From: Escherichia phage ECOP18
Strand: one strand, 5' to 3'
Sequence record: NC_105825.1
Length of the DNA: 64,000 nucleotides
The translations under genes and the position numbers were made by a program. Under the pieces are notes generated by a model, which was not told the origin of the DNA, made no database searches, and saw only the letters and a list, made by a program, of their open reading frames with translations. Below, in pieces: positions 1-64,000 of the stretch (positions are counted from its first letter, which is position 1; each line of letters starts with the position of its first letter).

Positions 1-1905
1 AGTTCCATTAACAATCATGTTTCCGTGGAGAACCATTGCAGGGTTAACCCAACCAGACCCATTCCATTGCCTTGTAAATGCTGATTGTGGAGCATTACTA
101 TTAAATTCGGTTAATACATCATATCTAACAGGAGGACTACCAAAGTTATTCTGGAAGAAGGCGTTAGCTTGTCCATCCTCCCAGCCCCCAAGACCTGGAA
201 TACCTAAGGAGTACATTCCAGGACCACGTTGTCCATCATGTCCTATAGTACCTTCAGTACCGCTCCACTGAACTACATCAGACCAGCTAGTACCTTCAAG
301 AAGTTTGTTAGTAACTGGATCAAGTGTACCCGTAGTCGCATAGATATTTTGTGTCATATCGGTACGATTAGGTGGAGTTTTTGACCAGCCAGGAGGCGGA
401 TAATCTTGTTCTAGTGGTTTAGCAGGTAGAGATGTTGCTAACTTATAAACAAATACTGTTTGCTTACCTTGCATACCAGTACCCAGATCTACATCGCCAT
501 TAGGAGTTCCAATAACTACTCCACTAGAAATACGTAGCACATCGCCATCATAACGAATCCACTGTGTGGCATTACCAATATCTAACTTAGCTTTGGCAGA
601 GGTATTATCCATGCCCATCCAAATACCAGAGTTATTATCCCCCCAAGATTTACCTTGAGTGTAAATTGCTGGATTATCCTTACCAGATAAGTTAGTCATG
701 ATAAAGTTCGCAGCATTAATATCTCTAGTAATTACTTTACCATCAACGTTAACAACACGGTTTATAGGGTCAAAAGAAATAGGTGCTTTTCCTTCTTCAT
801 CTAGCAGACCAATGTTAATAGCACCAGTAGCTGCGTCGATTAAGAATGTCTGTCTCCAGATTTCTCCATCTTTCATGCTGCCCTTAATAAAGGCATAGTT
901 AACATCAATACCCGTCTCATTGACAAAGCTGTTGTCTAGAGGAGTATCTTCATTCAATATAAATGTTACAGGAGCTGATTCTGTTATATCCTGCTTATTT
1001 GGTCCCCAGGCAATTGACGAAACCTTAAAGGTATGTTCAACTTTCCACGGGAATGATATAATTGTTGCAGCCCTGGCAGCACCAACGTTTATCTTTTGAG
1101 CTTTAGCCCAGCCAGTCTTAGCGTATTCTTCAGAGTTTATATAAGTAACCAGAAATTCACGGACATTAGCACCCGCACCACGTTCCCAGTCCCACTCTAT
1201 TCTGACATCATATCGTTCCTTACCATCTGCAATTCGTGCAGCTTTAAAAACAATATCGATAGGTGCGGTAGGAGGAACAAAATTATACGCTACAGTTAAA
1301 ATATTAGGGAATTCATAATACCCAGAAGAATCAACTGTAACACCATCAGGCATAGTTACTTGACCAGATATTCTGATCTTATAATCTCCGATAGGAACTC
1401 CACCAAATTTAATAGTAGGTCCCAGCGCGCCTATATAATATTTAACCCATTCACTATCTTCTGATGCAGTACTTTTTAACTCAATAGTACAGTAGCTTGC
1501 TTCACCAGTTGTTTCTACAACAACTATCGGTGCACCTACCCCAACATCCACAGGTTCTGACTCTGATCTTGCTGCAATAATTGTTGGCTTCTCTTTTGTC
1601 CTAAAGTTAGTCTCATTAGAGAGATTGATACCAATCTTAGCCTCTAGCAGTTCAGAATCAATAATAGAGTCATAGAAAGCCCCCTGAATCTCATAGGAGG
1701 TAGAGGGGGTTAGATTATTAATCATTACGAAGAAAGTATCTATACCAGTGTAGTCACGTCTATCTATACTTTCTCCTATTTTTAACCAAAAAGATCTACC
1801 AATAACATCATAATCAGTATAAATGGAGTGCTGGACATAAGCCAAAGTATATCCAGTCATTATACTATTTAAGACCATTTTGGCTGGTGCATTATTTGAA
1901 ATCAT
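1..1905 (-). CDS. baseplate/tail-tip protein, pb4-like (partial; C-terminus beyond window start)
   Basis: Continuous minus-strand reading frame from ATG at 1903-1905 (overlaps stop of upstream gene) to window edge; lies downstream of pb3-like gene as in T5 order (from memory). Confidence 0.5.
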   Translation of the reverse strand, partial: MISNNAPAKMVLNSIMTGYTLAYVQHSIYTDYDVIGRSFWLKIGESIDRRDYTGIDTFFVMINNLTPSTSYEIQGAFYDSIIDSELLEAKIGINLSNETNFRTKEKPTIIAARSESEPVDVGVGAPIVVVETTGEASYCTIELKSTASEDSEWVKYYIGALGPTIKFGGVPIGDYKIRISGQVTMPDGVTVDSSGYYEFPNILTVAYNFVPPTAPIDIVFKAARIADGKERYDVRIEWDWERGAGANVREFLVTYINSEEYAKTGWAKAQKINVGAARAATIISFPWKVEHTFKVSSIAWGPNKQDITESAPVTFILNEDTPLDNSFVNETGIDVNYAFIKGSMKDGEIWRQTFLIDAATGAINIGLLDEEGKAPISFDPINRVVNVDGKVITRDINAANFIMTNLSGKDNPAIYTQGKSWGDNNSGIWMGMDNTSAKAKLDIGNATQWIRYDGDVLRISSGVVIGTPNGDVDLGTGMQGKQTVFVYKLATSLPAKPLEQDYPPPGWSKTPPNRTDMTQNIYATTGTLDPVTNKLLEGTSWSDVVQWSGTEGTIGHDGQRGPGMYSLGIPGLGGWEDGQANAFFQNNFGSPPVRYDVLTEFNSNAPQSAFTRQWNGSGWVNPAMVLHGNMIVNGT

Positions 1906-4754
1906 TAAATGGATGCCCACTCCACAGACTGTTCTCCATCATCCCCTTCTGCCCTAATACGAAAATACAATTTTCTATTTATACCTAGAGCATCACTGTT
2001 CTGGAGAGCAAAGTCTGCCTTATTATATGTTAATAAATAGTCATAAGTATACTGATTTTCAATACGTACACTTCTTAACATCCTATTTTGCGAATCGTGT
2101 ATTTCAAGGGTATAAAATATACTCTCTATTATATCTTCTTCAGGTATTCTATCCCAGGCTAGTTTCACATCTGGGCCAACAAACTCAGTTACATCCCCAG
2201 AAGCCGTATTAGTTACCCTAAAATTAGATACTATACTTAGGTTTTTAGCAGAGTTAAGTTCTATAGATAAGGTTACTGGAGAACTTCTTCTACCATTTAT
2301 ATCCACAGCCCTTATTTCAAATATCGCTAAGCCTGCAGGCTCTCCAATTATCTCTTGGATCATGCGTTCATTGGGATTTGTTTCTAGTTGCTGCACAATA
2401 TAAGGCTCAGCATGCCCGGAATGCACGATAGAGTAATAAACTACGTTATTAGTTAAGCTTGGAAGCCAAGATAACTCACCATTTTTTCCTATAGAACCAA
2501 CTAAACCACCGGGTGTAGGAGTATATTTAAAATCTCTAGGAGGAAGAACGTTGTTACTAATATCTGGTATATCATTACCACTATTATCTACTTGATCAGA
2601 GTTGATAAATACATCTTCCCCATACTCCTGTAGAGTAACATTTATCTTTCCTTCTCTAGAGTTTTCGACTTCATCTACTAAAAAGTACTTCTTATCCCAT
2701 CCGTAACGGTCGTATGTAAATGCAATAGCATCGTTAGGCTCAATACCAATGAATTGATATGGTAAAGAAAATGAGAGGGTTCTAGAATACCTAGATTTCT
2801 TAAGTTCTCTGTCTGCAAAACTTCTAGCAGTATAGTAGTTAGTTATATTTGCAAAAGATAATTGTAATTTTTTATCTAAATTTTTATCCTGCTCTTTATA
2901 TTTAGAGTTATAAAAGGTAATAGAGTTAGTTTTCCAGCTAAGAGCTGGGTCTACTATGGATGCTTGAACTGAGTTGAATTTATTTCTACCAGTAGTATCT
3001 GATAGCTCTAAATCACCATAAGTATCCAGAAAATTAATCTCTAATGGAGTATTAGAATATTTTTCTACAGTAATCCTATATTGACCAGATAAGTTGTTAA
3101 TAGCCCCACCGTAGGATTCTAGTAAACCTTGCACATTTTTAAATACTGATTCAGATGTATCTAGAATAGTATTCATTTGTACTATTTGTCTATTTTCTGC
3201 TAATGGATCAGTCCACCCAACATATCTCCAGTATGGCTGCCAGGATACTTGGTAAGATTCATCTATAATATCTAAGATAGCAGCTTCTTGTACCAATTGT
3301 TGTAGGGGGAACTGATCAATGGTAATATTAGCGCCATATCTATCAGAGGTTAAGTAATCAAGTGTTTGCCAAATACCATTTAAACTAGTACTATTAGCGG
3401 TTACTCTACCATCAGAATGATAGACTTTTACTTTTTTACCTTGAATTTCAGCACTAACTTCTGGAATCTCAGTTCTGTTTTCATTAATAGTAAAACGCAC
3501 TACGGCATAAGCAGTATCTAGTAGCTTATATCTAGCATCCCAGTACTCAGGCCCATTGCCATTCATATTTTGAAGATAAAACCCGCGGTTTTTAGCTATA
3601 TCTACTAGTACTTCAGAAGCCGTTTGGTCAGGTTTTCCATGATACGTCCAAATTCTTATGTCACCATTACCATCATTATACTTATACTCCTGCCCATGCA
3701 CGGAAGGACTACTAGAAGGTGTTCCTGACGCTATTCTTTGCATGGTGTCTCCTGCTACTTTTTTAACACCGAAACAGGTTCTAGCAGAGCTATCATTAGA
3801 GTCCATACAAATCATAGGGTTATCCCCAAAGGAAAAGTCAAGAAAACCGTCTATCTCTCCTTCAGCAAAAGCATATACTACGTAAACTATATTAGGATTG
3901 TGTAATTCCGTATCCGCAAAAATAGGTATTCCCGGTATTTTCTGTACACCATAAACTACTGGTATATACTTAGCAGCAAGGTTAAAATCTATATCTACTT
4001 CTTTAGTAACAGTCTCATAATACTTTTTAAGACTATAACTTCTAGATAGTCCAAATAGCTTTTTCTTAGACTTTAGCTTGTATCTTTCTTCCTGTACCTG
4101 ATATTTTGCTAGGATAGAGATACTTTTATTAGAGTGGAAGAACCCATAGTCTTCTTGATACTCTGGTCTTTTAGCACCATTAGATGGTACTAACTGTCCA
4201 GCTACAACTTCAAGCCCCCTATGGGAAGCGTCATCAGTATATCTACCATTAACTCTATCAAAGTCATAGAATTGGTTAGAACAATTCCAGGTAATTGTAG
4301 AGGTTCCTACTCCAGAGGTACTAATGTTATCTTTAATACCCCCTCCAGTAATCCTCCCCCTAAAGTATAGTAAAGGACCGTTTGTATCTGGGTCTACTGG
4401 CAGAATAGAACCATCTTCAGTAATAATTGCTTGATGAATTGATACGGTTCTATCTAAGAAGGATACACCATTTTGCACTAGTTTTAACACTTCATCCTGT
4501 GCTGTACCAGTAATAGTAAAAGATAGACTACCAATAGATAAATCTCTATTTTGTTTGTGTGAGCTAATAGACTTAACTTTACCCGCCTGGTATAAGATGC
4601 CATTATATAGTACATTCCTAAAATAATCAGTTAAATAAATAAAAGCAGTACTAGTACCAGTAGAGCCAGGTAACTCTAGAGAAATTAGACTAGCAGTTTT
4701 TATTCTGCTATTATTTTTTAAGTAGTTTCTAGCACTATCTAGTATTTTTTTCAT
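1905..4754 (-). CDS. baseplate hub protein, pb3-like (949 aa)
   Basis: ORF track; size and position between distal tail protein and pb4-like gene match T5 (from memory). Confidence 0.6.
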   Translation of the reverse strand: MKKILDSARNYLKNNSRIKTASLISLELPGSTGTSTAFIYLTDYFRNVLYNGILYQAGKVKSISSHKQNRDLSIGSLSFTITGTAQDEVLKLVQNGVSFLDRTVSIHQAIITEDGSILPVDPDTNGPLLYFRGRITGGGIKDNISTSGVGTSTITWNCSNQFYDFDRVNGRYTDDASHRGLEVVAGQLVPSNGAKRPEYQEDYGFFHSNKSISILAKYQVQEERYKLKSKKKLFGLSRSYSLKKYYETVTKEVDIDFNLAAKYIPVVYGVQKIPGIPIFADTELHNPNIVYVVYAFAEGEIDGFLDFSFGDNPMICMDSNDSSARTCFGVKKVAGDTMQRIASGTPSSSPSVHGQEYKYNDGNGDIRIWTYHGKPDQTASEVLVDIAKNRGFYLQNMNGNGPEYWDARYKLLDTAYAVVRFTINENRTEIPEVSAEIQGKKVKVYHSDGRVTANSTSLNGIWQTLDYLTSDRYGANITIDQFPLQQLVQEAAILDIIDESYQVSWQPYWRYVGWTDPLAENRQIVQMNTILDTSESVFKNVQGLLESYGGAINNLSGQYRITVEKYSNTPLEINFLDTYGDLELSDTTGRNKFNSVQASIVDPALSWKTNSITFYNSKYKEQDKNLDKKLQLSFANITNYYTARSFADRELKKSRYSRTLSFSLPYQFIGIEPNDAIAFTYDRYGWDKKYFLVDEVENSREGKINVTLQEYGEDVFINSDQVDNSGNDIPDISNNVLPPRDFKYTPTPGGLVGSIGKNGELSWLPSLTNNVVYYSIVHSGHAEPYIVQQLETNPNERMIQEIIGEPAGLAIFEIRAVDINGRRSSPVTLSIELNSAKNLSIVSNFRVTNTASGDVTEFVGPDVKLAWDRIPEEDIIESIFYTLEIHDSQNRMLRSVRIENQYTYDYLLTYNKADFALQNSDALGINRKLYFRIRAEGDDGEQSVEWASI

Positions 4755-5365
4755 AAACTTTCCCGTAAATTTAATAAGATGCCGGAATATGTTCCGTTAT
4801 TATTTAATGTAGATCCGAAAGCATCACCATTCATGAGTTTTGTTCTAAATAGTATCCCATTAAATACTGGTTTTTCAGCTCCAGTAGTAGTTACAAATAA
4901 ATCAGGATATAAATTTATAGACCATATATTGCCTGATTTGTTAAATGATGTTATTTTATATACTTTTGGGTGGTTAGACAGCTTAAATAGATCTCCAGGT
5001 TTTGGATTACCAGTTAGGAGCCCTTTTGTATCCATAGTAATATTGGAACCTTTTTGTCCCGCTGGTATATTTACTAAGTTAGTATTACCTCTAACCCTAA
5101 AAGCCTCATACTGAGGTAATATAACATCAATGTAGCCTCCTGTCCTTTTGTACTCTAGAATAAAAGCATCTAGAACACTATATTCATCTGGAAATAATTC
5201 TGGGTAGGAAATATTTATACCCCAGTATTGAGCAGATACCTTAACTTCGTTAACTTTACCATTAGGTAACTCATCACGAATTACTGGGTCATTATCAATC
5301 AGGTTAACACTTTCGAATCCTAATCCTGAAAGTTCTGGATTCGTGTATGGGTCTGGTAATCTCAT
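4751..5365 (-). CDS. distal tail protein, pb9-like (204 aa)
   Basis: ORF immediately downstream of tape measure gene; start overlaps pb3-like gene. Confidence 0.5.
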   Translation of the reverse strand: MRLPDPYTNPELSGLGFESVNLIDNDPVIRDELPNGKVNEVKVSAQYWGINISYPELFPDEYSVLDAFILEYKRTGGYIDVILPQYEAFRVRGNTNLVNIPAGQKGSNITMDTKGLLTGNPKPGDLFKLSNHPKVYKITSFNKSGNIWSINLYPDLFVTTTGAEKPVFNGILFRTKLMNGDAFGSTLNNNGTYSGILLNLRESL

Positions 5366-5474
5366 AGTTAATTTCTCCTCTTTAATAACAATATTATAAT
5401 AGTATTAGAAAATTTTATCAAGAAATTTTTATTTTTCCATAAAGAAAAGGAGGACTCAAAGTCCTCCTCCAGTT

Positions 5475-8400
5475 TTAAGAATTTCCTAATGTTTTCAGAC
5501 TAGCACCGTTCTCATTCAGAGCTAATTCTACTGCGTCTCTTAGAGCACCACTATTACTAGAGGCAAACTCTCTAAAACTTGCAGCATCCATAGCACTAAT
5601 ATTCAGGATGATAGGTCTTCCTGAAGTTGAGTTAGACGAGGTTTTTAGCTCATCATTAGGTGTAGCTTTCATAGGAACCATAGGGGTAACTACTTCTGTA
5701 CCATGCTCACCCATTTGATAGCTAACCCCTGGATACATATTACCACCCTCAGCACGAGGAACGAAAGAGTTGGCACTACCTATACCTTGATCGCCACGAA
5801 TATAAGATAGTTCACCTGCATTAGCAGACATGGACACATCTATATTCTTCTGACGCTCTCCTAAGGTTAAGTAACTAGTTGTATCCGCCCCAGAATCAGC
5901 AATACTTGACATACCAGATGCAGAAGATGCTTGTGCTAACGCCAATGCACCCGCTAAACCTGCCGCAACCATTAAAGGAATAGAGAACGGGTATGGTACA
6001 GCTGTTGCCGCTTGCATTACAGCTACTGCAGTTTGGATGATAATCTGCTTCTTAGCTGCATCTTGTTGAATCTTCAGCTTTTCAGCTTCTAGCTTCTTCA
6101 ATTTAGCTTTAGATGCTTCTGATTTACCATCACGTTTCTGCTCTGCTGCAATAGCCTGATCAATTGCACTAACCTGTTGACTAGTACTATATTGGATCAT
6201 AGAGGCTACGGTCTGCATACCGGAAGCAATCATAGATGTAGTATCTAAAGATCCCTGGGAGAATTGAATCATAGCATTGGTTAGGTTACCCATGCTTTGA
6301 GCTACAGCGGTTGCTTCAGAGTTTAGCTCAGATAGTTTAGAGATTGCCTGATCATAAGAAGCCATTCTATTTTGCATATCAGCAAAATCTTTATCTTCTC
6401 CAGATAATCCAGTTGTAGGGGTATACACAGCACCTACAGAAGACCCTACCTGTTGCTGCATCTGGCTATCTCTCTGTTTTCTAAGCTGTTCTAAGGCTGC
6501 TGAAGTTTTATAAATCTCATTACGATATTTAATTTCTTCTTCAGTATTACCTTTAGACAGCTCCAGCTGCTGCTGCAGAATAGATAACCTTTCAGTGAGA
6601 ATCTGGGACTGACCAGTGACATTTCTCTGCGTTTGGCTAACCTCTAAGGCATCCATAAGGGCGGATACATGAGTAGCAGTAGCTTGTTTCTCTGCTTCCC
6701 ATAACTCTCTACTTATCTGTGCTTGAGCACGTCTAGACTGTTCTGCCTCTTTTTGTTTATCCGCTTGTTTTAAGTACCACTCATATTTTTCTTCCTCTAT
6801 AGTTAGTTCTAGCTTTAACTGTGCTAATCTATACTGAGTGCTAGTCATAGTACGGTCATTCAGAAGAGCTATCTCACGATCTACACCCAGAATTTTATCT
6901 GTGTAATCCTTGACCTTTTTCTGGGCTTCCATACCCTGATTAGTAAGCTTAAGTTTCTCCAGCTGAATTTTTTCAATTTCTTTCTCAACAGCTTTATTTC
7001 CCTGGTTTGTTTGAAGAACACGGCGTAAAGCAGCTTCTTGCTCTTCTAACTGTTGCAACTCTAAACGTCTACCAGCTTCCTGAGCCTTTTCCTTATCCTT
7101 AGTTTGATTATACACATCGGCTATTTTCTGTTGAACTGCTAACTGATTTTTAGTTTCATTACCAGTTAGTTTAACATACTCGGACAAGGCCTGAGAAGCA
7201 GTTTTCATCTCAGATAACGTATTATAGCCTAAATTAAGATTTTTAACATACTCATCTGCACTTTTACCCGTACCTAGAGATAGAGATTCTATATTTTTTA
7301 TAGCATCTGCTAAAGTAGCACTAGTTTTAGCAGCAGTATCTGTATTCTGAGCAACGTTCTGTATATCATTAGCTAAGTCACTAGCAGTTTTCTTAGTCTG
7401 ATTGTACGCTTTCTGCTGCTCGGTTAGTCCTTTTAATACAGTAGAGTTAAAATCGTATACAGCATCAGGATCAGTAGTATCTCTCTGTAGATTAATTTGC
7501 TTCTGAAACTCGGGGTTAGCTTTTGCAGCAGCAGCTCCAGCAGCTTGATACGCTGATTTCCAGGCATTAAGGTTTTCAGTAGAATCCTCTACTTCCTTAC
7601 CAAGTCTAGTTACTTGTAGACCCATAGCTGCAGTTTCTGCTACAAATTGCTTATTGGCCTCCGAAGCACCTGCTGCTGCAAGACCAACAGGAATACCTTC
7701 ACCAACTTGACGTATAGCTAGTTTTGTATAGAAATCTGCTTGTTCCATTCGTTTATCGAACTCAGATTTTAGCTTATTACGCTTATCAAGAGATTCCTTA
7801 TACATATCTAGAGCTTTATTATAGCCTTCTTCAGAAGCAGCTAAACTTAAAGCAACAGCACCAACGTTGGTAGGGTCTATCTGTCTATTAGTTTTTTCTT
7901 GAGCTCTAGCTGCCTCCGCAGATATAGAAGCCTGAGAGGTATAAAATACTGTGTTGATAGCATCAATTACTGGCCCTAAATACTTAGCAGCAGCTTGTTG
8001 TATTTTTCTTAGTGCAGCATCTGCATTAGCAGCAAATTGCTCCCATGGAGTTGCACGTAGTACTTCATCTAGGTAGCCAAACCGCTTAGTAGATTCAGCA
8101 ATTACCGCGTTAGCGTATGCTTGTTGTTTCTGGAAAGTGGTAAGACTATTAACATTATATGTTATACCTGTGTTTGCAGCATTTAACTGTTTAACATAAT
8201 CAGCGTATGCGTCATTAAGACGGATGGTGACACCAAGTTCATCTAGAAGTTCGATTTCTTGTTTAGATACGCCCTTAATTACACGGTTAAGTGCATCAGT
8301 CATATCAACACCAAGAACAGCAGCAGCACGACGAGCTACTAAACCAAATTTATTAAGTTGTTCGGCATCAAATCCATAAGCAGATGCTGAAGATGCCTGT

Positions 8401-9155
8401 CTCATTGCTTCCTCAAAAGAAATAGCATATCCAGCAGCTTCTTGTAGTGATCTAGCAAGGGTCTGAACAGGAGTACCTGTCTGAGTACCTACTATAACAC
8501 CAAATTTTTCTAGACGATTTAGCTGATCACCTAGTTTAAGTTGTTCGAATGCAGATTGCAAAACGAAGATGTTGGAAGCAAGAGCTGCGTACATAATAGG
8601 TAAACTACCACCGATCTTAGCCATTGCCGCAAAATCACGAGTTGCACCGCGTGCGGAACCAGAAGTATTACCAATAGCTCTAGAAGCTCTGCCAGCAGCA
8701 CCAGCAGTATCATTAAAACCTCTAGCTGTGCCACCTAATGCTCTATTAGTATCATATAATCTATCCTGGACTTTTTCTGTTGCAGCTGCAACATCATTAC
8801 CCATTGTTTTAACAGATCTAGAAACTCCATCAAATCCGACTTCTAATTTATCTGCTACTTCAATCATTGTAATAGCGAGATCGTCTAACTTAGCTCCTAT
8901 ATCATTAATAGATTTAGTAACACTAAGCATACCTCTGCTAGCTTGCATTTTAGTAAGACTTTTTGCTGCTCTATCCGCTGCCCTCTCAATGGAGTAAAGG
9001 GTTTTGGGCATTTTACCTAACTGCTCATTTGTCAGTTCGGAAGCAGCAGCAGCGTTTTCCAACGCATCAGATACGTTTTCAATAGACTTTGCAGTACGAG
9101 TTGCCCCCTTCTGTTTAACGTCTATTAGTAATTCTCGTATTAGCTTATCAGTCAT
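5475..9155 (-). CDS. tail tape measure protein, pb2-like (1226 aa)
   Basis: Very long Ala/Gln/Lys-rich coiled-coil ORF with hydrophobic C-proximal segment; located between tail tube and baseplate genes. Confidence 0.8.
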   Translation of the reverse strand: MTDKLIRELLIDVKQKGATRTAKSIENVSDALENAAAASELTNEQLGKMPKTLYSIERAADRAAKSLTKMQASRGMLSVTKSINDIGAKLDDLAITMIEVADKLEVGFDGVSRSVKTMGNDVAAATEKVQDRLYDTNRALGGTARGFNDTAGAAGRASRAIGNTSGSARGATRDFAAMAKIGGSLPIMYAALASNIFVLQSAFEQLKLGDQLNRLEKFGVIVGTQTGTPVQTLARSLQEAAGYAISFEEAMRQASSASAYGFDAEQLNKFGLVARRAAAVLGVDMTDALNRVIKGVSKQEIELLDELGVTIRLNDAYADYVKQLNAANTGITYNVNSLTTFQKQQAYANAVIAESTKRFGYLDEVLRATPWEQFAANADAALRKIQQAAAKYLGPVIDAINTVFYTSQASISAEAARAQEKTNRQIDPTNVGAVALSLAASEEGYNKALDMYKESLDKRNKLKSEFDKRMEQADFYTKLAIRQVGEGIPVGLAAAGASEANKQFVAETAAMGLQVTRLGKEVEDSTENLNAWKSAYQAAGAAAAKANPEFQKQINLQRDTTDPDAVYDFNSTVLKGLTEQQKAYNQTKKTASDLANDIQNVAQNTDTAAKTSATLADAIKNIESLSLGTGKSADEYVKNLNLGYNTLSEMKTASQALSEYVKLTGNETKNQLAVQQKIADVYNQTKDKEKAQEAGRRLELQQLEEQEAALRRVLQTNQGNKAVEKEIEKIQLEKLKLTNQGMEAQKKVKDYTDKILGVDREIALLNDRTMTSTQYRLAQLKLELTIEEEKYEWYLKQADKQKEAEQSRRAQAQISRELWEAEKQATATHVSALMDALEVSQTQRNVTGQSQILTERLSILQQQLELSKGNTEEEIKYRNEIYKTSAALEQLRKQRDSQMQQQVGSSVGAVYTPTTGLSGEDKDFADMQNRMASYDQAISKLSELNSEATAVAQSMGNLTNAMIQFSQGSLDTTSMIASGMQTVASMIQYSTSQQVSAIDQAIAAEQKRDGKSEASKAKLKKLEAEKLKIQQDAAKKQIIIQTAVAVMQAATAVPYPFSIPLMVAAGLAGALALAQASSASGMSSIADSGADTTSYLTLGERQKNIDVSMSANAGELSYIRGDQGIGSANSFVPRAEGGNMYPGVSYQMGEHGTEVVTPMVPMKATPNDELKTSSNSTSGRPIILNISAMDAASFREFASSNSGALRDAVELALNENGASLKTLGNS

Positions 9156-9169
9156 GTTTTATTTTCCCA

Positions 9170-9202
9170 ATAAAAAAGGCTCTGGGCAAATCACCCAGAG
9201 CC
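9170..9202 (-). terminator. rho-independent terminator upstream of tape measure gene
   Basis: ggctctggg...cccagagcc hairpin followed by U-run on minus strand. Confidence 0.5.
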
Positions 9203-9237
9203 AAGCCTCATCGTGGAACGCCCATTGGAGGAAACTT

Positions 9238-9606
9238 TTACCGTGCGCGAGATTTAGCATGTGGCTTAACGTTAGGAATTCTCCCGTTTTGCGGTTTATG
9301 CTTCTCAGCACGTTTACGTGCAGCATCTACAGCTTTAGCATCAAATATATTGATAATGTGTAGAACAAATTCTTTTTCTATAGGATCAGTAATCCCATAA
9401 ATATCAAATAAAACACCTAATGCAGCCTTATCCTTACCTATAAAAATAGGAAAGTCACCTGGTATGAAACAGTCAATTAGACTGTTATAAATATTCATAC
9501 TAATAGCTACAATAGGTGGAAAATCTTCGAGTTCAACTGGCATAGCCTTAGGATCAGGCTCTATACCCATTGACTCGCAAAGTATTAAATATTGTTGTTT
9601 AGTCAT
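9238..9606 (-). CDS. putative tail assembly chaperone (122 aa)
   Basis: Small ORF directly upstream of tape measure gene; classic chaperone position. Confidence 0.35.
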   Translation of the reverse strand: MTKQQYLILCESMGIEPDPKAMPVELEDFPPIVAISMNIYNSLIDCFIPGDFPIFIGKDKAALGVLFDIYGITDPIEKEFVLHIINIFDAKAVDAARKRAEKHKPQNGRIPNVKPHAKSRAR

Positions 9607-9667
9607 TTTAGACGCTGAGCTTTTAATACATTTGTCTGCAAAATCAGCAACAGCATCTAGGAGTTCT

Positions 9668-10072
9668 TTACGCTTTTGGGCTACGAAAAGTGTCTAAGTG
9701 GAACACTGTCTGGTTGATCCAAGAATCAAACGCAGCAGAGTTCTGCATAAGCATTACAGCATTATCGCGACTAAAAGGAACTTCAGTTTCAGGATCAGCA
9801 TCTGTTTCAATCAGCATCAGTTTTTCAACGTCACCTACTGTCAAACCGGTCCAACCTTTAATAGCTGCGTCAACGAAGGCTTCAATGAACTTATCATCAT
9901 CCTGTACCTGAATCAAAGTACCATTAACCCATTCATCGCGTTTAGCAGAAGAAATAACACGTTTAGAGGTAGCACGAGACATATAGTTAAGTTCTAGTTT
10001 AAAGTTCGGCATACCCGGGTAGGAAAGAGTAATAGTACGAGTATCGAGAGTAATATCTTTTAAATTAATCAT
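9668..10072 (-). CDS. putative tail assembly chaperone (134 aa)
   Basis: Small ORF upstream of tape measure gene, start overlaps preceding gene. Confidence 0.35.
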   Translation of the reverse strand: MINLKDITLDTRTITLSYPGMPNFKLELNYMSRATSKRVISSAKRDEWVNGTLIQVQDDDKFIEAFVDAAIKGWTGLTVGDVEKLMLIETDADPETEVPFSRDNAVMLMQNSAAFDSWINQTVFHLDTFRSPKA

Positions 10073-10968
10073 TTTTTAATTTCTCCAAAGAAATCTATTC
10101 TCACTGGGTCTGAAGAAGCAGTAGGTATAATATCCCACTCAACTCTATACACATCTGAGAAATCTAGGCGTTTTGTAATACGTGCTAAAGGAAAATCTAT
10201 AGAAATATTATTATTTCTTATATTTAAAGGTACATCGGTCTCTGGTTCGATATTGTAAACCATATCTCCAGCAAAACGTTTTAAGTAGTATAGAGAAATG
10301 GTTGCCGAAGCATTCATTTCATTTACATAAGCTCTTTTATTATTATAAATTTTATTTATATCAAAAACACTCTTATCTTCTCTCCAAGAGCATTGCTGTT
10401 GAAAAGATAAAGAAGCGGAAATAAGGCCAGGTAAGATGCTACCGTTAGTAGAAACTATTACCGGGCTATAAGACATTGCTTCACCTTGTATAATAGAAGC
10501 TGCTTCTCTATATGTAGATACCTCGGAAAATTTCCCTGATTCAATACCAACATTAAGAATTGGTATATTCTTATCTAAAGAAAAATCTACAGTAGATACA
10601 TAGCAGTTCTCAAAATATACACAGTTATTATCTTTATTTACTATATAGATATTAAACATAATAGGTTCAATGTTGTTACTATATAGTGGTAGTAAGAAAG
10701 TATTACCTTTTCTATCAAAACCTAGCCATTCGAAAAAATTAGCTTCAGTAAGTGTATTACTAAAATTTATTGCTAATGATATAGAAGAAGGAGTTTGAGC
10801 ATTTATAATAGAGTCTGCATAGTTAGTTCTACGATGAACAGTCCTACGAAGAGTCTTGAATTCCTCGTAGGAAGTCTGTATATCATAGTTTGATAGGGCA
10901 TCAAAATGAAATGCCCTACCATCATACTCAACTATAACTTTTGACTCTCGCATTAGAGAGTAGTACAT
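10069..10968 (-). CDS. hypothetical tail protein (299 aa)
   Basis: ORF track; inside structural module. Confidence 0.4.
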   Translation of the reverse strand: MYYSLMRESKVIVEYDGRAFHFDALSNYDIQTSYEEFKTLRRTVHRRTNYADSIINAQTPSSISLAINFSNTLTEANFFEWLGFDRKGNTFLLPLYSNNIEPIMFNIYIVNKDNNCVYFENCYVSTVDFSLDKNIPILNVGIESGKFSEVSTYREAASIIQGEAMSYSPVIVSTNGSILPGLISASLSFQQQCSWREDKSVFDINKIYNNKRAYVNEMNASATISLYYLKRFAGDMVYNIEPETDVPLNIRNNNISIDFPLARITKRLDFSDVYRVEWDIIPTASSDPVRIDFFGEIKK

Positions 10969-10972
10969 TTAT

Positions 10973-12379
10973 TTAACCACCAGCACTAACTGTGATAGTT
11001 TTAGTACCTTCTACACCAGAACCGTCTTTAGCTACAGCCTTCACAGTAACTGCACCCGTTTTAGAAACATCAGCAGTTAATAGTCCAGATTCGGCATCAA
11101 TCGTAGCGGCATCACCACTAGAAATAGACCAAGTCACAGCCTTATTAGTAGCTTCTGGAGGGGTTACCTCAACAGACATCTGTAAAGTATTACTATTTGT
11201 TACAGAAGTAGCATCAGCAGCAGATTTAACTGTGATTGATTCGACTAGTTTTGGTGGAGTTTTGGCACCGTCCCCCGTAGCAATCAGATTAGCCACAGTA
11301 GTTTTTGTATACTTGTTAGAAAATCCAAGATAACCTTCGTCACCAGTATCCAAATCTGTAGGAATAGCCTTAAACTCTACTGAAGTACCAAGTACATCAT
11401 CAGTCTCAATAGTAGGAATGTTAACGTGTGCCTGTTTAGCGACTAACACAGTTGCCGGACGTTCATCATCATATTCACCACCGAGGATAAGTGCAATCTC
11501 AAACCTGTTAACCACCTTAAGAGTTTTGACCAGATCTTTATATAGCTCCATAGATCCTAGAGCTTTATCGTTAAGGTATGCTGTCAGAGAACCCGTTAAC
11601 TCAAACGCACCTGTAAATGAGCCGATTGGAATATTTACACGTGACATAATATTCGGGGTTAGGTACGTGATGTTGTTATTAATGGTAAAAGTACCACCAG
11701 TAATAGGAATATCATATGCCTTATCAGAATCCATATCCTTAATTTTTAGGATAGTTAACTTGTTCTTTATATAAGAACTCTGAATAGTCATATAGGTTTC
11801 ATCATCAATACCTAATGCATCAGGGTCAAATGGTTGGCTATCTAACGGGATGAGCTGATTACCATTACCAGACCAAGTTACACGACCAATATCTTCAATA
11901 TCAACGTTAACTTCTGCCTGGTTGATCTGGCAAGAGTCAATGTAACTCCACGCATTGTCAGTTAGAATGTAAATATGCAGCATGGCCAGTTCGTGATATG
12001 CGTTATCTTTGAAGTTAACCATGAAGTTAGTAGCATTATTATGTGCTCCAGTATCTCCATCAAGGTTAATAGCTTTACCACTAGAAAGTGCATGCCATAA
12101 CATATAGTCAGGAACAATTTGTTTGCTAGTAGTTTTATCCATGTATGGCAGGATATAGGTGGAGAAGCTCCACTCAGCTGCATTCAAGGAATCGTTAAAA
12201 CGTTTAGAACCACGAGTAGGACGCGGACCAGCTTCGTTAACAGTAATATCTGTTGAGTTACTGTCCTGACCCCAAGAAATATCATCCTGAACTAGAATCT
12301 CTTGCGTGTTGGTCTTATCGTGACCAGTCTTAACCGTAGACACGAAGATTCGAGTATTACGTAATAGTTGTAAAGACAT
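10973..12379 (-). CDS. major tail tube protein, pb6-like, C-terminal Ig-like domain (468 aa)
   Basis: C-terminus has bacterial Ig-like repeat character (VTVKAVAKDGSG...TITVSAGG); position upstream of chaperones and tape measure. Confidence 0.7.
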   Translation of the reverse strand: MSLQLLRNTRIFVSTVKTGHDKTNTQEILVQDDISWGQDSNSTDITVNEAGPRPTRGSKRFNDSLNAAEWSFSTYILPYMDKTTSKQIVPDYMLWHALSSGKAINLDGDTGAHNNATNFMVNFKDNAYHELAMLHIYILTDNAWSYIDSCQINQAEVNVDIEDIGRVTWSGNGNQLIPLDSQPFDPDALGIDDETYMTIQSSYIKNKLTILKIKDMDSDKAYDIPITGGTFTINNNITYLTPNIMSRVNIPIGSFTGAFELTGSLTAYLNDKALGSMELYKDLVKTLKVVNRFEIALILGGEYDDERPATVLVAKQAHVNIPTIETDDVLGTSVEFKAIPTDLDTGDEGYLGFSNKYTKTTVANLIATGDGAKTPPKLVESITVKSAADATSVTNSNTLQMSVEVTPPEATNKAVTWSISSGDAATIDAESGLLTADVSKTGAVTVKAVAKDGSGVEGTKTITVSAGG

Positions 12380-12405
12380 TTAATTATTTTCTCCTAATCT
12401 GTAAC

Positions 12406-12891
12406 TTATCTGCGAAGTGACCTACGTGGAGGCTGATACCTCACTGTTACATTTATTTCTGCTAAACCATATGGGGCCAGTAGACCCTCATCTGTACTAA
12501 CTGATGTAATGCTCATATCAGTCGCCTCACATGGGAAGGTCGATCCATTAGGTTTACTAACAGTATATTCTAAATTTCCACCTGTGTCAATAACGGTTTT
12601 TATATCCGCTACGAGTTTTTCAAGTTGCTCTTGAATGTCTGTTTTCTCTTTATCATACACCAGGATAGGAAGTTCTAAAAACATCCACTGTTGACCTGAG
12701 GGAAGATACTGCCCAGTTTCAGTTCCGATATGAACTGCAACATAAGGAAACTCTCGTATCTCCTCAAACTTATAAGTTTGACGTGAGACGTTTCCATACA
12801 AGTTATTAAAATATTCATCTGGTTGAGAGCCATCCATTTGTTTGGCTATTCGATCAACCAGAGCTTGTGCTATACTTGTTCTGTGATCCAT
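12406..12891 (-). CDS. tail completion/neck protein (161 aa)
   Basis: ORF between capsid and tail tube genes. Confidence 0.4.
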   Translation of the reverse strand: MDHRTSIAQALVDRIAKQMDGSQPDEYFNNLYGNVSRQTYKFEEIREFPYVAVHIGTETGQYLPSGQQWMFLELPILVYDKEKTDIQEQLEKLVADIKTVIDTGGNLEYTVSKPNGSTFPCEATDMSITSVSTDEGLLAPYGLAEINVTVRYQPPRRSLRR

Positions 12892-12894
12892 TTA

Positions 12895-13662
12895 TTAGGT
12901 TCCTTGATTAACCTTAATTTTGTATCTGGAGTGAATTAAGTCTCTTGCAGCTTTAGCTATCGCCTCTCCAATTAGTCTTTGAGGGTTTCTAGCACCTGGG
13001 TAGGGTCGTAATGACAATCTTCGATATGTAGATACTGCAGGATTAAATACTGAATATGGACGTACCATATAATTATATGTAACATTTAATTCAGGAGCAC
13101 CTTTGCTAGTTCCAGCATCTCTAAGCATAACATCTTTAACTTTTAGAGAATTTGCAAAACGACCTGTTCTAAATTTAAGTGGAGCCCCTGCTTTTTTCAT
13201 ATCCTTTATTAAGTATTCTTTAGCAACCAACTCCAGAATAACCTTCATATTACTATTTGATACAAAACGACCAGAAGCACCTGTTACTGCACCAGAATAT
13301 CCATCTTCTACGTCTCTAGGATCCCCAAAGTTTACTTGAACTCTACCAGTAGAACGTTTTTTACCCACAGAGGATTTTTTACCAGCAGTTGCCTGTATGA
13401 GGTTTTCCAGAGCACCTAAGTCTCCTGTTAGATCTAAGCTAGAAGATACAGCTTTTAGGATAGAAGCGGTCCTAACATTAAGGAGATCCTGTGATACCGG
13501 TTTTGAGAATTTAAAAGATACTTGAGCAATAGTACCATCTCTAGTGGGATCTTTTAGTCCTGTTTCAACAGAATATACAACAGTATTCTTATTGTTCTCG
13601 GAACGTCCAACATTATCTAGCTGCTCCTTAATAATTTGTGTAGCTAAATCAGAAAGAGACAT
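12895..13662 (-). CDS. head-tail joining protein (255 aa)
   Basis: ORF track; structural module position. Confidence 0.4.
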   Translation of the reverse strand: MSLSDLATQIIKEQLDNVGRSENNKNTVVYSVETGLKDPTRDGTIAQVSFKFSKPVSQDLLNVRTASILKAVSSSLDLTGDLGALENLIQATAGKKSSVGKKRSTGRVQVNFGDPRDVEDGYSGAVTGASGRFVSNSNMKVILELVAKEYLIKDMKKAGAPLKFRTGRFANSLKVKDVMLRDAGTSKGAPELNVTYNYMVRPYSVFNPAVSTYRRLSLRPYPGARNPQRLIGEAIAKAARDLIHSRYKIKVNQGT

Positions 13663-14174
13663 TATACTCTCCTGTAAACTTCAATAATAGTACGAATATG
13701 CTCTGGAATACCAGACTTAGTATTATTAAAAGTAACTGTTTCTCCGCCAATTGTTTTAGCTTGGCGATAATCCTGTTTGTGCCAATGATCTACTAGCATA
13801 CATGCTGCAAGTTTGAGATCCTCAGGTATTGGATTAAATCCACCTTGTGTGTATTCTACATCCATATAACCTTCTGGAGGGTTAAATTTAAGAAGTATAA
13901 CCCCATCAGAATACAACTTATACTGTTCAGGATCTATCTCCTTGTCGTTAATAGTCATTTTGGTTACTGAAGTAGCCGAGGGAGAACTTAAGAAGTATTT
14001 TTTACGAGTAGGTTTTGTATTGATTAACTGGTCTACCGCATCAGCATCATCCATACCTAAAAGGCTAGTAATCAGCGCATTGGCAGCAGTAATCATCATC
14101 TCTACTCCAGATTCTAGTTCAGGTCGTTTTAAACCACCGTATAATCTATAGTCTTCAGCTGTGATTATTTGCAT
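13662..14174 (-). CDS. head completion protein (170 aa)
   Basis: ORF downstream of capsid gene and its terminator. Confidence 0.4.
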   Translation of the reverse strand: MQIITAEDYRLYGGLKRPELESGVEMMITAANALITSLLGMDDADAVDQLINTKPTRKKYFLSSPSATSVTKMTINDKEIDPEQYKLYSDGVILLKFNPPEGYMDVEYTQGGFNPIPEDLKLAACMLVDHWHKQDYRQAKTIGGETVTFNNTKSGIPEHIRTIIEVYRRV

Positions 14175-14186
14175 TTATTTTTCCCA

Positions 14187-14212
14187 ATAAAAAAGGAGAG
14201 CCGAAGCTCTCC
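14187..14212 (-). terminator. rho-independent terminator after major capsid gene
   Basis: ggagagc...gctctcc hairpin followed by U-run on minus strand. Confidence 0.55.
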
Positions 14213-14233
14213 TTATCGGCTGAAAAGCCTGTA

Positions 14234-15610
14234 TTAAACTGCAGCGTAAGCACCAGATACAACGCCATTTGCAAAGTAACGTTGCAGGTTAACGCGCTGA
14301 GTAACGTAATATGCATCACGCTGTTTACCAGCTTGGCGCTCACGTTCAACAGTAACAGCACGCTGACGTGGCATTACGAAGTTATCTTTATAAACGATAA
14401 CTGCGAACTCTTTATCAGCAGCTTTAGCTGGGAAGTACTCAGAAACTACAACCGGCAGACCGTAAATACGACCAACCTGACCCTGTAGTTTAACAGCATC
14501 ATTACCAACCTGGGCAACATCCTGCCATTCTTCATCTTCCAGCAGATCGTAGTAAGCATCCATAGATACGATCAGTACTAGTTTGCTCAATTTCAGACCA
14601 TGACGGCCCAGTTTACGACGCAGTTTAGAGATAGTTTTAGCAGTTACCAGTACGGAACCATCAGCTTTAGCTTCAGTAGTAACTTTAGCACTATCTTCAC
14701 TAGCCAGAGTCAACAGACCTTTCGGCTGACCCGTACCATTACCAGTCATAAACGCTTCTTCGATAGAAACAGCATGTGCTTCGATCAGACGCTTACGCAG
14801 CAGAGGCAGCAGGGAGAAGATTGCATCTTCTTCAGTTTCATCAGTGATGAAGGACTTAGCAGCCAGCTTGTAAGTTTTGAAGCTGATTTCAGTCAGGGCA
14901 CCTTTAACTTCGTCACCAACAGTTTCGTCAGTACCAAATTTGGAAGCATCTACCCAAGTAGCTTTTCCAGCTTCTGGTTCAACGAGCATAGTAAGAATTT
15001 TGCTGGACATTGGCAGTTCATCGAACAGTGCACCAACTACTAATTCTTTCTGCAGATCACGGATAATACGGGTGGAGAAGATAGTTTCGTATGCTTCGCT
15101 AGACATAGAAACGGAAGAAGAACCATTGACAGCCTTAACGTGGGCTTTACCATGTTCAGTTTCGAATACGTCCTTCTCCATCATATAAGACAGAAGAACT
15201 AGTTTTTCAACTTCATCTTCAAAAGCTTCCTGAGTACCGTACAGTGCTTTAGCTACGCTATCACCGACGAAGGAGCGACCTTCACGAGCTGTCAGCAGAG
15301 ATTTAATTTCATCCTGAAGACCAACAATAGTTTCCTGTTGTTTTTCTACAGTTTGTGCAAACAGTTCTGCGCTCTTCTTAGATTTCTCATCCAGAGACTT
15401 AACCAGATCCAGAGCCTCTTCCAGACGCTTACGATCTTCGCCAACTGCTTTAGAAACCAGGTCATTCATACGAGCCAGTTCTTTTTCTTCCTGCTCTTTA
15501 CGCATACGTTCAGCTTCCTGAGCTTTCTGAGCAGCGGTCAGACCTTCCAGAGATTTAGCCAGATCACCCAGACCAAGTTCTTCTTTCAGCTTATTAATAT
15601 CAATAGTCAT
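14234..15610 (-). CDS. major capsid protein, pb8-like (458 aa)
   Basis: Follows prohead protease; N-terminal coiled-coil scaffold-like delta domain then capsid body; terminator immediately downstream. Confidence 0.75.
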   Translation of the reverse strand: MTIDINKLKEELGLGDLAKSLEGLTAAQKAQEAERMRKEQEEKELARMNDLVSKAVGEDRKRLEEALDLVKSLDEKSKKSAELFAQTVEKQQETIVGLQDEIKSLLTAREGRSFVGDSVAKALYGTQEAFEDEVEKLVLLSYMMEKDVFETEHGKAHVKAVNGSSSVSMSSEAYETIFSTRIIRDLQKELVVGALFDELPMSSKILTMLVEPEAGKATWVDASKFGTDETVGDEVKGALTEISFKTYKLAAKSFITDETEEDAIFSLLPLLRKRLIEAHAVSIEEAFMTGNGTGQPKGLLTLASEDSAKVTTEAKADGSVLVTAKTISKLRRKLGRHGLKLSKLVLIVSMDAYYDLLEDEEWQDVAQVGNDAVKLQGQVGRIYGLPVVVSEYFPAKAADKEFAVIVYKDNFVMPRQRAVTVERERQAGKQRDAYYVTQRVNLQRYFANGVVSGAYAAV

Positions 15611-15627
15611 TTTTAAATAATTCTCCG

Positions 15628-16260
15628 TTATTCTTTAACGTAGCCTAAAGCTATCGCAAGTTTTTCTAGTTCAGAAAGATTACGTTCTTGAGCTGGGACA
15701 GCTTTAGAACTTATTGCAGTAAAAGATTTACGCCATTCAGTATAATCATGACCATTCATGCTCTTAGCGAGATTGAACGTTGAGTCCTGATTACAAGGTA
15801 CAGAAACTACCGAAACTTCGTATAGTTCTAAATCTTTAATAATAAATATATCAGTAGCTTCATCCCACTCTGCATCTAGGCAGCGGAATCCGATACTAAA
15901 AGTTTTCAGTACACCGTTTTTAATTAGTGAAAAGATAGCCGGATCGGAACTTTCATAGATCTCACATTCGATTTCGAGACCCATTTCAGTAGGGTTAAGA
16001 TCAATACACTTACCGATTGGACGACGATGATCGTGTCCGAAAAGAATAATCGGGTTTTTCATATAGTTAGTAAGTGCATTAGATGTTTTCCACGCAGAAG
16101 CAGGAATTACATCACCAGCGCGATCTTTACTAATTGTATTAGCGAATCCACGGATTTTTACAACGCCCTCTTTGGATTCGCTATCAATAGATTTAATATA
16201 AGCATCTAAATGAACGGGTGCTGATTTTAACTTGTTATAGTCAATAGCAGCTTGTGTCAT
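15628..16260 (-). CDS. prohead protease, pb11-like (210 aa)
   Basis: Between decoration and capsid genes; size typical of prohead protease. Confidence 0.6.
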   Translation of the reverse strand: MTQAAIDYNKLKSAPVHLDAYIKSIDSESKEGVVKIRGFANTISKDRAGDVIPASAWKTSNALTNYMKNPIILFGHDHRRPIGKCIDLNPTEMGLEIECEIYESSDPAIFSLIKNGVLKTFSIGFRCLDAEWDEATDIFIIKDLELYEVSVVSVPCNQDSTFNLAKSMNGHDYTEWRKSFTAISSKAVPAQERNLSELEKLAIALGYVKE

Positions 16261-16263
16261 TTA

Positions 16264-16758
16264 TTAGCCTCCAGGAACAGTAGGATTAACTGTCACAGCA
16301 CATGCAGTAGAATCCTTACTTACTTGCTTACTATCTGTTACAGTTACTTTATAAGAGCCGGCATCCTCCGTAGCTGCTGCAGGCTTAGTATAGGTAGCTC
16401 CTGAAGCACCAGGAATAGGAGAACCATCTTTAGTCCATGCATAAGTATATGGACCAGTACCACCAGTTGCAGTAACAGAAAGTGTTAATGCTGCTCCCTC
16501 TTCAACTGACATGCTAGCAGTTAAATCTCTAGAAAGAGTTAATGGTGGAGCCGGTGGAGCAGGAGGAACTGCTTTACCATAGGCCTCTACAAATTTCTTC
16601 CATACTTTACGGTTAGTATGCGCAGATGAAAGCCCTAGTTCTCTACGCAGAAAAGCATAGCTAGGAACATATTTATGCGCAGCAACCGTAGCAAAGAAGA
16701 TATGAGATTCTGGCAGTTTTTCACCAAAAATGGTCTTTAGACCATTATAATCAATCAT
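16264..16758 (-). CDS. capsid decoration protein, pb10-like, Ig-like domain (164 aa)
   Basis: C-terminal Ig-like segment (TLSVTATGGTGPYTYAWTKDGSPIPGASGATYTKPAAATEDAGSYKVTVTD). Confidence 0.6.
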   Translation of the reverse strand: MIDYNGLKTIFGEKLPESHIFFATVAAHKYVPSYAFLRRELGLSSAHTNRKVWKKFVEAYGKAVPPAPPAPPLTLSRDLTASMSVEEGAALTLSVTATGGTGPYTYAWTKDGSPIPGASGATYTKPAAATEDAGSYKVTVTDSKQVSKDSTACAVTVNPTVPGG

Positions 16759-17972
16759 TCTTTATCTCCCTCGGTGGAACCTTGAGGTCTACCACCTTCT
16801 TGACCAGATACACCTGTTGCAGAACCAGCAACGTTAGCAGGAATACGAATCCTATCCATCTGCTCATCATCTAAAGGTTCAAGGTTCAGCTCTAAACGAG
16901 CTTCGTTACCAGTCATAATACCATTATTAACCAATGAGGTTAAATGTTTAGCCTCAGCTTCTTTATCTGGTGTTAATGCAGCTACTTCCTTAGTATTAGG
17001 AGTAATCTTATAACCAAAAAAGAAAGTAAGAGAACTAGTCAGTTTGTTCAGCATAGGAATGATAGTCATATAATAGAACAATTCGATGTTTGGTCGAATA
17101 TTCGCATTATTACCACCATCAAGCAGTACTTGCGGAACTCCAAAGGCTAGACAAATAGATTTATTAAATCCTTCGATGTCTTCCTTAAAGTCTAGATCTT
17201 TAAAAGAGGATATTTGGGAGTACGGTTTAGCTTTCATACCACCATCTAGAATCAGGACAGAAGACTGACCCGTACTAGGATTATAATCGAGTTGTAATTC
17301 TTCTTGTTTACGCTCACGCAATTTCTTGTTCAGGATTTCATCCGTTTCAAGAATAAGACCAATCACGGTTCCGTTATCGAGGAATTTCTCTTTAAAGTTA
17401 AGCATTTTAGAACGCTTTTCAAGAGAGTCAATAACAGTAGCAACACGAGATTGTCCAGAAATTTGAGAATTTGTGCCACACACGTAACTGTTATCCTTTA
17501 TAAAGATAATCTCATCTACGCGATAGTTTATCTGATTATTAAATATAAATTTTTTGATAAACTTATTGGCATCTGCCTCGACCTGCATAAGAGCAGCCGG
17601 GACATGGTAAAGCGATGTGCCATCCCAATAGATGTATGCACAACCTTCAAAAAGTAGGTCAGTGACTACAAGTCTACGGAATGTGCTTATATCCATGAAT
17701 GGATTAGGTCGTACATTTAAGAGAGTGTCTAGAGTCTTTGTTTTGACGCCATTAGCGTACGTAACAATATTATATTTATCTCCGACAGTATAAGAACACT
17801 CCGCCGCACTATCTATAACCATATTGGCAGTTCGATTGAGAATCTCAATCTTGCTATAGGCTTGTCCAGTGGTAAAAGGCTTACGGTTAGTGCGATGACT
17901 AACTGGTTCCATGTCTCTTATAATACGTTGACCCGGATTTAGCTTTTCAGTAATCCAGCTTTTAAAACCCAT
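16755..17972 (-). CDS. portal protein (405 aa)
   Basis: Size and position between terminase and protease. Confidence 0.7.
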   Translation of the reverse strand: MGFKSWITEKLNPGQRIIRDMEPVSHRTNRKPFTTGQAYSKIEILNRTANMVIDSAAECSYTVGDKYNIVTYANGVKTKTLDTLLNVRPNPFMDISTFRRLVVTDLLFEGCAYIYWDGTSLYHVPAALMQVEADANKFIKKFIFNNQINYRVDEIIFIKDNSYVCGTNSQISGQSRVATVIDSLEKRSKMLNFKEKFLDNGTVIGLILETDEILNKKLRERKQEELQLDYNPSTGQSSVLILDGGMKAKPYSQISSFKDLDFKEDIEGFNKSICLAFGVPQVLLDGGNNANIRPNIELFYYMTIIPMLNKLTSSLTFFFGYKITPNTKEVAALTPDKEAEAKHLTSLVNNGIMTGNEARLELNLEPLDDEQMDRIRIPANVAGSATGVSGQEGGRPQGSTEGDKE

Positions 17973-18424
17973 TATAAGAACCTTGCGAATCCTGATTTTG
18001 TTTCAGTCTTGACTTGTGTCTTTTCTTGAGGATTCTGTAATTTGTCTTTCTGCTTTTGAACCCATGCTTTCTGTTTATTAGCAGAAAATAATGGAGGTTC
18101 TTTCGTGTAAACCTTATGTAATAGTTGGTGATGGTGCTGGCACAATGTTACCACGTCCCTAACTAACTCATGCTCATATTTCTTGTAGAATGCTTCCCTA
18201 TTTGAAAGGACGATATTCTCATCAGTGAAATCCAGCTGGAGTTCTTTAGCAAATTTTTTTATTAGCTGAGATATAGTATGATAGTGATGAAGTTCTAGGT
18301 CTTCACTACTACCACATATAGCACAGCAACCATCCTTACTATACCTAGATTTTATACCATCTCTCATTATGGAAATGGCATCACGTTTGTACTTAGTATT
18401 AGTGGCCATAATCCTCCAATCCAA
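17972..18424 (-). CDS. HNH homing endonuclease (150 aa)
   Basis: CAICGS...LELHH...LCQHHH motifs. Confidence 0.6.
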   Translation of the reverse strand: MDWRIMATNTKYKRDAISIMRDGIKSRYSKDGCCAICGSSEDLELHHYHTISQLIKKFAKELQLDFTDENIVLSNREAFYKKYEHELVRDVVTLCQHHHQLLHKVYTKEPPLFSANKQKAWVQKQKDKLQNPQEKTQVKTETKSGFARFL

Positions 18425-19073
18425 AGCTACTTAGAAAGATTACTATATCCTCAGGAGCAACATTAAAAAATTCCGTGCTTCCTGTAAAATTAGAAAACCC
18501 ACAGTTTTTATTATAATATTCTCTGTGAACTTCCTTTTCTAAATCTAAAGCAGTCTCTCTATCAGGTAGATGATACATGGTGAACAAGTACAGGTCAGAA
18601 AATCCAGATTCTCTTTTAACTTCATTCAACCGTTTCTCAGGGTATAAGCTTATGCCTACTTTAGTACCGCTAGAGGAGGACATGATATAGAGGAATCCGC
18701 CATTCTCCCACTTAAGAGAACAATAAGGACATCTCTTACCTTGAGTCAATCCATCTAAGGTAATGAAACAGTCATGCCCATTATTGCAGCGTAGATGTAG
18801 TTTTGTTTTAGCATTAGTATAGCTGCTTAACAGAGTATACCCTATATTAGATATTCTGTTACTAACTTCATCTAACGATATTGTATTATTGGAGCAGTGT
18901 GGACAACCTCTCCTCATATGGAGTATAGAATGTGGTGTTGCTTCCCAAACGTGTGCTCTCTGGCATTTAAATACTGTTTTTATACGTTGGTTTACATACT
19001 CACCGACAATTTGGATTCCACGATCAGCTAATCTAATATTTATATCTTTTATTGTTAGCTTTTGTCGACCCAT
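18399..19073 (-). CDS. homing-endonuclease-like protein, Zn-ribbon plus GIY-YIG/T5orf172-type domain (224 aa)
   Basis: CPHC and CPYC motifs followed by GGFLYIM...VGIS...YHL segment. Confidence 0.45.
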   Translation of the reverse strand: MGRQKLTIKDINIRLADRGIQIVGEYVNQRIKTVFKCQRAHVWEATPHSILHMRRGCPHCSNNTISLDEVSNRISNIGYTLLSSYTNAKTKLHLRCNNGHDCFITLDGLTQGKRCPYCSLKWENGGFLYIMSSSSGTKVGISLYPEKRLNEVKRESGFSDLYLFTMYHLPDRETALDLEKEVHREYYNKNCGFSNFTGSTEFFNVAPEDIVIFLSSFGLEDYGH

Positions 19074-19244
19074 AGAATCTCCTACACCTCATGTAGAGCA
19101 TTAATTTTTCTTGTTTACGTTCTATTATGGGAGAAGTTCTCCCGATCAATGAATATAGTATACATAATCGTATCGAATTTGTAAAGGGGATTTTAAAATG
19201 CAGGAATGGGATACCAACTGAGTAGTATCCCATCCTATACTTAT

Positions 19245-20561
19245 TTATTTACCACGGGAAATAGAGTAAATTCCATAGCGCAGCGCATCACAGAGGTGAG
19301 AGTTAGCATCATGACGTGGTTTTTCACGTGATAATTTTTCTTCACCTTCTTGGAAGTCCCATTTATAGTTCTGCAACGCATGGATTAATGAGGAACATGA
19401 AGCATCTACAATAATCTTGCCTTGCTGGAATAGCGCTTGCAAGCATGCTAGACCGTCTAGGACAGATTTTTTAGCTGGAGCCGATGCAATTTCATGTTCA
19501 TAAGCTAAGTCCTGACGGAACTGAGCTGCGGCAGAGTCAACAAAAACACGATCAACTTTATAACGATCTATACAGTGCTGGATATACGCAGCATGTTGCG
19601 CTGTAGTTTTCTCCGCCTGCTGGTACTCTTCTAATACATAGTAAGTATCTGTATCATAGTGGTACTTAATAGTAAGAACTGCTGTAGGATCACGATAACC
19701 AACGTCAATACCAAGCAACGTTTCGAATGCTTCATCATCTTTAAAGAAGTGACGCATACCTTTAAGGTCTTTAACATGATCAATAGCATTAAAGGTATCG
19801 AAGATCTGACCTTCGAATACAGAGAAGTCAGCCTCATATTCCTGACGGAAGTAGTTTTTACTAACGGTACGACGTGCTTCTTCGATATCATTCAGATCAG
19901 CACGTGGGTTATCACGATATGTACCATGAATAGATACCCAGTTAGGCAACGTATCATCAAATCCATAGGCATAAAACTCTTTAAACCAGTTACCACCACG
20001 AGGAGTAGAGATAAATAGAGCCTTAGAGTTTGGTTTATCTAGGGTAGGGCGCAACTGAACTCTAAAGGCATCGCCACCAACATCGGAAATTGCCGCCTCA
20101 TCGAAGATGATAAAGTCATATGAACGTCCAACTGCGGAGTCAGCCTGCGCCGCAGAAGCTAGTTTAAACAGTGAGCCGTTTGCCAGCTCAATTTCTTTAT
20201 CTTTAGCATTCTCACGTTCAGTTTGTAGGCCATACTTCTTAATAAGACCACGAATCTGAGACCATCCGATGTTGGCTAGTGAGTAGTTAGGAGCAACTAC
20301 TAGTACCTTTACATTAGGTTCCAGCAATTTTAGGAACCCAAGTGTATATGCTATAAAGGACTTGCCCACACGACGTGATACACACGCCGTTACAAAACGA
20401 TGTCTAGGGTCTTCTAGAGCATTAATAATTGCTATTTGGGGGCCATTAGGTGTAATACCTTCTTGTGCTAGTATTCCTGAAACGGGTAGACGAAAGAAAC
20501 GTTTATCTATTCCGAAATCAATAACATCTACTGTGTTAACGTAGGGTCTTGATACTTCCAT
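19245..20561 (-). CDS. terminase large subunit (438 aa)
   Basis: Walker A-like VSRRVGKS, ATPase then nuclease-like C-terminus with acidic residues. Confidence 0.85.
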   Translation of the reverse strand: MEVSRPYVNTVDVIDFGIDKRFFRLPVSGILAQEGITPNGPQIAIINALEDPRHRFVTACVSRRVGKSFIAYTLGFLKLLEPNVKVLVVAPNYSLANIGWSQIRGLIKKYGLQTERENAKDKEIELANGSLFKLASAAQADSAVGRSYDFIIFDEAAISDVGGDAFRVQLRPTLDKPNSKALFISTPRGGNWFKEFYAYGFDDTLPNWVSIHGTYRDNPRADLNDIEEARRTVSKNYFRQEYEADFSVFEGQIFDTFNAIDHVKDLKGMRHFFKDDEAFETLLGIDVGYRDPTAVLTIKYHYDTDTYYVLEEYQQAEKTTAQHAAYIQHCIDRYKVDRVFVDSAAAQFRQDLAYEHEIASAPAKKSVLDGLACLQALFQQGKIIVDASCSSLIHALQNYKWDFQEGEEKLSREKPRHDANSHLCDALRYGIYSISRGK

Positions 20562-21043
20562 TACTTCTTACCTCCAGTAGCTAGGGAAGTAATTAAGTCC
20601 ATATAGTTTTGATCCCCAGCTCCAGCAATAATATTATTCTGGATATTGGTCTGATTAGCAGGAGCACGGACGGCAGCTTTAGCTTTTTCTAGCTCCACCA
20701 TCATTTTCATCTCTTCCATTTTCATCTTGTGCGCCTTCCAGAGAATATCCATAATATCCTGGTCAGAACCCATGCCGGTTTCTTCTAGTTCTTCTAGTTT
20801 ACGCTTAATAACTTCATCTAGAACACCAAACAAACGATCTCTGTTACGGAATCCACTTTCCATAAAAATATCGTTTAAGTAGTTCTTAACTTCACTACGA
20901 TTCATAATATCTCGGAAAGCAATTTCTGACATTCCAAGGCTACGTGCGGCAGAAGGCACATCGCTACCGCACTGTAAATAAGCTTCAATTACATCCATCC
21001 CTTCAGGGGACATAAGATCTGGTACTAATACATCATTTGCCAT
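20561..21043 (-). CDS. putative terminase small subunit / DNA-binding protein (160 aa)
   Basis: Helix-turn-helix-like [16 protein letters not shown]; directly upstream of large terminase. Confidence 0.4.
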
Positions 21044-21053
21044 ATTTCCTCCT

Positions 21054-22811
21054 TTAGGTAAGGCGTTGAACTGTTACTCTTAATCTAGGTAGAAAAACTG
21101 CACTACCTAAACTTACGTGCATAACTACCCCTAACTCTACATTTCCGTTCCCCAGATTTTTAGCAGTGTATATAAAACTATTTCTACTTAGGGCATTGTT
21201 AGGTGTGTATCTAAAAGCAGATGTAGTATGAAAAGGTACTAAATACCCTACTGGTAGTGTTAAAATCTGGTGGAATATCGCATCTCCATTACCATAACTA
21301 TATGCTCTTCTTCCTTGCACTTGAAACACGCCGTTATTCCATGTATTAGCAGGAACACCTGCACAGTTAAGATTACCTGATATAACTTCAGTGGTAAGAA
21401 TTACAGTAGCATTGCCACCCGGTATACCTAGCCCAATAGTTGATAAACCAACGTATCTATCTCCAGTTCCTGGGTAGCTGGGAGTAATATCATCCCCCAT
21501 GTAAGAACTACCAACATTTCCGCTAAAAAGTCGTAGTGGAACTGCTGAAGGCCCCCAAACAACCCCGTGTTCATTACCGATAGTATTATCATTAGAGTTT
21601 ACGTACCATTGCTTACCAGCTCCGAATTTGTAAATACTAATTTGAGACTTAACCCCTCCATAGTCCACAGGAGACCATAAACTCCCGTTACTAGAACCTA
21701 CAAGTTCACACCTTGCGGTGGTATCTCCAAAGGCCCCAGTGTACGCTGCATTATTTCCAACATATTCCATATCTGGTCTATAACCTAAGTTACCAAAAGC
21801 GTTCTGGTTAATAAACTTGTATCCAGTATTGGGAAGACTAACCCCTTTAATTATGAAATTAGAAGGAGATATAAGAATATCTGAACCAGTAAAAGGATTA
21901 CCAGAGATACTCATACCACCATTTGAGTATCTTAAATTCAGAACATACCAAATAACTTTAGTAGGGGTTATGTTATACCAATCCTGTAATATTGTAGCGT
22001 TACCAGATTGGTTAGCTAAATTAGTTGTAGACCCCCTACAAACAAATCTGTTACCTCCATCATGATACATAGTATTTACATTACCAGGAAGACCTTGTCT
22101 TACCCCACCATACCCACGTATGTTAGAGTTACAAACATAAAACCAATCGTGCCCTCTGTGTGCTGATCCTAAAGGAGACATCCATCCTGGGTCCCAGTAA
22201 TATTGGTTATTACCATCTATAGGTACTGTACTACTATTAGTAGGGAATCCTAACTGTGCAAAAGCTTCTGCAACAGTAATACCTACTGGAGCTCCTGCAC
22301 CCGGCCTAACTATATCATGATACGTACTATGTAAGGTAGTACCCCCTGTACCATTCCTAGAAATAGATTCTTCATGCCCTATAGATGGATTATAGTTATA
22401 TGTACCAGATGCCAGGCTATTACCAAATGCAAATCCACTAGTCTGGGAAACACTAGCAAAAGATCTAAAAGGATCTGCTTGAGTGGCAACTATAGTTTGA
22501 CCCACCTTACTCTGAGTACCATTAAGAAAAGCTCTGTGAGTACCATTAATCTCAATAGCAGTTAATATAACTCTACCGGGGTCATTGGATTTAATATTTA
22601 TTATGTCAGAGGGCATCTGACATACAAAAAACCCATTACCGGCATCACCTAACCCAGACTCATAAGTACCATCAACTAGGACAAATGGCATATCACTATG
22701 AAAAATACTATTGGTATTTGGACTATAGTGACGATTAATGTCACCACCAGATTCAGTATTTAAAGATAGTACGGTCTTACCATCGCTATATTTTCCAGCG
22801 AAAAAACCCAT
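21054..22811 (-). CDS. receptor-binding tail protein, pb5/Oad-like by position (585 aa)
   Basis: Gly/Asn/Ser-rich beta-type protein, divergently adjacent to lipoprotein gene as for T5 oad-llp. Confidence 0.55.
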
Positions 22812-22896
22812 ATAATCTCCTATTATAAAAATGTATTTGCTTTCATCTCTCTATTTTGCTATAATATATTCATAAATTAGAAATGGAGAGATAAAT

Positions 22897-23163
22897 ATGA
22901 AAAAGTTTGTGATTACACTAGTTGCCGCAGTTATGTTATCTGGTTGTGCACCTGCTCCCAAACCATTTTGTACTGGATTTGTAAAATCTTTTGGTGGTGC
23001 GGGAGAAGAACATTACGGCCTCAAGGTTCAAAAAGTTCGTATTAAGGGAGATCGATTCCCAGTAGTACAGCTCCGTACTAAGTTTGGGTGGTGGGATCTC
23101 AGTCAGTTTGACCTTAAATATGGTGATTGTAAATTTAAACTAGAGCAATCTAACTACCTGTAA
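22897..23163 (+). CDS. llp: lytic-conversion lipoprotein, Llp-like (88 aa)
   Basis: Signal peptide with lipobox LSGC; divergent from receptor-binding gene. Confidence 0.65.
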   Translation: MKKFVITLVAAVMLSGCAPAPKPFCTGFVKSFGGAGEEHYGLKVQKVRIKGDRFPVVQLRTKFGWWDLSQFDLKYGDCKFKLEQSNYL

Positions 23164-23276
23164 TTAGTATAAAGCAAAAAGACATCTAAGTAAACTAAAT
23201 TTTTTATTTTTTGGACGGTATATTGGCAGAAACCACTATGTAAGAAAAGTAGAAGTCCTTCTAGGAAGTCACGAGC

Positions 23277-23468
23277 ATGGTTGGTTATGCACAAATTATA
23301 AAATATTCCAAATACCAGACTCATAGGAGCATAAAAGATATGTCAAATAAAAGAAAGAACAGACGTGGAGAAGTGTACGAAGCGTGGATTAATATTTACG
23401 GATTTGGTTTTGTATTATTCCTAATCTTCGTAGGTTTTTGGTTAGCAGCTATGGCGGGGTGGATTTAA
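23277..23468 (+). CDS. small membrane protein (likely start at internal Met, ~42 aa)
   Basis: C-terminal hydrophobic helix FGFVLFLIFVGFWLAAMAGWI. Confidence 0.35.
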   Translation: MVGYAQIIKYSKYQTHRSIKDMSNKRKNRRGEVYEAWINIYGFGFVLFLIFVGFWLAAMAGWI

Positions 23469-23623
23469 TGGAATGGGTAATTATTGGCATATTCGTCTTA
23501 TTGATACTTCTCTTTGTAGGCTTACGTGTAATAGATACCTCTGTAACCCAAACAGAAATTAGATTAATGCAGTTGAGTAATAGATTATCTAGAATTGAAA
23601 CTTTATTAGAGGAGCGTAAATAA
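23468..23623 (+). CDS. small membrane protein MEWVII family (51 aa)
   Basis: ATG at 23468; single TM helix; ends ...RIETLLEERK. Confidence 0.4.
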   Translation: MEWVIIGIFVLLILLFVGLRVIDTSVTQTEIRLMQLSNRLSRIETLLEERK

Positions 23624-23730
23624 TGGAATGGGTAATTATTGCACTACTGGGGATTGTGATTATTGGGCAATGTATTCTAGATAATCACTTAGCTAGAATT
23701 GAAACCTTACTATCGGAGAAACGTAAATGA
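23624..23730 (+). CDS. small membrane protein MEWVII family paralog (35 aa)
   Basis: Not in ORF track (<60 aa); MEWVIIALLGIVIIGQCILDNHLARIETLLSEKRK, tandem paralog of preceding gene. Confidence 0.4.
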
Positions 23731-23921
23731 TGGAAGTAGTAGCTACACTAATAGTAATACTAGTCTGGGCAGTTTTCATTATTTCTTACACCGTGTACGT
23801 TCGCCTAAAAACTCTAGAAGCTCAAGTAAAACAACAACAATTTGCGCTAGAAAAATTAGTAGAACTGCAACGTTGTGATAGTACCCGTATTCTGCAAATT
23901 GAGAGGGAATTAGATGTTTAG
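23727..23921 (+). CDS. small membrane protein (64 aa)
   Basis: N-terminal TM helix then charged helix. Confidence 0.4.
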   Translation: MMEVVATLIVILVWAVFIISYTVYVRLKTLEAQVKQQQFALEKLVELQRCDSTRILQIERELDV

Positions 23922-24138
23922 TATTATAGTTGCTTTTATTATCGGGGTAATCGCGGGAGTTTTCGGGACGACTGCGGCTATTAACAAGCATCGTAAATAT
24001 ATTGCGGAAGTATCGCGGGAGATTGCGGAAAGAGAGCGGAAGTTTGACGAGAAACGTGCGGAGTTTGAGCGAGAATGGTCGGATGGATCTCGGGCGTCGC
24101 GGAAGAGATTTCGGGCTAAGGTGAGTGATGAAGAATAA
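23914..24138 (+). CDS. small membrane protein (74 aa)
   Basis: N-terminal TM helix then highly charged tail. Confidence 0.4.
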   Translation: MFSIIVAFIIGVIAGVFGTTAAINKHRKYIAEVSREIAERERKFDEKRAEFEREWSDGSRASRKRFRAKVSDEE

Positions 24139-24664
24139 CTTAAGTATACAGGGCATACAAGAAGCATTTGCTTATGATCCCGAAACCGGAGTTATTACCT
24201 GGAAAAGTGGTAGTCGTAAAGGAAAAGAAGCTGGCACTTTAAATAGAGGATATAGACAGCTTAAGTACAAAGGGTTTAGAGCTTATGCACATCAAATAGC
24301 TTTTGTTATTATGGAGAATAGATGGCCCGAGGAATGCGTTGACCATATTGACAGGAATAAACTAAATAATAGATGGTCAAATCTGCGAGAAGCTACAATT
24401 ACGGAAAATAATCATAATGGTAGAACTTCAAAAACATCCTCGGGCTATCTAAATGTTACGTGGCATAAGGGACTCCATAAATGGATGGTAAGATTACACG
24501 ACAAACATGGACTTATAAAGGGTACTACTGAGTATTTTTCCTACGATAGATTGGAAGATGCAGTAAATTATGCGAATTTACTAAGAAAGAAATTTCATGG
24601 CAGCTTTGCAGTACAAGAGGCATTCAAAGGGAACATACCAGATGTTGTTCAGTTAAACAGTTAA
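24125..24664 (+). CDS. HNH homing endonuclease (179 aa)
   Basis: HQIAF...CVDHIDRNKLNNRWSNLREAT...ENN motif block. Confidence 0.65.
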   Translation: MMKNNLSIQGIQEAFAYDPETGVITWKSGSRKGKEAGTLNRGYRQLKYKGFRAYAHQIAFVIMENRWPEECVDHIDRNKLNNRWSNLREATITENNHNGRTSKTSSGYLNVTWHKGLHKWMVRLHDKHGLIKGTTEYFSYDRLEDAVNYANLLRKKFHGSFAVQEAFKGNIPDVVQLNS

Positions 24665-24785
24665 TTAGCACTAAAATGACTTTTGCCAAATTCTTTGGAT
24701 TACGTACGCGTGGGTGGGTCCACTGCCTCCGGCGAAAATACTTAGTCTGCTAACCGCCACCCCCGTTACTATTACCATGCTAACT

Positions 24786-24822
24786 GTTTCACCCTGCAAC
24801 CATTTTAATTGCAGGGTGAAAC
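24786..24822. terminator. bidirectional hairpin between convergent genes
   Basis: Perfect inverted repeat gtttcaccctgcaa...ttgcagggtgaaac. Confidence 0.5.
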
Positions 24823-24839
24823 AATTTCAACTTTAATTA

Positions 24840-25574
24840 TTACGCAACTTTTAATTTCTCCATGTATTGTTGCGGGCTGCAACTATATTCTGCGCGTTCT
24901 TCCTCGGTCATACCTTCCCAACATAATTTCAAACGATCAGCTAGGAATTGATAATCATTATCATCGTCGAGGGATTCATCAATAAAGGTTTCACCTATCA
25001 ATGTAACCCCAATCGATAGAATATCGTTAACGGCTTGTGCGTCCAGCGTTTTAAATCCATATGACGCTGCCGCTGATAGCACGCCTTTATGATCATCAAT
25101 CATTGTAAAATCAGCGTTCGGATATAACTGTTTAAATAACTCAAAATAATAAGATTTATACACGGCGTCCTTGCTGTGGTATATTTCGCTAACCTTATCA
25201 GCTTTAAAATATTTATGCAGTGTGTCGCGGGAAAACACGCGGATATTGCTTTTATCACGACCACGCAAGCCTTGTTTGCGCAGGAAGTAATAATCTGATT
25301 TGCTCATTAGTCGAGCGGTGCAAATAATGTTTAAAGTATTTGCGTCATTCATGCACTGGCGCATGTATTCAACTAATGGTAATAATGTATCTTGCATTAT
25401 TAAATGATGTTTGCAGGCTTCATTTTTATACTTATTTAAATCTAAATTGCCCTCACTATCAAAGCAAGGCGCTACACGGTGGAAAGAATTAACAATAGTG
25501 CCGTCTAAATCCCAAATCATGACGCGGGAAATATGCGGGAAGCTGCGGGAAATATTCATAATAGCTTTATTCAT
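24840..25574 (-). CDS. dmp: 5'-deoxyribonucleotidase Dmp-like, HAD hydrolase (244 aa)
   Basis: HAD motif I (IWDLDGTI); size matches T5 Dmp (from memory). Confidence 0.65.
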   Translation of the reverse strand: MNKAIMNISRSFPHISRVMIWDLDGTIVNSFHRVAPCFDSEGNLDLNKYKNEACKHHLIMQDTLLPLVEYMRQCMNDANTLNIICTARLMSKSDYYFLRKQGLRGRDKSNIRVFSRDTLHKYFKADKVSEIYHSKDAVYKSYYFELFKQLYPNADFTMIDDHKGVLSAAASYGFKTLDAQAVNDILSIGVTLIGETFIDESLDDDNDYQFLADRLKLCWEGMTEEERAEYSCSPQQYMEKLKVA

Positions 25575-25661
25575 TTTGTTACGTTCTCCATTTAAGGGAT
25601 TAGATTAATTCAATCTTGCCAGCTAATTATATTAGATTAGCTGGCAATGTTCAATTAACTA

Positions 25662-26054
25662 TTAATTAGTGAGGCCATACGCTAGCGCGTCACCAATAAA
25701 GCTAAGATCTTCACCATGTACGCTAGAACGAATCCCCGCGCAAGTATAAACCATTGCGCTAGCTTCTGGATTGCAGACCGGACACGGCTTAACAACTGCA
25801 AACGCTAAACCGGATTTAAGCGCATCAATAATAATTGTTTGCACTGTCAAAGTATCAGCGTAAACGCCTTTTGCTTTTGTATGGCTTGCCACTTTGCCGG
25901 TATCATAAGCAAAGGTAGTAACCTGCAAAGCGTCGTTATAATTCAGCAAATCAAAATTAACTTGCCCCGCCTCGACGTGGTAACGTTCGCCGTTAGAATA
26001 AACCAGAACAATGGAAGACTGAGCGCGGTCAAATGGAATATTTTGCTTTTTCAT
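25662..26054 (-). CDS. hypothetical pre-early protein (130 aa)
   Basis: ORF track. Confidence 0.4.
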   Translation of the reverse strand: MKKQNIPFDRAQSSIVLVYSNGERYHVEAGQVNFDLLNYNDALQVTTFAYDTGKVASHTKAKGVYADTLTVQTIIIDALKSGLAFAVVKPCPVCNPEASAMVYTCAGIRSSVHGEDLSFIGDALAYGLTN

Positions 26055-26093
26055 ATTTATAAAACTCCGGTTAGTTTAATATAGGGATTTAAT

Positions 26094-26384
26094 TTATTGT
26101 ACTGTAATACTAGGAGAATGATTAGTTAATTCTAGTGGCACTTTAAACGTTTCTTGTGATAGCGTACAGGCATCTATAACAATAGCCCCCGCTTTACCTA
26201 CTACTAGCACACCATTATAAACAGGGATAATAAAATCACCTTTATGAATTGGATAATCGGGATATTCTAGGAGGTCAGAACATGCGCGATATACTTCCCC
26301 GTTTATATAAGCATCTTGATAAGAAATATCATCCAGTAAAGAGGATTTAGGGGAAAATTCATTGCTAGGTAAATTAATTTTCAT
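26094..26384 (-). CDS. hypothetical pre-early protein (96 aa)
   Basis: ORF track. Confidence 0.4.
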   Translation of the reverse strand: MKINLPSNEFSPKSSLLDDISYQDAYINGEVYRACSDLLEYPDYPIHKGDFIIPVYNGVLVVGKAGAIVIDACTLSQETFKVPLELTNHSPSITVQ

Positions 26385-26394
26385 ATTGCGTCAC

Positions 26395-26652
26395 CTATTT
26401 AATAATAATCTGCATCTGGTACGGCGTTAATTCACCGTTTACGGGTAAATTATTATCACTTAGCCACTCATAAAAAGCGCTATCGTCATCAAAAGGAACA
26501 ACATCATTATCACGGGAATCGACGGAAATAATGCCATCAGTATTAGTTTTGGCGGCTAGGATAGGCCCGAAGCTGTAAACTTTATCGGATTCCATTTCAT
26601 CGGGTGAAATGAATACTTTTTCGTCCAGTGTTTTGGGTAATGTAACTTTCAT
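26395..26652 (-). CDS. hypothetical pre-early protein (85 aa)
   Basis: ORF track. Confidence 0.4.
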   Translation of the reverse strand: MKVTLPKTLDEKVFISPDEMESDKVYSFGPILAAKTNTDGIISVDSRDNDVVPFDDDSAFYEWLSDNNLPVNGELTPYQMQIIIK

Positions 26653-26704
26653 TTTTGTGACTACTGAAATAGCGGCTATATTTCAAGCCGCCGCCCTGAT
26701 TTAA

Positions 26705-28369
26705 TTACGCAAAAAATTTGCCGTTTTTAAAGTCGATCAAAGTACGCTGGCCGTTCGCATAGGTAATAACATGCGTTTGCGTCCAGCTTGACGCGCCAAC
26801 GTTGTAACCCATGTCCAGACTACCAGCTACGCCAGCGGTATATACCCCGCCGTAAATGCTTGCCGTATGAGTATGCCCCGTGTTTAATTTGCCCAATTTC
26901 TTAAACTGTTTAGGATTGCCACGGCTGCCGTTAATGCCGTTGTGACCGTGTACGCCGCATTCAATGCCTGCAATTTTAAATGATTGGTCAGTTGTTAGGA
27001 AAATGGCGTTAAACTCGCAACCTGCAACCTTACGCAGCGCATAATCTAGCACGTTGAAAGTATCGTCTTTTTCTGCAATAGCTCCGTAAATCGCGGCATT
27101 TAGGCGGTGATACAGTTCCGCGTTGGCTGGATCGTCCTTAATGTTAGCATTACGATCATCTAACCAACGGGATAGCGCCAGATCGTGGTTTGATTCTACA
27201 ATGATCGTTTGAGAAAAATCGCGCTCCATTGATTCCAGTACGCGCCCCGTATCGATGAGATCATCCAGCACTTTATCACGTCCGGCGGCGTATTGTTTTG
27301 CTAGGAATACACCGGATGCACGGTTATGATGGTTGCGAGATGTAAAATCATGCACGTCATGGATAAACTGATATTTTGGTTTAAGAATATCAAGCAAGCT
27401 ATTTTCGCCAGCCCATGACGCAGCGGCGCAATCGTCATCTAATTTTTCGGCGTGAATATCGCCATACTGCAAGCCTAAAACATGCCCCGATGTTTCATAA
27501 CATCCGGCGGGAGTAGCGCAAACATTCAGATCATAAAATACCCCGCTTTCATCCATCGTTTCAAGCTGGCGAACAAAAAATTCCCCGTCCTCGTCGAACT
27601 CGACAACAAGCGCACCGAAATTATGAAGTGCTTCCGCTTTTTGTCCTGCTTTCTGCTGGATGTAATTTTTTAGCGTTGCCGTGCCAGTTGAATACATACG
27701 GCGCACTACTTCACCTTTTAAAGCTGGCACGCTTTCAGCGGTGATTTTAGCGTGACCAATTGCCAGCCCCTCAATATTGAGCGCCGTTGCAGTTTCTGCA
27801 AATCCTGAAAGCGGGTAATCTGCGGTTGGCAAAACATTAATTTCAGCCATGAAAGCAAAACGGCGGTTATTTAAAAACACGTTTTTGCTGCAAATATATT
27901 TATCAAATGCGGGATCGTATTTGATACCGTCTGCACCTTCTCCATTCTGGAAGCCGTTTTTATTATAAATATACTTAGAAACAAGCAAATCAGCACCGAT
28001 ATATTCAGCGAATTTTTCCAGACTTGCTAAAAAGTTTTTATGCGGGAAAGTATTATTTTGAATCGACGTAATAATAAAGCGTTTACCCTGTTTTACTTCC
28101 CATTGCTCAACCGTACTAGAAACAATTCCCGCCGCTTCTGGGCGCTCATCGTTTTTAATGGCTTTTGTTACTTTTGCCGCTTTCGGTTTAGCTGGTTTAT
28201 TTGCTTCCAGCCAGTCGCAGATAGCGGTTGAATGCTTCGTTGTATCGTAGACCGCTTTTGATATATCGTCGCAGACTTCCAGTTTAGTAGCGCGCAGACG
28301 TTTACCATAGAAATTAAAGTCAGCGGCCATTTTCAGGATAACGGTTTGTTTTTCTGCGGAAATAATCAT
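26705..28369 (-). CDS. A1: A1-like pre-early protein, metallophosphoesterase fold (554 aa)
   Basis: Calcineurin-like motifs (GDIH, SNHD, GHTH); size and position match T5 A1 (from memory). Confidence 0.65.
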   Translation of the reverse strand: MIISAEKQTVILKMAADFNFYGKRLRATKLEVCDDISKAVYDTTKHSTAICDWLEANKPAKPKAAKVTKAIKNDERPEAAGIVSSTVEQWEVKQGKRFIITSIQNNTFPHKNFLASLEKFAEYIGADLLVSKYIYNKNGFQNGEGADGIKYDPAFDKYICSKNVFLNNRRFAFMAEINVLPTADYPLSGFAETATALNIEGLAIGHAKITAESVPALKGEVVRRMYSTGTATLKNYIQQKAGQKAEALHNFGALVVEFDEDGEFFVRQLETMDESGVFYDLNVCATPAGCYETSGHVLGLQYGDIHAEKLDDDCAAASWAGENSLLDILKPKYQFIHDVHDFTSRNHHNRASGVFLAKQYAAGRDKVLDDLIDTGRVLESMERDFSQTIIVESNHDLALSRWLDDRNANIKDDPANAELYHRLNAAIYGAIAEKDDTFNVLDYALRKVAGCEFNAIFLTTDQSFKIAGIECGVHGHNGINGSRGNPKQFKKLGKLNTGHTHTASIYGGVYTAGVAGSLDMGYNVGASSWTQTHVITYANGQRTLIDFKNGKFFA

Positions 28370-28459
28370 AGTAATAAAACTCCATTAAAGGGATTAGATT
28401 AATAACGGCAATATTGCCAAATATAACGCCTCAAATAATAGGCGTTATAATTTGCAACA

Positions 28460-28657
28460 TTAATTTAAAGGCACTAGGCTAGAACTAACACCACAAGCAA
28501 CGGCAGCGATAAAACAAAGCAAGCCCAAACGTTTTGCTAATTTAGATTTACGTTTAAAATAATATGAATCTAAATCATTTTGAAAATAAGCGAACAATAA
28601 CGAGGCCGCCATAATAAACAAGCCTAGAATTAATGATTCAGTAGGATAAAAGATCAT
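28460..28657 (-). CDS. small membrane protein (65 aa)
   Basis: Two hydrophobic helices. Confidence 0.35.
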   Translation of the reverse strand: MIFYPTESLILGLFIMAASLLFAYFQNDLDSYYFKRKSKLAKRLGLLCFIAAVACGVSSSLVPLN

Positions 28658-28749
28658 TTTAAAAACTCCTGATTTAAGGGAAGAAAATAACTATCGCTAA
28701 ACAGTTATATTATTGCCCCCTCACTAAAAAAGGGGGCAAGGTATAACTA

Positions 28750-29157
28750 TTATTCGCCTGCGGCTTGTTTTACTTCCTCGGCAACGCCTAACAATTGCGC
28801 TACTGCGTCCAGCGTTTCAAGTTTTGCACTTTCAAGGCTTGCCAGATCATCGGCATCTTTGATAATGCCGGAATCGATAGCGTGTTTTGCAATAACGCGT
28901 ACATAATGAGCTTTGCGGATTGAACTACCGCCGCCAACTTTGCGAGGCTTATCGCTTTTTTGATATGCTTTTGCGCTGGTCAATTTTGACCGAACGGATA
29001 CGGGAGAAGCCGCGCCTACTGCTTTTGCAATCTCTTTCAGGCCGTCGCTATTTGCGAAATCTAAACCGTTTTCATTAATTAACTGTTGATACATGGAAAC
29101 AGCTTTCTGAGTGTTTTCTTCATTCCATGCGAATTTTGCGGTTTTAGCGTTAGTCAT
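28750..29157 (-). CDS. A2: A2-like pre-early DNA-binding protein (135 aa)
   Basis: Position upstream of A1-like gene; basic central segment. Confidence 0.45.
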   Translation of the reverse strand: MTNAKTAKFAWNEENTQKAVSMYQQLINENGLDFANSDGLKEIAKAVGAASPVSVRSKLTSAKAYQKSDKPRKVGGGSSIRKAHYVRVIAKHAIDSGIIKDADDLASLESAKLETLDAVAQLLGVAEEVKQAAGE

Positions 29158-29253
29158 GATGTAACTCCTATTAGTTTAATTTAAGGGATTAGATTAACTT
29201 AATGTTAATCGTTATATCCCCCTGAAATAAGGGGATATAAAGTTAACACTAAT

Positions 29254-29505
29254 TTACAATACAGCTTCCCATTTTTCGTTGCGTTGAACAACCTTTACAA
29301 CATCGCCGGATTTAACGCGAACGCTAAAAACGGGCTTGCCGTTGTTACTACGTTCATTTTCAGCGTATACCGCGTCGATTGTATCGAACGGCATAAGCGC
29401 CGCACCTTTAATACGTTCGGCCTTTCCGGTTAATTCATCCGTTTTAGTAACGAAAGGAATGAAGACGGATTGACCAACTTTCGGCGCGGTAATAACGTTT
29501 TGCAT
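29254..29505 (-). CDS. hypothetical protein (83 aa)
   Basis: ORF track. Confidence 0.4.
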   Translation of the reverse strand: MQNVITAPKVGQSVFIPFVTKTDELTGKAERIKGAALMPFDTIDAVYAENERSNNGKPVFSVRVKSGDVVKVVQRNEKWEAVL

Positions 29506-29735
29506 AATATAAACTCCTAGTTATTTGGGGATTGTTCCGCATTACCTGCTAGAAAGTAACAGCAGGTAATAAGTAACAATCCGCTCGCCAATATAATCAA
29601 TTTTAAAGAACTCCACGTAGGCCGCTATATCCCGTTAGGGGGCGGGATGCATTATGGTAAGCACCGACCGTCAAATTTTATCAAGTTATCGCTCTTATCG
29701 AACTGGGTACATCTTAAAACCTATCGGCTAGGTTG

Positions 29736-29939
29736 TCAAACAATTTTTTGCAATTTTTTATGATTTTCTTTTAGGTCAATCATAATATTTCGCCAGATCA
29801 TTTCCAGACCTTGCTGGCGACCTTTCTTGTACTGCGTGAATCTATATCTTACTGATCTTTGAGCTACTGTCAACAAATTTTTTGTTTTGCTATCTAGTGC
29901 CTTAATAGGCTTGCCAGTGATCAAAAGCGTTTGTTTCAT
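29736..29939 (-). CDS. hypothetical protein (67 aa)
   Basis: ORF track. Confidence 0.35.
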   Translation of the reverse strand: MKQTLLITGKPIKALDSKTKNLLTVAQRSVRYRFTQYKKGRQQGLEMIWRNIMIDLKENHKKLQKIV

Positions 29940-30386
29940 ATCGTCGATTCCTTATAATGAATAAGTTTACCGCCGATAGGCTTTAAGATGTACCCAATTT
30001 TTAAAGAGCGTGGCGGTAAACTTCCCGCCGTGTAGTTCGTCATTGCCGCCCTACGAGATAAATAATAGGGGATTCCCGAAAATGGCGCAACCTTATTTTT
30101 GTAAAGAAATGTAAAGGTAAAACTCACCGGACACCGTGCGGCGACGGCCTAAAATTAAAAGAAACGGGCGCGCGAATACCACAAAATAAAGCAAATAGGC
30201 AAGTAATTTTTTCATTTATATTTGCTTTGCCCTACTTGACAAAATCTAAAAAGCTCGTGGTAACGATAAACGGCTTATCCCCTTATGATGGGATGGCTAA
30301 AAACTTTATTGCGTTCTGGAGCGTTTTAGGCGCATTCTAGCCTTGTTGATAACTTATCCCCAAAAGCAAAAATGAAATTTTCCTAG

Positions 30387-30395
30387 TTATCCACT
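30387..30395 (+). promoter_or_regulatory. DnaA box-like (ttatccact)
   Basis: 8/9 match to TTATCCACA; inverted partner agtggataa at 30411-30419. Confidence 0.45.
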
Positions 30396-30497
30396 TGACT
30401 TTTATTTTCCAGTGGATAACTACTTATTTTATGAAATAAATTAATTGACTTTTATTTGTTAGTATGCATCGGAAAGATAGCAGACTAATAATTGCTA

Positions 30498-30512
30498 GAA
30501 TGATAATCATGC
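30498..30512. promoter_or_regulatory. Fur-box-like site (gaatgataatcatgc)
   Basis: Contains AATGATAATCAT, the core of the Fur consensus GATAATGATAATCATTATC. Confidence 0.35.
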
Positions 30513-30518
30513 TGGTGG
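30511..30518 (+). other. Chi octamer GCTGGTGG
   Basis: Exact match; second copy at 33872-33879, same strand. Confidence 0.4.
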
Positions 30519-30683
30519 ATTGTAACGACCTGAATTATTAGCAGACTATTAATCACGGAAAAATCTCATTAGCCAACTAACTATTTCATGATATATAATA
30601 TACATATAAATTAATGAGAAATAATAACTATAAGAAATCATCTAGCTAAGTGAGAACCACTATCATTTAAGTTATACACAAAG

Positions 30684-30692
30684 TTATCCACA
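30684..30692 (+). promoter_or_regulatory. DnaA box (ttatccaca)
   Basis: Perfect consensus 9-mer. Confidence 0.55.
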
Positions 30693-30763
30693 GCACTTTT
30701 TGACTTGACACGATAGGCGGCGATATAAGGACTTTTACACAGACTTATCTACAGGTTATTCCA

Positions 30764-30779
30764 CTGTATAAATATACAG
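30764..30779. promoter_or_regulatory. LexA (SOS) box-like palindrome ctgtataaatatacag
   Basis: CTGT-N8-ACAG with AT-rich spacer. Confidence 0.45.
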
Positions 30780-31046
30780 GGTAAAAAGGTAGTGTTAACA
30801 ACTGCAATCAATTTTAAGCGGCTTAAATCGCATTCTAACGAGCTAAACGCTGCGGGGTAATATTAAAGTAAAGCCTTAATGCGTCGCCCTGGTGGCTTCG
30901 CCGTGGTTTGCTCTTTATTGCACCGCTGCGCGGTTAGCATAAAAATAGGCGCTAGGCAAGGAAAATAAAAAGGTAAAATAATATTTGCCTATGCTAGAAA
31001 TTTACCTTTATCATTCACTCACCGATTAACGAGGGAGGCCGAACAA

Positions 31047-32057
31047 ATGAGGCTTTATAAACCTGATAATGCCACCGTTTTAAAAGGTGCATTGCGCAAC
31101 CTGCTGGATGGTAGCAAGTCAACCAGCATTAAACATTTTATTAACAAGATTGAAACTATTCATCAAAACTTTTTTGATGATTATGACGCTTATGATATGG
31201 ATAGTTTTCTACCCTTATATAGACAAGGGGCAACGCTAGTTTTATATAATCGGGATTGCCATATCTTTACAGGCAGGGGAGCGGGGCCGGATACCGATTT
31301 TATTGTTGCGCAGGGTAATAATATTGTTGCGTATCATAGCAATTCAGGCCGTCAATCATTTAATATAAATAGTTTTGAGCTTATTGGACTTGATCTGATA
31401 AATGGACTTTCTAGCATTGAGGGATTTTTAGATGTTATCTGGAAGTATTTACCCGCTGGATGGCATAAGCCGGATAACGACGGATCTCAATATACCGGTA
31501 TAATGGCTTTTGATGGCGACGGTAATTTTTTGTTACCACGGGAGCTATACCCATATATTTATGATGGGGATATAGAAAGCGCTGGTTTTTCTTTCTGGAA
31601 AGATGAAGATCAGATTATTGACAGCGTAGAAAACCATGCTGTAAATTCTAACACTCAAAGCGTTAACACTCAAACTACTGAAAACAAAGGAAAAAACACT
31701 AGGACCAAGATTGCTAACATCGTTGCCGCTAATAAATCCGCCGTTGTAAATGCTGCAAAACTGGAAGCGGGTAAAATTGCACTGACTCAAATCACGAAAG
31801 TAGCGGCTAAAAAAGCACCGTTCATGATTAAAGGCTATATTGATACGCCGATTGGTCGAGTAGTGATTGCTAACCTGCTAAGTGTAGCGGTTGACCAGTA
31901 CGCACCGACTAACCAGAAAGCGAAAGCGGTAGCAGGGGCGGCTATGGAAGCGGCAATGGTGGAAATGGTGCAAAGTTTTAACATCGCTGAAATGATTGAT
32001 GAAATGGTGAAAGGTATTGATATTTCTACTTTTACCACTAGCACCGAAATCGAGTAA
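31047..32057 (+). CDS. hypothetical protein (336 aa)
   Basis: RBS gagggagg upstream; N-terminal globular part, NT-rich linker, amphipathic Ala/Val/Lys-rich C-terminus. Confidence 0.6.
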   Translation: MRLYKPDNATVLKGALRNLLDGSKSTSIKHFINKIETIHQNFFDDYDAYDMDSFLPLYRQGATLVLYNRDCHIFTGRGAGPDTDFIVAQGNNIVAYHSNSGRQSFNINSFELIGLDLINGLSSIEGFLDVIWKYLPAGWHKPDNDGSQYTGIMAFDGDGNFLLPRELYPYIYDGDIESAGFSFWKDEDQIIDSVENHAVNSNTQSVNTQTTENKGKNTRTKIANIVAANKSAVVNAAKLEAGKIALTQITKVAAKKAPFMIKGYIDTPIGRVVIANLLSVAVDQYAPTNQKAKAVAGAAMEAAMVEMVQSFNIAEMIDEMVKGIDISTFTTSTEIE

Positions 32058-32066
32058 TAATATTTA

Positions 32067-32096
32067 GTGGGGATTATTTCCCCACTTTACTATTCC
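32067..32096 (+). terminator. hairpin plus T-rich tail
   Basis: agtggggattatttccccact followed by ttactatt. Confidence 0.45.
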
Positions 32097-32122
32097 CTTG
32101 TTAATTAATAGGAGGCTAACTA

Positions 32123-32617
32123 ATGGCTGAGGAAAAATACGGCTTCTCGCTAGGAGAAGTGAGCACGGCTAAACATGATATGATCATTTTAGTCGATTGT
32201 CATACTGGCTATTGCGGAGAAGGGAACACCGAAGAATACTTTGTTCCTGCTGGTACGGATCTGGACGCTTTCGCTCATGAAATGGCTATTGATAATGCTT
32301 CTCGTTTTGGTAGCGATGGCTATGAAGACGAAGAAACTGGCGAATGGTATGAAAATGAAAACGTATATGCAAGCCTTTATCATTATCAGCTAAGTAAATC
32401 CGGCACATATGTAAACGGCGGCGATCCTATTAATTCCGTCATGAAATTAATTATTAAATATGGTGGCGTCGAGATAATTGATAACAAAGCGGTAATATAC
32501 GCAAACCGATTAAAACAGCTTGTTTATATTCCTGATAGTACCCGATGGGATGAATACGCTGTTTTGCATGACGAATTGAAACGATGTTTCAATATTGAAT
32601 CCCTGCAAGTAGTCTAA
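32123..32617 (+). CDS. hypothetical acidic protein (164 aa)
   Basis: RBS aggaggc; Asp/Glu/Tyr-rich, no motif. Confidence 0.6.
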   Translation: MAEEKYGFSLGEVSTAKHDMIILVDCHTGYCGEGNTEEYFVPAGTDLDAFAHEMAIDNASRFGSDGYEDEETGEWYENENVYASLYHYQLSKSGTYVNGGDPINSVMKLIIKYGGVEIIDNKAVIYANRLKQLVYIPDSTRWDEYAVLHDELKRCFNIESLQVV

Positions 32618-32722
32618 TGTAAAGTTTTGTAAAGGTCGCCTTTTATGGTGGCCTTTTTTGTTATAATGCTTTTACACCAAAACGGTGGATTGAAAATTTT
32701 CCCAAAAATTTGGAGGCTTAAA

Positions 32723-32953
32723 ATGGTTGCTTATTCTTCTGCTAGTCATCTGTTTACCGCGCAAGGCTGGGTATCTAATCGTGCTGTCATCTATGAAATG
32801 GTGCAGGAGTTCGGCATTGCTAAAACTTATAATACCATTCAGGAACTATATAACGCCGATAAAATCGATCAGCAAACGGCTGGCTTTTTACTGGATACCC
32901 TGAAAGCTGAACATTGCACTAAAAAACAAGCCGCTAAAATTGTTTTAATGTAA
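32723..32953 (+). CDS. hypothetical protein (~76 aa; start moved to ATG with RBS)
   Basis: ggaggcttaaaATG at 32723; ORF track start 32645 lacks RBS. Confidence 0.45.
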   Translation: MVAYSSASHLFTAQGWVSNRAVIYEMVQEFGIAKTYNTIQELYNADKIDQQTAGFLLDTLKAEHCTKKQAAKIVLM

Positions 32954-33002
32954 TTAATAACGGGGCGTTACTTTCGCCCCGATAACTAGGAGGCTATCAC
33001 AA

Positions 33003-33150
33003 ATGGTTATTTTTCGATCTATTTTAGCGGGTATCTTGGGCGCTATTTTATCGTTATTTGCGATAGCTTTCGGCGTTCACGCTGTTATTATTGGCGCTGG
33101 CATTGCTGCGTTTTCTTATCTGCTGGGCTGCATGACTAGTAAAGGAGAAT
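33003..33150 (+). CDS. small membrane peptide (49 aa)
   Basis: Not in ORF track; strong RBS taggaggct; two hydrophobic helices. Confidence 0.45.
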
Positions 33151-33154
33151 AAAA

Positions 33155-33367
33155 ATGATCCGCAACGTTTCCCTTGCACGTTCGAAAGGCTTTAAGCTGG
33201 TGGATGTTAACACGTTCGAGCGGGAAGATTGTAAAATCGAATATGTAGCACGTAACAAAAATGCCTTTCGTGTTACCGAGAAAAAATTTGATAAGCGCGG
33301 CAACGTGATAGCTGAAACAGTTAAACATTTTGCCACCTTTTACGCTGCTTTTCGTGGGGTATTATGA
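33155..33367 (+). CDS. hypothetical protein (70 aa)
   Basis: RBS aaggaga; basic. Confidence 0.45.
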   Translation: MIRNVSLARSKGFKLVDVNTFEREDCKIEYVARNKNAFRVTEKKFDKRGNVIAETVKHFATFYAAFRGVL

Positions 33368-33486
33368 TTCAGCAAATTAAAACGGCTTTTCGTTTTTGGG
33401 GCGTCCTGCCTTCAATTGGTTTTATTCTGATAATTATTAGTCAGCTAATGATCATCGGCGGAACTATTTGGGAGCTATGCAAATGA
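33364..33486 (+). CDS. small membrane peptide (40 aa)
   Basis: Not in ORF track; start overlaps previous stop; single TM helix. Confidence 0.35.
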   Translation: MIQQIKTAFRFWGVLPSIGFILIIISQLMIIGGTIWELCK

Positions 33487-33827
33487 TAATTTATGAAGGC
33501 AATCGCTTTGTTGCTAATTACCGTCCGGCATTATTAGCAAACTATTTAAACCAGCTTTCCCCAGCTTATAAGGGCGTTATTAATATTTATGAGGGAAAGG
33601 CGCATTATAAAATTAATGCGGTCGTTGCCCGTGAACTAGCATTTCAATTTTTGACCTTTGCATCTTGTGACGTTCAGGTTATGGGTGAGGCATTAATCGC
33701 GGAAAATGAAGAGGATTTTATTAATATTTTCCGTAAGGTATGCACTGAGCGCTTGATAATGAAAGGCGCGTATATTCAATCAACTGCGGAAAGTATTGAA
33801 ACAGCATTTCGAAAGGTGGCGCAATGA
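33483..33827 (+). CDS. hypothetical protein (~114 aa)
   Basis: ATGA overlap with previous gene; ORF track frame 33468-33827. Confidence 0.45.
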   Translation: MIIYEGNRFVANYRPALLANYLNQLSPAYKGVINIYEGKAHYKINAVVARELAFQFLTFASCDVQVMGEALIAENEEDFINIFRKVCTERLIMKGAYIQSTAESIETAFRKVAQ

Positions 33828-33927
33828 GATTATATATTTTCGTTGGTAATGTTAAGGCAGCTAATGATTCCGCTGGTGGCGACAACGTTCGCCACCATTG
33901 GCAAAAATATATTTACTAGGAGTTATT

Positions 33928-34035
33928 ATGTCTGGTTTAATGTTTACCTTATTAGTAGTTTATAGCATAATTACGGCAGGAATAGTAACTTATGTTACTA
34001 GTAAAATTTGGCCGGGAATATATGGTAATTTTTAA
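33928..34035 (+). CDS. small membrane peptide (35 aa)
   Basis: Not in ORF track; RBS taggag; single TM helix. Confidence 0.35.
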   Translation: MSGLMFTLLVVYSIITAGIVTYVTSKIWPGIYGNF

Positions 34036-34050
34036 TAACGGAGCGTTATT

Positions 34051-34254
34051 ATGAGCAATAAAATTATTGTAACCAAAATCAGTACAATGGTTGATGTTTT
34101 TTACGTGCCAGATACGCCGGAGAATCGGCAAGCGGTCGAGCGGGGCGAATATGATAAAGTGATTTATGATCACGATGGTTATTATCAGTATTTGGTGGAT
34201 TCCTACGGGGAGGAGGAGAAGATCACGCATCGACTACCGGAGGAGGGTTTATGA
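34051..34254 (+). CDS. hypothetical acidic protein (67 aa)
   Basis: ORF track; RBS acggag. Confidence 0.45.
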   Translation: MSNKIIVTKISTMVDVFYVPDTPENRQAVERGEYDKVIYDHDGYYQYLVDSYGEEEKITHRLPEEGL

Positions 34255-34406
34255 AACGATGGTTTAATCACTGGTACAAGCGGTTTTTAGTACGCCGTCG
34301 CAAGTCTAGGCATCAAGATGAGTGGCGGGAGTGGGCAAAGCGTAACGGTTGCCCGCTACTATAATAATCACGGGGCGCAACTATCGGGAAGTGCCCCCAA
34401 TTCTCA

Positions 34407-34427
34407 AATGAGAATGATTCTCATTTG
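34407..34427. repeat. Fur-box-like palindrome, copy 1
   Basis: aaatgagaatgattctcattt. Confidence 0.5.
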
Positions 34428-34620
34428 ACCGCGCCCGCGATGGTTAGCCTGCTAATGATTAGGGTGTTACGTGTCGCCTTGTGTGATCGTTAGCGAGCTA
34501 ACTAATTTTCAAGCCTCCTCCAATTTTGCCCTTGTTTTAGTATCTCCACCAAAATTAAACGCGTTAGAATGCGATCTAGGACGTTTTAACGCTATATTAG
34601 AATTATTCACTGCGTAGGAA

Positions 34621-34640
34621 TACTGTATATTTATACAGTA
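34621..34640. promoter_or_regulatory. LexA (SOS) box-like palindrome tactgtatatttatacagta
   Basis: CTGT-N8-ACAG, close to consensus TACTGTATATATATACAGTA. Confidence 0.5.
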
Positions 34641-34648
34641 GGATAAGC

Positions 34649-34657
34649 TGTGGATAA
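34649..34657 (-). promoter_or_regulatory. DnaA box (tgtggataa)
   Basis: Perfect reverse complement of TTATCCACA. Confidence 0.55.
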
Positions 34658-34721
34658 GTCTGTTAATAACACCCCAAAATGGCTAGGATTCTGTCAAGTC
34701 AAATCGTGCTGTTAATAAGTC

Positions 34722-34730
34722 TGTGGATAA
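34722..34730 (-). promoter_or_regulatory. DnaA box (tgtggataa)
   Basis: Perfect reverse complement of TTATCCACA. Confidence 0.55.
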
Positions 34731-34796
34731 CTTAAATAATAGTGTTTCTCACTTCCGTTCTTAAATACGAATCACTATCATTTGCGTTCCACTTTC

Positions 34797-34815
34797 TAAA
34801 TGAGAATCATTCTGC
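34797..34815. repeat. Fur-box-like palindrome, copy 2
   Basis: taaatgagaatcattctgc. Confidence 0.45.
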
Positions 34816-34901
34816 TTTTTAAAGGAGAATCGTTTCACTTCCTGAATAATTCTCACTTCCATTCTTAAATGCGAATTATTATCATTCTCATTCCGCTTTT
34901 T

Positions 34902-34930
34902 AAATGAGAATCATTCTCATTATCATTCGC
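34902..34930. repeat. Fur-box-like palindrome, copy 3 (perfect 19-bp palindrome AATGAGAATCATTCTCATT)
   Basis: aaatgagaatcattctcattatcattcgc. Confidence 0.5.
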
Positions 34931-34964
34931 ATTCAGGCGAGCAGGGCAATTGCCCTGCGCTTTT

Positions 34965-35632
34965 GTGCAAATCCGACATTGCTCCACGGGTGTTACGTGC
35001 GGGCGTGTATGTGCGAATCCGACAATTTTTGGTAGTGTGCAAATCCGACCCGAAAAATTTTTATAGTGTGCAAATCCGACAATGAATTTTCCTAAAAACT
35101 CCAGCAATCACGAACTGCGTTCGAATCCTGTGGGGTATGTGCAAATCCGACACGGTTTTTCTAGGATTAAGATGTGCGAATCCGACAAGATTTTTGTGAC
35201 TTCGATTGGAGGGTGTGTGATTGTGTGAGTTTGGGGAGAAGTTGAGAGAGCGAGAAAAATTTGAGGGAACTGCGGGAGGGGCGCATGTTTGGTGCGGAGC
35301 ACCTGATTTGCGGGGATTTTGGGGAAGAGTTGAGAAGATTTGGGTTAATTTGAGATTAGTGCAGAAAAAGTAAAATTTTATTAGCTAAATGGAGCAAAAT
35401 AGCTTGACAAGTGAAAATTCTTGTGGCTCTAAAAACTCAGGCAATCATGGGCCTTCGGCCCGAAATAATGCTGCCATTTTCAGGAGATTATGTGTCCATG
35501 AAAACTCAGGCAATCATGGGCCTTCGGCCCGAAATAATGCTGCCATTTTCAGGAGATTATGTGTCCATGAAAACTTAGGCAATTGTGCAAATCCGACCAG
35601 TTTTTAAACTTATGTCAGTGTGCAAATCCGAC
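34965..35632 (+). repeat. dispersed direct-repeat family GTGC(A/G)AATCCGAC(A/C), eight copies
   Basis: Copies at 34965, 35011, 35037, 35068, 35139, 35174, 35585, 35619; each followed by a T/A-rich tract; spacing irregular. Confidence 0.7.
35432..35569 (+). repeat. perfect tandem duplication, 2 x 69 bp, each unit with GGGCC-TTCG-GCCC hairpin
   Basis: Unit aaaactcaggcaatcatgggccttcggcccgaaataatgctgccattttcaggagattatgtgtccatg repeated head to tail. Confidence 0.8.
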
Positions 35633-35677
35633 AGTAATTTCTGGAAATGTGTTTTGGAAAAATGCCCTCTAGAAATA

Positions 35678-35749
35678 ACCGCCCTCCCAATAACCGCCCT
35701 GTATTAAACCGCCTAGTATATGTTCCTAGAAACTTAGGAGAACCGCCCT
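35678..35749 (+). repeat. short direct repeats aaccgccct (3-4 copies)
   Basis: Copies at 35678, 35692 and 35741, plus a degenerate copy at 35707. Confidence 0.5.
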
Positions 35750-36077
35750 AGAAAGAGGGAGTATTTCGTGAGAACTCTGGAGTTTCTAGGAAAGTGTTGT
35801 GCCATCCTAGCAGAAGAGCGGCAACCGGTGTATCATCTTGAACACAAATATTGCCTTTAAATATTTTTAGTTATTTAAAAGTAAATATACCCCCATTTCA
35901 TGTGAGATTCCTCGTGGGGCGCGTGAGTATTACGGAAGAACTCTAATATTGGCCCGCGCTAAGACTAGCCGCTATAGCACAGACGCAAATAGAGTTGTAA
36001 TAATCATCGCCCCTAGAGTTCACAATAAGAGTTATTGTTAATCTATGAGATTATTATAACATACATTTTTAATAACG

Positions 36078-36833
36078 TCAAGAAGATTTTACTAATGTTT
36101 TTGGATTCTTCTTGGCTTTGAGATATATCCCTTTAGATGCTAGATAGATATATGTTGCTAGAAATGAAGATTCTGATCCCGATTCCTCATAGGTTAACGT
36201 ACCTCTAGGGTATTTATTTGTTTTAGGAGCATAGTTAAGCACAGCCGCAGTTAATGACCCTAATCCTAGAACATCTGCAAGACGTCTAAAGGTATTCTCT
36301 TCATCATGGATAGCATAAAGAATGTTATCTTCAATATCCGTTAATGGAATTTTACGGGTATGAGATACTGCAATCCGTGCTATCATAGCTCCAATTGTTT
36401 TATTAATATCCTCGAAAGAAACACTCTCCATATATTTTAGAGGGGGAAGATGGTCATATTTACATTTCTTAGGTGGAATAAGAAGTTGTTCAGGATAAGC
36501 CTCTAGTGCCTGACGAACGTTTGCTTCTGGATATGTTGGTAAAGGTTCATCTATAATAACATGTAAGAAATTAGCTCTGTGCCCCTTAGCAGTTGGATCT
36601 AAAGACTTCAATATTTTGTTCATATCCACGTATGAATACGCTAGATCTGCTTGAGGAGCATTAATATCAAACTTAATCTTCTTACCTTCCCATTTAGCAG
36701 GGAACATCTCACAAACAAACATTACTGCATGTTTAACATCTGGCTCTAGCTCTGATAGACATTTGTGATCTGCTGTTACTGCTAAAGCGAGTATATTCTT
36801 AAATTTATTAGCTTCTTCAATCATATATCCCAT
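36078..36833 (-). CDS. hypothetical early protein (251 aa)
   Basis: ORF track; no motif recognised. Confidence 0.45.
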   Translation of the reverse strand: MGYMIEEANKFKNILALAVTADHKCLSELEPDVKHAVMFVCEMFPAKWEGKKIKFDINAPQADLAYSYVDMNKILKSLDPTAKGHRANFLHVIIDEPLPTYPEANVRQALEAYPEQLLIPPKKCKYDHLPPLKYMESVSFEDINKTIGAMIARIAVSHTRKIPLTDIEDNILYAIHDEENTFRRLADVLGLGSLTAAVLNYAPKTNKYPRGTLTYEESGSESSFLATYIYLASKGIYLKAKKNPKTLVKSS

Positions 36834-37162
36834 GCCTGCTGACTATTATCACTAACTTGTGTCTTTTTCTTTCTTTGTGGTTTAAAAGCTCCTTTAGTAT
36901 TGCTTCTATTAGGCTCTAATTTATACCACAGCATTCCTAGCTGGTTAACCATATGAGCAACATTTCTAGGAGTCAATGGTGGTAGAAATTCGCAGTTTGA
37001 TATTTCCACTAATATATTAAGTAACTCTGTCTCTTTAGCTTTACTGTTTACTACCACCACGTATTCTAATGTTTCTACCTCGGAATCCTCGTCTTTATAG
37101 TAGAGGCTAAGAGTAATTAAATTGTCACCAGCAGGAGTTATTTTTGTTTTACCAAATATCAT
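36821..37162 (-). CDS. hypothetical early protein (113 aa)
   Basis: ORF track. Confidence 0.4.
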   Translation of the reverse strand: MIFGKTKITPAGDNLITLSLYYKDEDSEVETLEYVVVVNSKAKETELLNILVEISNCEFLPPLTPRNVAHMVNQLGMLWYKLEPNRSNTKGAFKPQRKKKTQVSDNSQQAWDI

Positions 37163-37755
37163 TAATTACCTCTCTTATCTTCATTAATAGCAGCTCCCAA
37201 CGCCTCCATAATAGCATCCTCTAAACTTCCATGTTTACCAGGATTATTAAAATGAATAGTACAAACAGAACTCCTAGAAACTCCAGCATCCACAGGTGCT
37301 ACGCTTCGCATATCAGATTCAAAAGCTTCTTGAGTATGTTTCAACTGCACAGAAGGGCCGTAATCTTCACCAACTCGATAAGATTGATTAGACGACAGCG
37401 TACCACCGCATGGAACATTGTGTAAATCCGATGATTTATTTAACAGTGCAATACCGCCTTTTGACCACGGGTCACTAACAGTGGTACTGGGACGATTTAC
37501 CTCAGTCTTCACGAGTTTATAACCAGCGTCTATTAGTGCATTAATCAGGTTATCAGCTGGGATGCGAGCCGTGCCAAAAATCTTACGAGCATCTTCAAGC
37601 TTACCTTCAAAATCTTTACACGCTCTAAGGTCGGTGTGTGCAAATGTTAGCTTCATAGATTTGAATTGTACAGTAGCAGTTAAATCTTTAAAGCTATAAT
37701 CCCATGTGTTCAGTTCATGGTCTAGTACTAATTGAATAGGTTGTTGTGTAAACAT
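37162..37755 (-). CDS. hypothetical early protein (197 aa)
   Basis: ORF track. Confidence 0.45.
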   Translation of the reverse strand: MFTQQPIQLVLDHELNTWDYSFKDLTATVQFKSMKLTFAHTDLRACKDFEGKLEDARKIFGTARIPADNLINALIDAGYKLVKTEVNRPSTTVSDPWSKGGIALLNKSSDLHNVPCGGTLSSNQSYRVGEDYGPSVQLKHTQEAFESDMRSVAPVDAGVSRSSVCTIHFNNPGKHGSLEDAIMEALGAAINEDKRGN

Positions 37756-37940
37756 TATTTATTCTCCAGTTTGTCTAACAGTTTATGGGCTGCTAGATTA
37801 TATTGTTTGAGTTCACGATTAAGGATTTGGTTCTCACACTTTAGCTCTAGATTCTTGTTGTTAAGAATGTTGCAGATTAGTAGAAGTGCTAGTATTAGTA
37901 ACAGAGAACCTACGAGCATTAAAAGAAAAAGAGTTTCCAT
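37755..37940 (-). CDS. small membrane protein (61 aa)
   Basis: TM helix then coiled segment. Confidence 0.35.
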   Translation of the reverse strand: METLFLLMLVGSLLLILALLLICNILNNKNLELKCENQILNRELKQYNLAAHKLLDKLENK

Positions 37941-38173
37941 TATTTAATTCCCATGTAACGTTTGAGATATATGATGAAGTCTTCTGCTGTATGCTCTACG
38001 CTACCTTGAGCTACGAATAGCTTGAGAGCTTCACGTTGTAACTTAAGAGCAGCCAACTCACCCCGTAATTTTACCAGATCTTCTGCTAGTTCTCTAGCTC
38101 TACGCATAATAGCAAAAGATACAAGTACTACGATGAATAACATAACTACTAAAATAATTGCTATGATTTCCAT
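37940..38173 (-). CDS. small membrane protein (77 aa)
   Basis: TM helix then coiled segment. Confidence 0.35.
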   Translation of the reverse strand: MEIIAIILVVMLFIVVLVSFAIMRRARELAEDLVKLRGELAALKLQREALKLFVAQGSVEHTAEDFIIYLKRYMGIK

Positions 38174-38451
38174 ATTAACATCCAGCTTTTATCACACATT
38201 TGGGCATGATCTATCAGTTCATTCATTGATGTGTTGTTATCATAAATGCACTCTAGTATATACTTTCTGTCAAATTCGTCAACCAAATATTCTACATTAT
38301 TTATTACTACTTTATACAGATCTGGGACTAGAGAGCATGTATTTGGTACGGGGCGACTGCTTAAGTCTATTTCATTATAGCCCCATGTTGTTTTAAATAG
38401 TTTGTTACTAAGTGCTGCTAATGGATTTGACCATATAATATAGCTACTCAC
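38161..38451 (-). CDS. hypothetical protein (96 aa)
   Basis: ORF track. Confidence 0.4.
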   Translation of the reverse strand: MSSYIIWSNPLAALSNKLFKTTWGYNEIDLSSRPVPNTCSLVPDLYKVVINNVEYLVDEFDRKYILECIYDNNTSMNELIDHAQMCDKSWMLIWKS

Positions 38452-38992
38452 TATTTATCTCCATTCTTAACTTTGAAAACTTATTATACCAAACTATATG
38501 ATTATCGTCAATTACAAATTTATGATAACATGCTGGTACGGTATAAGTTCCATAATCCGTGACACGCTGCACAACCTTGTGTGCACACAGTCGACAACCG
38601 TGCCCTTCTAAATGAGATCTAGCCGTTTGCCAGTAATAACCATCATGATCCGGACAATAGATCTCGACTTGCTGTTGCATTGTTTTATAATTTACACGCT
38701 CATACCCAAAGAAAGCTCCATGAGCTGCAACAGCTTTCTTGATAAATATAAGGTTTAGTGCTTCTTGCTGAAAGTCGGGATGTAGCTGCTTAATCTTATT
38801 TCTATTAATAGATCCATCAGATTTGATAAACCTATTTATTGGGAAGTTGTTAGCTTCCTCGATTAATAATTCATTTACTTTTTCTCTCATATTAGATATT
38901 CTCACAGCTAAGGTAGAAGCATTCGTAAGCATCACCAGTAAACTCTTTATCTTGTAGTATACACTTAGCCTGGTCTTGTGGTACTCCGGCAT
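38444..38992 (-). CDS. hypothetical protein with C-terminal Cys/His cluster (182 aa; true start may be internal)
   Basis: ORF track; overlaps next ORF by 100 nt. Confidence 0.4.
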   Translation of the reverse strand: MPEYHKTRLSVYYKIKSLLVMLTNASTLAVRISNMREKVNELLIEEANNFPINRFIKSDGSINRNKIKQLHPDFQQEALNLIFIKKAVAAHGAFFGYERVNYKTMQQQVEIYCPDHDGYYWQTARSHLEGHGCRLCAHKVVQRVTDYGTYTVPACYHKFVIDDNHIVWYNKFSKLRMEINSE

Positions 38993-39116
38993 CTAATAAT
39001 TGTTGTTTACTTGGCTTTTCAGCGAATACTTTTACAAAATATTCGCCATCCTGATTATACTCATTTATATCTCTAGTAAGGACATATACTTGCATTTGAA
39101 GTTCCTTGAAACACAA
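38892..39116 (-). CDS. hypothetical protein (74 aa)
   Basis: ORF track. Confidence 0.3.
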   Translation of the reverse strand: MCFKELQMQVYVLTRDINEYNQDGEYFVKVFAEKPSKQQLLDAGVPQDQAKCILQDKEFTGDAYECFYLSCENI

Positions 39117-39143
39117 AAGGCCAGAACAATTAAGTCCTGGCCT
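39109..39143 (-). terminator. rho-independent terminator
   Basis: aggccag...ctggcct hairpin followed by U-run on minus strand. Confidence 0.5.
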
Positions 39144-39149
39144 CTAGAA

Positions 39150-39587
39150 TTAATGAAGTTGTTTACCACTTCTTAAAATAGTGGCCGTTTCCATAAGATT
39201 TAACGTTGTATCACGCTTTTTGATTTGTTTGTCCAGTTCATCGGTACGTTTGCCAATGTAAGCGTTAATAGCCATATTCATAGCTGAGGCAAGATCTTCT
39301 TTGGTTATCTCTTCATTATCTAAAGCTAATTTAGCTAAAGAATCGAAAGTACTAGAAAGGCCTATAAGATCTGAGGTTTCACTGGCCAAAATAGGGTTAA
39401 TATTATCTATTGTTACTTCTAACATAGAGTTAACAATATCTTCTCCGTCTACTAGACCAGATTCAATATTACTCTCCCATTCCTTCATCTGCTCCAGCAA
39501 GGGATTTTTCTTTTCTGTCATGGTAGAGATTTCCTGTGTCAGTTGGTAAGAAGGATGATTGCGTTTTAGGTGGATGTTGTTTAGCAA
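39150..39587 (-). CDS. hypothetical protein (145 aa)
   Basis: ORF track. Confidence 0.4.
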   Translation of the reverse strand: MLNNIHLKRNHPSYQLTQEISTMTEKKNPLLEQMKEWESNIESGLVDGEDIVNSMLEVTIDNINPILASETSDLIGLSSTFDSLAKLALDNEEITKEDLASAMNMAINAYIGKRTDELDKQIKKRDTTLNLMETATILRSGKQLH

Positions 39588-39930
39588 TCCAGTTAAGAAT
39601 CAGCACACGACTAGGAACAATATCAGTGTTGTACCAGAAATCGTGAACCCATTGACGAGCATCCTCAAACTTACCAAATTTATACGCTTTCTTAAACAAT
39701 TCAAACCCAAAACAATCTGGTGTAAAGTCTACTTCACGATACTGAATTACTTTAGAACCAGTTAGGTCTTGGATCGCTGCATTAATTTCTGTATGCGAGA
39801 ATTTTGTTTCGTGAAACTTGTTAAAGAATCGGTAGTTGAAGCGTCCGTTCGTTTCGACAAACAACTGGATGAAGAGATCGTTAAATTGGTTATCAAACCA
39901 GTAATTCTGTAGTTGTTGTAGTGCTGTCAT
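39469..39930 (-). CDS. hypothetical protein (153 aa)
   Basis: ORF track. Confidence 0.4.
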   Translation of the reverse strand: MTALQQLQNYWFDNQFNDLFIQLFVETNGRFNYRFFNKFHETKFSHTEINAAIQDLTGSKVIQYREVDFTPDCFGFELFKKAYKFGKFEDARQWVHDFWYNTDIVPSRVLILNWIAKQHPPKTQSSFLPTDTGNLYHDRKEKSLAGADEGMGE

Positions 39931-40127
39931 TTACGAACTCCGTTAATCGCCATAATGATGCCTTCGTACATAAAAGGAAGTAACCCAGAAGTATAGAATA
40001 TATTTTCCGTTATTCCTAAATGTCTAAAAAGTATATTAAATAATGCTGTTAGAAACACAACCTGAGGCAGTAGTACAAAATACTCAGTTACGATCTTTGG
40101 TGCCTGATAAACAAGACGTTTTATCAT
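39927..40127 (-). CDS. small membrane protein (66 aa)
   Basis: Hydrophobic. Confidence 0.35.
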   Translation of the reverse strand: MIKRLVYQAPKIVTEYFVLLPQVVFLTALFNILFRHLGITENIFYTSGLLPFMYEGIIMAINGVRK

Positions 40128-40226
40128 TGTTTTTAAGTCTCCTTATTACTTTGGCCTGCTCCACAATAATGAAAACTGCGAGCACTAATAGTGCTATTAG
40201 CCCCGCAGTAACTGGTACTAAATCAA

Positions 40227-40553
40227 TCATGGGAGACGCCATACGTAATTAGCTGTCTGTAGGATCTTAGGTGTGTCATTATGATACATTACTACAGACT
40301 TTGGTGAGTAGCTATCAGCTAGTTCTTTACGAATCATTTCACACTCTTCACCAGTATCAATATTTTTAACTATCACTTTCATATTAAGTGGTGTTAATAC
40401 AGAAAGTGGTTTCCAAGAGTCCTCAATTTCAATTCCTACCTTTTTCTCAATTATCCTGATAACTTCTAATGTATCATCCGGAATACTTATATTATTATTC
40501 ACAAACTGTAATATCTCATGTAAGGTATTTAATTCATTAAAATTAAGCTTCAT
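40227..40553 (-). CDS. hypothetical protein (108 aa)
   Basis: ORF track. Confidence 0.4.
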   Translation of the reverse strand: MKLNFNELNTLHEILQFVNNNISIPDDTLEVIRIIEKKVGIEIEDSWKPLSVLTPLNMKVIVKNIDTGEECEMIRKELADSYSPKSVVMYHNDTPKILQTANYVWRLP

Positions 40554-40788
40554 CTTTAAGAATGTCCTCTACCATATCACAAGACTGTTGCAATTCATCA
40601 GCAATACGTTTAATATCGGTTTTTGTTACTTTACCAACTAACATCACCAGTAGCATAGAAAAGATAATAAGTGGAACTGGAATAACAAATAAAGCTACCT
40701 TAACAACATTCTTTGGTGCCCATGTGTGGTACTTGGTAACCAGTACACCAACCACAATCAAATAAAACGCTAGAATAAACATTATCAT
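40543..40788 (-). CDS. membrane protein (81 aa)
   Basis: Two TM helices. Confidence 0.35.
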   Translation of the reverse strand: MIMFILAFYLIVVGVLVTKYHTWAPKNVVKVALFVIPVPLIIFSMLLVMLVGKVTKTDIKRIADELQQSCDMVEDILKDEA

Positions 40789-41066
40789 TTTTTAATCTCC
40801 GTAATTATCTGAGCACGCATCACTTTATTAGGTAATTTTGTATTCCCAGCTATTGCTTCAATATTGTTTAGTTTTTCTTTTAGAATATCTGAGCGTCTCT
40901 GTGCTAGTTCAATATCTTGTTCTTGCTCTAGCAAACGGTGGTGTAGTCCATCATTAGTAATAAGCATACTTTCCATGTTTTTTCGTGCGTTTACAACGCC
41001 AATAATTCCACCAATCGCTACTAGCGTAGTAAGAACCAGTAACCCAATAAGAATTTCTGTAATCAT
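40785..41066 (-). CDS. membrane protein (93 aa)
   Basis: TM helix then coiled coil. Confidence 0.35.
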   Translation of the reverse strand: MITEILIGLLVLTTLVAIGGIIGVVNARKNMESMLITNDGLHHRLLEQEQDIELAQRRSDILKEKLNNIEAIAGNTKLPNKVMRAQIITEIKK

Positions 41067-41184
41067 TTATTTAATTCCTCTAAAGTAGGTAAGGGTTTTG
41101 TATGATCAAAAGTTTCTATAACAGCGTTAGACCCATGTAGTTCTAAACGTAGTTCATTAGCTCTTTGAACTGCCAACTCTAAAT

Positions 41185-41598
41185 CTAAATACCTAAAGTA
41201 GCCTCCGTGTATTGTAATACTTTCGGCGCTTCTGACCTGGACTCTCCATTGTTGTCGATCTTTTTCCAGGTAACTCCTAAGTACCCCGAATTAGATTGAG
41301 CGATTTTGCTGCGATTATTTTCTTGGGACGTACAATCTTTTAAATTACACCATCTATTATCGTTTCTTATATTATTTAAGTGGTGTACTAGATTTGGAAT
41401 ATATCCCTCCATGTACAAAAAGGCTAATCTATGGGCTGCATATCTTTTTCTACTTATCCCAATAAATATATAGCCATCCTTATCAGGACTACCGGCAATA
41501 CTACCTGCTTTACCCCGCCCTCTACTGACTTTCCTTATAAACACGCCCGTTTCCGGGTGGTATTCAAATAGCTCTTTTAATTTTTCTTGTGTTAGCAT
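41185..41598 (-). CDS. HNH homing endonuclease (137 aa)
   Basis: HRLAF...VHHLNNIRNDNRWCNL...ENN motif block. Confidence 0.6.
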   Translation of the reverse strand: MLTQEKLKELFEYHPETGVFIRKVSRGRGKAGSIAGSPDKDGYIFIGISRKRYAAHRLAFLYMEGYIPNLVHHLNNIRNDNRWCNLKDCTSQENNRSKIAQSNSGYLGVTWKKIDNNGESRSEAPKVLQYTEATLGI

Positions 41599-41888
41599 TT
41601 TTTCTTTAATTGCTTGACTTCACGCTCAAAGCTAGCTGCTCGGCGTTCTGCCACTGCTTGATGCTCCTTAGCAAAGCGTGCCTCTTGTTTTGCTAAGTTA
41701 AAGGCCATAGCGTTCTTGTTAAGAGAATCGTACATCTTCTTCATCGCCGGAATAGACATTTTCATCAGTTGCCCCTCAAATCCTTGCATGTCGAGAAGAA
41801 TTGCTAATACATTGGCCATTTCAGTCTTGGTAAGGTTAGAGGCGTCGAAGTCTTTAGTCATGTTTTCCATTAGAATTTCCTCTCTCAT
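41592..41888 (-). CDS. hypothetical protein (98 aa)
   Basis: ORF track. Confidence 0.4.
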   Translation of the reverse strand: MREEILMENMTKDFDASNLTKTEMANVLAILLDMQGFEGQLMKMSIPAMKKMYDSLNKNAMAFNLAKQEARFAKEHQAVAERRAASFEREVKQLKKKC

Positions 41889-41902
41889 TAATTTATGAAC
41901 TT

Positions 41903-41931
41903 ATTATACAGAATTTTAAGGCTTAAAGCAA
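41903..41931 (-). promoter_or_regulatory. early sigma70-type promoter (-35 TTGCTT, 17-bp spacer, -10 TATAAT)
   Basis: Read on minus strand; A/T-rich upstream tract; conserved downstream box. Confidence 0.6.
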
Positions 41932-41948
41932 CTGAATTTTTTAATTAC

Positions 41949-42380
41949 TTACCAATCGTTAACAACGCCGGAGAACTCAGAAGCAAAAACTTTTTCAAAT
42001 TTCTCTGCAATTTCAGGATGATCTTTGCAGATCAGCTCAATACAGGCTTCTGGAGTCATTCCTTCATCTTCAGGATCACCGTAATACTTGTCCCAAAGAT
42101 CATCAGGGATGATGTGCTCTGCCAAATCTTGGAAAGAGATTAGCTGATAACGTTCTGCTTCCTCAGGGAGGAGGATTTCACAAAGATCTTTATCTATGTC
42201 ACTACGGTAATCAGCAATTAGCAGGGCATTGCAAGCATGACACTCCCAAACCATCAAGCGCTCAGAAATAGGATTAGACTTATCCTGAACGTAGGACTGA
42301 AACAGGGTTCGGAAAGTAGCTTTAACTTGTTCAAACTTATCTGCTGCTGCAAAAACTAGAGCTTTATCAACTTTGTTCAT
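41949..42380 (-). CDS. hypothetical acidic protein (143 aa)
   Basis: ORF track. Confidence 0.4.
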   Translation of the reverse strand: MNKVDKALVFAAADKFEQVKATFRTLFQSYVQDKSNPISERLMVWECHACNALLIADYRSDIDKDLCEILLPEEAERYQLISFQDLAEHIIPDDLWDKYYGDPEDEGMTPEACIELICKDHPEIAEKFEKVFASEFSGVVNDW

Positions 42381-42539
42381 TTTTATTCCTTCTCATCAAT
42401 TTATAAAGTAATTATACAGAAACTTAGGCATTTTAGCAAATAAAACTTTTAATTAAAATGCCTAGTCCTGTGCCAATAGCAATACAAATGATTATAAGTA
42501 TTGCTACTGTTTGTATTACTCGTTTAATAATACCCATGA

Positions 42540-43061
42540 TTAGACATTTAACATCCAACTAGTTTTATCATGAGAAGTATATGTACCACTCATTATGTCT
42601 TCCAGCCGTACTGGTGATTTTGCATACTCAACGCAAACGTTAATATAACGAGGGTCTCCCATTAACTCAAAGTGAGTATGCCCGTGTAAGTTCTTCTTGC
42701 CCCTTAACTCTTCTGGATGTACTGGAGCATGGGAAAGCCAAAAGTTTTTATACTTAACTAGGGATTGTACATTATCTACTACTCCTACTAAGTCTTTGAA
42801 AGATAATCCTTCTCGCTCTAAGTCGTGGTTCCCCAAAACTAATGTAGTTCTAACATTGCTAAAGAGTTTTTCGAACTTCTCCAAACCATTTCTAGATACA
42901 AATGCATCTCCTAAAATATAAAATACTGTACGCTTATCTTTCATGGATGTAATAGTATCCATAATAAATTCATCATGCTCTTCCATAGTAGAGAAGATTG
43001 GTCTGAATTTAGTAATATTTGCATGTCCTAAGTGGAGATCACTCCAAAAGCAAACTTTCAT
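42540..43061 (-). CDS. calcineurin-like metallophosphoesterase (173 aa)
   Basis: DLHLGH and GNHD motifs. Confidence 0.5.
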   Translation of the reverse strand: MKVCFWSDLHLGHANITKFRPIFSTMEEHDEFIMDTITSMKDKRTVFYILGDAFVSRNGLEKFEKLFSNVRTTLVLGNHDLEREGLSFKDLVGVVDNVQSLVKYKNFWLSHAPVHPEELRGKKNLHGHTHFELMGDPRYINVCVEYAKSPVRLEDIMSGTYTSHDKTSWMLNV

Positions 43062-43936
43062 TAAAGAATCCTCTGTATGCCACAGCTATCTTCTCGAAGC
43101 GTGGTAAATGTTGTGATTTTCCCCGTTTCATCATTAACTTGCGCAACTGTCAACTGCCCGTTGAAAACACCGCCAGTATCAAGATAAACACGATTCTGGT
43201 ATAAAATAGGGTAAGGTACTCCAGTATGCCCGTGAAACACAAAGTCTACCCCACTAACTGGAGGTACTTCTATCCTGTATTTTTCTTTAAATCCTGCATA
43301 ACGCTGGAAATACGAGTGTTCCTCACCCTTTTTGGACAAATGGAAGCCTATTTCTTGGATTACATCTCGATCCCATAAGTATGGTTCAACATGGTATCCA
43401 GGATGGTCGTGTGGGTCTTCCTTAGCTGCTTCTACTTGTGCAATAAGATTATCCCATACTGGGGTTTCTACTTCATTACCACATTCTTTGTACGTAAAAG
43501 GTACACCACCATGAACAACACCAAACTTCTTACCACGATGTCTAACAGTTAGGAATACTGGCATTTTTTCAGCCATATCTTCGGCAATATTTTTAATGGT
43601 ATCCTCGTCTAGCTCATTCATAGCCCACATACCGCCATTATACATCCAGTTAGCCCAATCTCCTACAATCATAAATTGGTCATGATTACCACGAACGCTA
43701 CAGAAACGTGGATTATATAGGAATTTGGCTAGAACTTGTAGGTTCTGCGTGCCCCGATCAATTAAATCCCCCACGCATACAACGCAATCTTTCTTGCCGT
43801 TATAGCCAGCTAACTGTAGTGCATCTTCTAGTAAATCGTTGCATCCATGAATATCACCAACAAAGAATAAGTTAACATCATCAGGTACTACTAGTGTTTT
43901 ATGCACATTAAATTCTTTTTTCATAATTATTCCCAA
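43061..43936 (-). CDS. Ser/Thr protein phosphatase-like, PPP family (291 aa)
   Basis: GDIHG, GDLIDRG and GNHD motifs. Confidence 0.6.
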   Translation of the reverse strand: MGIIMKKEFNVHKTLVVPDDVNLFFVGDIHGCNDLLEDALQLAGYNGKKDCVVCVGDLIDRGTQNLQVLAKFLYNPRFCSVRGNHDQFMIVGDWANWMYNGGMWAMNELDEDTIKNIAEDMAEKMPVFLTVRHRGKKFGVVHGGVPFTYKECGNEVETPVWDNLIAQVEAAKEDPHDHPGYHVEPYLWDRDVIQEIGFHLSKKGEEHSYFQRYAGFKEKYRIEVPPVSGVDFVFHGHTGVPYPILYQNRVYLDTGGVFNGQLTVAQVNDETGKITTFTTLREDSCGIQRIL

Positions 43937-44172
43937 ATAACATTTAAAATAGTTGTACCATAATTATTTGATAGTTTTAGAGTATAACCATCTTTATAGA
44001 GGGCTTTTATAGCTTCATAACTAATTTCATCACGATTAAATTGTATAAAAGAACCCCCAGCCTCTACAGAAGCTAGAATCCGTCTTTTAACGTATCTATA
44101 CGGCTTCTTTCTGCTCTTGAGAAGAGCAGCTCTATTAACTCTAGCTAAACGTTTTGCTTGCTCTGCTAACAT
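43927..44172 (-). CDS. hypothetical protein (81 aa)
   Basis: ORF track. Confidence 0.4.
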   Translation of the reverse strand: MLAEQAKRLARVNRAALLKSRKKPYRYVKRRILASVEAGGSFIQFNRDEISYEAIKALYKDGYTLKLSNNYGTTILNVIWE

Positions 44173-44269
44173 TTAATCCTCCTATCAATCTATATAAATA
44201 TTATACCAAAATTTTTAGCAAAAAGCAAGTAAAATAAAAGCCTGATCAGCTAAGATCATGCTTTGTTTA

Positions 44270-44560
44270 TTAGTCCTCTGGATTATCATCCAGGAAATTT
44301 TTAATAGCTTCGTGCATAGTTTCTTTACGAAGCTGACGTCCAATCAGAATATGATTAGCTTCTACTCGACCATTAGGTAAGCGATCCGCCAGAACTACTA
44401 CAGGAACTTGGCGTACTCCAAATTTCTGCATTAATTCTGTATTATCAGTCTCTTTATGGACTTCCAAATTATATTCATTGACTACTTTATCAAATACTGG
44501 CTCAAACATTTTGCAAGGATTGCAAGTAGAACCTTTCAATAGATATACTAATTTACTCAT
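44270..44560 (-). CDS. glutaredoxin/thioredoxin-like protein (96 aa)
   Basis: CNPC active-site-like motif near N-terminus. Confidence 0.4.
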   Translation of the reverse strand: MSKLVYLLKGSTCNPCKMFEPVFDKVVNEYNLEVHKETDNTELMQKFGVRQVPVVVLADRLPNGRVEANHILIGRQLRKETMHEAIKNFLDDNPED

Positions 44561-44984
44561 AGTTATTAATGGCCTCTAAGAAGTTTTTCATAGTTTTTAC
44601 GGTTGCGGTGCTCAGATCAAGACTTACACCCAAACACTCGGTTAGTGCTTCCTGATAAGGAGCCTTTAATCTGCCTTCTGGGACTTCTACCTTCTTATAT
44701 TCTTTATTTTTGACCTTTTTAATCATAGTCTCTAGTACAAGAAGCGGTAATTTAGCACCTTCAATATCAGTACCCAAAAGTTCAGTTAAAATTTTATTAA
44801 GATCAAGACGAGTTAACTTTTTGCCCTTAGACATAGATGCACCTACCTTTGTATCAATAGATTTTTCCGCTTTCTTTTCGAGCTTTTTGTACTCAGGAGA
44901 GTCATGATTACGGAGTGCAATGTTTAGCTCGTAATGTGGTATACGAAAATGTTCCGCCATTTGAGTATAGAAACGATCAGACAT
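44553..44984 (-). CDS. hypothetical protein (143 aa)
   Basis: ORF track. Confidence 0.4.
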   Translation of the reverse strand: MSDRFYTQMAEHFRIPHYELNIALRNHDSPEYKKLEKKAEKSIDTKVGASMSKGKKLTRLDLNKILTELLGTDIEGAKLPLLVLETMIKKVKNKEYKKVEVPEGRLKAPYQEALTECLGVSLDLSTATVKTMKNFLEAINNYE

Positions 44985-45059
44985 AATATATACCTCTCTT
45001 AACTAATTTATGTATATATTATATAATAACTAGGGCTAAAAGTCAACTACTTTTTTATC

Positions 45060-45476
45060 TTAATTTACTGCATGTATAAATCTTTTCCTAACTAGATACA
45101 TAGTTATTGGGTAAATTGAGTACATAAGTATCGGGGAGAAAAGGGTGAAATACGCTGTAACTCCCCCAGCTAACATCAAAGGTATTAATGCTAGAGTAAG
45201 GGCCATAAGAATCATACCGAATGAAACAGCCAAAGCTATGGATATAGGATTCTCTAGTTCCATCCATAACCAACAATATTTCGTATCTCTATGGCAATTG
45301 CATTTACAAACGCCGAATGAACCCATAATTATATACTCTAGTCCGTGAATAACCTTTATTAATAAGCTATTTCGGGTAGTTAATGCAATGATAGTAAAGA
45401 CTATCATTAAAACGAATACTACTAGACTTATTTTCCAGATACCTAGCAGCATCATAGTGAATAGTTCTGCAAACAT
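45060..45476 (-). CDS. membrane protein (138 aa)
   Basis: Multiple hydrophobic helices. Confidence 0.4.
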   Translation of the reverse strand: MFAELFTMMLLGIWKISLVVFVLMIVFTIIALTTRNSLLIKVIHGLEYIIMGSFGVCKCNCHRDTKYCWLWMELENPISIALAVSFGMILMALTLALIPLMLAGGVTAYFTLFSPILMYSIYPITMYLVRKRFIHAVN

Positions 45477-45553
45477 GGCTTTCTCCTATCTTCAAAAATT
45501 ATTAAAGCCCCCTTTGCCTAAAAAGGCGGGAATATTCCCGCCTCAGTTATTAA

Positions 45554-45967
45554 TTAAACTAGTTCGACATGACCGCCATCATAGGTACCACGTTTTATTT
45601 CATCGTGATAATCTCCTGAAGCATTCCAATCGGCACCAAAACGAAGTTTAATGCCTAGTTCTTTACCAGCTTGTTCAAAAGCCTTTTTAACTGCCCAAAA
45701 TGCTTCTAGGTCATTCCAATCAATCTTGCCATTAATGTATGGAGCAAAATCAAGAGCATCTCCAGTAATATGCTTGCTTTTACTAGGATCTTTTAAAAAT
45801 GAAGTACCATTAGCAATATTCTGGGCACTTTGTGCTACTGTACGAATACCCTGTACGATCGTGAAATCATATGGAGATAATTCTAAAGCTCTACGAGCTA
45901 CTTTTTGTAGCTCTGGCTTAACGGTAGCTAATTGTTTTTCGCTATTTTTACCAAATTTAAAACTCAT
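45554..45967 (-). CDS. endolysin, M15-type L-alanyl-D-glutamate peptidase-like (137 aa)
   Basis: His/Asp metal-ligand pattern (H...D...H) and size as T5 endolysin (from memory). Confidence 0.55.
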   Translation of the reverse strand: MSFKFGKNSEKQLATVKPELQKVARRALELSPYDFTIVQGIRTVAQSAQNIANGTSFLKDPSKSKHITGDALDFAPYINGKIDWNDLEAFWAVKKAFEQAGKELGIKLRFGADWNASGDYHDEIKRGTYDGGHVELV

Positions 45968-46620
45968 ATTGATCTACCTAAAGATCTCTGTTGTGGGGAA
46001 CAGAGCTTTGTTAAATACTCGTTAAATTTCTCAGAATCGGCTGCATCTACAGGATTATCTTTCCAAGCAATACCAATATATCCAGCATAGATATTGTTTA
46101 GATTGAAATACGGACAAGTGTATATGTAATTAAAAGTAACGTTCTTAAACGCAGGTATATTTAACCCCATGTATTTATTTACTTTTACACTTAAATCCGA
46201 CGCGTAGTTAAAGCCGTCTAAGTGACGTCTATATAGCTCAGACGTCTTATTTACCGCTTTATCGGCCAAGTCAGCCCTATCTAATTGCGCATTGCTTTCC
46301 CATGCAATAATGTTAGAATAATCATTAATGGCATCGGGTTTATACTTGACTACAAAAACAGCATCCGCACCCGTTTGGGAAAAAAGCACCATGCTCTTTT
46401 CTCTAGCTACGTTAGGAAAATTACTTATCCTTTGAGTTTGAACATCCTGTAGAACCGCAGACGTGGAGAAAGTCTTTAAGAATGACATCACCTCACTAGT
46501 ATTACTAACAAATAAGAAAATAATGACAGCAACTAAGATAGTTAGCAGACGTTTAAGAAGCGATGCTGGATCTTTCGCTTCTTGGAGCAGTACCGTTAAT
46601 AATTGTAAGAACTTTTCCAA
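45964..46620 (-). CDS. holin-like membrane protein (218 aa)
   Basis: Directly upstream of endolysin; N-terminal TM helix. Confidence 0.45.
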   Translation of the reverse strand: MEKFLQLLTVLLQEAKDPASLLKRLLTILVAVIIFLFVSNTSEVMSFLKTFSTSAVLQDVQTQRISNFPNVAREKSMVLFSQTGADAVFVVKYKPDAINDYSNIIAWESNAQLDRADLADKAVNKTSELYRRHLDGFNYASDLSVKVNKYMGLNIPAFKNVTFNYIYTCPYFNLNNIYAGYIGIAWKDNPVDAADSEKFNEYLTKLCSPQQRSLGRSI

Positions 46621-46732
46621 TTGTAACCTCCTCTAACCAGTACCATTATACTAATTTTGGAGGAAAATTACAATGTGTTTTTAAAGATTTTCTTTGGAGC
46701 ACAAAATTTTGTCGTTGTCAAGAAGAATTTTA

Positions 46733-46766
46733 GATAAAAGAAAAGCCAGGGTCGTTAAACCCTGGC
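46733..46766 (-). terminator. rho-independent terminator
   Basis: agccaggg...ccctggct hairpin followed by U-run on minus strand. Confidence 0.5.
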
Positions 46767-46776
46767 TTAAAACTAC

Positions 46777-47376
46777 TTACTCTTCTTTATGCTCCTCTGA
46801 TTGAGGTAACTGGGCTTTATTATACTGCTCAGATCGATATTTTGCCAAGATTTCAATACGCTTATGGATTTCTTTGCTATCTAGATAGATATTTTTGTTG
46901 TATTTTACCATCTCGTCGATTTCGTCTATTGAGAAGAACGGATAGTAGACATCTAGCATCATATCTTCTACTAACTTGTTGTAAGATTCATAGGCTTTCT
47001 TGATTTCTTGACCCTTCTCACAGAATCCGCCAGAGAACGTGTGTCCCATTAGCGTAGCATGTGGATGTACTACCCATCCATGACAGGATAGGAAAATTGT
47101 ACAGTAAGCAGAAGCACTAGGACCAACCAGATGCCCTATAACTGTTCCACGGCAATTAGCAATTAAGTTAGATAACTGTGCAGCAGTATCAACATAACCA
47201 CCTGGGCCATTAATCATCAGATTAATTTCGTCGTCCTCATTTGCCTGCATAAGTACCATTGATAAATCACGGTATTCATCCGGCGGGCCTAATTCTTCAT
47301 CAAAGAAAAAGGTATACTCATTAGATTGGCGAATGGAGTGAAACAGGTTAGTCTTTTCTTCTTTTTTATTAGTCAT
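46777..47376 (-). CDS. ClpP-like serine protease (199 aa)
   Basis: Weak resemblance to Clp protease fold (GPGG, Ser/His context). Confidence 0.35.
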   Translation of the reverse strand: MTNKKEEKTNLFHSIRQSNEYTFFFDEELGPPDEYRDLSMVLMQANEDDEINLMINGPGGYVDTAAQLSNLIANCRGTVIGHLVGPSASAYCTIFLSCHGWVVHPHATLMGHTFSGGFCEKGQEIKKAYESYNKLVEDMMLDVYYPFFSIDEIDEMVKYNKNIYLDSKEIHKRIEILAKYRSEQYNKAQLPQSEEHKEE

Positions 47377-47388
47377 AGCGATCCTTGA

Positions 47389-48141
47389 TTATCCAACTAG
47401 TGGTTCTAGCTCTAAGTCACAGAAGTTATAAACTTCTAGTTTAAGGTTATTGATACCATCGAATTTATTAACTAATTCGTGAGTAATATATTTTGCAGGA
47501 ATACCACTTTCAGATGGATGATCTGATTTAATAGTGAACTTCTGCTCAGCGGGTACTACATTTACTATCAAAGAATCCATATCTAAATGGTTTGTTTCTC
47601 TGAGTAACTCTCCTTCATTGGGGAATCTAACATCTGTTATTACGGCGACATCTGGGTCGTCTTTAAAGATGGATTGCTCCAGAATTATGAGCCAAATGCG
47701 TTCATGCACCAGCTGCCTTCCTAGCTCTGTCCCTACGAGCTGTAACATTTTTCTCGGAGAAATAAATAAACTATAAAGTCCGTCTTCTTTATTCTCTGAG
47801 ATAAGTTGTTGAGGATTAAGATATTTTTCCTCAAAAATAGGCCAAACGTACGAGAAGTCTTCAAACTTATCGATACCGTACTTAAACCACACATCTCTGG
47901 CTCGCTCCAATTGAGATTGTGTGACCGTAAACCATTGGTCAATCTCTTTTCCTCTGCGCTCTCCTAGAAACTCTGGAGTTACACCGAGGATTACGGATGC
48001 AAGTTCATAAACAGGCTTAGCAAAACTATAACGACGGGATAAACACGTTGGATACGTGTCATTACACCAATCGATAATTAATTTTGCAACGGTATCTTTT
48101 CCCGAACCAGCTTCACCATGTAAACCAACTAATACTGACAT
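47389..48141 (-). CDS. deoxynucleoside monophosphate kinase-like P-loop protein (250 aa)
   Basis: Walker A GEAGSGKDT. Confidence 0.5.
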   Translation of the reverse strand: MSVLVGLHGEAGSGKDTVAKLIIDWCNDTYPTCLSRRYSFAKPVYELASVILGVTPEFLGERRGKEIDQWFTVTQSQLERARDVWFKYGIDKFEDFSYVWPIFEEKYLNPQQLISENKEDGLYSLFISPRKMLQLVGTELGRQLVHERIWLIILEQSIFKDDPDVAVITDVRFPNEGELLRETNHLDMDSLIVNVVPAEQKFTIKSDHPSESGIPAKYITHELVNKFDGINNLKLEVYNFCDLELEPLVG

Positions 48142-48494
48142 TAATCTTTCCTATTGTTAATTGGTGGATAGTAAACTAAGCAACGTTTTTCTTGTAAATC
48201 TTGGCGATAGAAGCAAACCATACCAGTCAGTCGTGAGATATATGAATATTCTGCCTCGCGGCATTTTGCCAACATATTCCAATCTTTATATGGTACAACA
48301 ACTACTACGCCATCTTCGCCATTTGTAGCTAATTTCTTTTCGAATTTGAAATCAAAGCTACAAGGCTGAAGTCCTTTAGGCCAGTCTACATGAGCTTGCT
48401 TTAACTCATGAGATGACTCTGGTTTTATTTCTTCTGCACAGCCTGTGATTGTGATTGCGGCTGCGAGCAGTATTCCAAGTTTCCAGTTAAACAC
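48141..48494 (-). CDS. outer-membrane lipoprotein, o-spanin candidate (117 aa)
   Basis: Signal peptide with lipobox ITGC; overlaps i-spanin candidate. Confidence 0.4.
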   Translation of the reverse strand: MFNWKLGILLAAAITITGCAEEIKPESSHELKQAHVDWPKGLQPCSFDFKFEKKLATNGEDGVVVVVPYKDWNMLAKCREAEYSYISRLTGMVCFYRQDLQEKRCLVYYPPINNRKD

Positions 48495-48874
48495 GCTAAT
48501 CTTTCCTCGAACTCTTTACTCTGCTTTTTAGCAATTAATGTTACCAATCCAGGCTTTGCAGCTATAATATCTTGGCGACTAAGAGCTTTATCTAACTGCT
48601 TAATCTTTTTGTCTAGATCTGCTTGCGAAATATTATTCATTGTGAAATACTGATTCATTCTAGTCTCACGAAGTTCACTTTCAGCTTTCACCTTATTAAG
48701 GGAAGCCTCTAGAGAAGAAATCTTTTTAGTAGCTACCGCAAGATCTCCCGCTAAAGTCTCCACTTTATCTACTAAGTGATAAGCACCGAATCCGATGCCT
48801 ATCGCTAGACCTGCTCCCAGGATATACCACTTACCGTGCCATATTCCTGAAAGAAGTTTTTGTATCAAATCCAT
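48425..48874 (-). CDS. i-spanin candidate (149 aa)
   Basis: N-terminal TM helix followed by coiled coil. Confidence 0.4.
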   Translation of the reverse strand: MDLIQKLLSGIWHGKWYILGAGLAIGIGFGAYHLVDKVETLAGDLAVATKKISSLEASLNKVKAESELRETRMNQYFTMNNISQADLDKKIKQLDKALSRQDIIAAKPGLVTLIAKKQSKEFEERLACLTGNLEYCSQPQSQSQAVQKK

Positions 48875-49529
48875 GCGCTGCTAACCTGTCTTTATCTGAT
48901 ACTTTAATCATATCAGGCTCACCAGTTCCTAGTACACCGAAGATATACTGTTCGAGAACTTGGTGTAAACGGTATAAGTTACTTTCAATTTCCTGCCACG
49001 GAATACCGGACTGATGGAAACGAATGTTAGTCTGAATTACGAAGTTACGAACATCATCGTTATCGTTCTTCTTAATACCTTTCACATATGCAATTGGTAC
49101 ACGCAGTTCGGATAAGATGCGTTCTGCTTTAGGTTTTGCTTCAGCGAGCAAATCACGCATTGTTTCACGAACATCTCCGAGACTCTTATCCATTAAGTAA
49201 GAGCGAGCATGTAATCCCATCTCTTCCATTTTATCGAACATAGAGTCGAGGTTGAACGTTTTGAAGCTAAATGCTGGATGCCAGCAGTATAGCTCGTGTA
49301 ACCAGTAAACTTCACCTGCAACAAATAGTGGGTTTACAAAATATTCGAAATCACCACGGAAAGATAGCGAACCATCACGAAATACCTGGCGACTATGCAC
49401 GATGTTCTTTTCTGCATCATCAGTTACTTTAACCAGTAACTCTTCAGTTTTACGCTCCCAAACACGATCTGGGTCGAACAAACTGTTCTGCAAATCATAC
49501 ACATCGGCGAACTTAGAAATAATCCTCAT
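48831..49529 (-). CDS. hypothetical protein (232 aa)
   Basis: ORF track. Confidence 0.45.
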   Translation of the reverse strand: MRIISKFADVYDLQNSLFDPDRVWERKTEELLVKVTDDAEKNIVHSRQVFRDGSLSFRGDFEYFVNPLFVAGEVYWLHELYCWHPAFSFKTFNLDSMFDKMEEMGLHARSYLMDKSLGDVRETMRDLLAEAKPKAERILSELRVPIAYVKGIKKNDNDDVRNFVIQTNIRFHQSGIPWQEIESNLYRLHQVLEQYIFGVLGTGEPDMIKVSDKDRLAAHGFDTKTSFRNMAR

Positions 49530-49560
49530 ATTTAATCCTCTTGCCTCAATCTATAAACAT

Positions 49561-49589
49561 ATTATACAAAAGTTTGGGCATCTAAGCAA
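49561..49589 (-). promoter_or_regulatory. early sigma70-type promoter (-35 TTGCTT, 17 bp, -10 TATAAT)
   Basis: Read on minus strand. Confidence 0.6.
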
Positions 49590-49683
49590 CTAAAATTTTA
49601 TTATAAAAATAGCCCAGTCGCAAAAGTGCAGGCTGGGCTTTGTCATTATTTGCTTTTGCTAGTAAGCTGACTTAGTGTCAATC

Positions 49684-50064
49684 TTATGTAATATTAGTTT
49701 TTCTAGCTTTGTGCAGTACCCCTGCATTTCTCCATAACTTAATATCATCTACTGTTTCTTTATAAGGAGCTATGGTAAAACCTAGTGGGCCAGCACTAAA
49801 TAATCCTAAGAATCCTATTGCACGCATATAGAATAAGCATTCTTCGCCTGTCATTCCTTCAACTGCTTTTCTTTGTTTTTCGTTTTCAAACTCGTGCTCC
49901 TTGTTGTCTATACGAAGGTGTTTAATGAACCATTCAGCAGAATATTCATCTAAGTGTCTAAGTATAGCTACTGCATACCCAGCGCCGATTAAAAACCAAG
50001 TGGTAACAAGAATTAGTACTATAGTCATATAATCTCCAGTTAAGGTCAGCGACCAACTCACCAC
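49684..50064 (-). CDS. membrane protein (126 aa)
   Basis: Hydrophobic helices. Confidence 0.4.
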   Translation of the reverse strand: MVSWSLTLTGDYMTIVLILVTTWFLIGAGYAVAILRHLDEYSAEWFIKHLRIDNKEHEFENEKQRKAVEGMTGEECLFYMRAIGFLGLFSAGPLGFTIAPYKETVDDIKLWRNAGVLHKARKTNIT

Positions 50065-50138
50065 TTACCGCACTAAGGGGCACGACTCCCTTATCCGTAA
50101 CAGTTGCAGGTGACGCAACTCGGTCCTACGCGAGTTCT

Positions 50139-50423
50139 TTAGGTATTCTGCATTTCAGCTTTAAATTTTTTCATATTACGAGTCTTTCTATAAAAGAAAA
50201 ACACATATGTTGGGCCTAGAAGAATATCCACAATAAATATCATAGATCTAGCACATCTGAGTAATGTTTTATCATCAAGAGGAGGCAGATCTAACGGTCG
50301 AGTTTTATGTATAACGTATAATATTACATCTTTATTCTTAGAAATATACAGATCATCAACCAAGCTGTAAATAGCTACTATAGACCCAATGACGAACCAA
50401 AGAGCAAATGGAGAAATAATCAT
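50139..50423 (-). CDS. membrane protein (94 aa)
   Basis: Hydrophobic helices. Confidence 0.4.
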   Translation of the reverse strand: MIISPFALWFVIGSIVAIYSLVDDLYISKNKDVILYVIHKTRPLDLPPLDDKTLLRCARSMIFIVDILLGPTYVFFFYRKTRNMKKFKAEMQNT

Positions 50424-50716
50424 TTCAGATCCTTTTCATTAATTAGAATATTAGTAAACAGTGGAGTAACCCCTAGACTCATAGTAGGTCCAAACGTATT
50501 CATGGCTACCCACAATTGCATAGTGATCATCCCATCTTTAATCTCCGGATCTTTATATTCTTCGATACGTTTTTTGGCAAAGGCAACTACATCTGGAATA
50601 CTACCGTTCTTTACAACATGATCATGCCAAAACTGAGCGTTTTCACTTCGTAGGAATGTTAAAACATCCTTAGTTGCTGGAATCTGCACTGTGCTATTGA
50701 TGTTTAGTCTTTTCAC
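50420..50716 (-). CDS. hypothetical protein (98 aa)
   Basis: ORF track. Confidence 0.4.
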   Translation of the reverse strand: MKRLNINSTVQIPATKDVLTFLRSENAQFWHDHVVKNGSIPDVVAFAKKRIEEYKDPEIKDGMITMQLWVAMNTFGPTMSLGVTPLFTNILINEKDLK

Positions 50717-51113
50717 GTTCTTCTCTCCGACGTTTAGATTCTTTCATCATATGAGCTGCTACAACTTCGTGGTAGTAGTCATTAATGTTATCTTCTGGCA
50801 AGAAATGCTTAATAGTCTCTAGCTGACAAATAACTCGATGAAGATGGCTATTTGGTAGACATAATTTCATCCCCGCAACAAATCCAGAGAAGCCTGGAAC
50901 ACTGAACATAGGTTGGGCTTCTACTCTACCTTCAGAGTTGATATTAAGCTCAATTGAGATACCCATTTTCATGCTGTAAAGCTGGCAGTACTCCCCATTA
51001 CCAGACCTTGACCAAATAGTGAAGTCCTCATCAATTTGATCTTGGATTTCTGTAATTGCAAATTTAATTCTAGGGTCTAAATTATTCATCTTCACCTTCA
51101 AAGTCGCAATCAT
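50694..51113 (-). CDS. hypothetical protein (139 aa)
   Basis: ORF track. Confidence 0.4.
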   Translation of the reverse strand: MIATLKVKMNNLDPRIKFAITEIQDQIDEDFTIWSRSGNGEYCQLYSMKMGISIELNINSEGRVEAQPMFSVPGFSGFVAGMKLCLPNSHLHRVICQLETIKHFLPEDNINDYYHEVVAAHMMKESKRRREEREKTKHQ

Positions 51114-51447
51114 AACGACAAGTAAAAGAATCAGAACTATTAGTACGTTGAGTGGTTATTTCACCGCGTTTGCTAATAGTAACGGCTGGAGTAGAGAAGT
51201 TTTTATTAGTATATATTTCTACTTTACCATTACGTTCCTTAACATCACGAACTTTACCATACTCGGTAATAATGCCGTTCTGTTGGACTTTAACATTACC
51301 ATTTTTCATAGAAACTTTGGTAGATGCCAGAGAACCGAAACTAACTGCGGAGATCATCAGTGCAATAATAAACTTATTCATCTTCATCCTCCCCACTACA
51401 ATCACGACATACATCATAATCGTTGAAAGAACGTTCGTGAGCTTCAC
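51082..51447 (-). CDS. secreted protein (121 aa)
   Basis: N-terminal signal-like hydrophobic segment. Confidence 0.4.
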   Translation of the reverse strand: MKLTNVLSTIMMYVVIVVGRMKMNKFIIALMISAVSFGSLASTKVSMKNGNVKVQQNGIITEYGKVRDVKERNGKVEIYTNKNFSTPAVTISKRGEITTQRTNSSDSFTCRYDCDFEGEDE

Positions 51448-51655
51448 ACCACCAAGAACAAGAATCGCAGAGAAACATTTCGGTTTTCTCCAGTGCTTGA
51501 CCTAAAAGATCATCAGCTTCCTCAGCAGTAATCTTCAATCCGCACACATCTGCCACACGTTCTTTAATTAAACGACCTGCTTCATGGTAGGACATACAGG
51601 TTCCCGCAACATCATGTTCAAGAACATGAATGGCACAGTCTAGGCGATTTTTCAT
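51374..51655 (-). CDS. Cys-rich acidic protein (93 aa)
   Basis: CDSCSWWC and CRDC motifs. Confidence 0.4.
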   Translation of the reverse strand: MKNRLDCAIHVLEHDVAGTCMSYHEAGRLIKERVADVCGLKITAEEADDLLGQALEKTEMFLCDSCSWWCEAHERSFNDYDVCRDCSGEDEDE

Positions 51656-51683
51656 TTCAAACCTCTCTCATCAATTTATAAAC

Positions 51684-51712
51684 ATATTATAGCAAGAAAA
51701 GAGAGGTTTAGC
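51684..51712 (-). promoter_or_regulatory. early sigma70-type promoter (-35 TTGCTA, 17 bp, -10 TATAAT)
   Basis: Read on minus strand. Confidence 0.6.
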
Positions 51713-51731
51713 AAATGAATTATTTCAGAAT

Positions 51732-52079
51732 TTAGTCATAGCACCACCATAACCCACGCTTACGCATGTCATGATCGCGATTATAATCATAATTTTCTGG
51801 ATCTTTCATCACGCGGTGGAGTTCTTGACGATTCCCTTGACGAACCATTTTATTAGAATGCCACTTAACATTCTTACTAATAGAATTCCAGTTATAACCA
51901 TCCTTTTTCTCATTACGAATGGTTGCTTCCTTCATTTCTTTCTTGATGTCGTCCCAGGATTTGGCATAAATAACACGAATCCAGTAGCCATTTTCTTTGA
52001 AGAAAGAATATTCTTGAGAAAAGTGTTCTTTAGACTTCCACCACTGATCACCAGATTGTTTACGATAAGTACGGCTCAT
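51732..52079 (-). CDS. hypothetical basic protein (115 aa)
   Basis: ORF track. Confidence 0.4.
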   Translation of the reverse strand: MSRTYRKQSGDQWWKSKEHFSQEYSFFKENGYWIRVIYAKSWDDIKKEMKEATIRNEKKDGYNWNSISKNVKWHSNKMVRQGNRQELHRVMKDPENYDYNRDHDMRKRGLWWCYD

Positions 52080-52154
52080 ATTACCTCCATTAAGTCTTTT
52101 AAATTAACCTAATGTGGATGAATTTTATTATACATAGATTATTTACCTATATAC

Positions 52155-52190
52155 AGAAAAACCCCAGACTACTTATTCAATAGCTGGGGT
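52155..52190 (-). terminator. rho-independent terminator
   Basis: accccag...ctggggt hairpin followed by U-run on minus strand. Confidence 0.5.
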
Positions 52191-52200
52191 TTGTTATTAA

Positions 52201-52515
52201 TTACAGATCGGGGCGTTCATCTTCGAAACAGCCTGAGCTGATTCCTTCTCCGAATCCTACAAAGCCATCAAATTCATCATTTGAGATGCCCATAATCATC
52301 GCTTCCATTTTCCTGATCTCCGAGGTTTTCATGCCTGCTTTACTATTCTTATAGTACTTGCGAGGGTTCCCGCACATCCAACAAGAACAGATGCAAGGAG
52401 TAGTAGTGATAATACCTAACCGCTTAGGGCTTTCTTCATGTGGAAAGACTGTCCAGTACTTCTTGCGGTTGTTCTTCACACGTTGCCGGTGATGGCGTCT
52501 TAATGCTCGATCCAC
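52201..52515 (-). CDS. hypothetical Cys-containing protein (104 aa)
   Basis: ORF track. Confidence 0.4.
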   Translation of the reverse strand: MDRALRRHHRQRVKNNRKKYWTVFPHEESPKRLGIITTTPCICSCWMCGNPRKYYKNSKAGMKTSEIRKMEAMIMGISNDEFDGFVGFGEGISSGCFEDERPDL

Positions 52516-52596
52516 ACATTTCTCCTAAAACTTGGGAGATAAACGGAGTTTGCTCGACTACCTTACGTAGTTCGTAGAAACCGTACCCAAACCCCA

Positions 52597-52965
52597 TTAC
52601 ATCGCCTGAGTAAATGTACGACTAATAACATCGTTCTGCTGTTCACGCGTCAGTGCGTTAAAACGTACAGCATAGCCAGAGACACGGATGGTCAACTGAG
52701 GATATTTTTCAGGATGTTTCTGCGCATCCAAAAGCTGATCACAGCTTAACACATTGACATTTAGGTGCTGACCACCTTCGATTTGAGGGGCGACTTCCAC
52801 TTTGACTTCACGGAAGGCTTCGGGATCGAATTGTGGTGTGATACCTTCTAGATCTTCAACTAGAACTTTCTGTTTAAGTTCACCGTTGTCGGAGTATAGC
52901 TGAATAATCTGATTTTCATGAACAAGGTTAATTACGCCAGATTTAAGATTTTGATATGCTTTCAT
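52597..52965 (-). CDS. autonomous glycyl-radical cofactor, GrcA/YfiD-like (122 aa)
   Basis: C-terminal glycyl-radical fingerprint [19 protein letters not shown]. Confidence 0.6.
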
Positions 52966-53007
52966 TAGATCTCCCCGATGTTAGAATTTGGCTCAGCTAT
53001 TTATTCT

Positions 53008-53202
53008 TTATACTTTTCCATAGTATACGGAAACTGTCTTACCAGTTTGGTTCATGACATATGCTACTTCATCTTCTTTTAAAAAGATGGCTTGGTCTAC
53101 TCCAACTATAGCCAATCTTTTATTTCTAGGATTAAAGCTTACACTTTTGCCTGTATGAATCTGTTCCCCATTCTTGGCTGACATTATTTTAATTGTTAAC
53201 AT
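53008..53202 (-). CDS. hypothetical protein (64 aa)
   Basis: ORF track. Confidence 0.35.
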   Translation of the reverse strand: MLTIKIMSAKNGEQIHTGKSVSFNPRNKRLAIVGVDQAIFLKEDEVAYVMNQTGKTVSVYYGKV

Positions 53203-53239
53203 AGCTGCTCCTAAAGTTAGCTATCTCTAGCTCTTTTAA

Positions 53240-53315
53240 TGGTAGTTAGTAGTGGATTTGAACCACTGTAGTCGCTCCGTATGAAGGAGGTGCATAACCA
53301 CTCTGCCAACTAACT
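53240..53315 (-). tRNA. tRNA, anticodon CAT (Met, fMet or Ile2)
   Basis: Manual fold: 7-bp acceptor AGTTAGT/ACTAACT, T-arm AGTGG-TTCAAAT-CCACT, loop TTCATAC, CCA encoded. Confidence 0.55.
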
Positions 53316-53482
53316 AGTTAATTCTTTATAGGTTAGATCTAGAAGATCTTTCTTACTGATAAGTCCTTCTCTATATTGGTCAATAAACATATCTATTCTA
53401 GAGTTCTCTGAGACTTCTATATCAGAAAGTTCAGCAAATATTTTTGCAAGTTTATCAATATCTTCCATACATAACCTTAATT

Positions 53483-53559
53483 TGGTACTCCGGGAGGGAT
53501 TTAAACCCCCGATCTCTCGGTTATCAGCCGAGTGCTTTAGATCGCTAAGCTACCGAAGC
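53483..53559 (-). tRNA. tRNA-Ile (anticodon GAT)
   Basis: Manual fold: acceptor GCTTCGG/CCGGAGT, anticodon stem CTCGG/CCGAG, loop CTGATAA. Confidence 0.65.
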
Positions 53560-53560
53560 A

Positions 53561-53788
53561 TTAACATTTTACAGCAGAACGTTTGCCATTTCTAGGTGCA
53601 CCTGGAAGTCGTGCACGTTCTGCCATTCTTCTCTTAATCTTTGAGATATTTTCTAGTGTTTGTTCCTCCGGCTTAATACCTGAAACACTACACCACTGAT
53701 TACCATCCCATGCGGTAATGATCATAACACCATTACTCATGATCTTTTCTGTAAAAGTAATCCTCATTATAGCAACTCGTCTAAGCAA
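53561..53788 (-). CDS. hypothetical protein (75 aa)
   Basis: ORF track. Confidence 0.35.
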   Translation of the reverse strand: MLRRVAIMRITFTEKIMSNGVMIITAWDGNQWCSVSGIKPEEQTLENISKIKRRMAERARLPGAPRNGKRSAVKC

Positions 53789-54060
53789 GAGGTATATTTA
53801 AGTTTACCATCTTTATCTACTTTGATTTCGACTTCCGCTCGTGGTACTTGATGAACTACACCATGAATCATCTTATAGCGAATGCCTTTAGCTGGTTCAT
53901 GCTCTTTTGGAAATACTTGCTTAACCGTTACTACCTTAAAACCCTCACGCGGTGTTAACACTACTACTTGATCACCTTCTTTGATCTTCCAAGAGCCAGG
54001 AAATTCATAGGTATAGCGTTGACCACCAGTTTGGAACACAACAGAAAGATAACGTTTCAT
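53767..54060 (-). CDS. hypothetical protein (97 aa)
   Basis: ORF track. Confidence 0.4.
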   Translation of the reverse strand: MKRYLSVVFQTGGQRYTYEFPGSWKIKEGDQVVVLTPREGFKVVTVKQVFPKEHEPAKGIRYKMIHGVVHQVPRAEVEIKVDKDGKLKYTSCLDELL

Positions 54061-54090
54061 TTGGCTTCCCTCTCATTAATTTATATAAAT

Positions 54091-54119
54091 ATTATAACAA
54101 TAAATAAGAGAGAAAGCAA
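54091..54119 (-). promoter_or_regulatory. early sigma70-type promoter (-35 TTGCTT, 17 bp, -10 TATAAT)
   Basis: Read on minus strand. Confidence 0.6.
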
Positions 54120-54127
54120 ATGAATTT

Positions 54128-54322
54128 TTAATAAAGTTTAGTCACTTCATAAACTATACTACGAGATTCTTTATTACGTTCTATTAAATTAGAATATGCT
54201 TTTTCAGCTTCATTTTTAGTATTAAAGTCTATAACGTGGGAGGTATTCGCTCTATTTGATTGACTATACCAGATAACTACTAATAATTTAAACATAATAG
54301 TCCTTAAGTTGGTGCTGGGCAC
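54128..54322 (-). CDS. hypothetical protein (64 aa)
   Basis: ORF track; 3' end abuts tRNA. Confidence 0.3.
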   Translation of the reverse strand: MPSTNLRTIMFKLLVVIWYSQSNRANTSHVIDFNTKNEAEKAYSNLIERNKESRSIVYEVTKLY

Positions 54323-54396
54323 AGGATTCGAACCTGTAACGGGATTACTCCTCCTGATTACAAATCAGGTGCATTCAACCATTCTGCCGACCCAGC
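54310..54396 (-). tRNA. tRNA with long variable region; anticodon loop reads TGT (identity uncertain)
   Basis: Manual fold: acceptor GCTGGGT/GCCCAGC, T-arm ACAGG-TTCGAAT-CCTGT, anticodon stem CCTGA/TCAGG, 15-nt variable region. Confidence 0.45.
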
Positions 54397-54561
54397 AGAA
54401 CCCGTTATTTCAACGGGATTTCTTTTTCAATAATAGGAGACTTATCAGTCATAACCGCCATTGCCATTTGTTGTAGAAATTCAAAGGTGAAGGCTACACG
54501 TTCTTCACCAATCTCTACTTCTACACGTTTCTTTTGTTTATCGATCTTGACTTTTAGGTTA

Positions 54562-54813
54562 TCAGCCATTAGAGAGTACAGTACTGGTAGTTGGCAATAC
54601 TACAGATGAAGCAACAGTGTTTAAATGCTTTCTCCAGTCTAGGTTAAATTGTTTTCGAAACTCTTCATAAGGTTCTTCTGGATAAAAGCTAAAACCTCCT
54701 TTCTCATCATTCAGGATAACAGAGCCGTCAGTTTGTTCGTATGCTCGGTATGTTTCTCCAATAACAATAACTCGTTTTTCGGTACTTTTATTACGAAACT
54801 CAAAAACGTGCAT
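54562..54813 (-). CDS. hypothetical protein (83 aa)
   Basis: ORF track. Confidence 0.35.
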   Translation of the reverse strand: MHVFEFRNKSTEKRVIVIGETYRAYEQTDGSVILNDEKGGFSFYPEEPYEEFRKQFNLDWRKHLNTVASSVVLPTTSTVLSNG

Positions 54814-54829
54814 AATGTTTCCTTAAAGT

Positions 54830-54905
54830 TGGAGCGGCTAGAGGGAATCGAACCCTACTCAGCGAGGCTTGGAAGGCCTGCGGCACAACCCGTGTGCTTA
54901 ACCGC
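54830..54905 (-). tRNA. tRNA-Gly (anticodon TCC)
   Basis: Manual fold: acceptor GCGGTTA/TAGCCGC, loop CTTCCAA. Confidence 0.55.
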
Positions 54906-54913
54906 TTATTGTT

Positions 54914-54989
54914 TGGCTGGAGAAGGAGGAATCGAACCTACCATTAACGGAGTCAAAGGCCGTTGTGCTAACCGTTACACTACTCTCCA
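54914..54989 (-). tRNA. tRNA-Gln (anticodon TTG)
   Basis: Manual fold: acceptor TGGAGAG/TTCTCCA, discriminator G, loop CTTTGAC. Confidence 0.6.
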
Positions 54990-54995
54990 ATTATT

Positions 54996-55071
54996 TGGCT
55001 GGGATGCCACGGATCGAACGTGGAACCTTCGGAGTCAGAGGCCGACGATCTGCCAATTGATCTACATCCCA
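54996..55071 (-). tRNA. tRNA-Gln (anticodon CTG)
   Basis: Manual fold: acceptor TGGGATG/CATCCCA, D-stem GATC/GATC, loop CTCTGAC. Confidence 0.6.
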
Positions 55072-55083
55072 ATAATTTTTATT

Positions 55084-55278
55084 CTACGGAAAAATTGTTG
55101 TTGGCTCAGATTCTTCCAAACGTTTGCCTTCATGATCAACACGAATAACGCCGCATCCTTCGCAAATCACAACTGCACCATAACCTTCTTTGACCTCAGC
55201 TTCTGTAATCAAACCAGAAAGATCACCAGTATCTTTACCCCACATATCAATGGAGCATTGTTTGCAGAAATCAGCCAT
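55084..55278 (-). CDS. zinc-ribbon protein (64 aa)
   Basis: CKQC...CEGC motifs. Confidence 0.4.
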   Translation of the reverse strand: MADFCKQCSIDMWGKDTGDLSGLITEAEVKEGYGAVVICEGCGVIRVDHEGKRLEESEPTTIFP

Positions 55279-55303
55279 ATTTTATTTCCTATTTAAGTTA
55301 ATT

Positions 55304-55380
55304 TGGGGTGGCTAGTGAAATTCGAATCCACATAGGCCTGATTCACAATCAGGATCATTAACCAATTATGATATAGCCAC
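55304..55380 (-). tRNA. tRNA-His (anticodon GTG)
   Basis: Manual fold: acceptor GTGGCTA/TAGCCAC, anticodon stem CCTGA/TCAGG, loop TTGTGAA. Confidence 0.65.
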
Positions 55381-55603
55381 AATTGAAAACTCGCAGGGTT
55401 AGCGAAACCTTCCTCAATTAGCATGTTCTAGAATACTAATCAAGTTATCTCCTATTGCACGCAGCTCAAGACGAGTACGAATTTTCAATTGTGGCGGCTC
55501 TCAGAAACTCTTCTACTCTAGTCTTAGCAGCTTACTCCCGAACGCATGTCGGGGAAGTCTTACTAAGCGCATCAAATAGCACCGTTACACTTTGAGCCAT
55601 TGG

Positions 55604-55700
55604 TGTATTAAGAAGCAGAAGGACTTGAACCTTCACGAGATAGACCATTTATCTCAGCCGCTTTATGAGGTATGTTGCAGGGAGTGGATGTTCCCTATAA
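55604..55700 (-). ncRNA. tRNA-like element with canonical T-arm but no matching acceptor stem
   Basis: T-arm GAAGG-TTCAAGT-CCTTC and hairpin GAGATA-AATGGTC-TATCTC; no 5' acceptor partner found. Confidence 0.25.
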
Positions 55701-55746
55701 ACCTTTTAGGCAGCCCCGTCTACCGATTCCGGCATACTTCAGGATT

Positions 55747-55841
55747 TGGAGGTAGGTAAGGGGATCGAACCCTTACACCGTATCACTACGATCAACCGAT
55801 TTCAAGTCGGAGTCCAGCGCCAGCCATTGGATTGACCTACC
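55747..55841 (-). tRNA. tRNA-Ser (anticodon TGA), long variable arm
   Basis: Manual fold: acceptor GGTAGGT/ACCTACC, T-arm AAGGG-TTCGATC-CCCTT, loop CTTGAAA. Confidence 0.6.
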
Positions 55842-55853
55842 ATATAAATTGTT

Positions 55854-55944
55854 TGGCGGAAGAGGAGAGATTTGAACTCTCAAGCCGTTTTACCAGTCAG
55901 CCACTTTCCAAGCGGTTTTCGTCACCAATTCGATTTGCTCTTCC
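55854..55944 (-). tRNA. tRNA-Ser (anticodon GGA), long variable arm
   Basis: Manual fold: acceptor GGAAGAG/CTCTTCC, T-arm GAGAG-TTCAAAT-CTCTC, loop TTGGAAA. Confidence 0.5.
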
Positions 55945-55980
55945 AATAACAAGATGATGCCTCTATCACACCAGGCAGTT

Positions 55981-56053
55981 ACGCCTCGCTGGGATTCGAA
56001 CCCATTAAAACAGCTCAACCGAGATAGTAGGTTTAATTTACTCTGACCATCAA
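55981..56053 (-). ncRNA. tRNA-like element (GGGTTCGAATCCC T-arm) without recognisable acceptor stem
   Basis: T-arm at 55989-56005; no complementary 5' strand within tRNA distance. Confidence 0.25.
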
Positions 56054-56056
56054 ATT

Positions 56057-56133
56057 TGGTGCGTGACAAGGGATTCGAACCCTCAAAACCCGACTTCTAA
56101 GGACGGTATGTATGCCAATTCCATCAATCACGC
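56057..56133 (-). tRNA. tRNA, anticodon loop reads TAG (Leu-type anticodon on short-variable-arm scaffold)
   Basis: Manual fold: acceptor GCGTGAT/GTCACGC, T-arm GAGGG-TTCGAAT-CCCTT, loop CTTAGAA, 5-nt variable loop. Confidence 0.5.
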
Positions 56134-56138
56134 GTATT

Positions 56139-56217
56139 TGGTGGAGAATAACGGAATCGAACCGTTCTGATGTCCTCGGTGCAAGCGAGGTGTCCACTCC
56201 ATGCAGACCCATTCCCC
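56139..56217 (-). tRNA. tRNA-Ala (anticodon TGC)
   Basis: Manual fold: anticodon stem CCTCG/CGAGG, loop CTTGCAC, acceptor with G3-U70 pair. Confidence 0.6.
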
Positions 56218-56455
56218 AAATTATTTAGTTTACTAAGGCTATTAGCTCGGCGTAACTACAGCACCTTCGCTTCGAGCGGAAGGAACCGCGTCATCTCGCA
56301 AACCCGATACACTATTCAGTTGCCACTGAATCTAGTGGACTAATCTAGAACTTCTCCCGAATCGTAGGGATCGTGCTTTTTGGCAGCCAGTCCTAGGTCG
56401 AACTAATACCTTAGTGAACTATGATGAGGATTTCTCCTCATCAATTTATATAAAT

Positions 56456-56484
56456 ATTATAACAAGAAATTAAGCATTAAGCAA
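56456..56484 (-). promoter_or_regulatory. early sigma70-type promoter feeding leftward tRNA cluster
   Basis: -35 TTGCTT, 17-bp spacer, -10 TATAAT read on minus strand. Confidence 0.6.
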
Positions 56485-56502
56485 CTGCGTTTTTCTTGAA
56501 AT

Positions 56503-56581
56503 TGGTAGATCGCCTGGGACTCGAACCCAGAACCTTCCGATTAAAAGTCGGATGCTACTAAACCTATTGAGCTAGCGATCT
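56503..56581 (-). tRNA. tRNA-Lys (anticodon TTT)
   Basis: Manual fold: acceptor AGATCGC/GCGATCT, anticodon stem TCCGA/TCGGA, loop CTTTTAA. Confidence 0.65.
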
Positions 56582-56769
56582 ATTAGTAACCATTATACAC
56601 TTCTTTAATAGAGTGGACTTTTAAGTAAGGGTGATTAGTACTAAACTCTACCATTACTTCATCCCAATTTTTACCATAATGAGCGAGTAAGGATTTTGAT
56701 GTATTCTTACCTAACCGTTTGTCACTTACTACTAATCGAAATACTTTCATTTCGAAATCCTCTATTAAA

Positions 56770-56847
56770 ATGGAAGCGGGTGCAGGAATCGAACCTACCT
56801 CTTTCTAGCTTATGAGACTAGCGATCTCTACCAGAGATCTAACCCGC
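56770..56847 (-). tRNA. tRNA-Met-like (anticodon CAT), unpaired position 1-72
   Basis: Manual fold: loop CTCATAA, T-arm GTAGG-TTCGATT-CCTGC. Confidence 0.5.
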
Positions 56848-56853
56848 AATTGT

Positions 56854-56930
56854 TTGGTCAGTGCGGCAGGACTCGAACCTGCGACCCGAAGCATCCAAGG
56901 CTCCCACGCTACCAACTGCGCTACGCACTG
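56854..56930 (-). tRNA. tRNA-Pro (anticodon TGG)
   Basis: Manual fold: perfect acceptor CAGTGCG/CGCACTG, loop CTTGGAT. Confidence 0.65.
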
Positions 56931-56939
56931 TTAATTCTT

Positions 56940-57137
56940 TTATTGTGGAGGAATATTAATAATTCGTCCGTCTACACAATAAACGGTACTAGGAATTGTA
57001 CTATATATGTAGAAATTCTTTATATTACTCTCTCCGCCACAGAAATTTTTAGCAAATTCATACTCTTTATTAATGGTTGAGTCAAGTTTAAAACAACCAG
57101 TAAGTAGGAATACAGACAGCAGTAAAACTTTTTTCAT
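56940..57137 (-). CDS. small lipoprotein (65 aa)
   Basis: Signal peptide with lipobox LTGC; embedded in tRNA array. Confidence 0.5.
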   Translation of the reverse strand: MKKVLLLSVFLLTGCFKLDSTINKEYEFAKNFCGGESNIKNFYIYSTIPSTVYCVDGRIINIPPQ

Positions 57138-57169
57138 TTTGCTTTCCTTCTCAACACTTTATAAGGTAT

Positions 57170-57198
57170 ATTATACAGAGAATTAAGCATAATAGCAA
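57170..57198 (-). promoter_or_regulatory. early sigma70-type promoter (-35 TTGCTA, 17 bp, -10 TATAAT)
   Basis: Read on minus strand. Confidence 0.6.
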
Positions 57199-57347
57199 AT
57201 GAATTTTTAATAAATTTACTTATTGTGTAGGCCACCTGGAGGCTACCAACCCCACGGCTGACAAAGAAGTTTGCGAGACCTCTCTTAAGTGCCAGAATAG
57301 ACCCGCCGATCTATCGGAACCTACATAATAAGTAAACTTTATAGTGT

Positions 57348-57468
57348 CATTCTAGACAGGACTCGAACCTGTTATCACTTGTGCGGACTTACGAGAACCA
57401 TTCTTTCACTCGAATCGAACGAGCTTCTGCCCTCGCCAAGCTGGTTTCCCCATCAACCACGCTAGAAT
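57348..57468 (-). ncRNA. structured tRNA-like region (two T-arm-like hairpins inside a 7-bp inverted repeat)
   Basis: attctag...ctagaat terminal pairing, internal ACAGG-ACTCGAA-CCTGT and ACTCG-AATCGAA-CGAG hairpins. Confidence 0.25.
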
Positions 57469-57632
57469 GTTTGATTGTTTTCAGTGCAAGAGTCCGAGTC
57501 TTGGACACGACCGCTTCGCAAGTACATAGGCAGCTTATCATGAGTCAGCACTTCCGAATTGCTAGCTCCGTGTTCTGCACTGAAATTTTATTAGTTTAAC
57601 CGTAAAGTATTATCTACTTCACCATTAATTGT

Positions 57633-57938
57633 TCAGCATTCTTCTGGGATTGCTGGTGTAGCCTTATATTCCCACCATTCAGAACCGTCGTATTCACCAC
57701 GTTCTAACCAAGTTCCATCAGTAAACCACACGTTACCATAAAGCAATTGCCCACCGAAACCAGAATCATATTTAAAGTCTAGATTATTTAGAAAATCTTC
57801 AATATCTTTTTCTGTATAACCTACGGGTAACACCCAAACTTCTTTGTCCCCATAATAACCGAATTCTATCTTAATACACTTAACTTCAGAATTAATATTC
57901 TTTAAGGCAAGTAACAATTCTTCTTTAGCATTAATCAT
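57633..57938 (-). CDS. hypothetical protein (101 aa)
   Basis: ORF track. Confidence 0.4.
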   Translation of the reverse strand: MINAKEELLLALKNINSEVKCIKIEFGYYGDKEVWVLPVGYTEKDIEDFLNNLDFKYDSGFGGQLLYGNVWFTDGTWLERGEYDGSEWWEYKATPAIPEEC

Positions 57939-57964
57939 AGCATATTTCTCGTACTAGTTTAATT

Positions 57965-58041
57965 TGGCGCGACCGATGGGATTTGAACCCACATTCTCTC
58001 CCGTGACAGGGGAGTACCATTACCAAGCCAGCCCCGGTCGC
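57965..58041 (-). tRNA. tRNA-Asp (anticodon GTC)
   Basis: Manual fold: acceptor GCGACCG/CGGTCGC, anticodon stem CTCCC/GGGAG, loop CTGTCAC. Confidence 0.7.
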
Positions 58042-58050
58042 ATAATTCAT

Positions 58051-58236
58051 TTACTCAGCTTTGAGTTTTTCAATAGCTGCATTAAGTTCTTTAAGAAACT
58101 TTTTTCGTACATTAAGACGGTTGAGACTTACTAGTATATCATGTTTAAGTTCTTCGATGTATTTCTTCTCAACTTCAATATTGTTGATAGTGCTATCACG
58201 ATGAACTTCTAGCTGTGCAATTACATTCTTGGACAT
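58051..58236 (-). CDS. hypothetical coiled-coil protein (61 aa)
   Basis: ORF track. Confidence 0.35.
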   Translation of the reverse strand: MSKNVIAQLEVHRDSTINNIEVEKKYIEELKHDILVSLNRLNVRKKFLKELNAAIEKLKAE

Positions 58237-58337
58237 GCTTGTTTCCTCAGTTATTAATGAAAATGGTATCTGTGACTGAATTCGATGTCAGCAATGATAG
58301 CTGGTTGGCTACCGGTTTACTTAACTCTACACAGAAT

Positions 58338-58421
58338 TTGGCGGGCCGTGTAGGATTCGAACCTACGTTGTCTTTCGACATGGATTAACAGTCCACCGCC
58401 AAACCGCTTGGCTAACGACCC
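58338..58421 (-). tRNA. tRNA with extended variable hairpin; anticodon loop reads GTT (Asn-type)
   Basis: Manual fold: acceptor GGGTCGT/ACGGCCC, T-arm GTAGG-TTCGAAT-CCTAC, loop CTGTTAA, variable hairpin GTC-GAAA-GAC. Confidence 0.45.
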
Positions 58422-58572
58422 TAAATTTATATTGCTGACTAGGATTTTCACCTAGACGGAGTTAGCACCGTAGCGTGTAGCGGCATACCTCTCCAAACCG
58501 TGCCTCATCTTTCAATTACGGAGACAGTGTTCCTACGCGTGCCTGAATTGATTTAACAACTCTTTCAGCAAA

Positions 58573-58649
58573 TTGGACGACCGCATGAGATTTGAACTCA
58601 CATAAAAAGGATTTGCAATCCTTCGCCTAAGCCATTCAGCCAACGGTCG
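58573..58649 (-). tRNA. tRNA-Cys (anticodon GCA)
   Basis: Manual fold: acceptor CGACCGT/GCGGTCG, loop TTGCAAA. Confidence 0.6.
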
Positions 58650-58718
58650 ATTTATCTTGTTCTGTCATGTTGCTTCTCCAGTTCAATTTATGTAATTATT
58701 ATACAGAACTTTTGGAAA

Positions 58719-59006
58719 CTAAGCAACTACATTTTTTAAAAATTTGATGCCTTTCTTTTTCTTCTTATATTTCCACGTTAAGGGATTCTGTCGATTATGA
58801 ACGCTTGAGATCTTTGTCTCGTCAAAGTTCTTCAATATCATGTAATCACAGGATAATTGTTCTAATGGAATGTGATCACCGTCAAAAGCGTATACATAAG
58901 GCTGTTGACTAGCACGATAATGATAGACTTTGTTAATTCTACGTTTCAGCAACTTATCCGCGCAGTAAATAAAGAAGTTTTCAGGATGCATCAGCAGCTC
59001 CCTCAA
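58719..59006 (-). CDS. hypothetical protein (95 aa)
   Basis: ORF track. Confidence 0.4.
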   Translation of the reverse strand: MRELLMHPENFFIYCADKLLKRRINKVYHYRASQQPYVYAFDGDHIPLEQLSCDYMILKNFDETKISSVHNRQNPLTWKYKKKKKGIKFLKNVVA

Positions 59007-59089
59007 TTTGGTGCACCCTGTTCGTATCGAACGAACCTCTCAAGCTCTTCAGGCAAGCGCTAATCCATCTCAGCTAAAGGTGCAAATTT

Positions 59090-59166
59090 TGGCAAACCTA
59101 CTAGGACTTGAACCTAGACCGTACGGTTTTGGAGACCGACATGCTGTCCAGTAACACTCTAGGAAT
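59090..59166 (-). tRNA. tRNA-Trp-like (anticodon CCA), imperfect acceptor stem
   Basis: Manual fold: T-arm CTAGG-TTCAAGT-CCTAG, loop CTCCAAA; two acceptor mismatches. Confidence 0.4.
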
Positions 59167-59173
59167 GCAGGAT

Positions 59174-59250
59174 TGGCGTCCTGTGCGGGGATCGAACCCA
59201 CAAATCCTACCTTGAAAGGGTAGTGACTTTACCAGTTTGTCTAACAGGAC
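59174..59250 (-). tRNA. tRNA-Glu (anticodon TTC)
   Basis: Manual fold: acceptor GTCCTGT/ACAGGAC, anticodon stem CTACC/GGTAG, loop CTTTCAA. Confidence 0.7.
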
Positions 59251-59257
59251 TTAAATT

Positions 59258-59348
59258 TGGTGTTGGATGATGGAGTCGAACCACCCGAGACCCTTCCGAG
59301 TCGGCAGATTTACAGTCTGCTTCGCTACCTCTACGATACTAATCCAAC
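59258..59348 (-). tRNA. tRNA-Tyr (anticodon GTA), long variable arm
   Basis: Manual fold: acceptor GTTGGAT/ATCCAAC, anticodon stem GCAGA/TCTGC, loop CTGTAAA. Confidence 0.7.
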
Positions 59349-59476
59349 ATATTTAAAAGTATTCAAATACTAGTTTAAACACTTTTAGATATGTTTCCAA
59401 ATTAGATAACTATTATATCAAGTTTTATGGCACTGAGCAAGTCAAATTTTAAAGAACTTGCTCAGTGCTGTATTAG

Positions 59477-59752
59477 TTAGTCGAACTTAGGAGCGACAGT
59501 TAAGGAGAATGGAAGTTCGAAAACTTCTTCGCCCTCATCACTAACAGTAATTACACGACCTTTAAGTTCAGACATTGAAATATCAATATCAGCTTTTGCA
59601 TCTGGAGCCATGCCAGCTTCAATACATTTAGCTTTAACTTCCGGCAGAAGTTCTACATCGTAGAAATAAAGCCATTCAATCTCACCTTCCCAGCCTTCCC
59701 AGGATTTACAGATTGCACTTTCAATACCAGTTGCTATAACACGATTTTGCAT
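59477..59752 (-). CDS. hypothetical acidic protein (91 aa)
   Basis: ORF track. Confidence 0.4.
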   Translation of the reverse strand: MQNRVIATGIESAICKSWEGWEGEIEWLYFYDVELLPEVKAKCIEAGMAPDAKADIDISMSELKGRVITVSDEGEEVFELPFSLTVAPKFD

Positions 59753-59781
59753 TCGTTAACTCCTTCATCAATTTATATAAC

Positions 59782-59810
59782 TATTATACCAGAAATTTAA
59801 AGCAAAAGGC
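59782..59810 (-). promoter_or_regulatory. early sigma70-type promoter (-35 TTGCCT, 17 bp, -10 TATAAT)
   Basis: Read on minus strand. Confidence 0.55.
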
Positions 59811-59842
59811 AAGTACATTTTTAAAAATTCTGTTTGGAGGAG

Positions 59843-60049
59843 CTAAACTCCAGATTCTTCAGCTAAGTCTAGGCTAATAAGAGATATAGCCATAATTGCT
59901 GCTCCGTGTTCTCTTTCTCCTGTCTCTTTAGCTAGGGTTATAATATCAAGAAATTGCTTATGAAAGTCTGCAACCTCTTGAGTCATACCTGCCTCAGCAA
60001 TCATGCCTTTAAGCATGAAACGTTGTGCGGTAATTTCGGGATTAGCCAT
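59843..60049 (-). CDS. hypothetical protein (68 aa)
   Basis: ORF track. Confidence 0.4.
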   Translation of the reverse strand: MANPEITAQRFMLKGMIAEAGMTQEVADFHKQFLDIITLAKETGEREHGAAIMAISLISLDLAEESGV

Positions 60050-60224
60050 GTTGTTTCTCCAGTTTCATGTTTAATAGTCTACAAATAAAATCAATGTCTT
60101 CATCTGTGCCTAGATCTCTATCTTCAAGAGTTGCCTTGAAGTTTTTCGTCAATTCCATGAGGATAACTTCTATAGAACGACGTGTTGGCGGAGGTGGATG
60201 TCTATACATCTTATTTCCTTAAGT

Positions 60225-60301
60225 TGGTAGGGGTGGTGGGATTCGAACCCACAAAACCTGAATTTTAAGTCCAGTACCTATGCCAATTCGATTACACCCC
60301 C
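60225..60301 (-). tRNA. tRNA, anticodon loop reads TAA (Leu-type anticodon on short-variable-arm scaffold)
   Basis: Manual fold: acceptor GGGGGTG/CACCCCT, T-arm GTGGG-TTCGAAT-CCCAC, loop CTTAAAA. Confidence 0.5.
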
Positions 60302-60402
60302 ATGTAATCAGTTTATTAGTTGATACATATTATAGCCTAGTGAAAATCCTACTACTAGTCCCACAAACCAACCAATATAATAATCTTTTAGTTTCACAGG
60401 TA

Positions 60403-60588
60403 TTATCCTCGTTCAATATCTAGGGAAACACCGCAGTTAGGATTAATACCTGTACCGTTGCAATTTGAACAAATCCAGATATTGCAAAAAGTATCTCCTG
60501 CTTCTGCATCAGAACTTTCACCAATTCCCCTACACTCAGGGCAGGCACATTCTTCTAGCTCTTGCTTGAGTTCTTGAAACTTGGACAT
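60403..60588 (-). CDS. zinc-ribbon protein (61 aa)
   Basis: CxxC...CxxC pairs. Confidence 0.4.
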   Translation of the reverse strand: MSKFQELKQELEECACPECRGIGESSDAEAGDTFCNIWICSNCNGTGINPNCGVSLDIERG

Positions 60589-60597
60589 ATAGTCTCC

Positions 60598-60790
60598 TTA
60601 GTCAATTACTTTTGAGGCTTCAAGGGAGTCGATATAGTATACGTTTTCTACCATAATCATATAATCTGCCACTTTATCCATAGCTTGGGCCTCAGAGGTA
60701 GCTCTGGCTAACCTATATCCTTTTTTATATTCATCCGGGTATTCTCTATCTTGAATAAATACAACATAAACTATGTATAATTCCACTTGT
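60598..60790 (-). CDS. hypothetical protein (~63 aa, GTG start)
   Basis: RBS aggggа-like AGGGGA 6 nt upstream of GTG at 60788-60790; ORF-track N-terminal extension overlaps two tRNAs and is rejected. Confidence 0.3.
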
Positions 60791-60816
60791 AATCCCCTAA
60801 TTAAGTTGGTGGCTCC

Positions 60817-60894
60817 CCGAGGATTCGAACCTACGTACCTTCCGGTTATGAGCCGGGTGCTCATACCATATGAGCTTGAGAACCAGAATTTGGC
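60817..60894 (-). tRNA. tRNA, anticodon CAT (Met, fMet or Ile2), extended D hairpin
   Basis: Manual fold: acceptor GGTTCTC/GGGAGCC with two G-U pairs, loop CTCATAA. Confidence 0.45.
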
Positions 60895-60900
60895 GGAAGA

Positions 60901-60989
60901 AGTGGGAATCGAACCCACAAGGCTATATTTCAAACCGACAGATTAGCAATCTGCTGCAATACCGTTATGCTATTCTTCCGAATTTATAA
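60901..60989 (-). tRNA. tRNA-Ser (anticodon GCT), long variable arm
   Basis: Manual fold: acceptor GGAAGAA/TTCTTCC, T-arm GTGGG-TTCGATT-CCCAC, loop TTGCTAA. Confidence 0.6.
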
Positions 60990-61000
60990 GATATATTATA

Positions 61001-61570
61001 TTAGAAATTTAGCTTCATAGCAAGAAAATTTTTCAAGTTTTCGGTAGACATCTCATCCACATCTACGGGAGAAACAAAGCCGTTTAATTTTCTAGCAAAT
61101 TTTTCACCCGCAGGATCGTTGTCTCCGACAGCTACCAATTTAAAAGGTAATAATTTCAGTTGCTTTAATAACGCTTTTCCTGGAGAAGAACCTAACATTG
61201 CCAGGGCTGGATAACCAGCGTTATGTAGCGCAACTGCCTTAAATACAGATTCAGCGATCAATACTACTTTTTCATCTCCATTGAGAGTTTCTAGTCCCCA
61301 TACACACTGGGTAGTAGAATAAGTAAAATATTTAGCTTCAAAGGGACACTTACTATGACCTTTTGGAGCAGAAGGATTATACGTCTGATAGCCTCGCAAC
61401 ATCCCGGAGAAGTCATACAACGGGACTGTTAGCCATCCTTCCGGACTTAACCAGCAATGATATTTATCTGTATCAAATCCTCTGGATAAGAGGTGCTGTG
61501 TTAGCTCATCAACATTCATATTTGGTTCCTCTCTCAAATTTATAGATATATTATACAGAGAATTTAGCAT
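61001..61570 (-). CDS. small Toprim-domain protein (189 aa)
   Basis: Toprim-like acidic motif LVAVGDNDPAGEKFARKL preceded by a Glu-containing strand (VLIAESVFKA); N-terminal Cys/His pairs. Confidence 0.45.
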   Translation of the reverse strand: MLNSLYNISINLREEPNMNVDELTQHLLSRGFDTDKYHCWLSPEGWLTVPLYDFSGMLRGYQTYNPSAPKGHSKCPFEAKYFTYSTTQCVWGLETLNGDEKVVLIAESVFKAVALHNAGYPALAMLGSSPGKALLKQLKLLPFKLVAVGDNDPAGEKFARKLNGFVSPVDVDEMSTENLKNFLAMKLNF

Positions 61571-61578
61571 TCAAGCAA
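61550..61578 (-). promoter_or_regulatory. early sigma70-type promoter (-35 TTGCTT, 17 bp, -10 TATAAT)
   Basis: Read on minus strand. Confidence 0.6.
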
Positions 61579-61694
61579 TCAAATTTTTTAACTTTTTAGA
61601 GGAAAATCATAGGGCACTTAAGGGTAGCAGATAAGTGGGGAGGACCAAAATTTGTGACCCCACTAAAAATCCGGGGGCAATTTTTAAAGACCCC

Positions 61695-61723
61695 TTGACA
61701 TTTTCGCTGGGGTAGTGTAAAGT
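61695..61723 (+). promoter_or_regulatory. sigma70-type promoter (-35 TTGACA, 17 bp, -10 TAAAGT)
   Basis: Upstream of plus-strand island; RBS aggaggtg follows. Confidence 0.5.
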
Positions 61724-61785
61724 ATATGTTATGGATGAGTGATCAAAGAGACACACATTTTCTATATACTAGGAGGTGTCAAAAT

Positions 61786-62775
61786 ATGACAGAAGAAGTA
61801 GCTAAGAGTCCTGAGACCGTCGCTAGCGTTGCAGCAGAACTGCACCGTCACGAGGAATCAGATAAGAAAAAGTGGGAGAAGGTCAGAGTCTACGAAGAAA
61901 AACATCGTGAACACGATGATGAAGAAGAAGATGACGATGATGAACATTGTCATAAATATGGAAAACATAAAATGCAAGAACCAGTAAACGTATTCACTAG
62001 TGGCTTCCCTGGCCTACTGGGTGGTTACCCAGCAAACGCAGGTGCTTTCGGTGGTGAAGGTATGGGACTATTCGGAGCTATCCTAATCGGTGCTCTATTA
62101 ACCGGCGGATTCGGTGGTTTCGGTGGATTCGGTGGACGTGGTGTAGTTGGTGAAGGTACCGCAGTTGATGCAGTACTTCAGAACCAAGATACCGCTAGTA
62201 TTCTAGCAGCTATCAACACTACTCGTACAGAGGCTAACCAGGGTACTGGAGCTGTTTTAAGCGCAGTTAACAATGGTTTTAGCCAGACAACCCAAAACCA
62301 GAGCCGTGATACTCAGTCTGTACTAACTACGATCTACGGTACAGGTGCTAATCTGTCTAATCAGATCTGCCAGGAAACTCGCAACGTTATTCAGGGTCAG
62401 TTCGATCTTTCTCGCCAGATTGATCAATCTTTCGCAGCTAACCAGATAGCTCGTGCACAAGATAAGTTTGATTCTGCACAGATCGCTTTCCAGCAGACTT
62501 TACAAACTAATAACCAGTTTGCCGCTGTTCAGGCTCAGATGTGTGCTAACCAGAACTCTCTGGAACGTCAGATCGCTGAATGTTGCTGTGAACTTCAGAC
62601 TGCGATCGCTGGTGTAACTACTGCGCGTATCCAGGATGAGTTAGACGCATGTCGCCTACGTGAAGCAATCGCTGCGGGTAGCGGTGCTAACGGTCAGGTA
62701 ATTAATCAAATCGCTTTAAGTCTTGGTGCTATCACTCAGACTCTGGCTGGTCTGCAGGCTAAACTGCCGGCTTAA
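61786..62775 (+). CDS. hypothetical protein with acidic N-terminus, glycine-zipper hydrophobic segment and Gln/Asn/Thr-rich C-terminus (329 aa)
   Basis: Start moved to ATG at 61786 with RBS aggaggtg; segment GLFGAILIGALLTGGFGGFGGFGG. Confidence 0.55.
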   Translation: MTEEVAKSPETVASVAAELHRHEESDKKKWEKVRVYEEKHREHDDEEEDDDDEHCHKYGKHKMQEPVNVFTSGFPGLLGGYPANAGAFGGEGMGLFGAILIGALLTGGFGGFGGFGGRGVVGEGTAVDAVLQNQDTASILAAINTTRTEANQGTGAVLSAVNNGFSQTTQNQSRDTQSVLTTIYGTGANLSNQICQETRNVIQGQFDLSRQIDQSFAANQIARAQDKFDSAQIAFQQTLQTNNQFAAVQAQMCANQNSLERQIAECCCELQTAIAGVTTARIQDELDACRLREAIAAGSGANGQVINQIALSLGAITQTLAGLQAKLPA

Positions 62776-62796
62776 TATTAAGGGGAGGAGCCCCTT

Positions 62797-63213
62797 ATGA
62801 GTAAATATGGTTTTGTAAATAACGGACTTAATCAAAGTATGGGCTCCCAGCAGCCCATTCCGGGTCTGGATAACCCCTACTTACAACAGTTGCAACAGCG
62901 TTTAGCAGAAGCGCAACAGATGCAGCAACAACTCCAGCAAAACCCTGGAAGTGTGAGTCCTATGCAAATGATGCAGCAAATGAGCGGGCAGTCGCAAATG
63001 CCTCAACAAATGCAGCAACAGGTGCCTCAGCAGCAAGTTCAGCAACAAACCCAACAACCGCAGGTTTCTGCGGAAGGACAGGCAGTACTAGCCCTTTTCG
63101 AAGACTTCGCAAAGACAGAGGATGGGAAACAGCTTGTATCACTTATGGGTAAGTTTAATAGCTTCTGCCAAAGCCAAGTTGCAAAAGCTCAAAATGGGGG
63201 TAGTAACTCCTAA
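62797..63213 (+). CDS. hypothetical Gln-rich low-complexity protein (138 aa)
   Basis: RBS ggggagg; long QQ-rich tract. Confidence 0.5.
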   Translation: MSKYGFVNNGLNQSMGSQQPIPGLDNPYLQQLQQRLAEAQQMQQQLQQNPGSVSPMQMMQQMSGQSQMPQQMQQQVPQQQVQQQTQQPQVSAEGQAVLALFEDFAKTEDGKQLVSLMGKFNSFCQSQVAKAQNGGSNS

Positions 63214-63222
63214 GGAGGAAAT

Positions 63223-63417
63223 ATGTGTTGCAGAAAATCTGTTTCGTGCTGCCCAGTGCCTGTAGCACGTTGTTGCTCTCCAGCAATGTTTACGCAAATA
63301 CCGGCGTTCAATCCCTTTGCCTTTAAACCTACTCTTATCCTGCCCCCTAGAGTAGATTTTCAGTCAAGATTGGCCTCCCGTATGGGTGGTTGCTGTACAC
63401 CGAGAGTATGGTTCTAA
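63223..63417 (+). CDS. small Cys-rich protein (64 aa)
   Basis: RBS aaggagg; CC and CxxC pairs. Confidence 0.4.
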   Translation: MCCRKSVSCCPVPVARCCSPAMFTQIPAFNPFAFKPTLILPPRVDFQSRLASRMGGCCTPRVWF

Positions 63418-63430
63418 ACCAAAAACAAAA

Positions 63431-63464
63431 GCCCCTGCCGAAAGGTAAGGGGCTTTTTCTTTTG
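63431..63464 (+). terminator. rho-independent terminator
   Basis: gcccct...aggggc hairpin followed by ttttt. Confidence 0.6.
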
Positions 63465-63472
63465 CCTTAAAT

Positions 63473-63507
63473 ACAGAAAAGCCCGCGCTCTCGTAGGAAA
63501 CGCGGGC
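63473..63507 (-). terminator. rho-independent terminator for convergent minus-strand gene
   Basis: gcccgcg...cgcgggc hairpin with U-run on minus strand. Confidence 0.5.
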
Positions 63508-63532
63508 TTGGTTCGAAGATTACGTGTAACTA

Positions 63533-64000
63533 TTACTTGTTACGCATATCCATGATCATTTGACCATCGTAGCCAGTACCTACCACAGTCTGAGGTACAC
63601 CACCTTGATACTTCTGAGCACGGATCATTTCAACTTCCAGTTGTTTCCAACGAATCATTTCAGGAGTAATGGTACGTTGCAATGCGGCGTTAGCTTCAGC
63701 TTCTTTCTTAGCTGCGTACAGTTTAGCATCTGCGTCACGTTCATTAGCAATAGCTTGGTTGTTACGAGCTTCACGATCTGCTTCTGCTTGTTTAACTTTT
63801 TGCTGTGCTTCCTGTTCAACGCGAGCAAGTTCAGCTTTCGCAGCATTAACTTGCTCTTCACGAACTTTGGTATTCTGTACCTGTTCCATGATTACTGGCG
63901 GCAAGGTAATATCCTGAAGGAATACCTGCTTAACTGTGTAACCATATGGGCGCGCATACTCTTCAACTTCCTGTTGAATTGCAGTTTGCAATTGAGCCTG
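63533..64000 (-). CDS. SPFH/band-7-like protein (partial; N-terminus beyond window end)
   Basis: C-terminal coiled-coil tail rich in Glu/Ala/Lys after a QDITLPP-type segment; resemblance is weak. Confidence 0.35.
   Translation of the reverse strand, partial: QAQLQTAIQQEVEEYARPYGYTVKQVFLQDITLPPVIMEQVQNTKVREEQVNAAKAELARVEQEAQQKVKQAEADREARNNQAIANERDADAKLYAAKKEAEANAALQRTITPEMIRWKQLEVEMIRAQKYQGGVPQTVVGTGYDGQMIMDMRNK

What the first reader, a model, noticed from the sequence alone, without database searches (positions are those of the whole stretch)
53240..60989. tRNA array with non-canonical scaffold and anticodon combinations
I folded 23 tRNAs by hand on the minus strand. Two carry Leu-type anticodons (TAG, TAA) on 77-nt short-variable-arm scaffolds. 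Two carry Thr- or Asn-type anticodon loops (TGT, GTT) on long-variable-region scaffolds. Three carry CAT, and one Trp-like gene has a mismatched acceptor stem. No tRNA-Arg, Phe or Val is present in the window. Phage tRNA sets are known to replace host tRNAs targeted by anticodon nucleases, so unusual scaffolds could be escape variants. Manual folding may also be wrong.
Basis: partly seen in the sequence, partly recalled or inferred. Interest (0 to 1): 0.6.

Follow-up and report, generated by a model that had tools for sequence, protein, structure and literature searches.

The report
Phage tRNAs with swapped extra arms
This T5-like phage carries 24 tRNA genes. Its two leucine tRNAs lack the usual extra arm, and its threonine and asparagine tRNAs have gained a small one; these shapes are conserved across hundreds of phages and may help phage tRNAs escape host tRNA-cutting defences.

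Summary
ARAGORN, Rfam and model-free folding confirm two 77-nt tRNA-Leu (UAG, UAA) with 5-nt variable loops. They also confirm an 87-nt tRNA-Thr(UGU) and an 83-nt tRNA-Asn(GUU), each with an extra 3-bp, GNRA-capped hairpin.

Corrections: there are 24 tRNAs, not 23. tRNA-Phe is present. tRNA-Arg lies about 500 bp beyond the window end. Only tRNA-Val is truly missing.

The region is the tRNA cluster of a Tequintavirus, 99.8% identical to T5_ev212. Reference T5 carries different, conventionally shaped Thr, Leu(UAG) and Asn genes in the same slots.

The odd shapes are not degenerate. Each keeps the identity elements of its anticodon-matched synthetase. The extra hairpins covary in 25–32 divergent homologues. 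Related genes occur in hundreds of phage genomes from several families, but the long-arm Asn pattern matched only 25 loci among 185,579 bacterial and archaeal species.

Thr(UGU) and Asn(GUU) are published targets of the Toprim tRNases AriB (PARIS) and P2-OLD. The window's Thr keeps every published sequence determinant of cleavage and differs mainly in architecture.

Best reading, inferred and not shown: normal decoders whose reshaped variable region evades shape-reading host tRNases. The Leu arm loss has no identified selective agent.

The parts
54310..54396 (-). tRNA-Thr(UGU), 87 nt with encoded CCA. Class II-like: 3-bp D stem, 11-nt D loop, 15-nt variable region A-GGA-GUAA-UCC-CGUU.
   Evidence: ARAGORN. 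Rfam 54.1 bits. MFE five-arm fold, z = -3.07. V-stem covariation in 25 homologues. G1-C72, C2-G71 and A73 present. Carries C8, unlike all database copies.
58339..58421 (-). tRNA-Asn(GUU), 83 nt. 13-nt variable region GUC-GAAA-GAC-AAC; G73 discriminator.
   Evidence: ARAGORN. Rfam 59.0 bits. MFE five-arm fold, z = -2.77. V-stem covariation in 32 homologues. 533 phage records cover at least 80% of the gene.
56057..56133 (-). tRNA-Leu(UAG), 77 nt, class I scaffold. Variable loop GUUUU. tRNA-Leu-type D arm UGAUGGAAUUGGCAUACAUA. A73. U30.U40 mismatch in the anticodon stem.
   Evidence: ARAGORN. Rfam 47.5 bits. Comparison with E. coli leuW. 362 phage records cover at least 80%, including Felixounavirus and about 147-kb myoviruses.
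60225..60301 (-). tRNA-Leu(UAA), 77 nt, class I scaffold and paralogue of the UAG gene. It occupies the slot where T5 has the HNH gene hegA.
   Evidence: ARAGORN. Rfam 57.4 bits. 339 phage records cover at least 80%, 291 of them at 99% identity or more. T5 annotation.
56503..56581 (-). tRNA-Lys(UUU), 79 nt. A different allele from T5's. Reads U36AAUCG41, where E. coli has ...CA41 and T5 has UAAACC.
59258..59348 (-). tRNA-Tyr(GUA), 91 nt, class II. Its sequence differs from the T5 gene in the same slot.
59090..59166 (-). tRNA-Trp(CCA), 77 nt, with U.U mismatches at pairs 2-71 and 3-70. Has A1-U72 and G73. Near-identical (one base in the T loop) in T5_ev212 and Bas33, which carry the same U.U mismatches.
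   Evidence: Rfam 36.3 bits.
53240..53315 (-). tRNA-Met(CAU), elongator; identical to the T5 gene.
56771..56848 (-). tRNA-fMet(CAU), initiator by T5 annotation; identical to the T5 gene.
60807..60884 (-). CAU tRNA homologous to T5 tRNA-Ile2(CAU), i.e. a presumed lysidine-modified Ile decoder.
   Evidence: Rfam 40.3 bits. Relaxed ARAGORN. T5 annotation.
53483..53559 (-). tRNA-Ile(GAU)
54830..54905 (-). tRNA-Gly(UCC)
   Evidence: Relaxed ARAGORN. Annotated in T5_ev212.
54914..55071 (-). tRNA-Gln(UUG) 54914-54989 and tRNA-Gln(CUG) 54996-55071
55304..55380 (-). tRNA-His(GUG)
55747..55944 (-). tRNA-Ser(UGA) 55747-55841 and tRNA-Ser(GGA) 55854-55944, conventional class II tRNAs.
   Evidence: Relaxed ARAGORN. 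Annotated in T5_ev212.
56139..56217 (-). tRNA-Ala(UGC), 79 nt with a 7-nt variable loop. Its sequence differs from the T5 gene in the same slot.
56855..56930 (-). tRNA-Pro(UGG)
57965..58041 (-). tRNA-Asp(GUC)
58574..58649 (-). tRNA-Cys(GCA)
59174..59250 (-). tRNA-Glu(UUC)
60891..60979 (-). tRNA-Ser(GCU), conventional class II.

Best explanation
The region is the tRNA gene cluster of a T5-like phage. The four odd genes are working tRNAs that decode normally as Leu, Leu, Thr and Asn. They belong to widespread structural families, enriched in phages and mobile tRNA arrays, in which the variable region has been remodelled while the synthetase identity elements are kept.

- tRNA-Leu has lost its long arm. 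E. coli LeuRS does not need that arm.
- Within T5-like phages these are interchangeable gene versions in fixed slots. T5 itself carries conventionally shaped versions whose anticodon stems are mutated instead.

Proposed mechanism (inferred): the new shape lets the phage tRNA escape host tRNases that read tRNA architecture. For Thr and Asn the likely agents are Toprim nucleases of the AriB (PARIS) and P2-OLD type. These cut between nucleotides 40 and 41, three to four nucleotides from where the extra arm emerges. The anticodons themselves serve the phage's A/U-rich codon usage.

Shown here: the structures, their conservation, covariation, identity elements and distribution. Inferred: correct charging, nuclease resistance, and the arm as its cause.
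For: Structure and reality of the genes:
- ARAGORN, Rfam and MFE folds agree.
- The extra hairpin covaries. In 25 long-arm Thr sequences all 3 stem pairs change on both sides (9, 9 and 13 sequences; 86.7% paired), against 31-44% paired when the partner is slid. In 32 long-arm Asn sequences the three core pairs show 18, 16 and 5 double changes.
- The 15-48 tertiary pair covaries in long-arm Thr: G-C in 57, A-U in 16 of 76.

Identity elements match the anticodon:
- 76/76 distinct long-arm Thr have G1-C72 and C2-G71.
- 87/92 long-arm Asn have G73.
- 50/54 class I Leu have A73 and 53/54 have U48.
- The window's Leu D arms match E. coli leuW and leuZ in length and layout: A14, A15, G18G19, A20a.
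- A review states that E. coli LeuRS needs A73 and tertiary elements but not the long arm (PMC9976931).
- UUA plus CUA make up 55% of Leu codons in the window's ORFs, so mischarging would be very costly.

Distribution:
- 101, 362, 533 and 339 phage records cover at least 80% of the Thr, Leu(UAG), Asn and Leu(UAA) genes. They include T4-like, FelixO1-like and about 147-kb myoviruses.
- The long-arm Asn pattern hits 115 IMG/VR loci but only 25 loci among 185,579 species genomes, about a third of them in dense tRNA arrays.
- The window's Thr and Leu(UAG) genes have no BLAST match in 5,426 E. coli genomes.

Link to nucleases:
- AriB cleaves E. coli Lys(UUU), Thr(UGU) and Asn(GUU) at 40|41 and also contacts U16 in the D loop.
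- P2-OLD prefers thrU and cuts after C28 and C40 in CNG motifs.
- The window's Thr keeps C28-U-G30, U36AAUC|A41-G42, a full 5-bp stem and U16. The window's Asn keeps U36AAUC|C41.
- T5's short-arm Thr and Asn instead carry stem substitutions (UAAGCA with a U28.U42 mismatch; UAAGUU).
- Bas33 has the long-arm Thr (2 differences from the window), a long-arm Asn and no Lys(UUU). T5 tRNA-Lys alone rescues it from PARIS, whereas T7 needs Lys plus Thr.
- The arm is isoacceptor-specific: 26% of distinct Thr(UGU) sequences have it, against 0/15 Thr(GGU). The GGU tRNAs are refractory to P2-OLD.
Against: - No cleavage, charging or expression data exist for any long-arm Thr or Asn, or for any arm-less phage Leu.
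- The Bas33 argument is indirect.
- Extra hairpins also occur in phage Cys, Trp, Ile(UAU), Glu and Met tRNAs, which are not known targets of these nucleases. A more general cause, such as stability or processing, is possible.
- Enrichment of host-like cleavage motifs in long-arm versus short-arm Thr is weak. Both CNG motifs: 46/76 vs 14/37, p = 0.028. UAAUC: 40/76 vs 13/37, p = 0.11. Hosts are unknown and the sample is not independent.
- Simply overexpressing a cleavable tRNA can be enough for rescue (PMC11555353).
- I found no nuclease that uses the tRNA-Leu variable arm as a handle.
- The window's own Thr copy has C8 instead of the near-universal U8, so this particular copy may be impaired.
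- My viral sample was selected for phages that hold at least one long-arm tRNA, so the frequencies are not population estimates.
Confidence: 0.45

Rival explanations
1. Supplementation only. The genes exist to supply anticodons for the phage's A/U-rich codons and to out-produce depleted host tRNAs from strong phage promoters. The odd variable regions are tolerated drift or modest stabilisers with no role in evading nucleases.
For: - The window's ORFs use UUA 32%, CUA 23% and ACA 24% within their codon families.
- Azam 2024 showed that even E. coli tRNA-Tyr rescues from retron Eco7 when driven by the phage promoter.
- E. coli LeuRS does not need the arm, so its loss could be neutral.
- Extra hairpins occur in many isoacceptors.
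Against: - Drift does not explain a hairpin kept by compensatory changes across 25-32 divergent sequences with mostly GNRA loops.
- It does not explain the isoacceptor specificity: Thr(UGU) has the arm, Thr(GGU) does not.
- It does not explain the rarity in cellular genomes.
- In T5-like phages the versions are either arm-bearing with a host-like stem, or arm-less with a mutated stem.
Confidence: 0.3
2. A conflict at the DNA level. Homing endonucleases and recombination between co-infecting phages drive replacement of whole tRNA genes. The diversity reflects escape from endonuclease cleavage of the gene, not selection on the RNA.
For: - T5 has HNH genes (hegA, hegC, hegD) inside the cluster, two of them overlapping tRNA genes (hegC with Ser2, hegD with Gln2). 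The window has none, and it carries tRNA-Leu(UAA) where T5 has hegA.
- Seven tRNA slots hold unrelated sequences in T5 and the window, while flanking tRNAs are identical.
- T4 SegB acts in this way in the T4 tRNA cluster (PMC2330249).
- Bas34 shows recombination within conserved T-arm sequences.
Against: - It explains gene turnover but not why the RNA hairpin covaries, nor why the same architectures recur in unrelated phage families.
- It is compatible with the best explanation rather than exclusive of it.
Confidence: 0.1
3. A self-mark. The altered arms let a phage-encoded factor (a tRNA-degrading, repairing or modifying enzyme) tell phage tRNAs from host tRNAs.
For: Only circumstantial: the shapes are enriched in viruses and occur across many isoacceptors.
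Against: - No candidate factor was identified in the window.
- The same shapes occur in unrelated phage families with different gene sets.
Confidence: 0.07
4. Recoding or deliberate mischarging. The class II-like Thr and Asn tRNAs are charged by SerRS, LeuRS or TyrRS, or the arm-less Leu tRNAs by another enzyme, which would change the meaning of codons.
For: - The window's Asn has G1-C72, G2-C71, G73 and an extra arm, a combination that resembles serine determinants.
- The window's Thr has A73 and A15-U48 on a class II-like core.
- Precedents exist: nev-tRNAs (PMC3333845, seen) and allo-tRNAs (PMC5389517, seen).
Against: - Cognate determinants are kept family-wide: G1-C72/C2-G71 in 76/76 Thr and G73 in 87/92 Asn, but acceptor ends vary (60/92 Asn have U1-A72). 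A73 and U48 are kept in Leu.
- C2-G71 departs from the G2-C71 conserved in bacterial tRNA-Ser.
- The arm is only 3 bp.
- The affected codons are very frequent in phage genes.
Confidence: 0.03

Closest known systems
T5 tRNA-Lys(UUU), Thr(UGU) and Asn(GUU) variants that neutralise PARIS/AriB (Burman 2024, PMC11464382; Belukhina 2025, PMC12409363)
   Same: Same phage genus, same cluster, same three anticodons. They replace host tRNAs that are cut at 40|41.
   Different: The published T5 variants are conventionally shaped and carry substitutions at or near the cleavage site. The window's Thr and Asn keep the host-like site and instead carry an extra arm. The main text of PMC12409363 never uses the word 'variable'.
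Phage tRNA-Thr(UGU) suppressors of P2-OLD (PMC12445682)
   Same: Thr(UGU) is the key isoacceptor, and the nuclease cuts the anticodon stem.
   Different: The published resistance works by altering the CNG motif and shortening the stem. The window's Thr keeps both CNG motifs and a 5-bp stem.
Type I (short-loop) tRNA-Leu of Streptomyces coelicolor and of animal mitochondria (PMC6614811)
   Same: tRNA-Leu without the long arm, with A73 retained.
   Different: In that study E. coli LeuRS did not charge the Streptomyces type I tRNA-Leu. The phage genes keep an E. coli-type tRNA-Leu D arm plus U48, which fits charging by the host enzyme. They are phage-borne and common: 64 of 171 Leu tRNAs in my viral sample.
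nev-tRNAs and allo-tRNAs: class II tRNAs whose anticodons do not match their charging identity (PMC3333845, PMC5389517)
   Same: A long variable arm on tRNAs whose anticodons are not Leu, Ser or Tyr.
   Different: Those are charged by LeuRS or SerRS against the code. Here the identity elements match the anticodon, and the arm is a minimal hairpin of 3-4 bp.
Bacteriophage T5 tRNA gene region (NC_005859, annotated with 25 tRNA genes, one marked as a pseudogene, and 8 stable RNAs)
   Same: Syntenic cluster. Met and fMet are identical, and Phe, Ile2 and His are near-identical. Seven of the eight T5 stable RNAs map here (85-99% identity; RNAX lies beyond the window end).
   Different: Thr, Leu(UAG), Asn, Lys, Tyr, Trp and Ala have different sequences. 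Leu(UAA) is present here. Val and three HNH genes are absent.

Membership tests
tRNA (Rfam RF00005) | Covariance-model score at or above the gathering score (29 bits), with a cloverleaf and a 7-nt anticodon loop | tested here: met
   Scores are 59.0 (Asn), 57.4 (Leu UAA), 54.1 (Thr) and 47.5 (Leu UAG) bits. ARAGORN gives cloverleaves with encoded CCA.
Class II (long-variable-arm) tRNA | Variable region longer than 10 nt that forms a stem-loop | tested here: met
   Thr has 15 nt and Asn 13 nt, each with a 3-bp stem and a GNRA loop. The stem covaries in homologues. Both Leu genes fail this feature, with 5 nt.
Class II (long-variable-arm) tRNA | 3-bp D stem with an enlarged D loop, as in bacterial Ser, Leu and Tyr tRNAs | tested here: inconclusive
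   Thr has a 3-bp D stem and an 11-nt loop. Asn has a 4-bp D stem and a 7-nt loop. The arm-less Leu genes keep the class II-type D arm.
tRNA-Thr (E. coli ThrRS identity) | G1-C72, C2-G71, G35 and U36 | tested here: met
   Present in the window's gene and in 76/76 distinct long-arm homologues. Identity set taken from my own knowledge of the E. coli ThrRS literature; PMC9976931 states only that it comprises acceptor-stem pairs and anticodon nucleotides.
tRNA-Thr (E. coli ThrRS identity) | Is charged with threonine | not testable with these tools
   Only indirect evidence: Bas33, which has this gene version, needs no added Thr tRNA under PARIS.
tRNA-Asn (E. coli AsnRS identity) | G34, U35, U36 and discriminator G73 | tested here: met
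   Present in the window's gene. G73 is found in 87/92 long-arm homologues. Identity set.
tRNA-Leu (E. coli LeuRS identity) | A73, A14, A15-U48, G18G19 in register, A20a; the long arm is not required | tested here: met
   All are present in both window genes, whose D arms have the same length and layout as leuW and leuZ. A73 in 50/54 and U48 in 53/54 phage class I Leu. Rule.
tRNA-Ser (SerRS identity), as the mischarging alternative | Long variable arm, G1-C72/G2-C71 and G73 | tested here: not met
   Thr has C2-G71 and A73. Asn has G1-C72, G2-C71 and G73, but its arm is only 3 bp, and 60/92 family members have U1-A72. Ser identity is therefore unlikely for Asn, though charging was not tested.
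Nuclease-escape phage tRNA variants (AriB or P2-OLD type) | Same anticodon as a host tRNA targeted by the nuclease | tested here: met
   UGU, GUU and UUU are the AriB targets, and UGU is the main P2-OLD target.
Nuclease-escape phage tRNA variants (AriB or P2-OLD type) | [quoted passage not shown] | tested here: not met
   The window's Thr matches thrU at positions 28-31 and 33-42 and has U16. The window's Asn matches asnT at positions 29-41. The window's Lys does differ (G41).
Nuclease-escape phage tRNA variants (AriB or P2-OLD type) | Resists cleavage and rescues infection | not testable with these tools
   Indirect evidence only (Bas33). In the BASEL data the plating efficiency on P2 Old is 0.8-2.8 for Bas33 and 0.01-0.46 for Bas34, which is too weak to use.

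The most novel reading that the evidence does not exclude
Gain or loss of the variable arm is a general and so far undescribed counter-defence strategy of phage tRNAs. A 3-4-bp hairpin, usually GNRA-capped and inserted next to the anticodon stem, sterically shields Thr(UGU), Asn(GUU) and other tRNAs (Cys, Trp, Ile-UAU) from tRNases that grip the anticodon stem and core, such as the Toprim nucleases AriB and OLD. Deleting the arm hides tRNA-Leu from nucleases that use the arm as a handle. In both cases synthetase identity is preserved. Architecture, not only sequence around the cut site, would then be an axis of the tRNA arms race.
Probability: 0.35. Interest if true: 0.8.

Novelty: new variant of a known kind. 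Interest (0 to 1): 0.62.

Why it matters
The textbook rule for bacteria is that only Leu, Ser and Tyr tRNAs carry a long variable arm. My survey suggests phage and mobile tRNA arrays break this rule often and in both directions, while keeping charging identity.

If the reshaped arm blocks AriB- or OLD-type nucleases, three things follow.
- It would explain how a tRNA with an unchanged cleavage site can still protect a phage.
- It would give a simple structural handle for dissecting how these nucleases recognise tRNA.
- It would offer a design rule for nuclease-resistant tRNAs in phage therapy or synthetic biology.

The arm-less Leu tRNAs with an E. coli-type D arm would also be natural substrates for testing what bacterial LeuRS truly requires.

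Even if the shapes turn out to be selectively neutral, annotation pipelines and isotype models should expect them.

Tried and rejected
- An exact 46-nt pattern for the long-arm Thr found only 2 IMG/VR loci. Looser patterns were needed.
- I first took Bas34's annotated 77-nt tRNA-Asn as possible evidence against the arm hypothesis, because Bas34 needs T5 tRNA-Asn under PARIS. Sequence inspection shows it is a deletion chimera: the 5' part of a long-arm Asn joined to the 3' end of fMet, with a broken acceptor stem. ARAGORN does not call it. I rejected it as evidence either way.
- BASEL plating data on P2 Old (Bas33 0.8-2.8, Bas34 0.01-0.46) are too weak and confounded to use.
- Enrichment of host-like cleavage motifs in long-arm versus short-arm Thr is only marginal, p = 0.028 and 0.11. 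I do not rely on it.
- I looked for a nuclease that reads the tRNA-Leu arm and found no case that fits. Bacterial Schlafen RorSlfn5 cuts Lys, phage Ala and Met tRNAs at 30|31. HepS cuts Thr, Ile and Ser. The Gifsy-1 terminase cuts tRNA-Leu(PQTV) in the anticodon region.
- Supplementary files of the two key nuclease papers are not held. I could not check whether a long-arm Thr was among the published rescue tRNAs.
- MFE folding of the two Leu tRNAs does not give a cloverleaf (z = -1.4 and -1.9). I treat this as uninformative, given the Rfam and ARAGORN scores and the conservation.
- The consensus promoter scan is not above chance: 20 sites against 21.5 expected. Promoter statements therefore rest on the T5 annotation.
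- Seven literature searches found no description of class-switched phage tRNAs (checks in 27, 39, 73). The library lacks most subscription journals, including the older T5 and BF23 tRNA sequencing papers.

Full report
**What is there**

The flagged interval is the tRNA gene cluster of a T5-like phage. The 8.1 kb around it is 99.8% identical to Escherichia phage T5_ev212 and to EC148 (Tequintavirus). It matches 662 phage records in all.

ARAGORN at default settings finds 20 tRNAs, all on the minus strand and all with an encoded CCA. Rfam adds a third CAT gene. A relaxed ARAGORN run adds Gly(UCC), Ser(UGA) and Ser(GGA), which are annotated in T5_ev212. That makes 24 genes.

- the two short Leu genes and the long Thr and Asn genes;
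- the three CAT genes, whose T5 homologues are annotated as Met, fMet and Ile2;
- the Trp gene, which has U.U mismatches at pairs 2-71 and 3-70.

Arg is not missing from the phage. In T5_ev212 it lies at a position equivalent to about 64516-64590, past the window end. Val is truly absent.

**Anatomy of the four unusual genes**

- **Thr(UGU)** has a 3-bp D stem, an 11-nt D loop and a 15-nt variable region, A-GGA-GUAA-UCC-CGUU.
- **Asn(GUU)** has a 13-nt variable region, GUC-GAAA-GAC-AAC.
- Both fold into five-armed cloverleaves without any tRNA model (z = -3.07 and -2.77).
- **Leu(UAG) and Leu(UAA)** are paralogues. Each has the variable loop GUUUU and a D arm of the same length and layout as E. 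coli leuW and leuZ. For example, the phage has UGAUGGAAUUGGCAUACAUA where the host has UGGCGAAAUUGGUAGACGCA. The host's 13-15-nt arm is replaced by 5 nt.

**Comparison with T5**

The reference T5 genome has the same cluster layout. Its Thr is 75 nt, its Leu(UAG) 85 nt (class II) and its Asn 78 nt. It has the HNH gene hegA where the window has Leu(UAA).

Met and fMet are identical, and Phe, Ile2 and His near-identical, between the two phages. Thr, Leu(UAG), Asn, Lys, Tyr, Trp and Ala have unrelated sequences. The cluster is therefore a mosaic of interchangeable gene versions in fixed slots. Another relative, Bas28, has an intermediate 81-nt Leu(UAG) and an 81-nt Tyr.

**Are the odd shapes real and selected?**

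The genes are common:
- the Thr gene is covered at 80% or more in 101 phage records;
- Leu(UAG) in 362;
- Asn in 533;
- Leu(UAA) in 339.

These records include unrelated families:
- a T4-like Aeromonas phage for Thr;
- Slopekvirus-type T4-like phages of Klebsiella, Enterobacter and Pectobacterium for Asn;
- Felixounavirus and about 147-kb myoviruses for Leu.

Two pattern scans of IMG/VR brought in 235 loci, 240 held in all with the five already fetched. ARAGORN finds 2,246 tRNAs in them. Among them are 92 distinct long-arm Asn, 76 distinct long-arm Thr and 54 distinct arm-less Leu sequences.

The extra hairpin is maintained by compensatory change:
- In 25 Thr sequences all three stem pairs change on both sides, and 86.7% of cells pair. 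Only 31-44% pair when the 3' partner is slid by 1-3 columns.
- In 32 Asn sequences the three core pairs show 18, 16 and 5 double changes.
- Loops are mostly GNRA: 29 of 41 in Thr and 50 of 65 in Asn.
- The tertiary 15-48 pair covaries in Thr: G-C in 57 and A-U in 16 of 76.

**Who charges them?**

Identity elements follow the anticodon.
- **Thr:** all 76 long-arm sequences have G1-C72 and C2-G71.
- **Asn:** 87 of 92 long-arm sequences have G73.
- **Leu:** 50 of 54 arm-less sequences have A73, and 53 of 54 have U48.
- A recent review states that E. coli LeuRS depends on A73, A15-U48, G18G19 and A20a, and not on the long arm (PMC9976931). The window's Leu genes have all of these.
- UUA and CUA are 55% of Leu codons in the window's ORFs, and ACA is 24% of Thr codons. 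These tRNAs serve very common phage codons, so mischarging would be very costly.

I conclude, by inference, that decoding is canonical. The anticodon set fits codon supplementation. The scaffolds need a separate explanation.

**Where else do these shapes occur?**

The long-arm Asn pattern hits 115 viral loci. It hits only 25 loci among one genome each of 185,579 bacterial and archaeal species. About a third of these lie in dense tRNA arrays, for example more than 30 tRNAs in 6 kb in Micromonospora and Verrucosispora, and those arrays also carry arm-less Leu genes.

The window's Thr and Leu(UAG) have no BLAST match in 5,426 complete E. coli genomes.

In my viral sample, 64 of 171 Leu tRNAs are arm-less. 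Among distinct sequences not selected by the search pattern, extra arms occur in:
- 32% of Ile(UAU);
- 26% of Thr(UGU);
- 20% of Asn(GUU);
- 19% of Cys;
- 16% of Trp;
- 0 of 15 Thr(GGU).

The Cys, Trp and Ile examples keep the cognate discriminators U73, G73 and A73. The sample is conditional on phages that hold at least one long-arm tRNA, so these are not population frequencies.

**Mechanism**

Published work shows the following.
- The PARIS effector AriB cuts E. coli Lys(UUU), Thr(UGU) and Asn(GUU) between nucleotides 40 and 41. Its second subunit contacts U16/U17 in the D loop. The T5 Lys, Thr and Asn tRNAs together neutralise PARIS (PMC12409363).
- P2-OLD, a related Toprim nuclease, prefers thrU and cuts after C28 and C40 within CNG motifs. 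Phage Thr(UGU) tRNAs resist it by changing a CNG motif and shortening the stem (PMC12445682).
- HepS of Salmonella also cuts tRNA-Thr (PMC13043305).

Against this background the window's Thr is striking.
- It matches thrU at positions 28-31 and 33-42. It has both CNG motifs, U36AAUC|A41, a full 5-bp stem and U16.
- The window's Asn likewise keeps U36AAUC|C41.
- T5's arm-less versions instead carry stem changes: UAAGCA with a U28.U42 mismatch in Thr, and UAAGUU in Asn.
- So within one genus there are two alternative solutions: mutate the site, or keep the site and add an arm that emerges three to four nucleotides from the cut.

One published experiment bears on this indirectly.
- Bas33 (HildyBeyeler) carries the long-arm Thr (2 differences from the window), a long-arm Asn and no Lys(UUU).
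- T5 tRNA-Lys alone rescues Bas33 from PARIS, whereas T7 needs Lys plus Thr.
- This fits a long-arm Thr that works and survives AriB, but it does not prove it.

The inference that the arm sterically blocks these nucleases is mine and is untested. The main texts of both nuclease papers never use the word 'variable'.

For the arm-less Leu tRNAs I found no nuclease that uses the arm as a handle. Escape there is speculation, and neutral loss is a serious alternative.

**Rivals**

- **Supplementation from strong promoters** can be enough for rescue (PMC11555353). It explains which anticodons are present but not the covarying hairpin.
- **Homing endonucleases and recombination** plausibly drive turnover of gene versions. 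HNH genes sit in T5's cluster, and Bas34 carries chimeric tRNAs. They do not explain selection at the RNA level.
- **Mischarging** is unlikely given the identity elements and codon load.
- **A self-mark for a phage factor** has no candidate factor.

**Caveats**

- There is no direct biochemical evidence.
- Motif enrichments are weak.
- Extra arms also occur in isoacceptors not known to be targeted.
- The literature library is incomplete.
- The window's own Thr has C8 where all database copies have U8.

**Verdict**

The genes are ordinary in function as far as sequence can tell, but unusual in architecture. That architecture turns out to be a widespread, conserved feature enriched in phages, and I could not find it described. 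The link to nuclease evasion is a specific and cheap-to-test hypothesis, not a result.

Noticed in passing
window 54389 (tRNA-Thr position 8): The window's tRNA-Thr has C8. T5_ev212, Bas33 and every other database copy have the near-universal U8, and no phage record gives a 100% match. This copy may be functionally impaired, or it may be a strain-specific variant.
   Followed up: partly
window 55382-55736, 56237-56408, 57224-57469, 58264-58336: The ORF-less gaps hold homologues (85-99% identity) of seven T5 'stable RNAs with unknown functions': RNAIII, RNAI, RNA1, RNA2H, RNAIV, RNA2 and RNA3. RNA1 and RNA2 are tRNA-like, and relaxed ARAGORN gives weak hits in them. Their function is still unknown.
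   Followed up: partly
window 58422-58573: A 152-nt ORF-less spacer lies between tRNA-Asn and tRNA-Cys, where T5 has ORF T5.069. It has no T5 homologue, and its predicted fold is only marginally better than shuffles (z = -1.63).
   Followed up: partly
L267 (Bas34 SelmaRatti) about 10598-10681 and 12522-12612: Two annotated tRNAs in Bas34 are deletion chimeras joined inside the conserved GGTTCGATTCC T arm. One is the 5' part of a long-arm Asn fused to the 3' end of fMet. The other is the 5' part of His fused to the 3' end of Gly. Both have broken acceptor stems. This probably explains why Bas34 needs external tRNA-Asn under PARIS.
   Followed up: yes
window 53240-60979 versus L002 (T5): The window lacks the three HNH homing-endonuclease genes (hegA, hegC, hegD), tRNA-Val and ORF T5.069, all of which sit inside T5's cluster. 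tRNA-Leu(UAA) occupies the hegA position.
   Followed up: partly
IMG/VR loci L007-L240: Extra variable-arm hairpins, many GNRA-capped, also occur in phage tRNA-Cys(GCA), Trp(CCA), Ile(UAU), Glu(UUC) and a few Lys(UUU). Where tallied (Cys, Trp, Ile), they keep the cognate discriminator: U73 in 10/10 Cys, G73 in 7/7 Trp, A73 in 8/9 Ile. The phenomenon is broader than Thr and Asn.
   Followed up: partly
L244, L245, L248 (Verrucosispora and Micromonospora chromosomes): Chromosomal arrays of more than 30 tRNA genes in about 6 kb contain a 90-nt long-arm tRNA-Asn and several arm-less tRNA-Leu. This links these shapes to mobile tRNA arrays in Actinobacteria, and possibly to the type I tRNA-Leu described in Streptomyces.
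   Followed up: no
window 59090-59166: tRNA-Trp, with two U.U mismatches in the acceptor stem, is near-identical (one base in the T loop) in T5_ev212 and Bas33, which carry the same mismatches. T5's own Trp gene is a different, 71-nt oddity that the T5 record says cannot be converted into a suppressor. Trp tRNAs of this phage group may be non-standard or inactive.
   Followed up: partly
window 56503-56581: tRNA-Lys(UUU) here is a third version, distinct from those of T5 and Bas34. It reads UAAUCG at positions 36-41, a single change (A41 to G) from the E. coli AriB site. The T5_ev212 record labels it 'tRNA-?'.
   Followed up: partly

Follow-up and report, generated by a model that had tools for sequence, protein, structure and literature searches.

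The window, a stretch of 64,000 nucleotides of Escherichia phage ECOP18 (NC_105825.1), comes from a T5-like phage, a Tequintavirus, with 99.9% identity to vB_EcoS_MM-1 and T5_ev212. Five stretches between its tRNA genes, flagged in the original prediction as gaps with tRNA-like fragments and hairpin-rich RNA, map by blastn at 85–99% identity to the misc_RNA features RNAIII, RNAI, RNA1, RNA2H, RNAIV and RNA2 of T5 and BF23 (GenBank AY543070, AY692264 and AJ604530; Table 1). All six match over the full feature length, with order and strand unchanged and between the same tRNA genes, and are orthologues of the T5 and BF23 RNAs. We take the term ‘stable RNA’ from the depositors of the T5 and BF23 records, whose notes in GenBank read “stable RNA” or “tRNA-like stable RNA with unknown functions”.

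Table 1 Features of the tRNA region, in window coordinates
Feature	Position	Strand	Remarks
RNAIII, 106-nt stable RNA directly 5′ of tRNA-His	55382..55487	-	99% identity to T5 rnaIII
RNAI, 107-nt stable RNA, tRNA-like 3′ end	55492..55598	-	92% identity to T5 rnaI
RNA1, tRNA-like stable RNA, cloverleaf core ~55610-55741	55599..55742	-	85% identity to T5 rna1
tRNA-Ser(UGA), atypical, context outside the gaps	55747..55841	-	annotated in LR597659
tRNA-Ser(GGA), atypical, context only	55854..55944	-	annotated in LR597659; tRNAS2 in BF23
X112, unannotated 112-nt structured spacer RNA	55945..56056	-	between tRNA-Leu(UAG) and tRNA-Ser(GGA)
RNA2H, 172-nt stable RNA, first product downstream of P13b	56237..56408	-	97% identity to T5 rna2H
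Early promoter P13b	56430..56503	-	96% identity to T5-annotated promoter
Early promoter P13a	57143..57217	-	91% identity to T5 annotation
RNAIV, 103-nt stable RNA, terminal stem then ACA	57224..57326	-	97% identity to T5 rnaIV
RNA2, tRNA-like stable RNA	57345..57469	-	97% identity to T5 rna2
121-nt hairpin domain, unannotated, T5.067-like CDS to RNA2	57470..57590	-	99% identity to T5

The suggestion that the gaps hold processed small RNAs is supported by these matches, which lie between tRNAs of the same transcription units, and a check of conservation across T5-like genomes found the features kept, at 85–99% identity to T5 and also in BF23. The core finding, that the gaps encode T5 stable RNAs, is real but already catalogued for phage T5; what is new here is the spread and very strong covariation of RNA2, the spacer RNA that we call X112 and the hairpin domain at 57470–57590.

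As had been proposed for 55440–55600 and 56221–56430, the stretches lie within leftward tRNA transcription units, whose early promoters P13b and P13a we mapped by identity to T5; a promoter consensus scan finds TTGCTA-17-TATAAT of P13a at 57198–57170. The T-arm motif GGTTCRANTCC has 19 matches in the window, all on the minus strand, compared with 0.11 expected from shuffles, and exact minus-strand copies at 55621–55631, 55992–56002 and 57359–57369 confirm the canonical T-arms reported for three of the stretches. None of the five is called as a tRNA by ARAGORN or by Rfam, either at the gathering threshold or at E ≤ 10, so that the covariance-model search put forward as a check returned no tRNA in them. 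The interval 55700–55981 contains two tRNA-Ser genes, real but atypical and missed by ARAGORN, that score below threshold against the Rfam tRNA-Sec model: 55747–55841 (37.6 bits) forms a full cloverleaf with anticodon UGA, and 55854–55944 reaches 22.9 bits.

Compared with T5, the tRNA region is a mosaic: hegC, hegD, T5.063 and tRNA-Val, all present in T5, are missing from the window, where several tRNAs are moreover replaced by non-homologous ones. RNAIII, RNA2H, RNAIV, RNA2 and the 121-nt domain are 97–99% identical to T5, compared with 88–90% for the neighbouring T5.065-like and T5.067-like coding sequences and 97% for the T5.068-like one; RNAI (92%) and RNA1 (85%) are the exceptions. Judged by pairwise identity, most of the stable RNAs are thus conserved equally to or above the majority of the adjoining coding sequences.

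The original prediction spoke of hairpin-rich RNA, and closed multi-hairpin folds are indeed found; the single-sequence energies, in contrast, are just modestly below those of shuffles (z = −1.3 to −2.9, and −0.1 for 55945–56056). In every RNA the 5′ and 3′ ends pair in a terminal stem that is followed by a short 3′ tail (GCCA in RNAI; ACA in RNA2 and RNAIV). The terminal stem of RNAIII has 12 bp (z = −2.9) and reaches ~17 bp with its flanks (CCACAAUUGAAAAUUCG/CGAGUUUUCAAUUGUGG), and alignment columns vary at 2 of 74 paired positions versus 6 of 32 unpaired ones. RNAI closes with GGCUC/GAGCC ahead of its tail, in which CCA is invariant in all 16 variants, and its pairs include two compensatory and five one-sided changes. 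RNA2H has a 10-bp terminal stem (z = −2.4) that itself contains a compensatory A-U to G-C change, the count over its pairs being one compensatory and six one-sided, and RNAIV has three compensatory and nine one-sided pairs with only 3 of 792 cells broken. None of these four RNAs (RNAI, RNAIII, RNAIV and RNA2H) qualifies as a cloverleaf. Next to RNA2, positions 57470–57590 are closed by a ~12-bp stem (UUUCAGUGCA.../...UGCACUGAAA; z = −1.8) in what is an unannotated gap in T5; among 15 variants, 1 of 72 paired columns varies versus 12 of 49 unpaired ones, a count that is partly circular, the fold having come from these very sequences. This is a further conserved hairpin domain left blank in the reference records.

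By their sequences and pairing patterns, RNA1 and RNA2 are tRNA-derived cloverleaves that keep the acceptor stem, D arm and T arm. For both, the earlier statement that the T-arms have no matching acceptor stem fails: in RNA2 the ends form a perfect stem of 8 bp (CAUUCUAG/CUAGAAUG) that falls within the very stretch named (57348–57468), and RNA1 has one of 6–7 bp whose 5′ strand, 55735–55741, lies just beyond the 55604–55700 considered. It holds only for 55945–56056, where the T arm has no adjoining acceptor stem and closure is by a distal two-part stem. Besides its acceptor stem and T arm, RNA1 has a long variable arm and a D arm of type II, like that of tRNA-Leu; its anticodon arm is lengthened to a three-stem rod with the invariant loop ACAUCCAC at the tip. 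We take its D arm, UG-CCG-GAAUCGGUAGA-CGG, to fit the type-II pattern of E. coli tRNA-Leu. Over 13 variants, 95.4% of cells are paired, against 40–51% in slid controls, and 10 of 35 pairs show compensatory changes. RNA1 is the most diverged of the six from T5, with compensatory changes, and has homologues as far as Yersinia phiR2-01 and Klebsiella T5-like phages (76–81% identity). An IMG/VR pattern scan for RNA1 was too loose (80 hits), and those real by blastn are only T5-like contigs.

RNA2 folds as a cloverleaf with an acceptor stem of 8 bp, a T arm and two 5-bp stems, one being the D stem, whose loop contains GG, and the other the equivalent of the anticodon stem. In place of the anticodon loop stands a conserved module of ~55 nt (57382–57436). 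The module comprises a GGGY/RUCC helix, a second T-loop hairpin (G-UUCGAUU-C) and an invariant single strand, UGAAAGAAUGGUUC.CGUAA.UCCGCA, with the consensus GGGY...G-UUCRAUU-C...AUGG...CGUAA.UCCGCA. A CGAG/CUCG helix from the single-sequence fold was dropped, being unsupported by variation, in favour of GGGY/RUCC and a probable 3-bp GNN/NNC helix. Pairs were counted in alignments fitted to the model and thus biased towards it. Of the cells, 96.5% are paired, with compensatory changes in 25 of 32 pairs; among 38 distinct metagenomic sequences 92.9% are paired, compared with 37–48% in slid controls, and 27 of 32 pairs are compensatory. The covariation score of these 38 sequences is 0.79 versus 0.18 in shuffles.

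To follow RNA2 further we used a covariance model, R1, which gives the window's RNA2 146 bits, family members 47–147 bits and ordinary tRNAs, aligned end to end, 15–36 bits. On these scores the window's RNA2 belongs to a family, the RNA2 family, defined by a tRNA frame and a second-T-loop module, for which Rfam holds no entry. The family recurs in Demerecviridae, in T4-like Acinetobacter phages and in 47 metagenomic contigs; contigs of 150–570 kb that carry it have their source in lakes, sediments, soil and gut. Of 38 non-redundant loci, 20 have a tRNA gene no more than 400 nt away, always on the same strand. The 3′ tail of RNA2 is ACA; CCA is encoded in some homologues (Klebsiella GlastoCabaret, Providencia PSTCR5 and some metagenomic copies) but is absent from the window's RNA1 and RNA2, and it is conserved neither in RNA1 nor in most RNA2 homologues; unless CCA is added after transcription, this counts against a role that depends on aminoacylation.

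Several other readings of RNA2 were set aside. A tag or small ORF from the AUG of the module is contradicted by a next codon that varies non-synonymously (CUC, CAC, CCC, CGC) and a stop that is not conserved. An intron-containing tRNA was rejected because an insert of 50 nt could not hold a group I intron, and there is no U33 or anticodon remnant beside the insert. A link to ribosome rescue or release factors, raised by the element 16 nt upstream of an ‘RF-1 domain’ ORF in Acinetobacter phage ZZ1, is a coincidence, as the downstream ORFs in phage 133, L036, L054 and L073 are unrelated. As for a bacterial origin of the module, a scan of GTDB genomes gave 21 pattern hits, of which 19 were chance and two were real by the model, both on likely phage or prophage contigs.

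X112 is missing from T5, which has hegC at the site, and is present but unannotated in BF23. It is closed by a distal stem (UGAUG/CAUCA plus CCUACUAUC/GAUAGAGG), within which lie three hairpins: a small one, one with a T-loop (UGGG-UUCGAAU-CCCA) and a last one (AGGCG-UAAC-UGCCU). The whole is a four-way junction arranged otherwise than the tRNA cloverleaf. X112 occurs in 250 phage records, and in 192 the identity is ≥95%. Its helices are kept by compensatory changes in three lineages, namely the window, Klebsiella L053 (563–673) and L162 (10808–10908), with CUAUC/GAUAG, CGGCU/AGUCG and CUGCU/AGUAG in one set and UGGG/CCCA, CAGG/CCUG and CGGG/CCCG in the other; these helices were taken straight from the sequences and not from the counting tool, because the MAFFT alignment misplaces a Klebsiella deletion. 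X112 is a highly conserved structured spacer left blank in the reference records, and on a more speculative reading would be a second unannotated RNA class, built on a T-loop hairpin in a four-way junction.

These patterns bear on the proposal that the elements are degenerate tRNAs, that is, decaying pseudogenes or neutral spacers left by recombination and homing-endonuclease turnover with no function of their own. Such decay would suit the mosaic region, in which hegC, hegD, T5.063 and tRNA-Val are missing and tRNAs replaced, its dispensability in the laboratory, and 3′ tails (ACA, CUA, CGA) that are each a single substitution from CCA. Covariation disfavours it: stems are preserved by compensatory substitutions in RNA1, X112 and RNA2 (27 of 32 pairs in the 38 sequences), the non-tRNA inserts are the most conserved parts and include the sequence that varies least, and RNA2 is common to Demerecviridae, Acinetobacter T4-like phages and contigs of 150–570 kb. 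We regard decay as very improbable. We give still less credence to the stretches encoding small proteins, as several GenBank records have it through automatic ‘hypothetical protein’ CDSs (for example, PV577657 CDS0082-0086 and CDS0090, phiR2-01 g056 over an RNA2 homologue, and Slocum_106). Window ORFs of 30–72 aa do run over the stretches, and none longer than 59 aa lies wholly inside them on the transcribed strand; the called ORFs disagree in strand and frame among records, substitutions track base-pairing rather than codon structure, and the expert annotations of T5 and BF23 give RNAs and no CDSs.

Among known RNAs, RNA1 and RNA2 can be set beside tRNA (RF00005), with which they are co-transcribed and share the acceptor stem, a GG-containing D arm, a GGUUCRANUCC T arm and an equivalent of the anticodon stem; in contrast to tRNA, they have no 7-nt anticodon loop and carry 48–55 nt in its place, and neither ARAGORN nor RF00005, even at E ≤ 10, finds them. 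tmRNA likewise joins a tRNA-like acceptor and T-arm frame and tRNA-type processing to an anticodon arm replaced by other structure, but it has a tag reading frame, which RNA2 lacks: the AUG-led frame of RNA2 is not conserved as coding, nor is CCA conserved. ARAGORN called no tmRNA, and Rfam gave weak, chance-level fragments (E 1.9–7.7) at 56112–56166, over tRNA-Leu/Ala and off the stable RNAs. The species 1 and 2 RNAs of T4 (rnaC and rnaD) are also small, stable, of unknown role and placed at the end of a phage tRNA cluster (PMC3014915). As in RNA2, rnaC has an acceptor-like stem, a canonical T arm and a terminal ACA tail, and rnaD ends in CACCA. Homology of RNA2 to rnaC, considered from the shared strings GAUUCGAG..CGUAAG..CCG and the terminal ACA, was not upheld: with R1, rnaC scores 19.4 bits, in the range of ordinary tRNAs, aligning only over the acceptor stem, T arm and ACA, while the module columns are skipped. 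YrlA, a non-coding bacterial Y RNA also reported from phages, mimics the tRNA elbow through its T-loop and D-loop (PMC4201824); it ends on a Ro-binding stem, opposite the tRNA-like end, whereas RNA1 and RNA2 end in the acceptor stem, and there was no Rfam match to it at E ≤ 10 and no Ro/Rsr gene beside the copies examined.

We interpret the stretches as genes for small structured non-coding RNAs in early leftward tRNA operons, with the biogenesis and mimic function set out below, and give this reading as a whole a probability of about 0.7, the mimic function itself being less probable than not. All the RNAs would be cut from polycistronic tRNA precursors by the tRNA-maturation machinery of the host. 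The acceptor stem, D arm and T arm are the portion of a tRNA that processing enzymes read, and a terminal stem with a short 3′ tail would present the geometry accepted by RNase P and 3′ trimming enzymes, and sites of RNase III type are suggested by the duplex of ~17 bp that surrounds RNAIII and by the stem of 12 bp at 57470–57590.

Processing might also be the whole purpose. tRNA-shaped elements that draw RNase P or RNase Z to the longer transcripts in which they lie are known from the t-elements of plant mitochondria and from MALAT1 mascRNA; these are minimal mimics without a conserved extra module, in other kingdoms and with other enzymes, so that the likeness is one of analogy only. Like t-elements, the phage elements might act in cis, as tRNA-like or hairpin ‘punctuation’ that steers cleavage of tRNA and mRNA precursors by RNase P, RNase III and RNase E and sets the ends, stability and translation of the interspersed small mRNAs. 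They do stand where CDSs meet tRNAs: the T5.067-like CDS is followed at once by the 121-nt domain and RNA2, RNA1 comes after T5.063 in T5, and in T4-like phages several members of the RNA2 family have an ORF start 16–24 nt beyond them. It has moreover been proposed that primary-transcript processing limits how far the homing-endonuclease ORFs in the T5 tRNA cluster are expressed (PMC2330249). Punctuation, however, needs just an acceptor/T-arm minihelix and leaves unexplained the invariant 55-nt module of RNA2, preserved among very distant phages, and the invariant apical loop of RNA1; the depositors’ label denotes stable RNAs, that is, accumulating products, and the genes downstream of RNA2-family copies are mutually unrelated. 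We consider a purely cis-acting role unlikely.

Returning to RNA genes with products that act as such, RNA1 and RNA2 cannot decode, since a conserved folded insert occupies the place of the anticodon loop in both. Our best guess is that the stable RNAs are non-decoding mimics of the tRNA body that depend on tRNA processing. More tentatively, RNA1 and RNA2 may accumulate in this form and capture, by binding or titration, a factor that reads the shape of a tRNA, with the inserts supplying a specific partner; candidate targets are a defence nuclease directed at tRNA, an enzyme that processes or modifies tRNA, or the elbow of another tRNA. The RNA2 insert, with its second T-loop beside an invariant AUGG, may form a second ‘elbow’. 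It is possible, if speculative, that RNA2 is the founder of an undescribed and widespread class of phage RNAs, ‘double-elbow’ tRNA mimics that act in trans: the module at the tip of the anticodon arm could fold as a second tRNA elbow or T-loop platform and engage RNase P or a modification enzyme, a nuclease of a defence system, the L1 or L5 region of the ribosome, or the elbow of a further tRNA.

Phage tRNA clusters are counter-defence arsenals, in which tRNA-Lys of T5 beats PARIS and tRNA-Tyr of T5 beats retron-Eco7, and the T5-family tRNA genes are established tools of this kind (PMC11464382, PMC11555353 and PMC13056530). The stable RNAs share clusters with these genes and could, like the two tRNAs, serve as decoys or substitutes for host anticodon nucleases. 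RNA1, RNA2 and X112, though, have no 7-nt anticodon loop, the site that such nucleases read and cut, so that RNA1 and RNA2 cannot, in the simple sense, be decoys for them, though the tRNA-like decoys of the original prediction may hold in another sense; and in the Schlafen RNA-seq, internal 3′ ends of ncRNA did not differ significantly between the active protein and its nuclease-dead mutant. We hold this explanation to be quite improbable. Our searches made no link of any stable RNA to a defence system, and functional or transcriptomic work on these RNAs was not found in the literature searched.

Half a dozen stable RNAs thus sit among counter-defence tRNAs, without an assigned role since they were first catalogued, and two of those of T5 are covariation-supported tRNA mimics with dedicated inserts. 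The conservation of RNA2 from T5 to T4-like and large uncultured phages turns an annotation footnote into a testable question, for a family now defined by an alignment and a model whose invariant nucleotides offer targets for mutation. There is also an annotation problem, as automatic pipelines overlook three atypical tRNAs and place spurious ‘hypothetical protein’ genes over RNAs. Viable deletion backgrounds already exist: T5-123 (deletion 29191–32442) loses RNAIII, RNAI, RNA1 and RNA2H, and T5Mos (deletion 30661–38625) loses RNA2H, RNAIV and RNA2, both being viable on laboratory hosts (PMC11464382). Among the rescue fragments, two gave no rescue, and the other also covers part of rna2H (AY543070 coordinates).

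The region belongs to a T5-type phage and is its leftward cluster of tRNA genes: 593 annotated phage records match 55300-57700 by megablast, the closest being Escherichia phages vB_EcoS_MM-1/MM-2 (99.9%) and T5_ev212 (99.8%), all of them Tequintavirus. All 20 tRNA genes that ARAGORN places at 53240-60979 are on the minus strand, and Rfam adds one further tRNA at gathering threshold. The motif GGTTCRANTCC occurs 19 times in the window, always on the minus strand, against 0.11 expected, and exact copies at 55621, 55992 and 57359 bear out the T-arms that the original prediction had placed in 55604-55700, 55981-56053 and 57348-57468. No tRNA is called in these three stretches or in 55440-55600 and 56221-56430, either by ARAGORN or by Rfam at gathering score and at E ≤ 10 with relaxed filters. 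The interval between the first two T-arm stretches is not empty and holds two atypical tRNA-Ser genes (table).

The annotations of T5 (AY543070 and AY692264) and of the BF23 tRNA region (AJ604530) list misc_RNA genes between the tRNAs, with the note 'stable RNA with unknown functions' for RNAIII, RNAI, RNA2H and RNAIV and 'tRNA-like stable RNA with unknown functions' for RNA1 and RNA2. We compared each T5 feature with the window by blastn and found that 55440-55600 corresponds to RNAIII and RNAI, 55604-55700 to the 3' two-thirds of RNA1, 56221-56430 to RNA2H and 57348-57468 to RNA2. The unit of promoter P13b runs in the order RNA2H, tRNA-Ala, tRNA-Leu, 112-nt spacer, tRNA-Ser2, tRNA-Ser1, RNA1, RNAI, RNAIII and tRNA-His, and the preceding unit, upstream of P13a, contains RNA2 and RNAIV; promoters and RNA order agree with the T5 annotation, which upholds the predicted location inside leftward transcription units. 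By sequence orthology, the stretches belong to the T5 stable-RNA set, and for that reason the finding as first written was already known; we hold their identity and non-coding nature with high confidence. The first description of the T5 stable RNAs reportedly dates from the 1980s and is due to Ksenzenko, Shlyapnikov, Kryukov, Bayev and colleagues.

Features of the tRNA region, with blastn identity to T5 where applicable
Feature	Position	Strand	Remarks
tRNA-Gly(UCC), atypical	54830-54906	minus	long D stem; 31 bits against tRNA-Sec
RNAIII	55382-55487	minus	99% to T5
RNAI	55492-55598	minus	92% to T5
RNA1	55599-~55742	minus	85% to T5
tRNA-Ser(UGA), atypical	55747-55841		missed by ARAGORN; annotated in LR597659
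tRNA-Ser(GGA), atypical	55854-55944		missed by ARAGORN; annotated in LR597659 and BF23 record
X112	55945-56056	minus	112-nt spacer RNA
RNA2H	56237-56408	minus	97% to T5
Hairpin	56409-56443	minus	perfect 9 bp, UGAUGAGGA-GAAA-UCCUCAUCA; very start of P13b transcript, just before RNA2H
Promoter P13b	56430-56503		96% to T5
Promoter P13a	57143-57217		91% to T5
RNAIV	57224-57326	minus	97% to T5
RNA2	57345-57469	minus	97% to T5
121-nt domain	57470-57590		unannotated
RNA3	58264-58336	minus	73 nt; 'putative tRNA-like RNA' in T5; 6-bp terminal stem, conserved ACCA 3' end

RNA2 is a covariation-supported tRNA mimic, and its family is widespread. Used as the query of a distant blastn search, 57224-57590 has matches in all T5-like genera and, unexpectedly, in the T4-like myovirus Acinetobacter phage 133, where the match falls within a 105-nt gap, without annotation, between tRNA-Gly and tRNA-Cys. 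From homologues in Yersinia phiR2-01, Pectobacterium My1, Klebsiella GlastoCabaret, Serratia Slocum, Providencia PSTCR5, Acinetobacter ZZ1 and 133 and one 164-kb IMG/VR contig, we built a covariance model (R1) with a hand-drawn structure. Across the phage loci scanned, true members score 79-147 bits against 15-36 bits for ordinary tRNAs, and as the latter align to the model end to end at these scores, the likeness of RNA2 to tRNA is quantified. Of 83 loci retrieved from metagenomes by one pattern scan, 47 are real by R1 (47-147 bits). They comprise 38 distinct sequences, whose sources are lake, sediment, soil and gut samples, and some of the contigs are 150-570 kb long; a scan of GTDB genomes gave only two real matches, each on a contig that is likely to be phage or prophage. 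Twenty of 38 loci have a tRNA gene no more than 400 nt from the element, in every case on its strand, and ARAGORN never calls the element itself in these 38.

In 21 RNA2 sequences, paired cells make up 96.5% and compensatory change affects 25 of 32 pairs, values that none of 500 shuffles reached, with slid controls at 30-44%. The 38 metagenomic sequences give 92.9% paired cells, compensatory change in 27 of 32 pairs, 407 double-change cells against 116 in shuffles and a covariation score of 0.79 against 0.18, with slid controls at 37-48%; both RNA2 alignments were fitted to R1. Because of this covariation we disfavour two alternatives, namely that the elements are decaying pseudogenes, as the degenerate tRNAs of the original prediction would be, and that they code for protein.

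The predicted lack of a matching acceptor stem was wrong for two of the three T-arm stretches. RNA2 is closed by a perfect 8-bp stem (CAUUCUAG/CUAGAAUG) whose first pair is equivalent to the -1:73 pair, followed by a D stem of 5 bp whose loop contains GG, a 5-bp counterpart of the anticodon stem and a T arm; T5-type phages have ACA as the 3' tail, and some homologues have CCA. A module of ~55 nt replaces the anticodon loop and comprises an invariant GGG/UCC helix, a covarying hairpin with a second T-loop (G-UUCRAUU-C) at its tip and a near-invariant strand, UGAAAG.AUGGU..CGUAA.UCCGCA, and we infer that this T-loop may make up a second 'elbow' together with the invariant AUGG. RNA1 has a closing stem of 6-7 bp, its 5' strand just beyond 55604-55700, with U.U or G.U as first pair. 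Its 3-bp D stem with loop GAAUCGGUAGA, long variable arm and T arm make a type-II frame with what we take to be a likeness to tRNA-Leu, and its anticodon arm is lengthened into three stacked stems under an apical loop, ACAUCCAC, that is invariant except in T5 (ACAUCCGC). Across 13 variants that are 77-100% identical (T5-likes, phiR2-01 and Klebsiella phages), 95.4% of cells are paired and 10 of 35 pairs are compensatory, with slid controls at 40-51%. The trailer 3' of the acceptor stem varies among these variants, and so the CACCA in the window is not conserved.

Fold prediction pairs the 5' and 3' ends of all the other RNAs as well. Compensatory pairs number three in RNAIV, two in RNAI, one in RNA2H and none in RNAIII, which varies too little for compensation to be judged. 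Variable columns concentrate at unpaired positions in RNAIII (p = 0.009), RNA2H (p = 0.015), RNAIV (p = 0.03) and the 121-nt domain (1 of 72 against 12 of 49 unpaired, p = 7e-5) but not in RNAI, a test that is partly circular, the alignments being those from which the structures had been predicted. RNAI ends in GCCA, its CCA invariant across variants, and RNAIII, extended by 8 nt in both directions, gives a duplex of ~17 bp linking the RNAI 3' end and the tRNA-His 5' end. RNA3, outside the flagged stretches, is the same kind of element, with three compensatory pairs among 10 variants. The plus-strand image of the 56409-56443 hairpin was flagged as terminator-like in a scan.

The stretch at 55981-56053 falls within X112, a structured spacer RNA between tRNA-Leu(UAG) and tRNA-Ser(GGA). 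T5 has no counterpart and carries the HNH homing-endonuclease gene hegC at that position; the BF23 record contains X112 and leaves it blank (3769-3880). Copies of X112 occur in 250 phage records and reach 95% identity or more in 192 of these, which makes it as conserved as the flanking tRNAs. We read its structure by eye in the window and two diverged lineages (Klebsiella locus L053, 563-673, and locus L162, 10808-10908), since MAFFT misaligned an indel and pair-counting was therefore not used. The end stem changes from UGAUG/CAUCA to UGAUG/CGUCA in a diverged lineage, the second stem from CUAUC/GAUAG to CGGCU/AGUCG and CUGCU/AGUAG, the T-loop hairpin from UGGG/CCCA to CAGG/CCUG and CGGG/CCCG, and the third hairpin from AGGCG/UGCCU to GGGCU/AGCCC; the minimum-free-energy fold of the Klebsiella copy draws the same four-way junction. 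With only three lineages, these compensatory changes give suggestive rather than statistical support for the fold. The X112 core also directly follows a tRNA on a 545-kb IMG/VR contig (L163, ~1740-1870), as CUGUUUUAA with a T-loop hairpin ACGG-UUCGAAU-CCGU and a GCAA-capped small hairpin, closed by AAGGCG/CGCCUU.

The geometry of the terminal stems, together with the long duplexes and the CCA at the RNAI end, suggests, with moderate confidence, that the stable RNAs would be excised by RNase P, RNase III and 3' trimming. RNA1 and RNA2 would be tRNA-like for processing but fail the anticodon-loop and model-score tests of the tRNA class; they are not members of the tmRNA or YrlA classes either, and homology to T4 rnaC is not demonstrable. 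Tentatively, at a probability of roughly 0.3, we predict that RNA1 and RNA2 are non-decoding mimics of the tRNA body whose inserts engage a specific partner; the main rival is that the elements are purely cis-acting punctuation. T5 deletion mutants without stable-RNA genes are viable (T5-123, deletion 29191-32442, and T5Mos, deletion 30661-38625; PMC11464382), and by AY543070 coordinates the T5 fragment from that study also covers part of rna2H. The role of the T4 analogues rnaC and rnaD is likewise unknown (PMC3014915). Four points appear to be new: how far the RNA2 family extends and the covariation that supports it, along with its model and module consensus; the likeness of RNA1 to tRNA-Leu; the 112-nt spacer as a structured element; and the 121-nt domain. 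Our literature search, beyond which the older primary literature lies, found no prior description of these four and no papers on the function of the T5 stable RNAs.

By blastn against T5, the tRNA cluster is a mosaic (55742-56236 and 56503-57140). The T5 features hegC, hegD, T5.063 and tRNA-Val are absent from the window, and its tRNA-Ala, tRNA-Leu(UAG), tRNA-Pro and CDS 56940-57137 have no match to T5 counterparts; tRNA-Lys is 77% identical, tRNA-Ser(UGA) matches in part, and tRNA-fMet and tRNA-Asp are 100% identical. Three tRNAs in the window escape standard callers, the two tRNA-Ser and tRNA-Gly(UCC), the last missed by ARAGORN and by RF00005 at gathering score. It is the positional counterpart of T5 tRNAG1, which the T5 record describes as convertible into an efficient suppressor.

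'Hypothetical protein' CDSs, often on the opposite strand, overlie homologues of RNAIII, RNAI, RNA1, the 112-nt spacer, RNA2H and RNA2 in comparison loci L002 (PV577657; 456-1344 and 2390-2542), L031 (phiR2-01; 252-398) and L049 (Slocum; 3942-4121), and are probably spurious. In phage ZZ1 (L048), the RNA2-family element (1503-1612) lies 16 nt upstream of ORF 1628-1858 (76 aa), annotated 'RF-1 domain peptide chain release factor', an adjacency that we treat as coincidence because the neighbours of other family members are unrelated. Unusually long elements (107-131 nt) at 8967-9097 and 9118-9232 of a T4-like contig (L036) and 905-1011 of Pectobacterium phage My1 (L033) score 19-24 bits with R1, in the tRNA range, and are possibly additional insert-bearing RNAs of tRNA-like form. 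On a 167-kb phage-like contig (L073), the RNA2-family element adjoins a 'tRNA-Pyl' called by ARAGORN (7053-7127), whose CUA anticodon is that of an amber suppressor.

Follow-up and report, generated by a model that had tools for sequence, protein, structure and literature searches.

The window, a 64,000-nt stretch of Escherichia phage ECOP18 (NC_105825.1), originates from a T5-like phage (Tequintavirus), and the 4 kb around the gene described here are 99.9% identical to Escherichia phages T5_ev212, SUT_E420 and vB_EcoS_MM-1. On the minus strand we identified a gene that is almost certainly rad (retron anti-defense), known as ORF75 in phage SP15 and as T5.076 in T5 (Table 1). This gene diverges from a plus-strand T5.077-like gene and heads a same-strand run of 21 tRNA genes, of which 20 were found by ARAGORN and one by Rfam. 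The order of rad and the two tRNA genes that follow it is the same in T5 and SP15. According to the T5 annotation, promoter P15a (37802–37876) lies directly upstream of T5.076 and promoter P15b (37247–37321) overlaps its end; both have equivalents in the window. The P15a-equivalent promoter is preceded by an A/T-rich stretch and was located by hand, using the T5 annotation and conservation; a consensus promoter scan did not return this site, the −35 element of which matches at only three of six positions. The P15b-like site within rad points toward the downstream tRNA genes.

Table 1. Features at the rad locus, in window coordinates.
Feature	Position	Strand	Remarks
Longest ORF	61001..61570	-	189 aa
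rad/ORF75/T5.076 CDS, conserved form	61001..61519	-	172 codons + stop
17-codon 5′ extension of the longest ORF	61520..61570	-	overlaps promoter; probably untranslated
Early promoter, T5 P15a equivalent	61550..61578	-	−35 TTGCTT 61578-61573, 17-nt spacer, −10 TATAAT 61555-61550
Shine-Dalgarno GAGAGG	61528..61533	-	8 nt 5′ of Met18 ATG; read off the sequence
P15b-equivalent promoter-like site inside rad 3′ end	60995..61023	-	TTGCTA, 17 nt, TATAAT; 10/12 matches (promoter scan)
tRNA pair directly downstream of rad	60810..60979	-	ARAGORN + Rfam
tRNA-Ser(GCU)	60891-60979	-	directly 3′ of rad
tRNA with CAU anticodon	60810-60884	-	found by Rfam
T5.077-like gene	starts 61726	+	divergent from rad

The initial annotation described a stand-alone protein of 189 aa. 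The ORF itself is real, but its product probably comprises 172 aa and starts at Met18 (ATG at 61519), the 189-aa reading probably being over-extended by 51 nt (17 codons) at the 5′ end. The starts of homologues, the position of the Shine-Dalgarno sequence, the promoter embedded in the longer frame, the disruption of that frame in related phages and the numbering of published mutants all argue for the shorter form. The homologues in the family alignment all begin four to five residues before the HLLSR motif, at the equivalent of Met18, and about 50 homologues in the protein database are all about 170–200 aa long. The Met18 ATG is served by the GAGAGG sequence, the place of which is taken by AGGAG or AGGGG in divergent relatives; no Shine-Dalgarno sequence precedes the first ATG (61570). 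The TATAAT box of the P15a-equivalent promoter falls inside codons 6–8 of the long ORF. When the upstream regions of 25 T5-like loci (22 distinct) were compared, the long frame was found to be broken by indels in two and swapped for an unrelated terminator-like hairpin in five; the spacing between TATAAT and the Met18 ATG was kept in all of them, so that the −10 element is conserved across two different upstream contexts. The published mutants R13E, P33T, I88T, D135H and E156H fit the sequence only if numbered from Met18: all five residues are present in the 172-aa form, and the set does not fit the 189-aa numbering. The corrected start codon matters for the design of expression constructs. 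Residue numbers below refer to the 172-aa form unless stated otherwise.

The assignment as rad follows from near-identity to SP15 ORF75 and from the same genomic position. The window protein is identical to SP15 ORF75 (AP019559, 35930–36499) at 187 of 189 residues, the only substitutions, counted over the 189 aa, being R13K, within the untranslated-looking extension, and S73G, and to T5.076 (ORF071 in T5 record AY587007) at 166 of 172 residues (97%). The position of SP15 ORF75 matches that of the window ORF, and the location between tRNA-Ser and the divergent T5.077-like gene is shared with both T5 and SP15. Apart from the proposed length of 172 aa as opposed to the 189 aa given in the preprint on ORF75, nothing material differs between the window gene and these genes. 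It is a rediscovery of a published anti-retron determinant, and the function that the initial annotation had left open is thereby supplied by the SP15 orthologue.

Retron-inhibiting activity was mapped to SP15 ORF75, and the product named Rad, in a preprint, where it is described as small, 189 aa long and endowed with a primase/TOPRIM domain (Azam et al. 2023, preprint). According to the same text, a tRNA-rich region of about 8 kb that includes ORF75 is deleted in phages T5n and SP15m. Plasmid-expressed Rad is reported to rescue these deletion phages on retrons Ec67, Ec78 and Ec83 (the last in the preprint only); for lambda vir, rescue is described on Ec48 and Se72 (preprint only), and Rad homologues from Proteus, Shigella and Salmonella phages are given as active to varying degree. 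Single point mutants, including D135H, are reported there to have slightly reduced activity, which double mutants lose altogether. The preprint alone also reports that Rad expression leads to less retron msr-msd ncRNA and msDNA, with reverse transcriptase and effector mRNAs not lowered, and proposes that Rad degrades the ncRNA. The subsequent peer-reviewed article (Nat Commun 2024) confirmed that T5-like phages owe their evasion of Eco2 (Ec67) and Eco7 (Ec78) to ORF75, kept only the genetic result and stated that the mechanism of ORF75 could not be determined. Later structural papers cite ORF75 under the name Rad, as an anti-defence protein, or call it the “retron inhibitor gene (ORF75)”, and our literature search found no later mechanistic study of ORF75/Rad. 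The anti-retron activity in vivo is thus a literature result for a 99%-identical protein, SP15 ORF75. What our analysis adds is a structural frame, namely that of a zinc-finger-less DnaG RNA-polymerase domain (RPD) with a conserved metal site.

The protein matches Pfam Toprim_2 (24.9 bits against a cut-off of 22.1). The initial annotation had called it a Toprim protein and had named a structure prediction lacking this fold as the outcome that would overturn the assignment; the fold is present in the AlphaFold2 model built on the family alignment (pLDDT 93.3, pTM 0.89). The model is composed of an N-terminal subdomain (residues ~1–80) and the Toprim subdomain (residues ~84–160), and the chain ends about 15 residues past the latter. 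Based on the alignment and the model, Rad begins directly with the RPD. In place of the bare Toprim unit originally described, the model thus indicates that Rad is a complete two-subdomain RPD of the DnaG/T7 gp4 type, devoid of a zinc finger and of the helicase-binding part. The original view that its size falls short of a full primase or topoisomerase was correct. Zn_ribbon_DnaG (Pfam), which is present in the T5 primase Pri, found no match in Rad, and neither Pfam nor the model revealed an ATPase domain within the 172 aa.

Superposition of the model (the two values obtained for each are given in brackets) matched Rad, along nearly its entire length, to the RPDs of DnaG-type primases and related proteins, namely Aquifex DnaG (13.7; 161), the B. 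subtilis DnaG RPD (13.4; 162), the T7 gp4 primase fragment (12.8; 144), human Twinkle (12.7; 158), the E. coli DnaG core (12.4; 161) and T4 gp61 (9.2; 146). In the fold search, only the Toprim half (87–89 residues) was matched by RNase M5 and by a small stand-alone Toprim protein. The relationship to DnaG was also reached from sequence, for which a family profile was needed because single-sequence phmmer against PDB sequences returned only noise (xylanases, E about 0.5); the 42-member profile matched the Toprim segment of E. coli DnaG (PDB) with E = 1e-3. Similarity to the T5 phage's own primase was marginal in BLASTP (E = 0.078) and reached 80% probability in profile comparison, over the Toprim half only. 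The sole PADLOC match was to “RTasDnaG-like” (E = 5e-7); being limited to the generic Toprim segment (residues 84–145), it led us to set aside a specific kinship to this defence model.

The metal-site residues of Rad correspond to Glu90, Asp133-x-Asp135 and Asp153. The acidic motif following a Glu-containing strand, from which the initial annotation had started, is therefore present, the DxD being carried by VAVGDNDPAGEKF and the Toprim glutamate by VVLIAES. In the alignment of 42 sequences, with identity down to 35%, the invariant residues are H9, R13, G43, Q45, Y47, Y64, W74-G75-L76-E77-T78, E90, F93, H99, A105, D135 and G138; D153 is nearly invariant, and D133, which most of the displayed rows retain, is absent from the list of invariant or nearly invariant columns. 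We read these motifs against the DnaG residue numbering and roles (EGxxD, KYxNS). On this basis, the K/R63-Y64 pair sits at the position of DnaG KYxNS, the GFGGR motif is represented by G(F/Y)Q(Q/T)Y, and the second acidic residue of EGxxD is replaced by lysine in most family members, a substitution that counts against a catalytic account. The N-terminal Cys/His pairs that had also been pointed out do occur in the sequence (H38/C39 and H72/C75 in 189-aa numbering), but relatives carry KN, VN or KRLN at these positions and the only invariant histidines are H9 and H99. We consequently rejected a zinc site, as the pairs are not conserved and look like chance.

Among other known systems, Rad shares the RPD with the DnaG-type primases (E. 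coli, Aquifex and B. subtilis DnaG, the T7 gp4 fragment 1NUI and T4 gp61). It differs from them in lacking the CHC2 zinc ribbon, the C-terminal helicase-binding domain and the third helical subdomain, and in being encoded by a dispensable gene outside the T5 replication module. Rad is not a member of the Mycoplasma MG010 “DNA primase-like protein” family (TIGR00646), scoring 21 bits against a cut-off of 260. RNase M5, which matures 5S rRNA, has an N-terminal Toprim followed by a different RNA-binding domain, whereas the Toprim of Rad is C-terminal; only the Toprim half aligns, over 87–105 residues, with no detectable sequence kinship beyond it. With the OLD-family and defence Toprim nucleases (P2 Old, GajA, PARIS AriB, the retron Eco2 TOPRIM) Rad has in common the Toprim metal centre and a place in the same phage–host conflict, and several of these enzymes cut RNA or tRNA. 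They are, however, host or defence effectors coupled to an ATPase or a reverse transcriptase domain, whereas Rad serves the phage in counter-defence, has an N-terminal subdomain of the primase type and lacks an ATPase.

Based on these observations, we propose that rad is an accessory early gene encoding a paralogue of the primase RPD that cuts retron RNA, an account to which we assign a probability of about 0.6. The gene opens the deletable stretch, rich in tRNA genes, of T5-like genomes. The protein it encodes appears to have kept a primase-like groove for single strands, as suggested by H9, R13, G43, Q45, Y47, K/R63-Y64 and the WGLET motif, together with what looks like an intact Toprim metal centre (E90, D133-x-D135, D153). 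Either the retron's structured ncRNA or the RNA moiety of the complex of reverse transcriptase and msDNA would be bound in the groove and cut in a metal-dependent manner. The msDNA-based sensor would then not be made or maintained, and the retron effector would never be licensed.

The catalytic step taken by itself is more tentative, and we would give it slightly less than even odds. The invariant metal-binding acidic residues favour catalysis; the mutant data speak only weakly for a strictly catalytic role, because D135H alone reduces activity only slightly. Simple destruction of the sensor also needs an extra explanation, since loss of msDNA itself activates several retrons; both Eco2 and the type I-A retrons are triggered by degradation of msDNA. 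According to the preprint text, Rad was already being expressed from a plasmid when the drop in ncRNA and msDNA was measured. During real infection msDNA complexes are already present when Rad appears, which counts against a simple cleavage account, as does the observation, made in one of the later structural papers, that T5 carrying ORF75 fails to evade the type I-A retron of FORC82.

The alternative that best survives, which we regard as unlikely, is non-catalytic: the groove would sequester the ncRNA, the msDNA or the reverse transcriptase and so block priming or assembly, the drop in ncRNA being secondary, for example through turnover of RNA left unprotected. The slight effect of D135H fits such a mode of action, as does the similar effect of mutations scattered over the surface. 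RPDs of the DnaG type bind single-stranded nucleic acid in the groove, and one of the top structural matches of Rad is the 3B39 complex. Human Twinkle, a mitochondrial helicase, has lost the catalytic acidic residues in its primase-like N-terminal domain, a structural match to Rad, and thus illustrates that the fold can persist without primase chemistry. Rad, on the other hand, keeps these residues: the invariance of E90 and D135 and the near-invariance of D153 down to 35% identity are hard to reconcile with a protein that performs no metal-dependent chemistry, and overexpression in the published experiments can mask a partial catalytic defect. Cleavage of retron RNA therefore remains the reading that we prefer over sequestration.

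The wider family gives a further view of what such an enzyme may act on. Its profile retrieved 1368 representatives at E ≤ 1e-3 and 256 at E ≤ 1e-30 from 1.84 billion proteins, most of them stand-alone proteins of 165–200 aa. The preprint text attributes 40% of Rad homologues to Mycolicibacterium phages; this share was not reproduced in our tblastn search (E ≤ 1e-5), where no mycobacteriophage was among the ten commonest organism names. A minority of representatives are fusions. One combines a CCA-adding tRNA nucleotidyltransferase (PolyA_pol head, RNA-binding and HD regions) with a C-terminal Rad, and others join Rad to a HAD phosphatase, to a cytidylyltransferase-like NTase, to Mom, or to both GNAT and an Arr-type ADP-ribosyltransferase, Rad lying between the last two. 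In Vibrio phage F97, Shewanella phage 1/40 and a metagenomic locus, the homologue directly follows or overlaps a tRNA nucleotidyltransferase gene. Genes for tRNAs occur in the 6-kb flanks of 12 of the 55 divergent viral loci, always on the strand of the homologue and in about eight cases at a distance of roughly 50–250 bp from it. Nicotinamide phosphoribosyltransferase, metallophosphoesterases, an ATP-dependent ligase and a cpYpsA SLOG protein are other recurrent neighbours. Overall, these neighbourhoods look like accessory, counter-defence regions with an RNA or tRNA flavour, and not like a replication module.

Such associations raise the alternative that the primary job of Rad concerns tRNA or other RNA ends, either in processing the transcripts of the phage tRNA cluster or in repairing or protecting tRNAs that defence nucleases attack, with the activity against Eco2 and Eco7 as one consequence. 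Besides the fusions to and adjacency with tRNA nucleotidyltransferases and the same-strand tRNA genes, the position of rad at the head of the tRNA cluster in T5-like phages and the fact that Eco2 and Eco7 both kill by cutting tRNAs are in its favour. We nevertheless consider it distinctly improbable. Ec48 and Se72 are reportedly countered as well, and their effectors are not described as tRNases; the decrease reported is specific to msr-msd RNA and msDNA (Azam et al. 2023, preprint). Moreover, 43 of the 55 divergent loci have no nearby tRNA gene, and the association with tRNA clusters could in part reflect the common descent of large T5-like phages. A broader proposal, that the Rad family as a whole consists of widespread phage enzymes derived from the primase RPD that act on structured RNAs and tRNA ends, is speculative and in our view rather unlikely. 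If true, it would mean that these enzymes form, together with CCA-adding enzymes, HAD phosphatases and phage tRNA clusters, an RNA repair or processing toolkit against tRNA-targeting immunity, the loss of retron ncRNA being one read-out. In a bolder version, retained primase chemistry may polymerise instead of cutting. We did not find the link to CCA-adding enzymes and tRNA clusters discussed in the papers that we consulted; fusion to or adjacency with the former and location at the latter offer a lead toward how phages disarm retrons.

A role in replication is supported far less. Rad is not the replicative primase, because T5 has a complete primase gene and phages that lack the rad region are viable. 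The T5 Pri protein (T5.121) comprises a zinc ribbon, DnaG_N and Toprim, and its gene adjoins those of the DnaB-like helicase D6 and the polymerase, 30 kb from rad. Viable phages without the region include T5Mos (deletion 30661–38625), T5n, SP15m and BF23 (natural deletion). That Rad might still serve as a second DNA primase, making RNA primers for phage replication, is very improbable. The match to PHROG 849 (“DNA primase”, E = 1e-62), the product name in the T5 record and the primase-type RPD fold would speak for it, as would the homologue of Kagunavirus, which follows a helicase gene and is translationally coupled to it. These primase names are, however, automatic and domain-based (that of T5.076 derives from an InterPro Toprim sub-domain), and “DNA primase”, as many GenBank records label the gene, is a misleading misnomer. 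Kagunavirus, like T5, has a complete primase of its own, in the form of a separate 746-aa helicase-primase. Rad, in turn, lacks zinc-binding and helicase-interaction domains. Template-directed primer synthesis by T7 gp4 and DnaG depends on the zinc-binding domain. The viable deletion mutants largely refute the primase reading. A non-priming role fits a gene that is dispensable, that is found alongside a full pri gene and that reportedly lowers retron ncRNA. To this extent the suggestion of a nuclease in the initial annotation may hold; its comparison to OLD does not, as Rad has no ATPase partner domain.

That Rad is a Toprim DNA nuclease of the OLD type, for instance one directed at host DNA or responsible for the nicks of T5, is hardly credible despite its Toprim metal site and the site-specific nicks of T5 DNA (one of them annotated about 2 kb away in T5), since an ABC-ATPase domain is missing, the structural neighbours are primases and not OLD, GajA or AriB, and PADLOC returned the DnaG-like Toprim region and no OLD, Gabija or PARIS model. 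A T5 nicking enzyme was rejected separately: phage BF23 is without the gene, yet its DNA is nicked.

Fusions and adjacent genes within the Rad family (homologues of the anti-retron protein Rad) link it with tRNA/RNA-end enzymes and with polyvalent counter-defence proteins. A CCA-adding tRNA nucleotidyltransferase, comprising a PolyA_pol head, RNA-binding and HD domains, is fused to some Rad-family domains or encoded directly 5' of them. Further fusion partners are a HAD phosphatase, a cytidylyltransferase-like NTase, Mom, and GNAT together with an Arr ADP-ribosyltransferase. These fusion and partner cases include the protein representatives P0068, P0069, P0152, P0071 and P0084, as well as two viral loci (L043:4392-5990; Vibrio phage F97, L005:2724-4558).

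In jumbo phages of ~260-300 kb (tblastn matches H65-H74; mostly Erwinia phages, with one from Klebsiella), the match to Rad falls in two pieces under two adjoining annotated genes, which suggests that this homologue is frameshifted, split or interrupted. One annotation of such a gene pair is 'DNA primase (x2)'; a two-piece match is listed as an example in the table below. The region upstream of rad also varies among relatives. In one subgroup of T5-like phages (loci L019, L020, L023, L026 and L031), a GC-rich terminator-like hairpin (aagcccgcg...cgcgggcttttct) takes the place of the rad promoter region; the hairpin continues directly into a -10 box, and terminator and promoter therefore overlap.

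The tRNA cluster next to rad contains 21 tRNAs rather than 20, because Rfam adds a CAU-anticodon-loop tRNA that was missed by ARAGORN and is the equivalent of T5 tRNA-Ile2(CAU)/'tRNA-Met'. Both tRNA-Tyr(GUA) and tRNA-Lys(UUU) are present in this cluster. In T5 and SP15, tRNA-Tyr is a published counter-measure to retron Eco7, whose PtuAB cleaves host tRNA-Tyr, and tRNA-Lys to PARIS, whose AriB cleaves host tRNA-Lys.

Features of the rad region and two-piece Rad match
Feature	Position	Strand	Remark
tRNA-Lys(UUU)	56503-56581	-	
tRNA-Tyr(GUA)	59258-59348	-	
ORF, 91 aa	59477-59752	-	order as in SP15 ORF71-73
ORF, 68 aa	59843-60049	-	order as in SP15 ORF71-73
ORF, 55 aa	60042-60209	-	order as in SP15 ORF71-73
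ORF, 61 aa	60403-60588	-	CxxCxGxG-type Cys motifs (CPECRGIG...CSNCNGTG)
CAU-anticodon-loop tRNA	60810-60884	-	Rfam, 40.3 bits
T5.077-like gene, 349 aa	61726-62775	+	low-complexity protein
T5.078-like gene, 138 aa	62797-63213	+	Gln-rich low-complexity protein
Two-piece Rad match	NC_041972 44469-44952		tblastn

Among the small ORFs downstream of rad, those of 91 and 68 aa also agree in size with SP15 ORF71-72, the likeness being one of gene order and size. A gene pair from SP15 ORF71-73 is reported to neutralise retron Ec83 (Azam et al, 2023), and this pair is given as ORF71+72 in the text of the preprint but as ORF72+73 in its figure legend. The Cys motifs of the 61-aa ORF resemble a DnaJ-like zinc finger, and related records name a gene within this stretch 'antitermination protein Q(-like)'. 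Comparison of about 60210-60890 with T5 36379-37062 showed that the HNH homing endonuclease gene hegA, which T5 carries between T5.074 and tRNA-Ile2, is missing from this part of the window and from SP15, which illustrates the mosaic, endonuclease-driven variability of this region.

Both divergent neighbours of rad encode unusual low-complexity proteins annotated as 'hypothetical' in T5 and SP15. The T5.077-like protein is acidic and His-rich at its N-terminus (EEEDDDDEHCHKYGKHK), contains a Gly-rich stretch and is rich in Gln and Ala throughout its C-terminal half.
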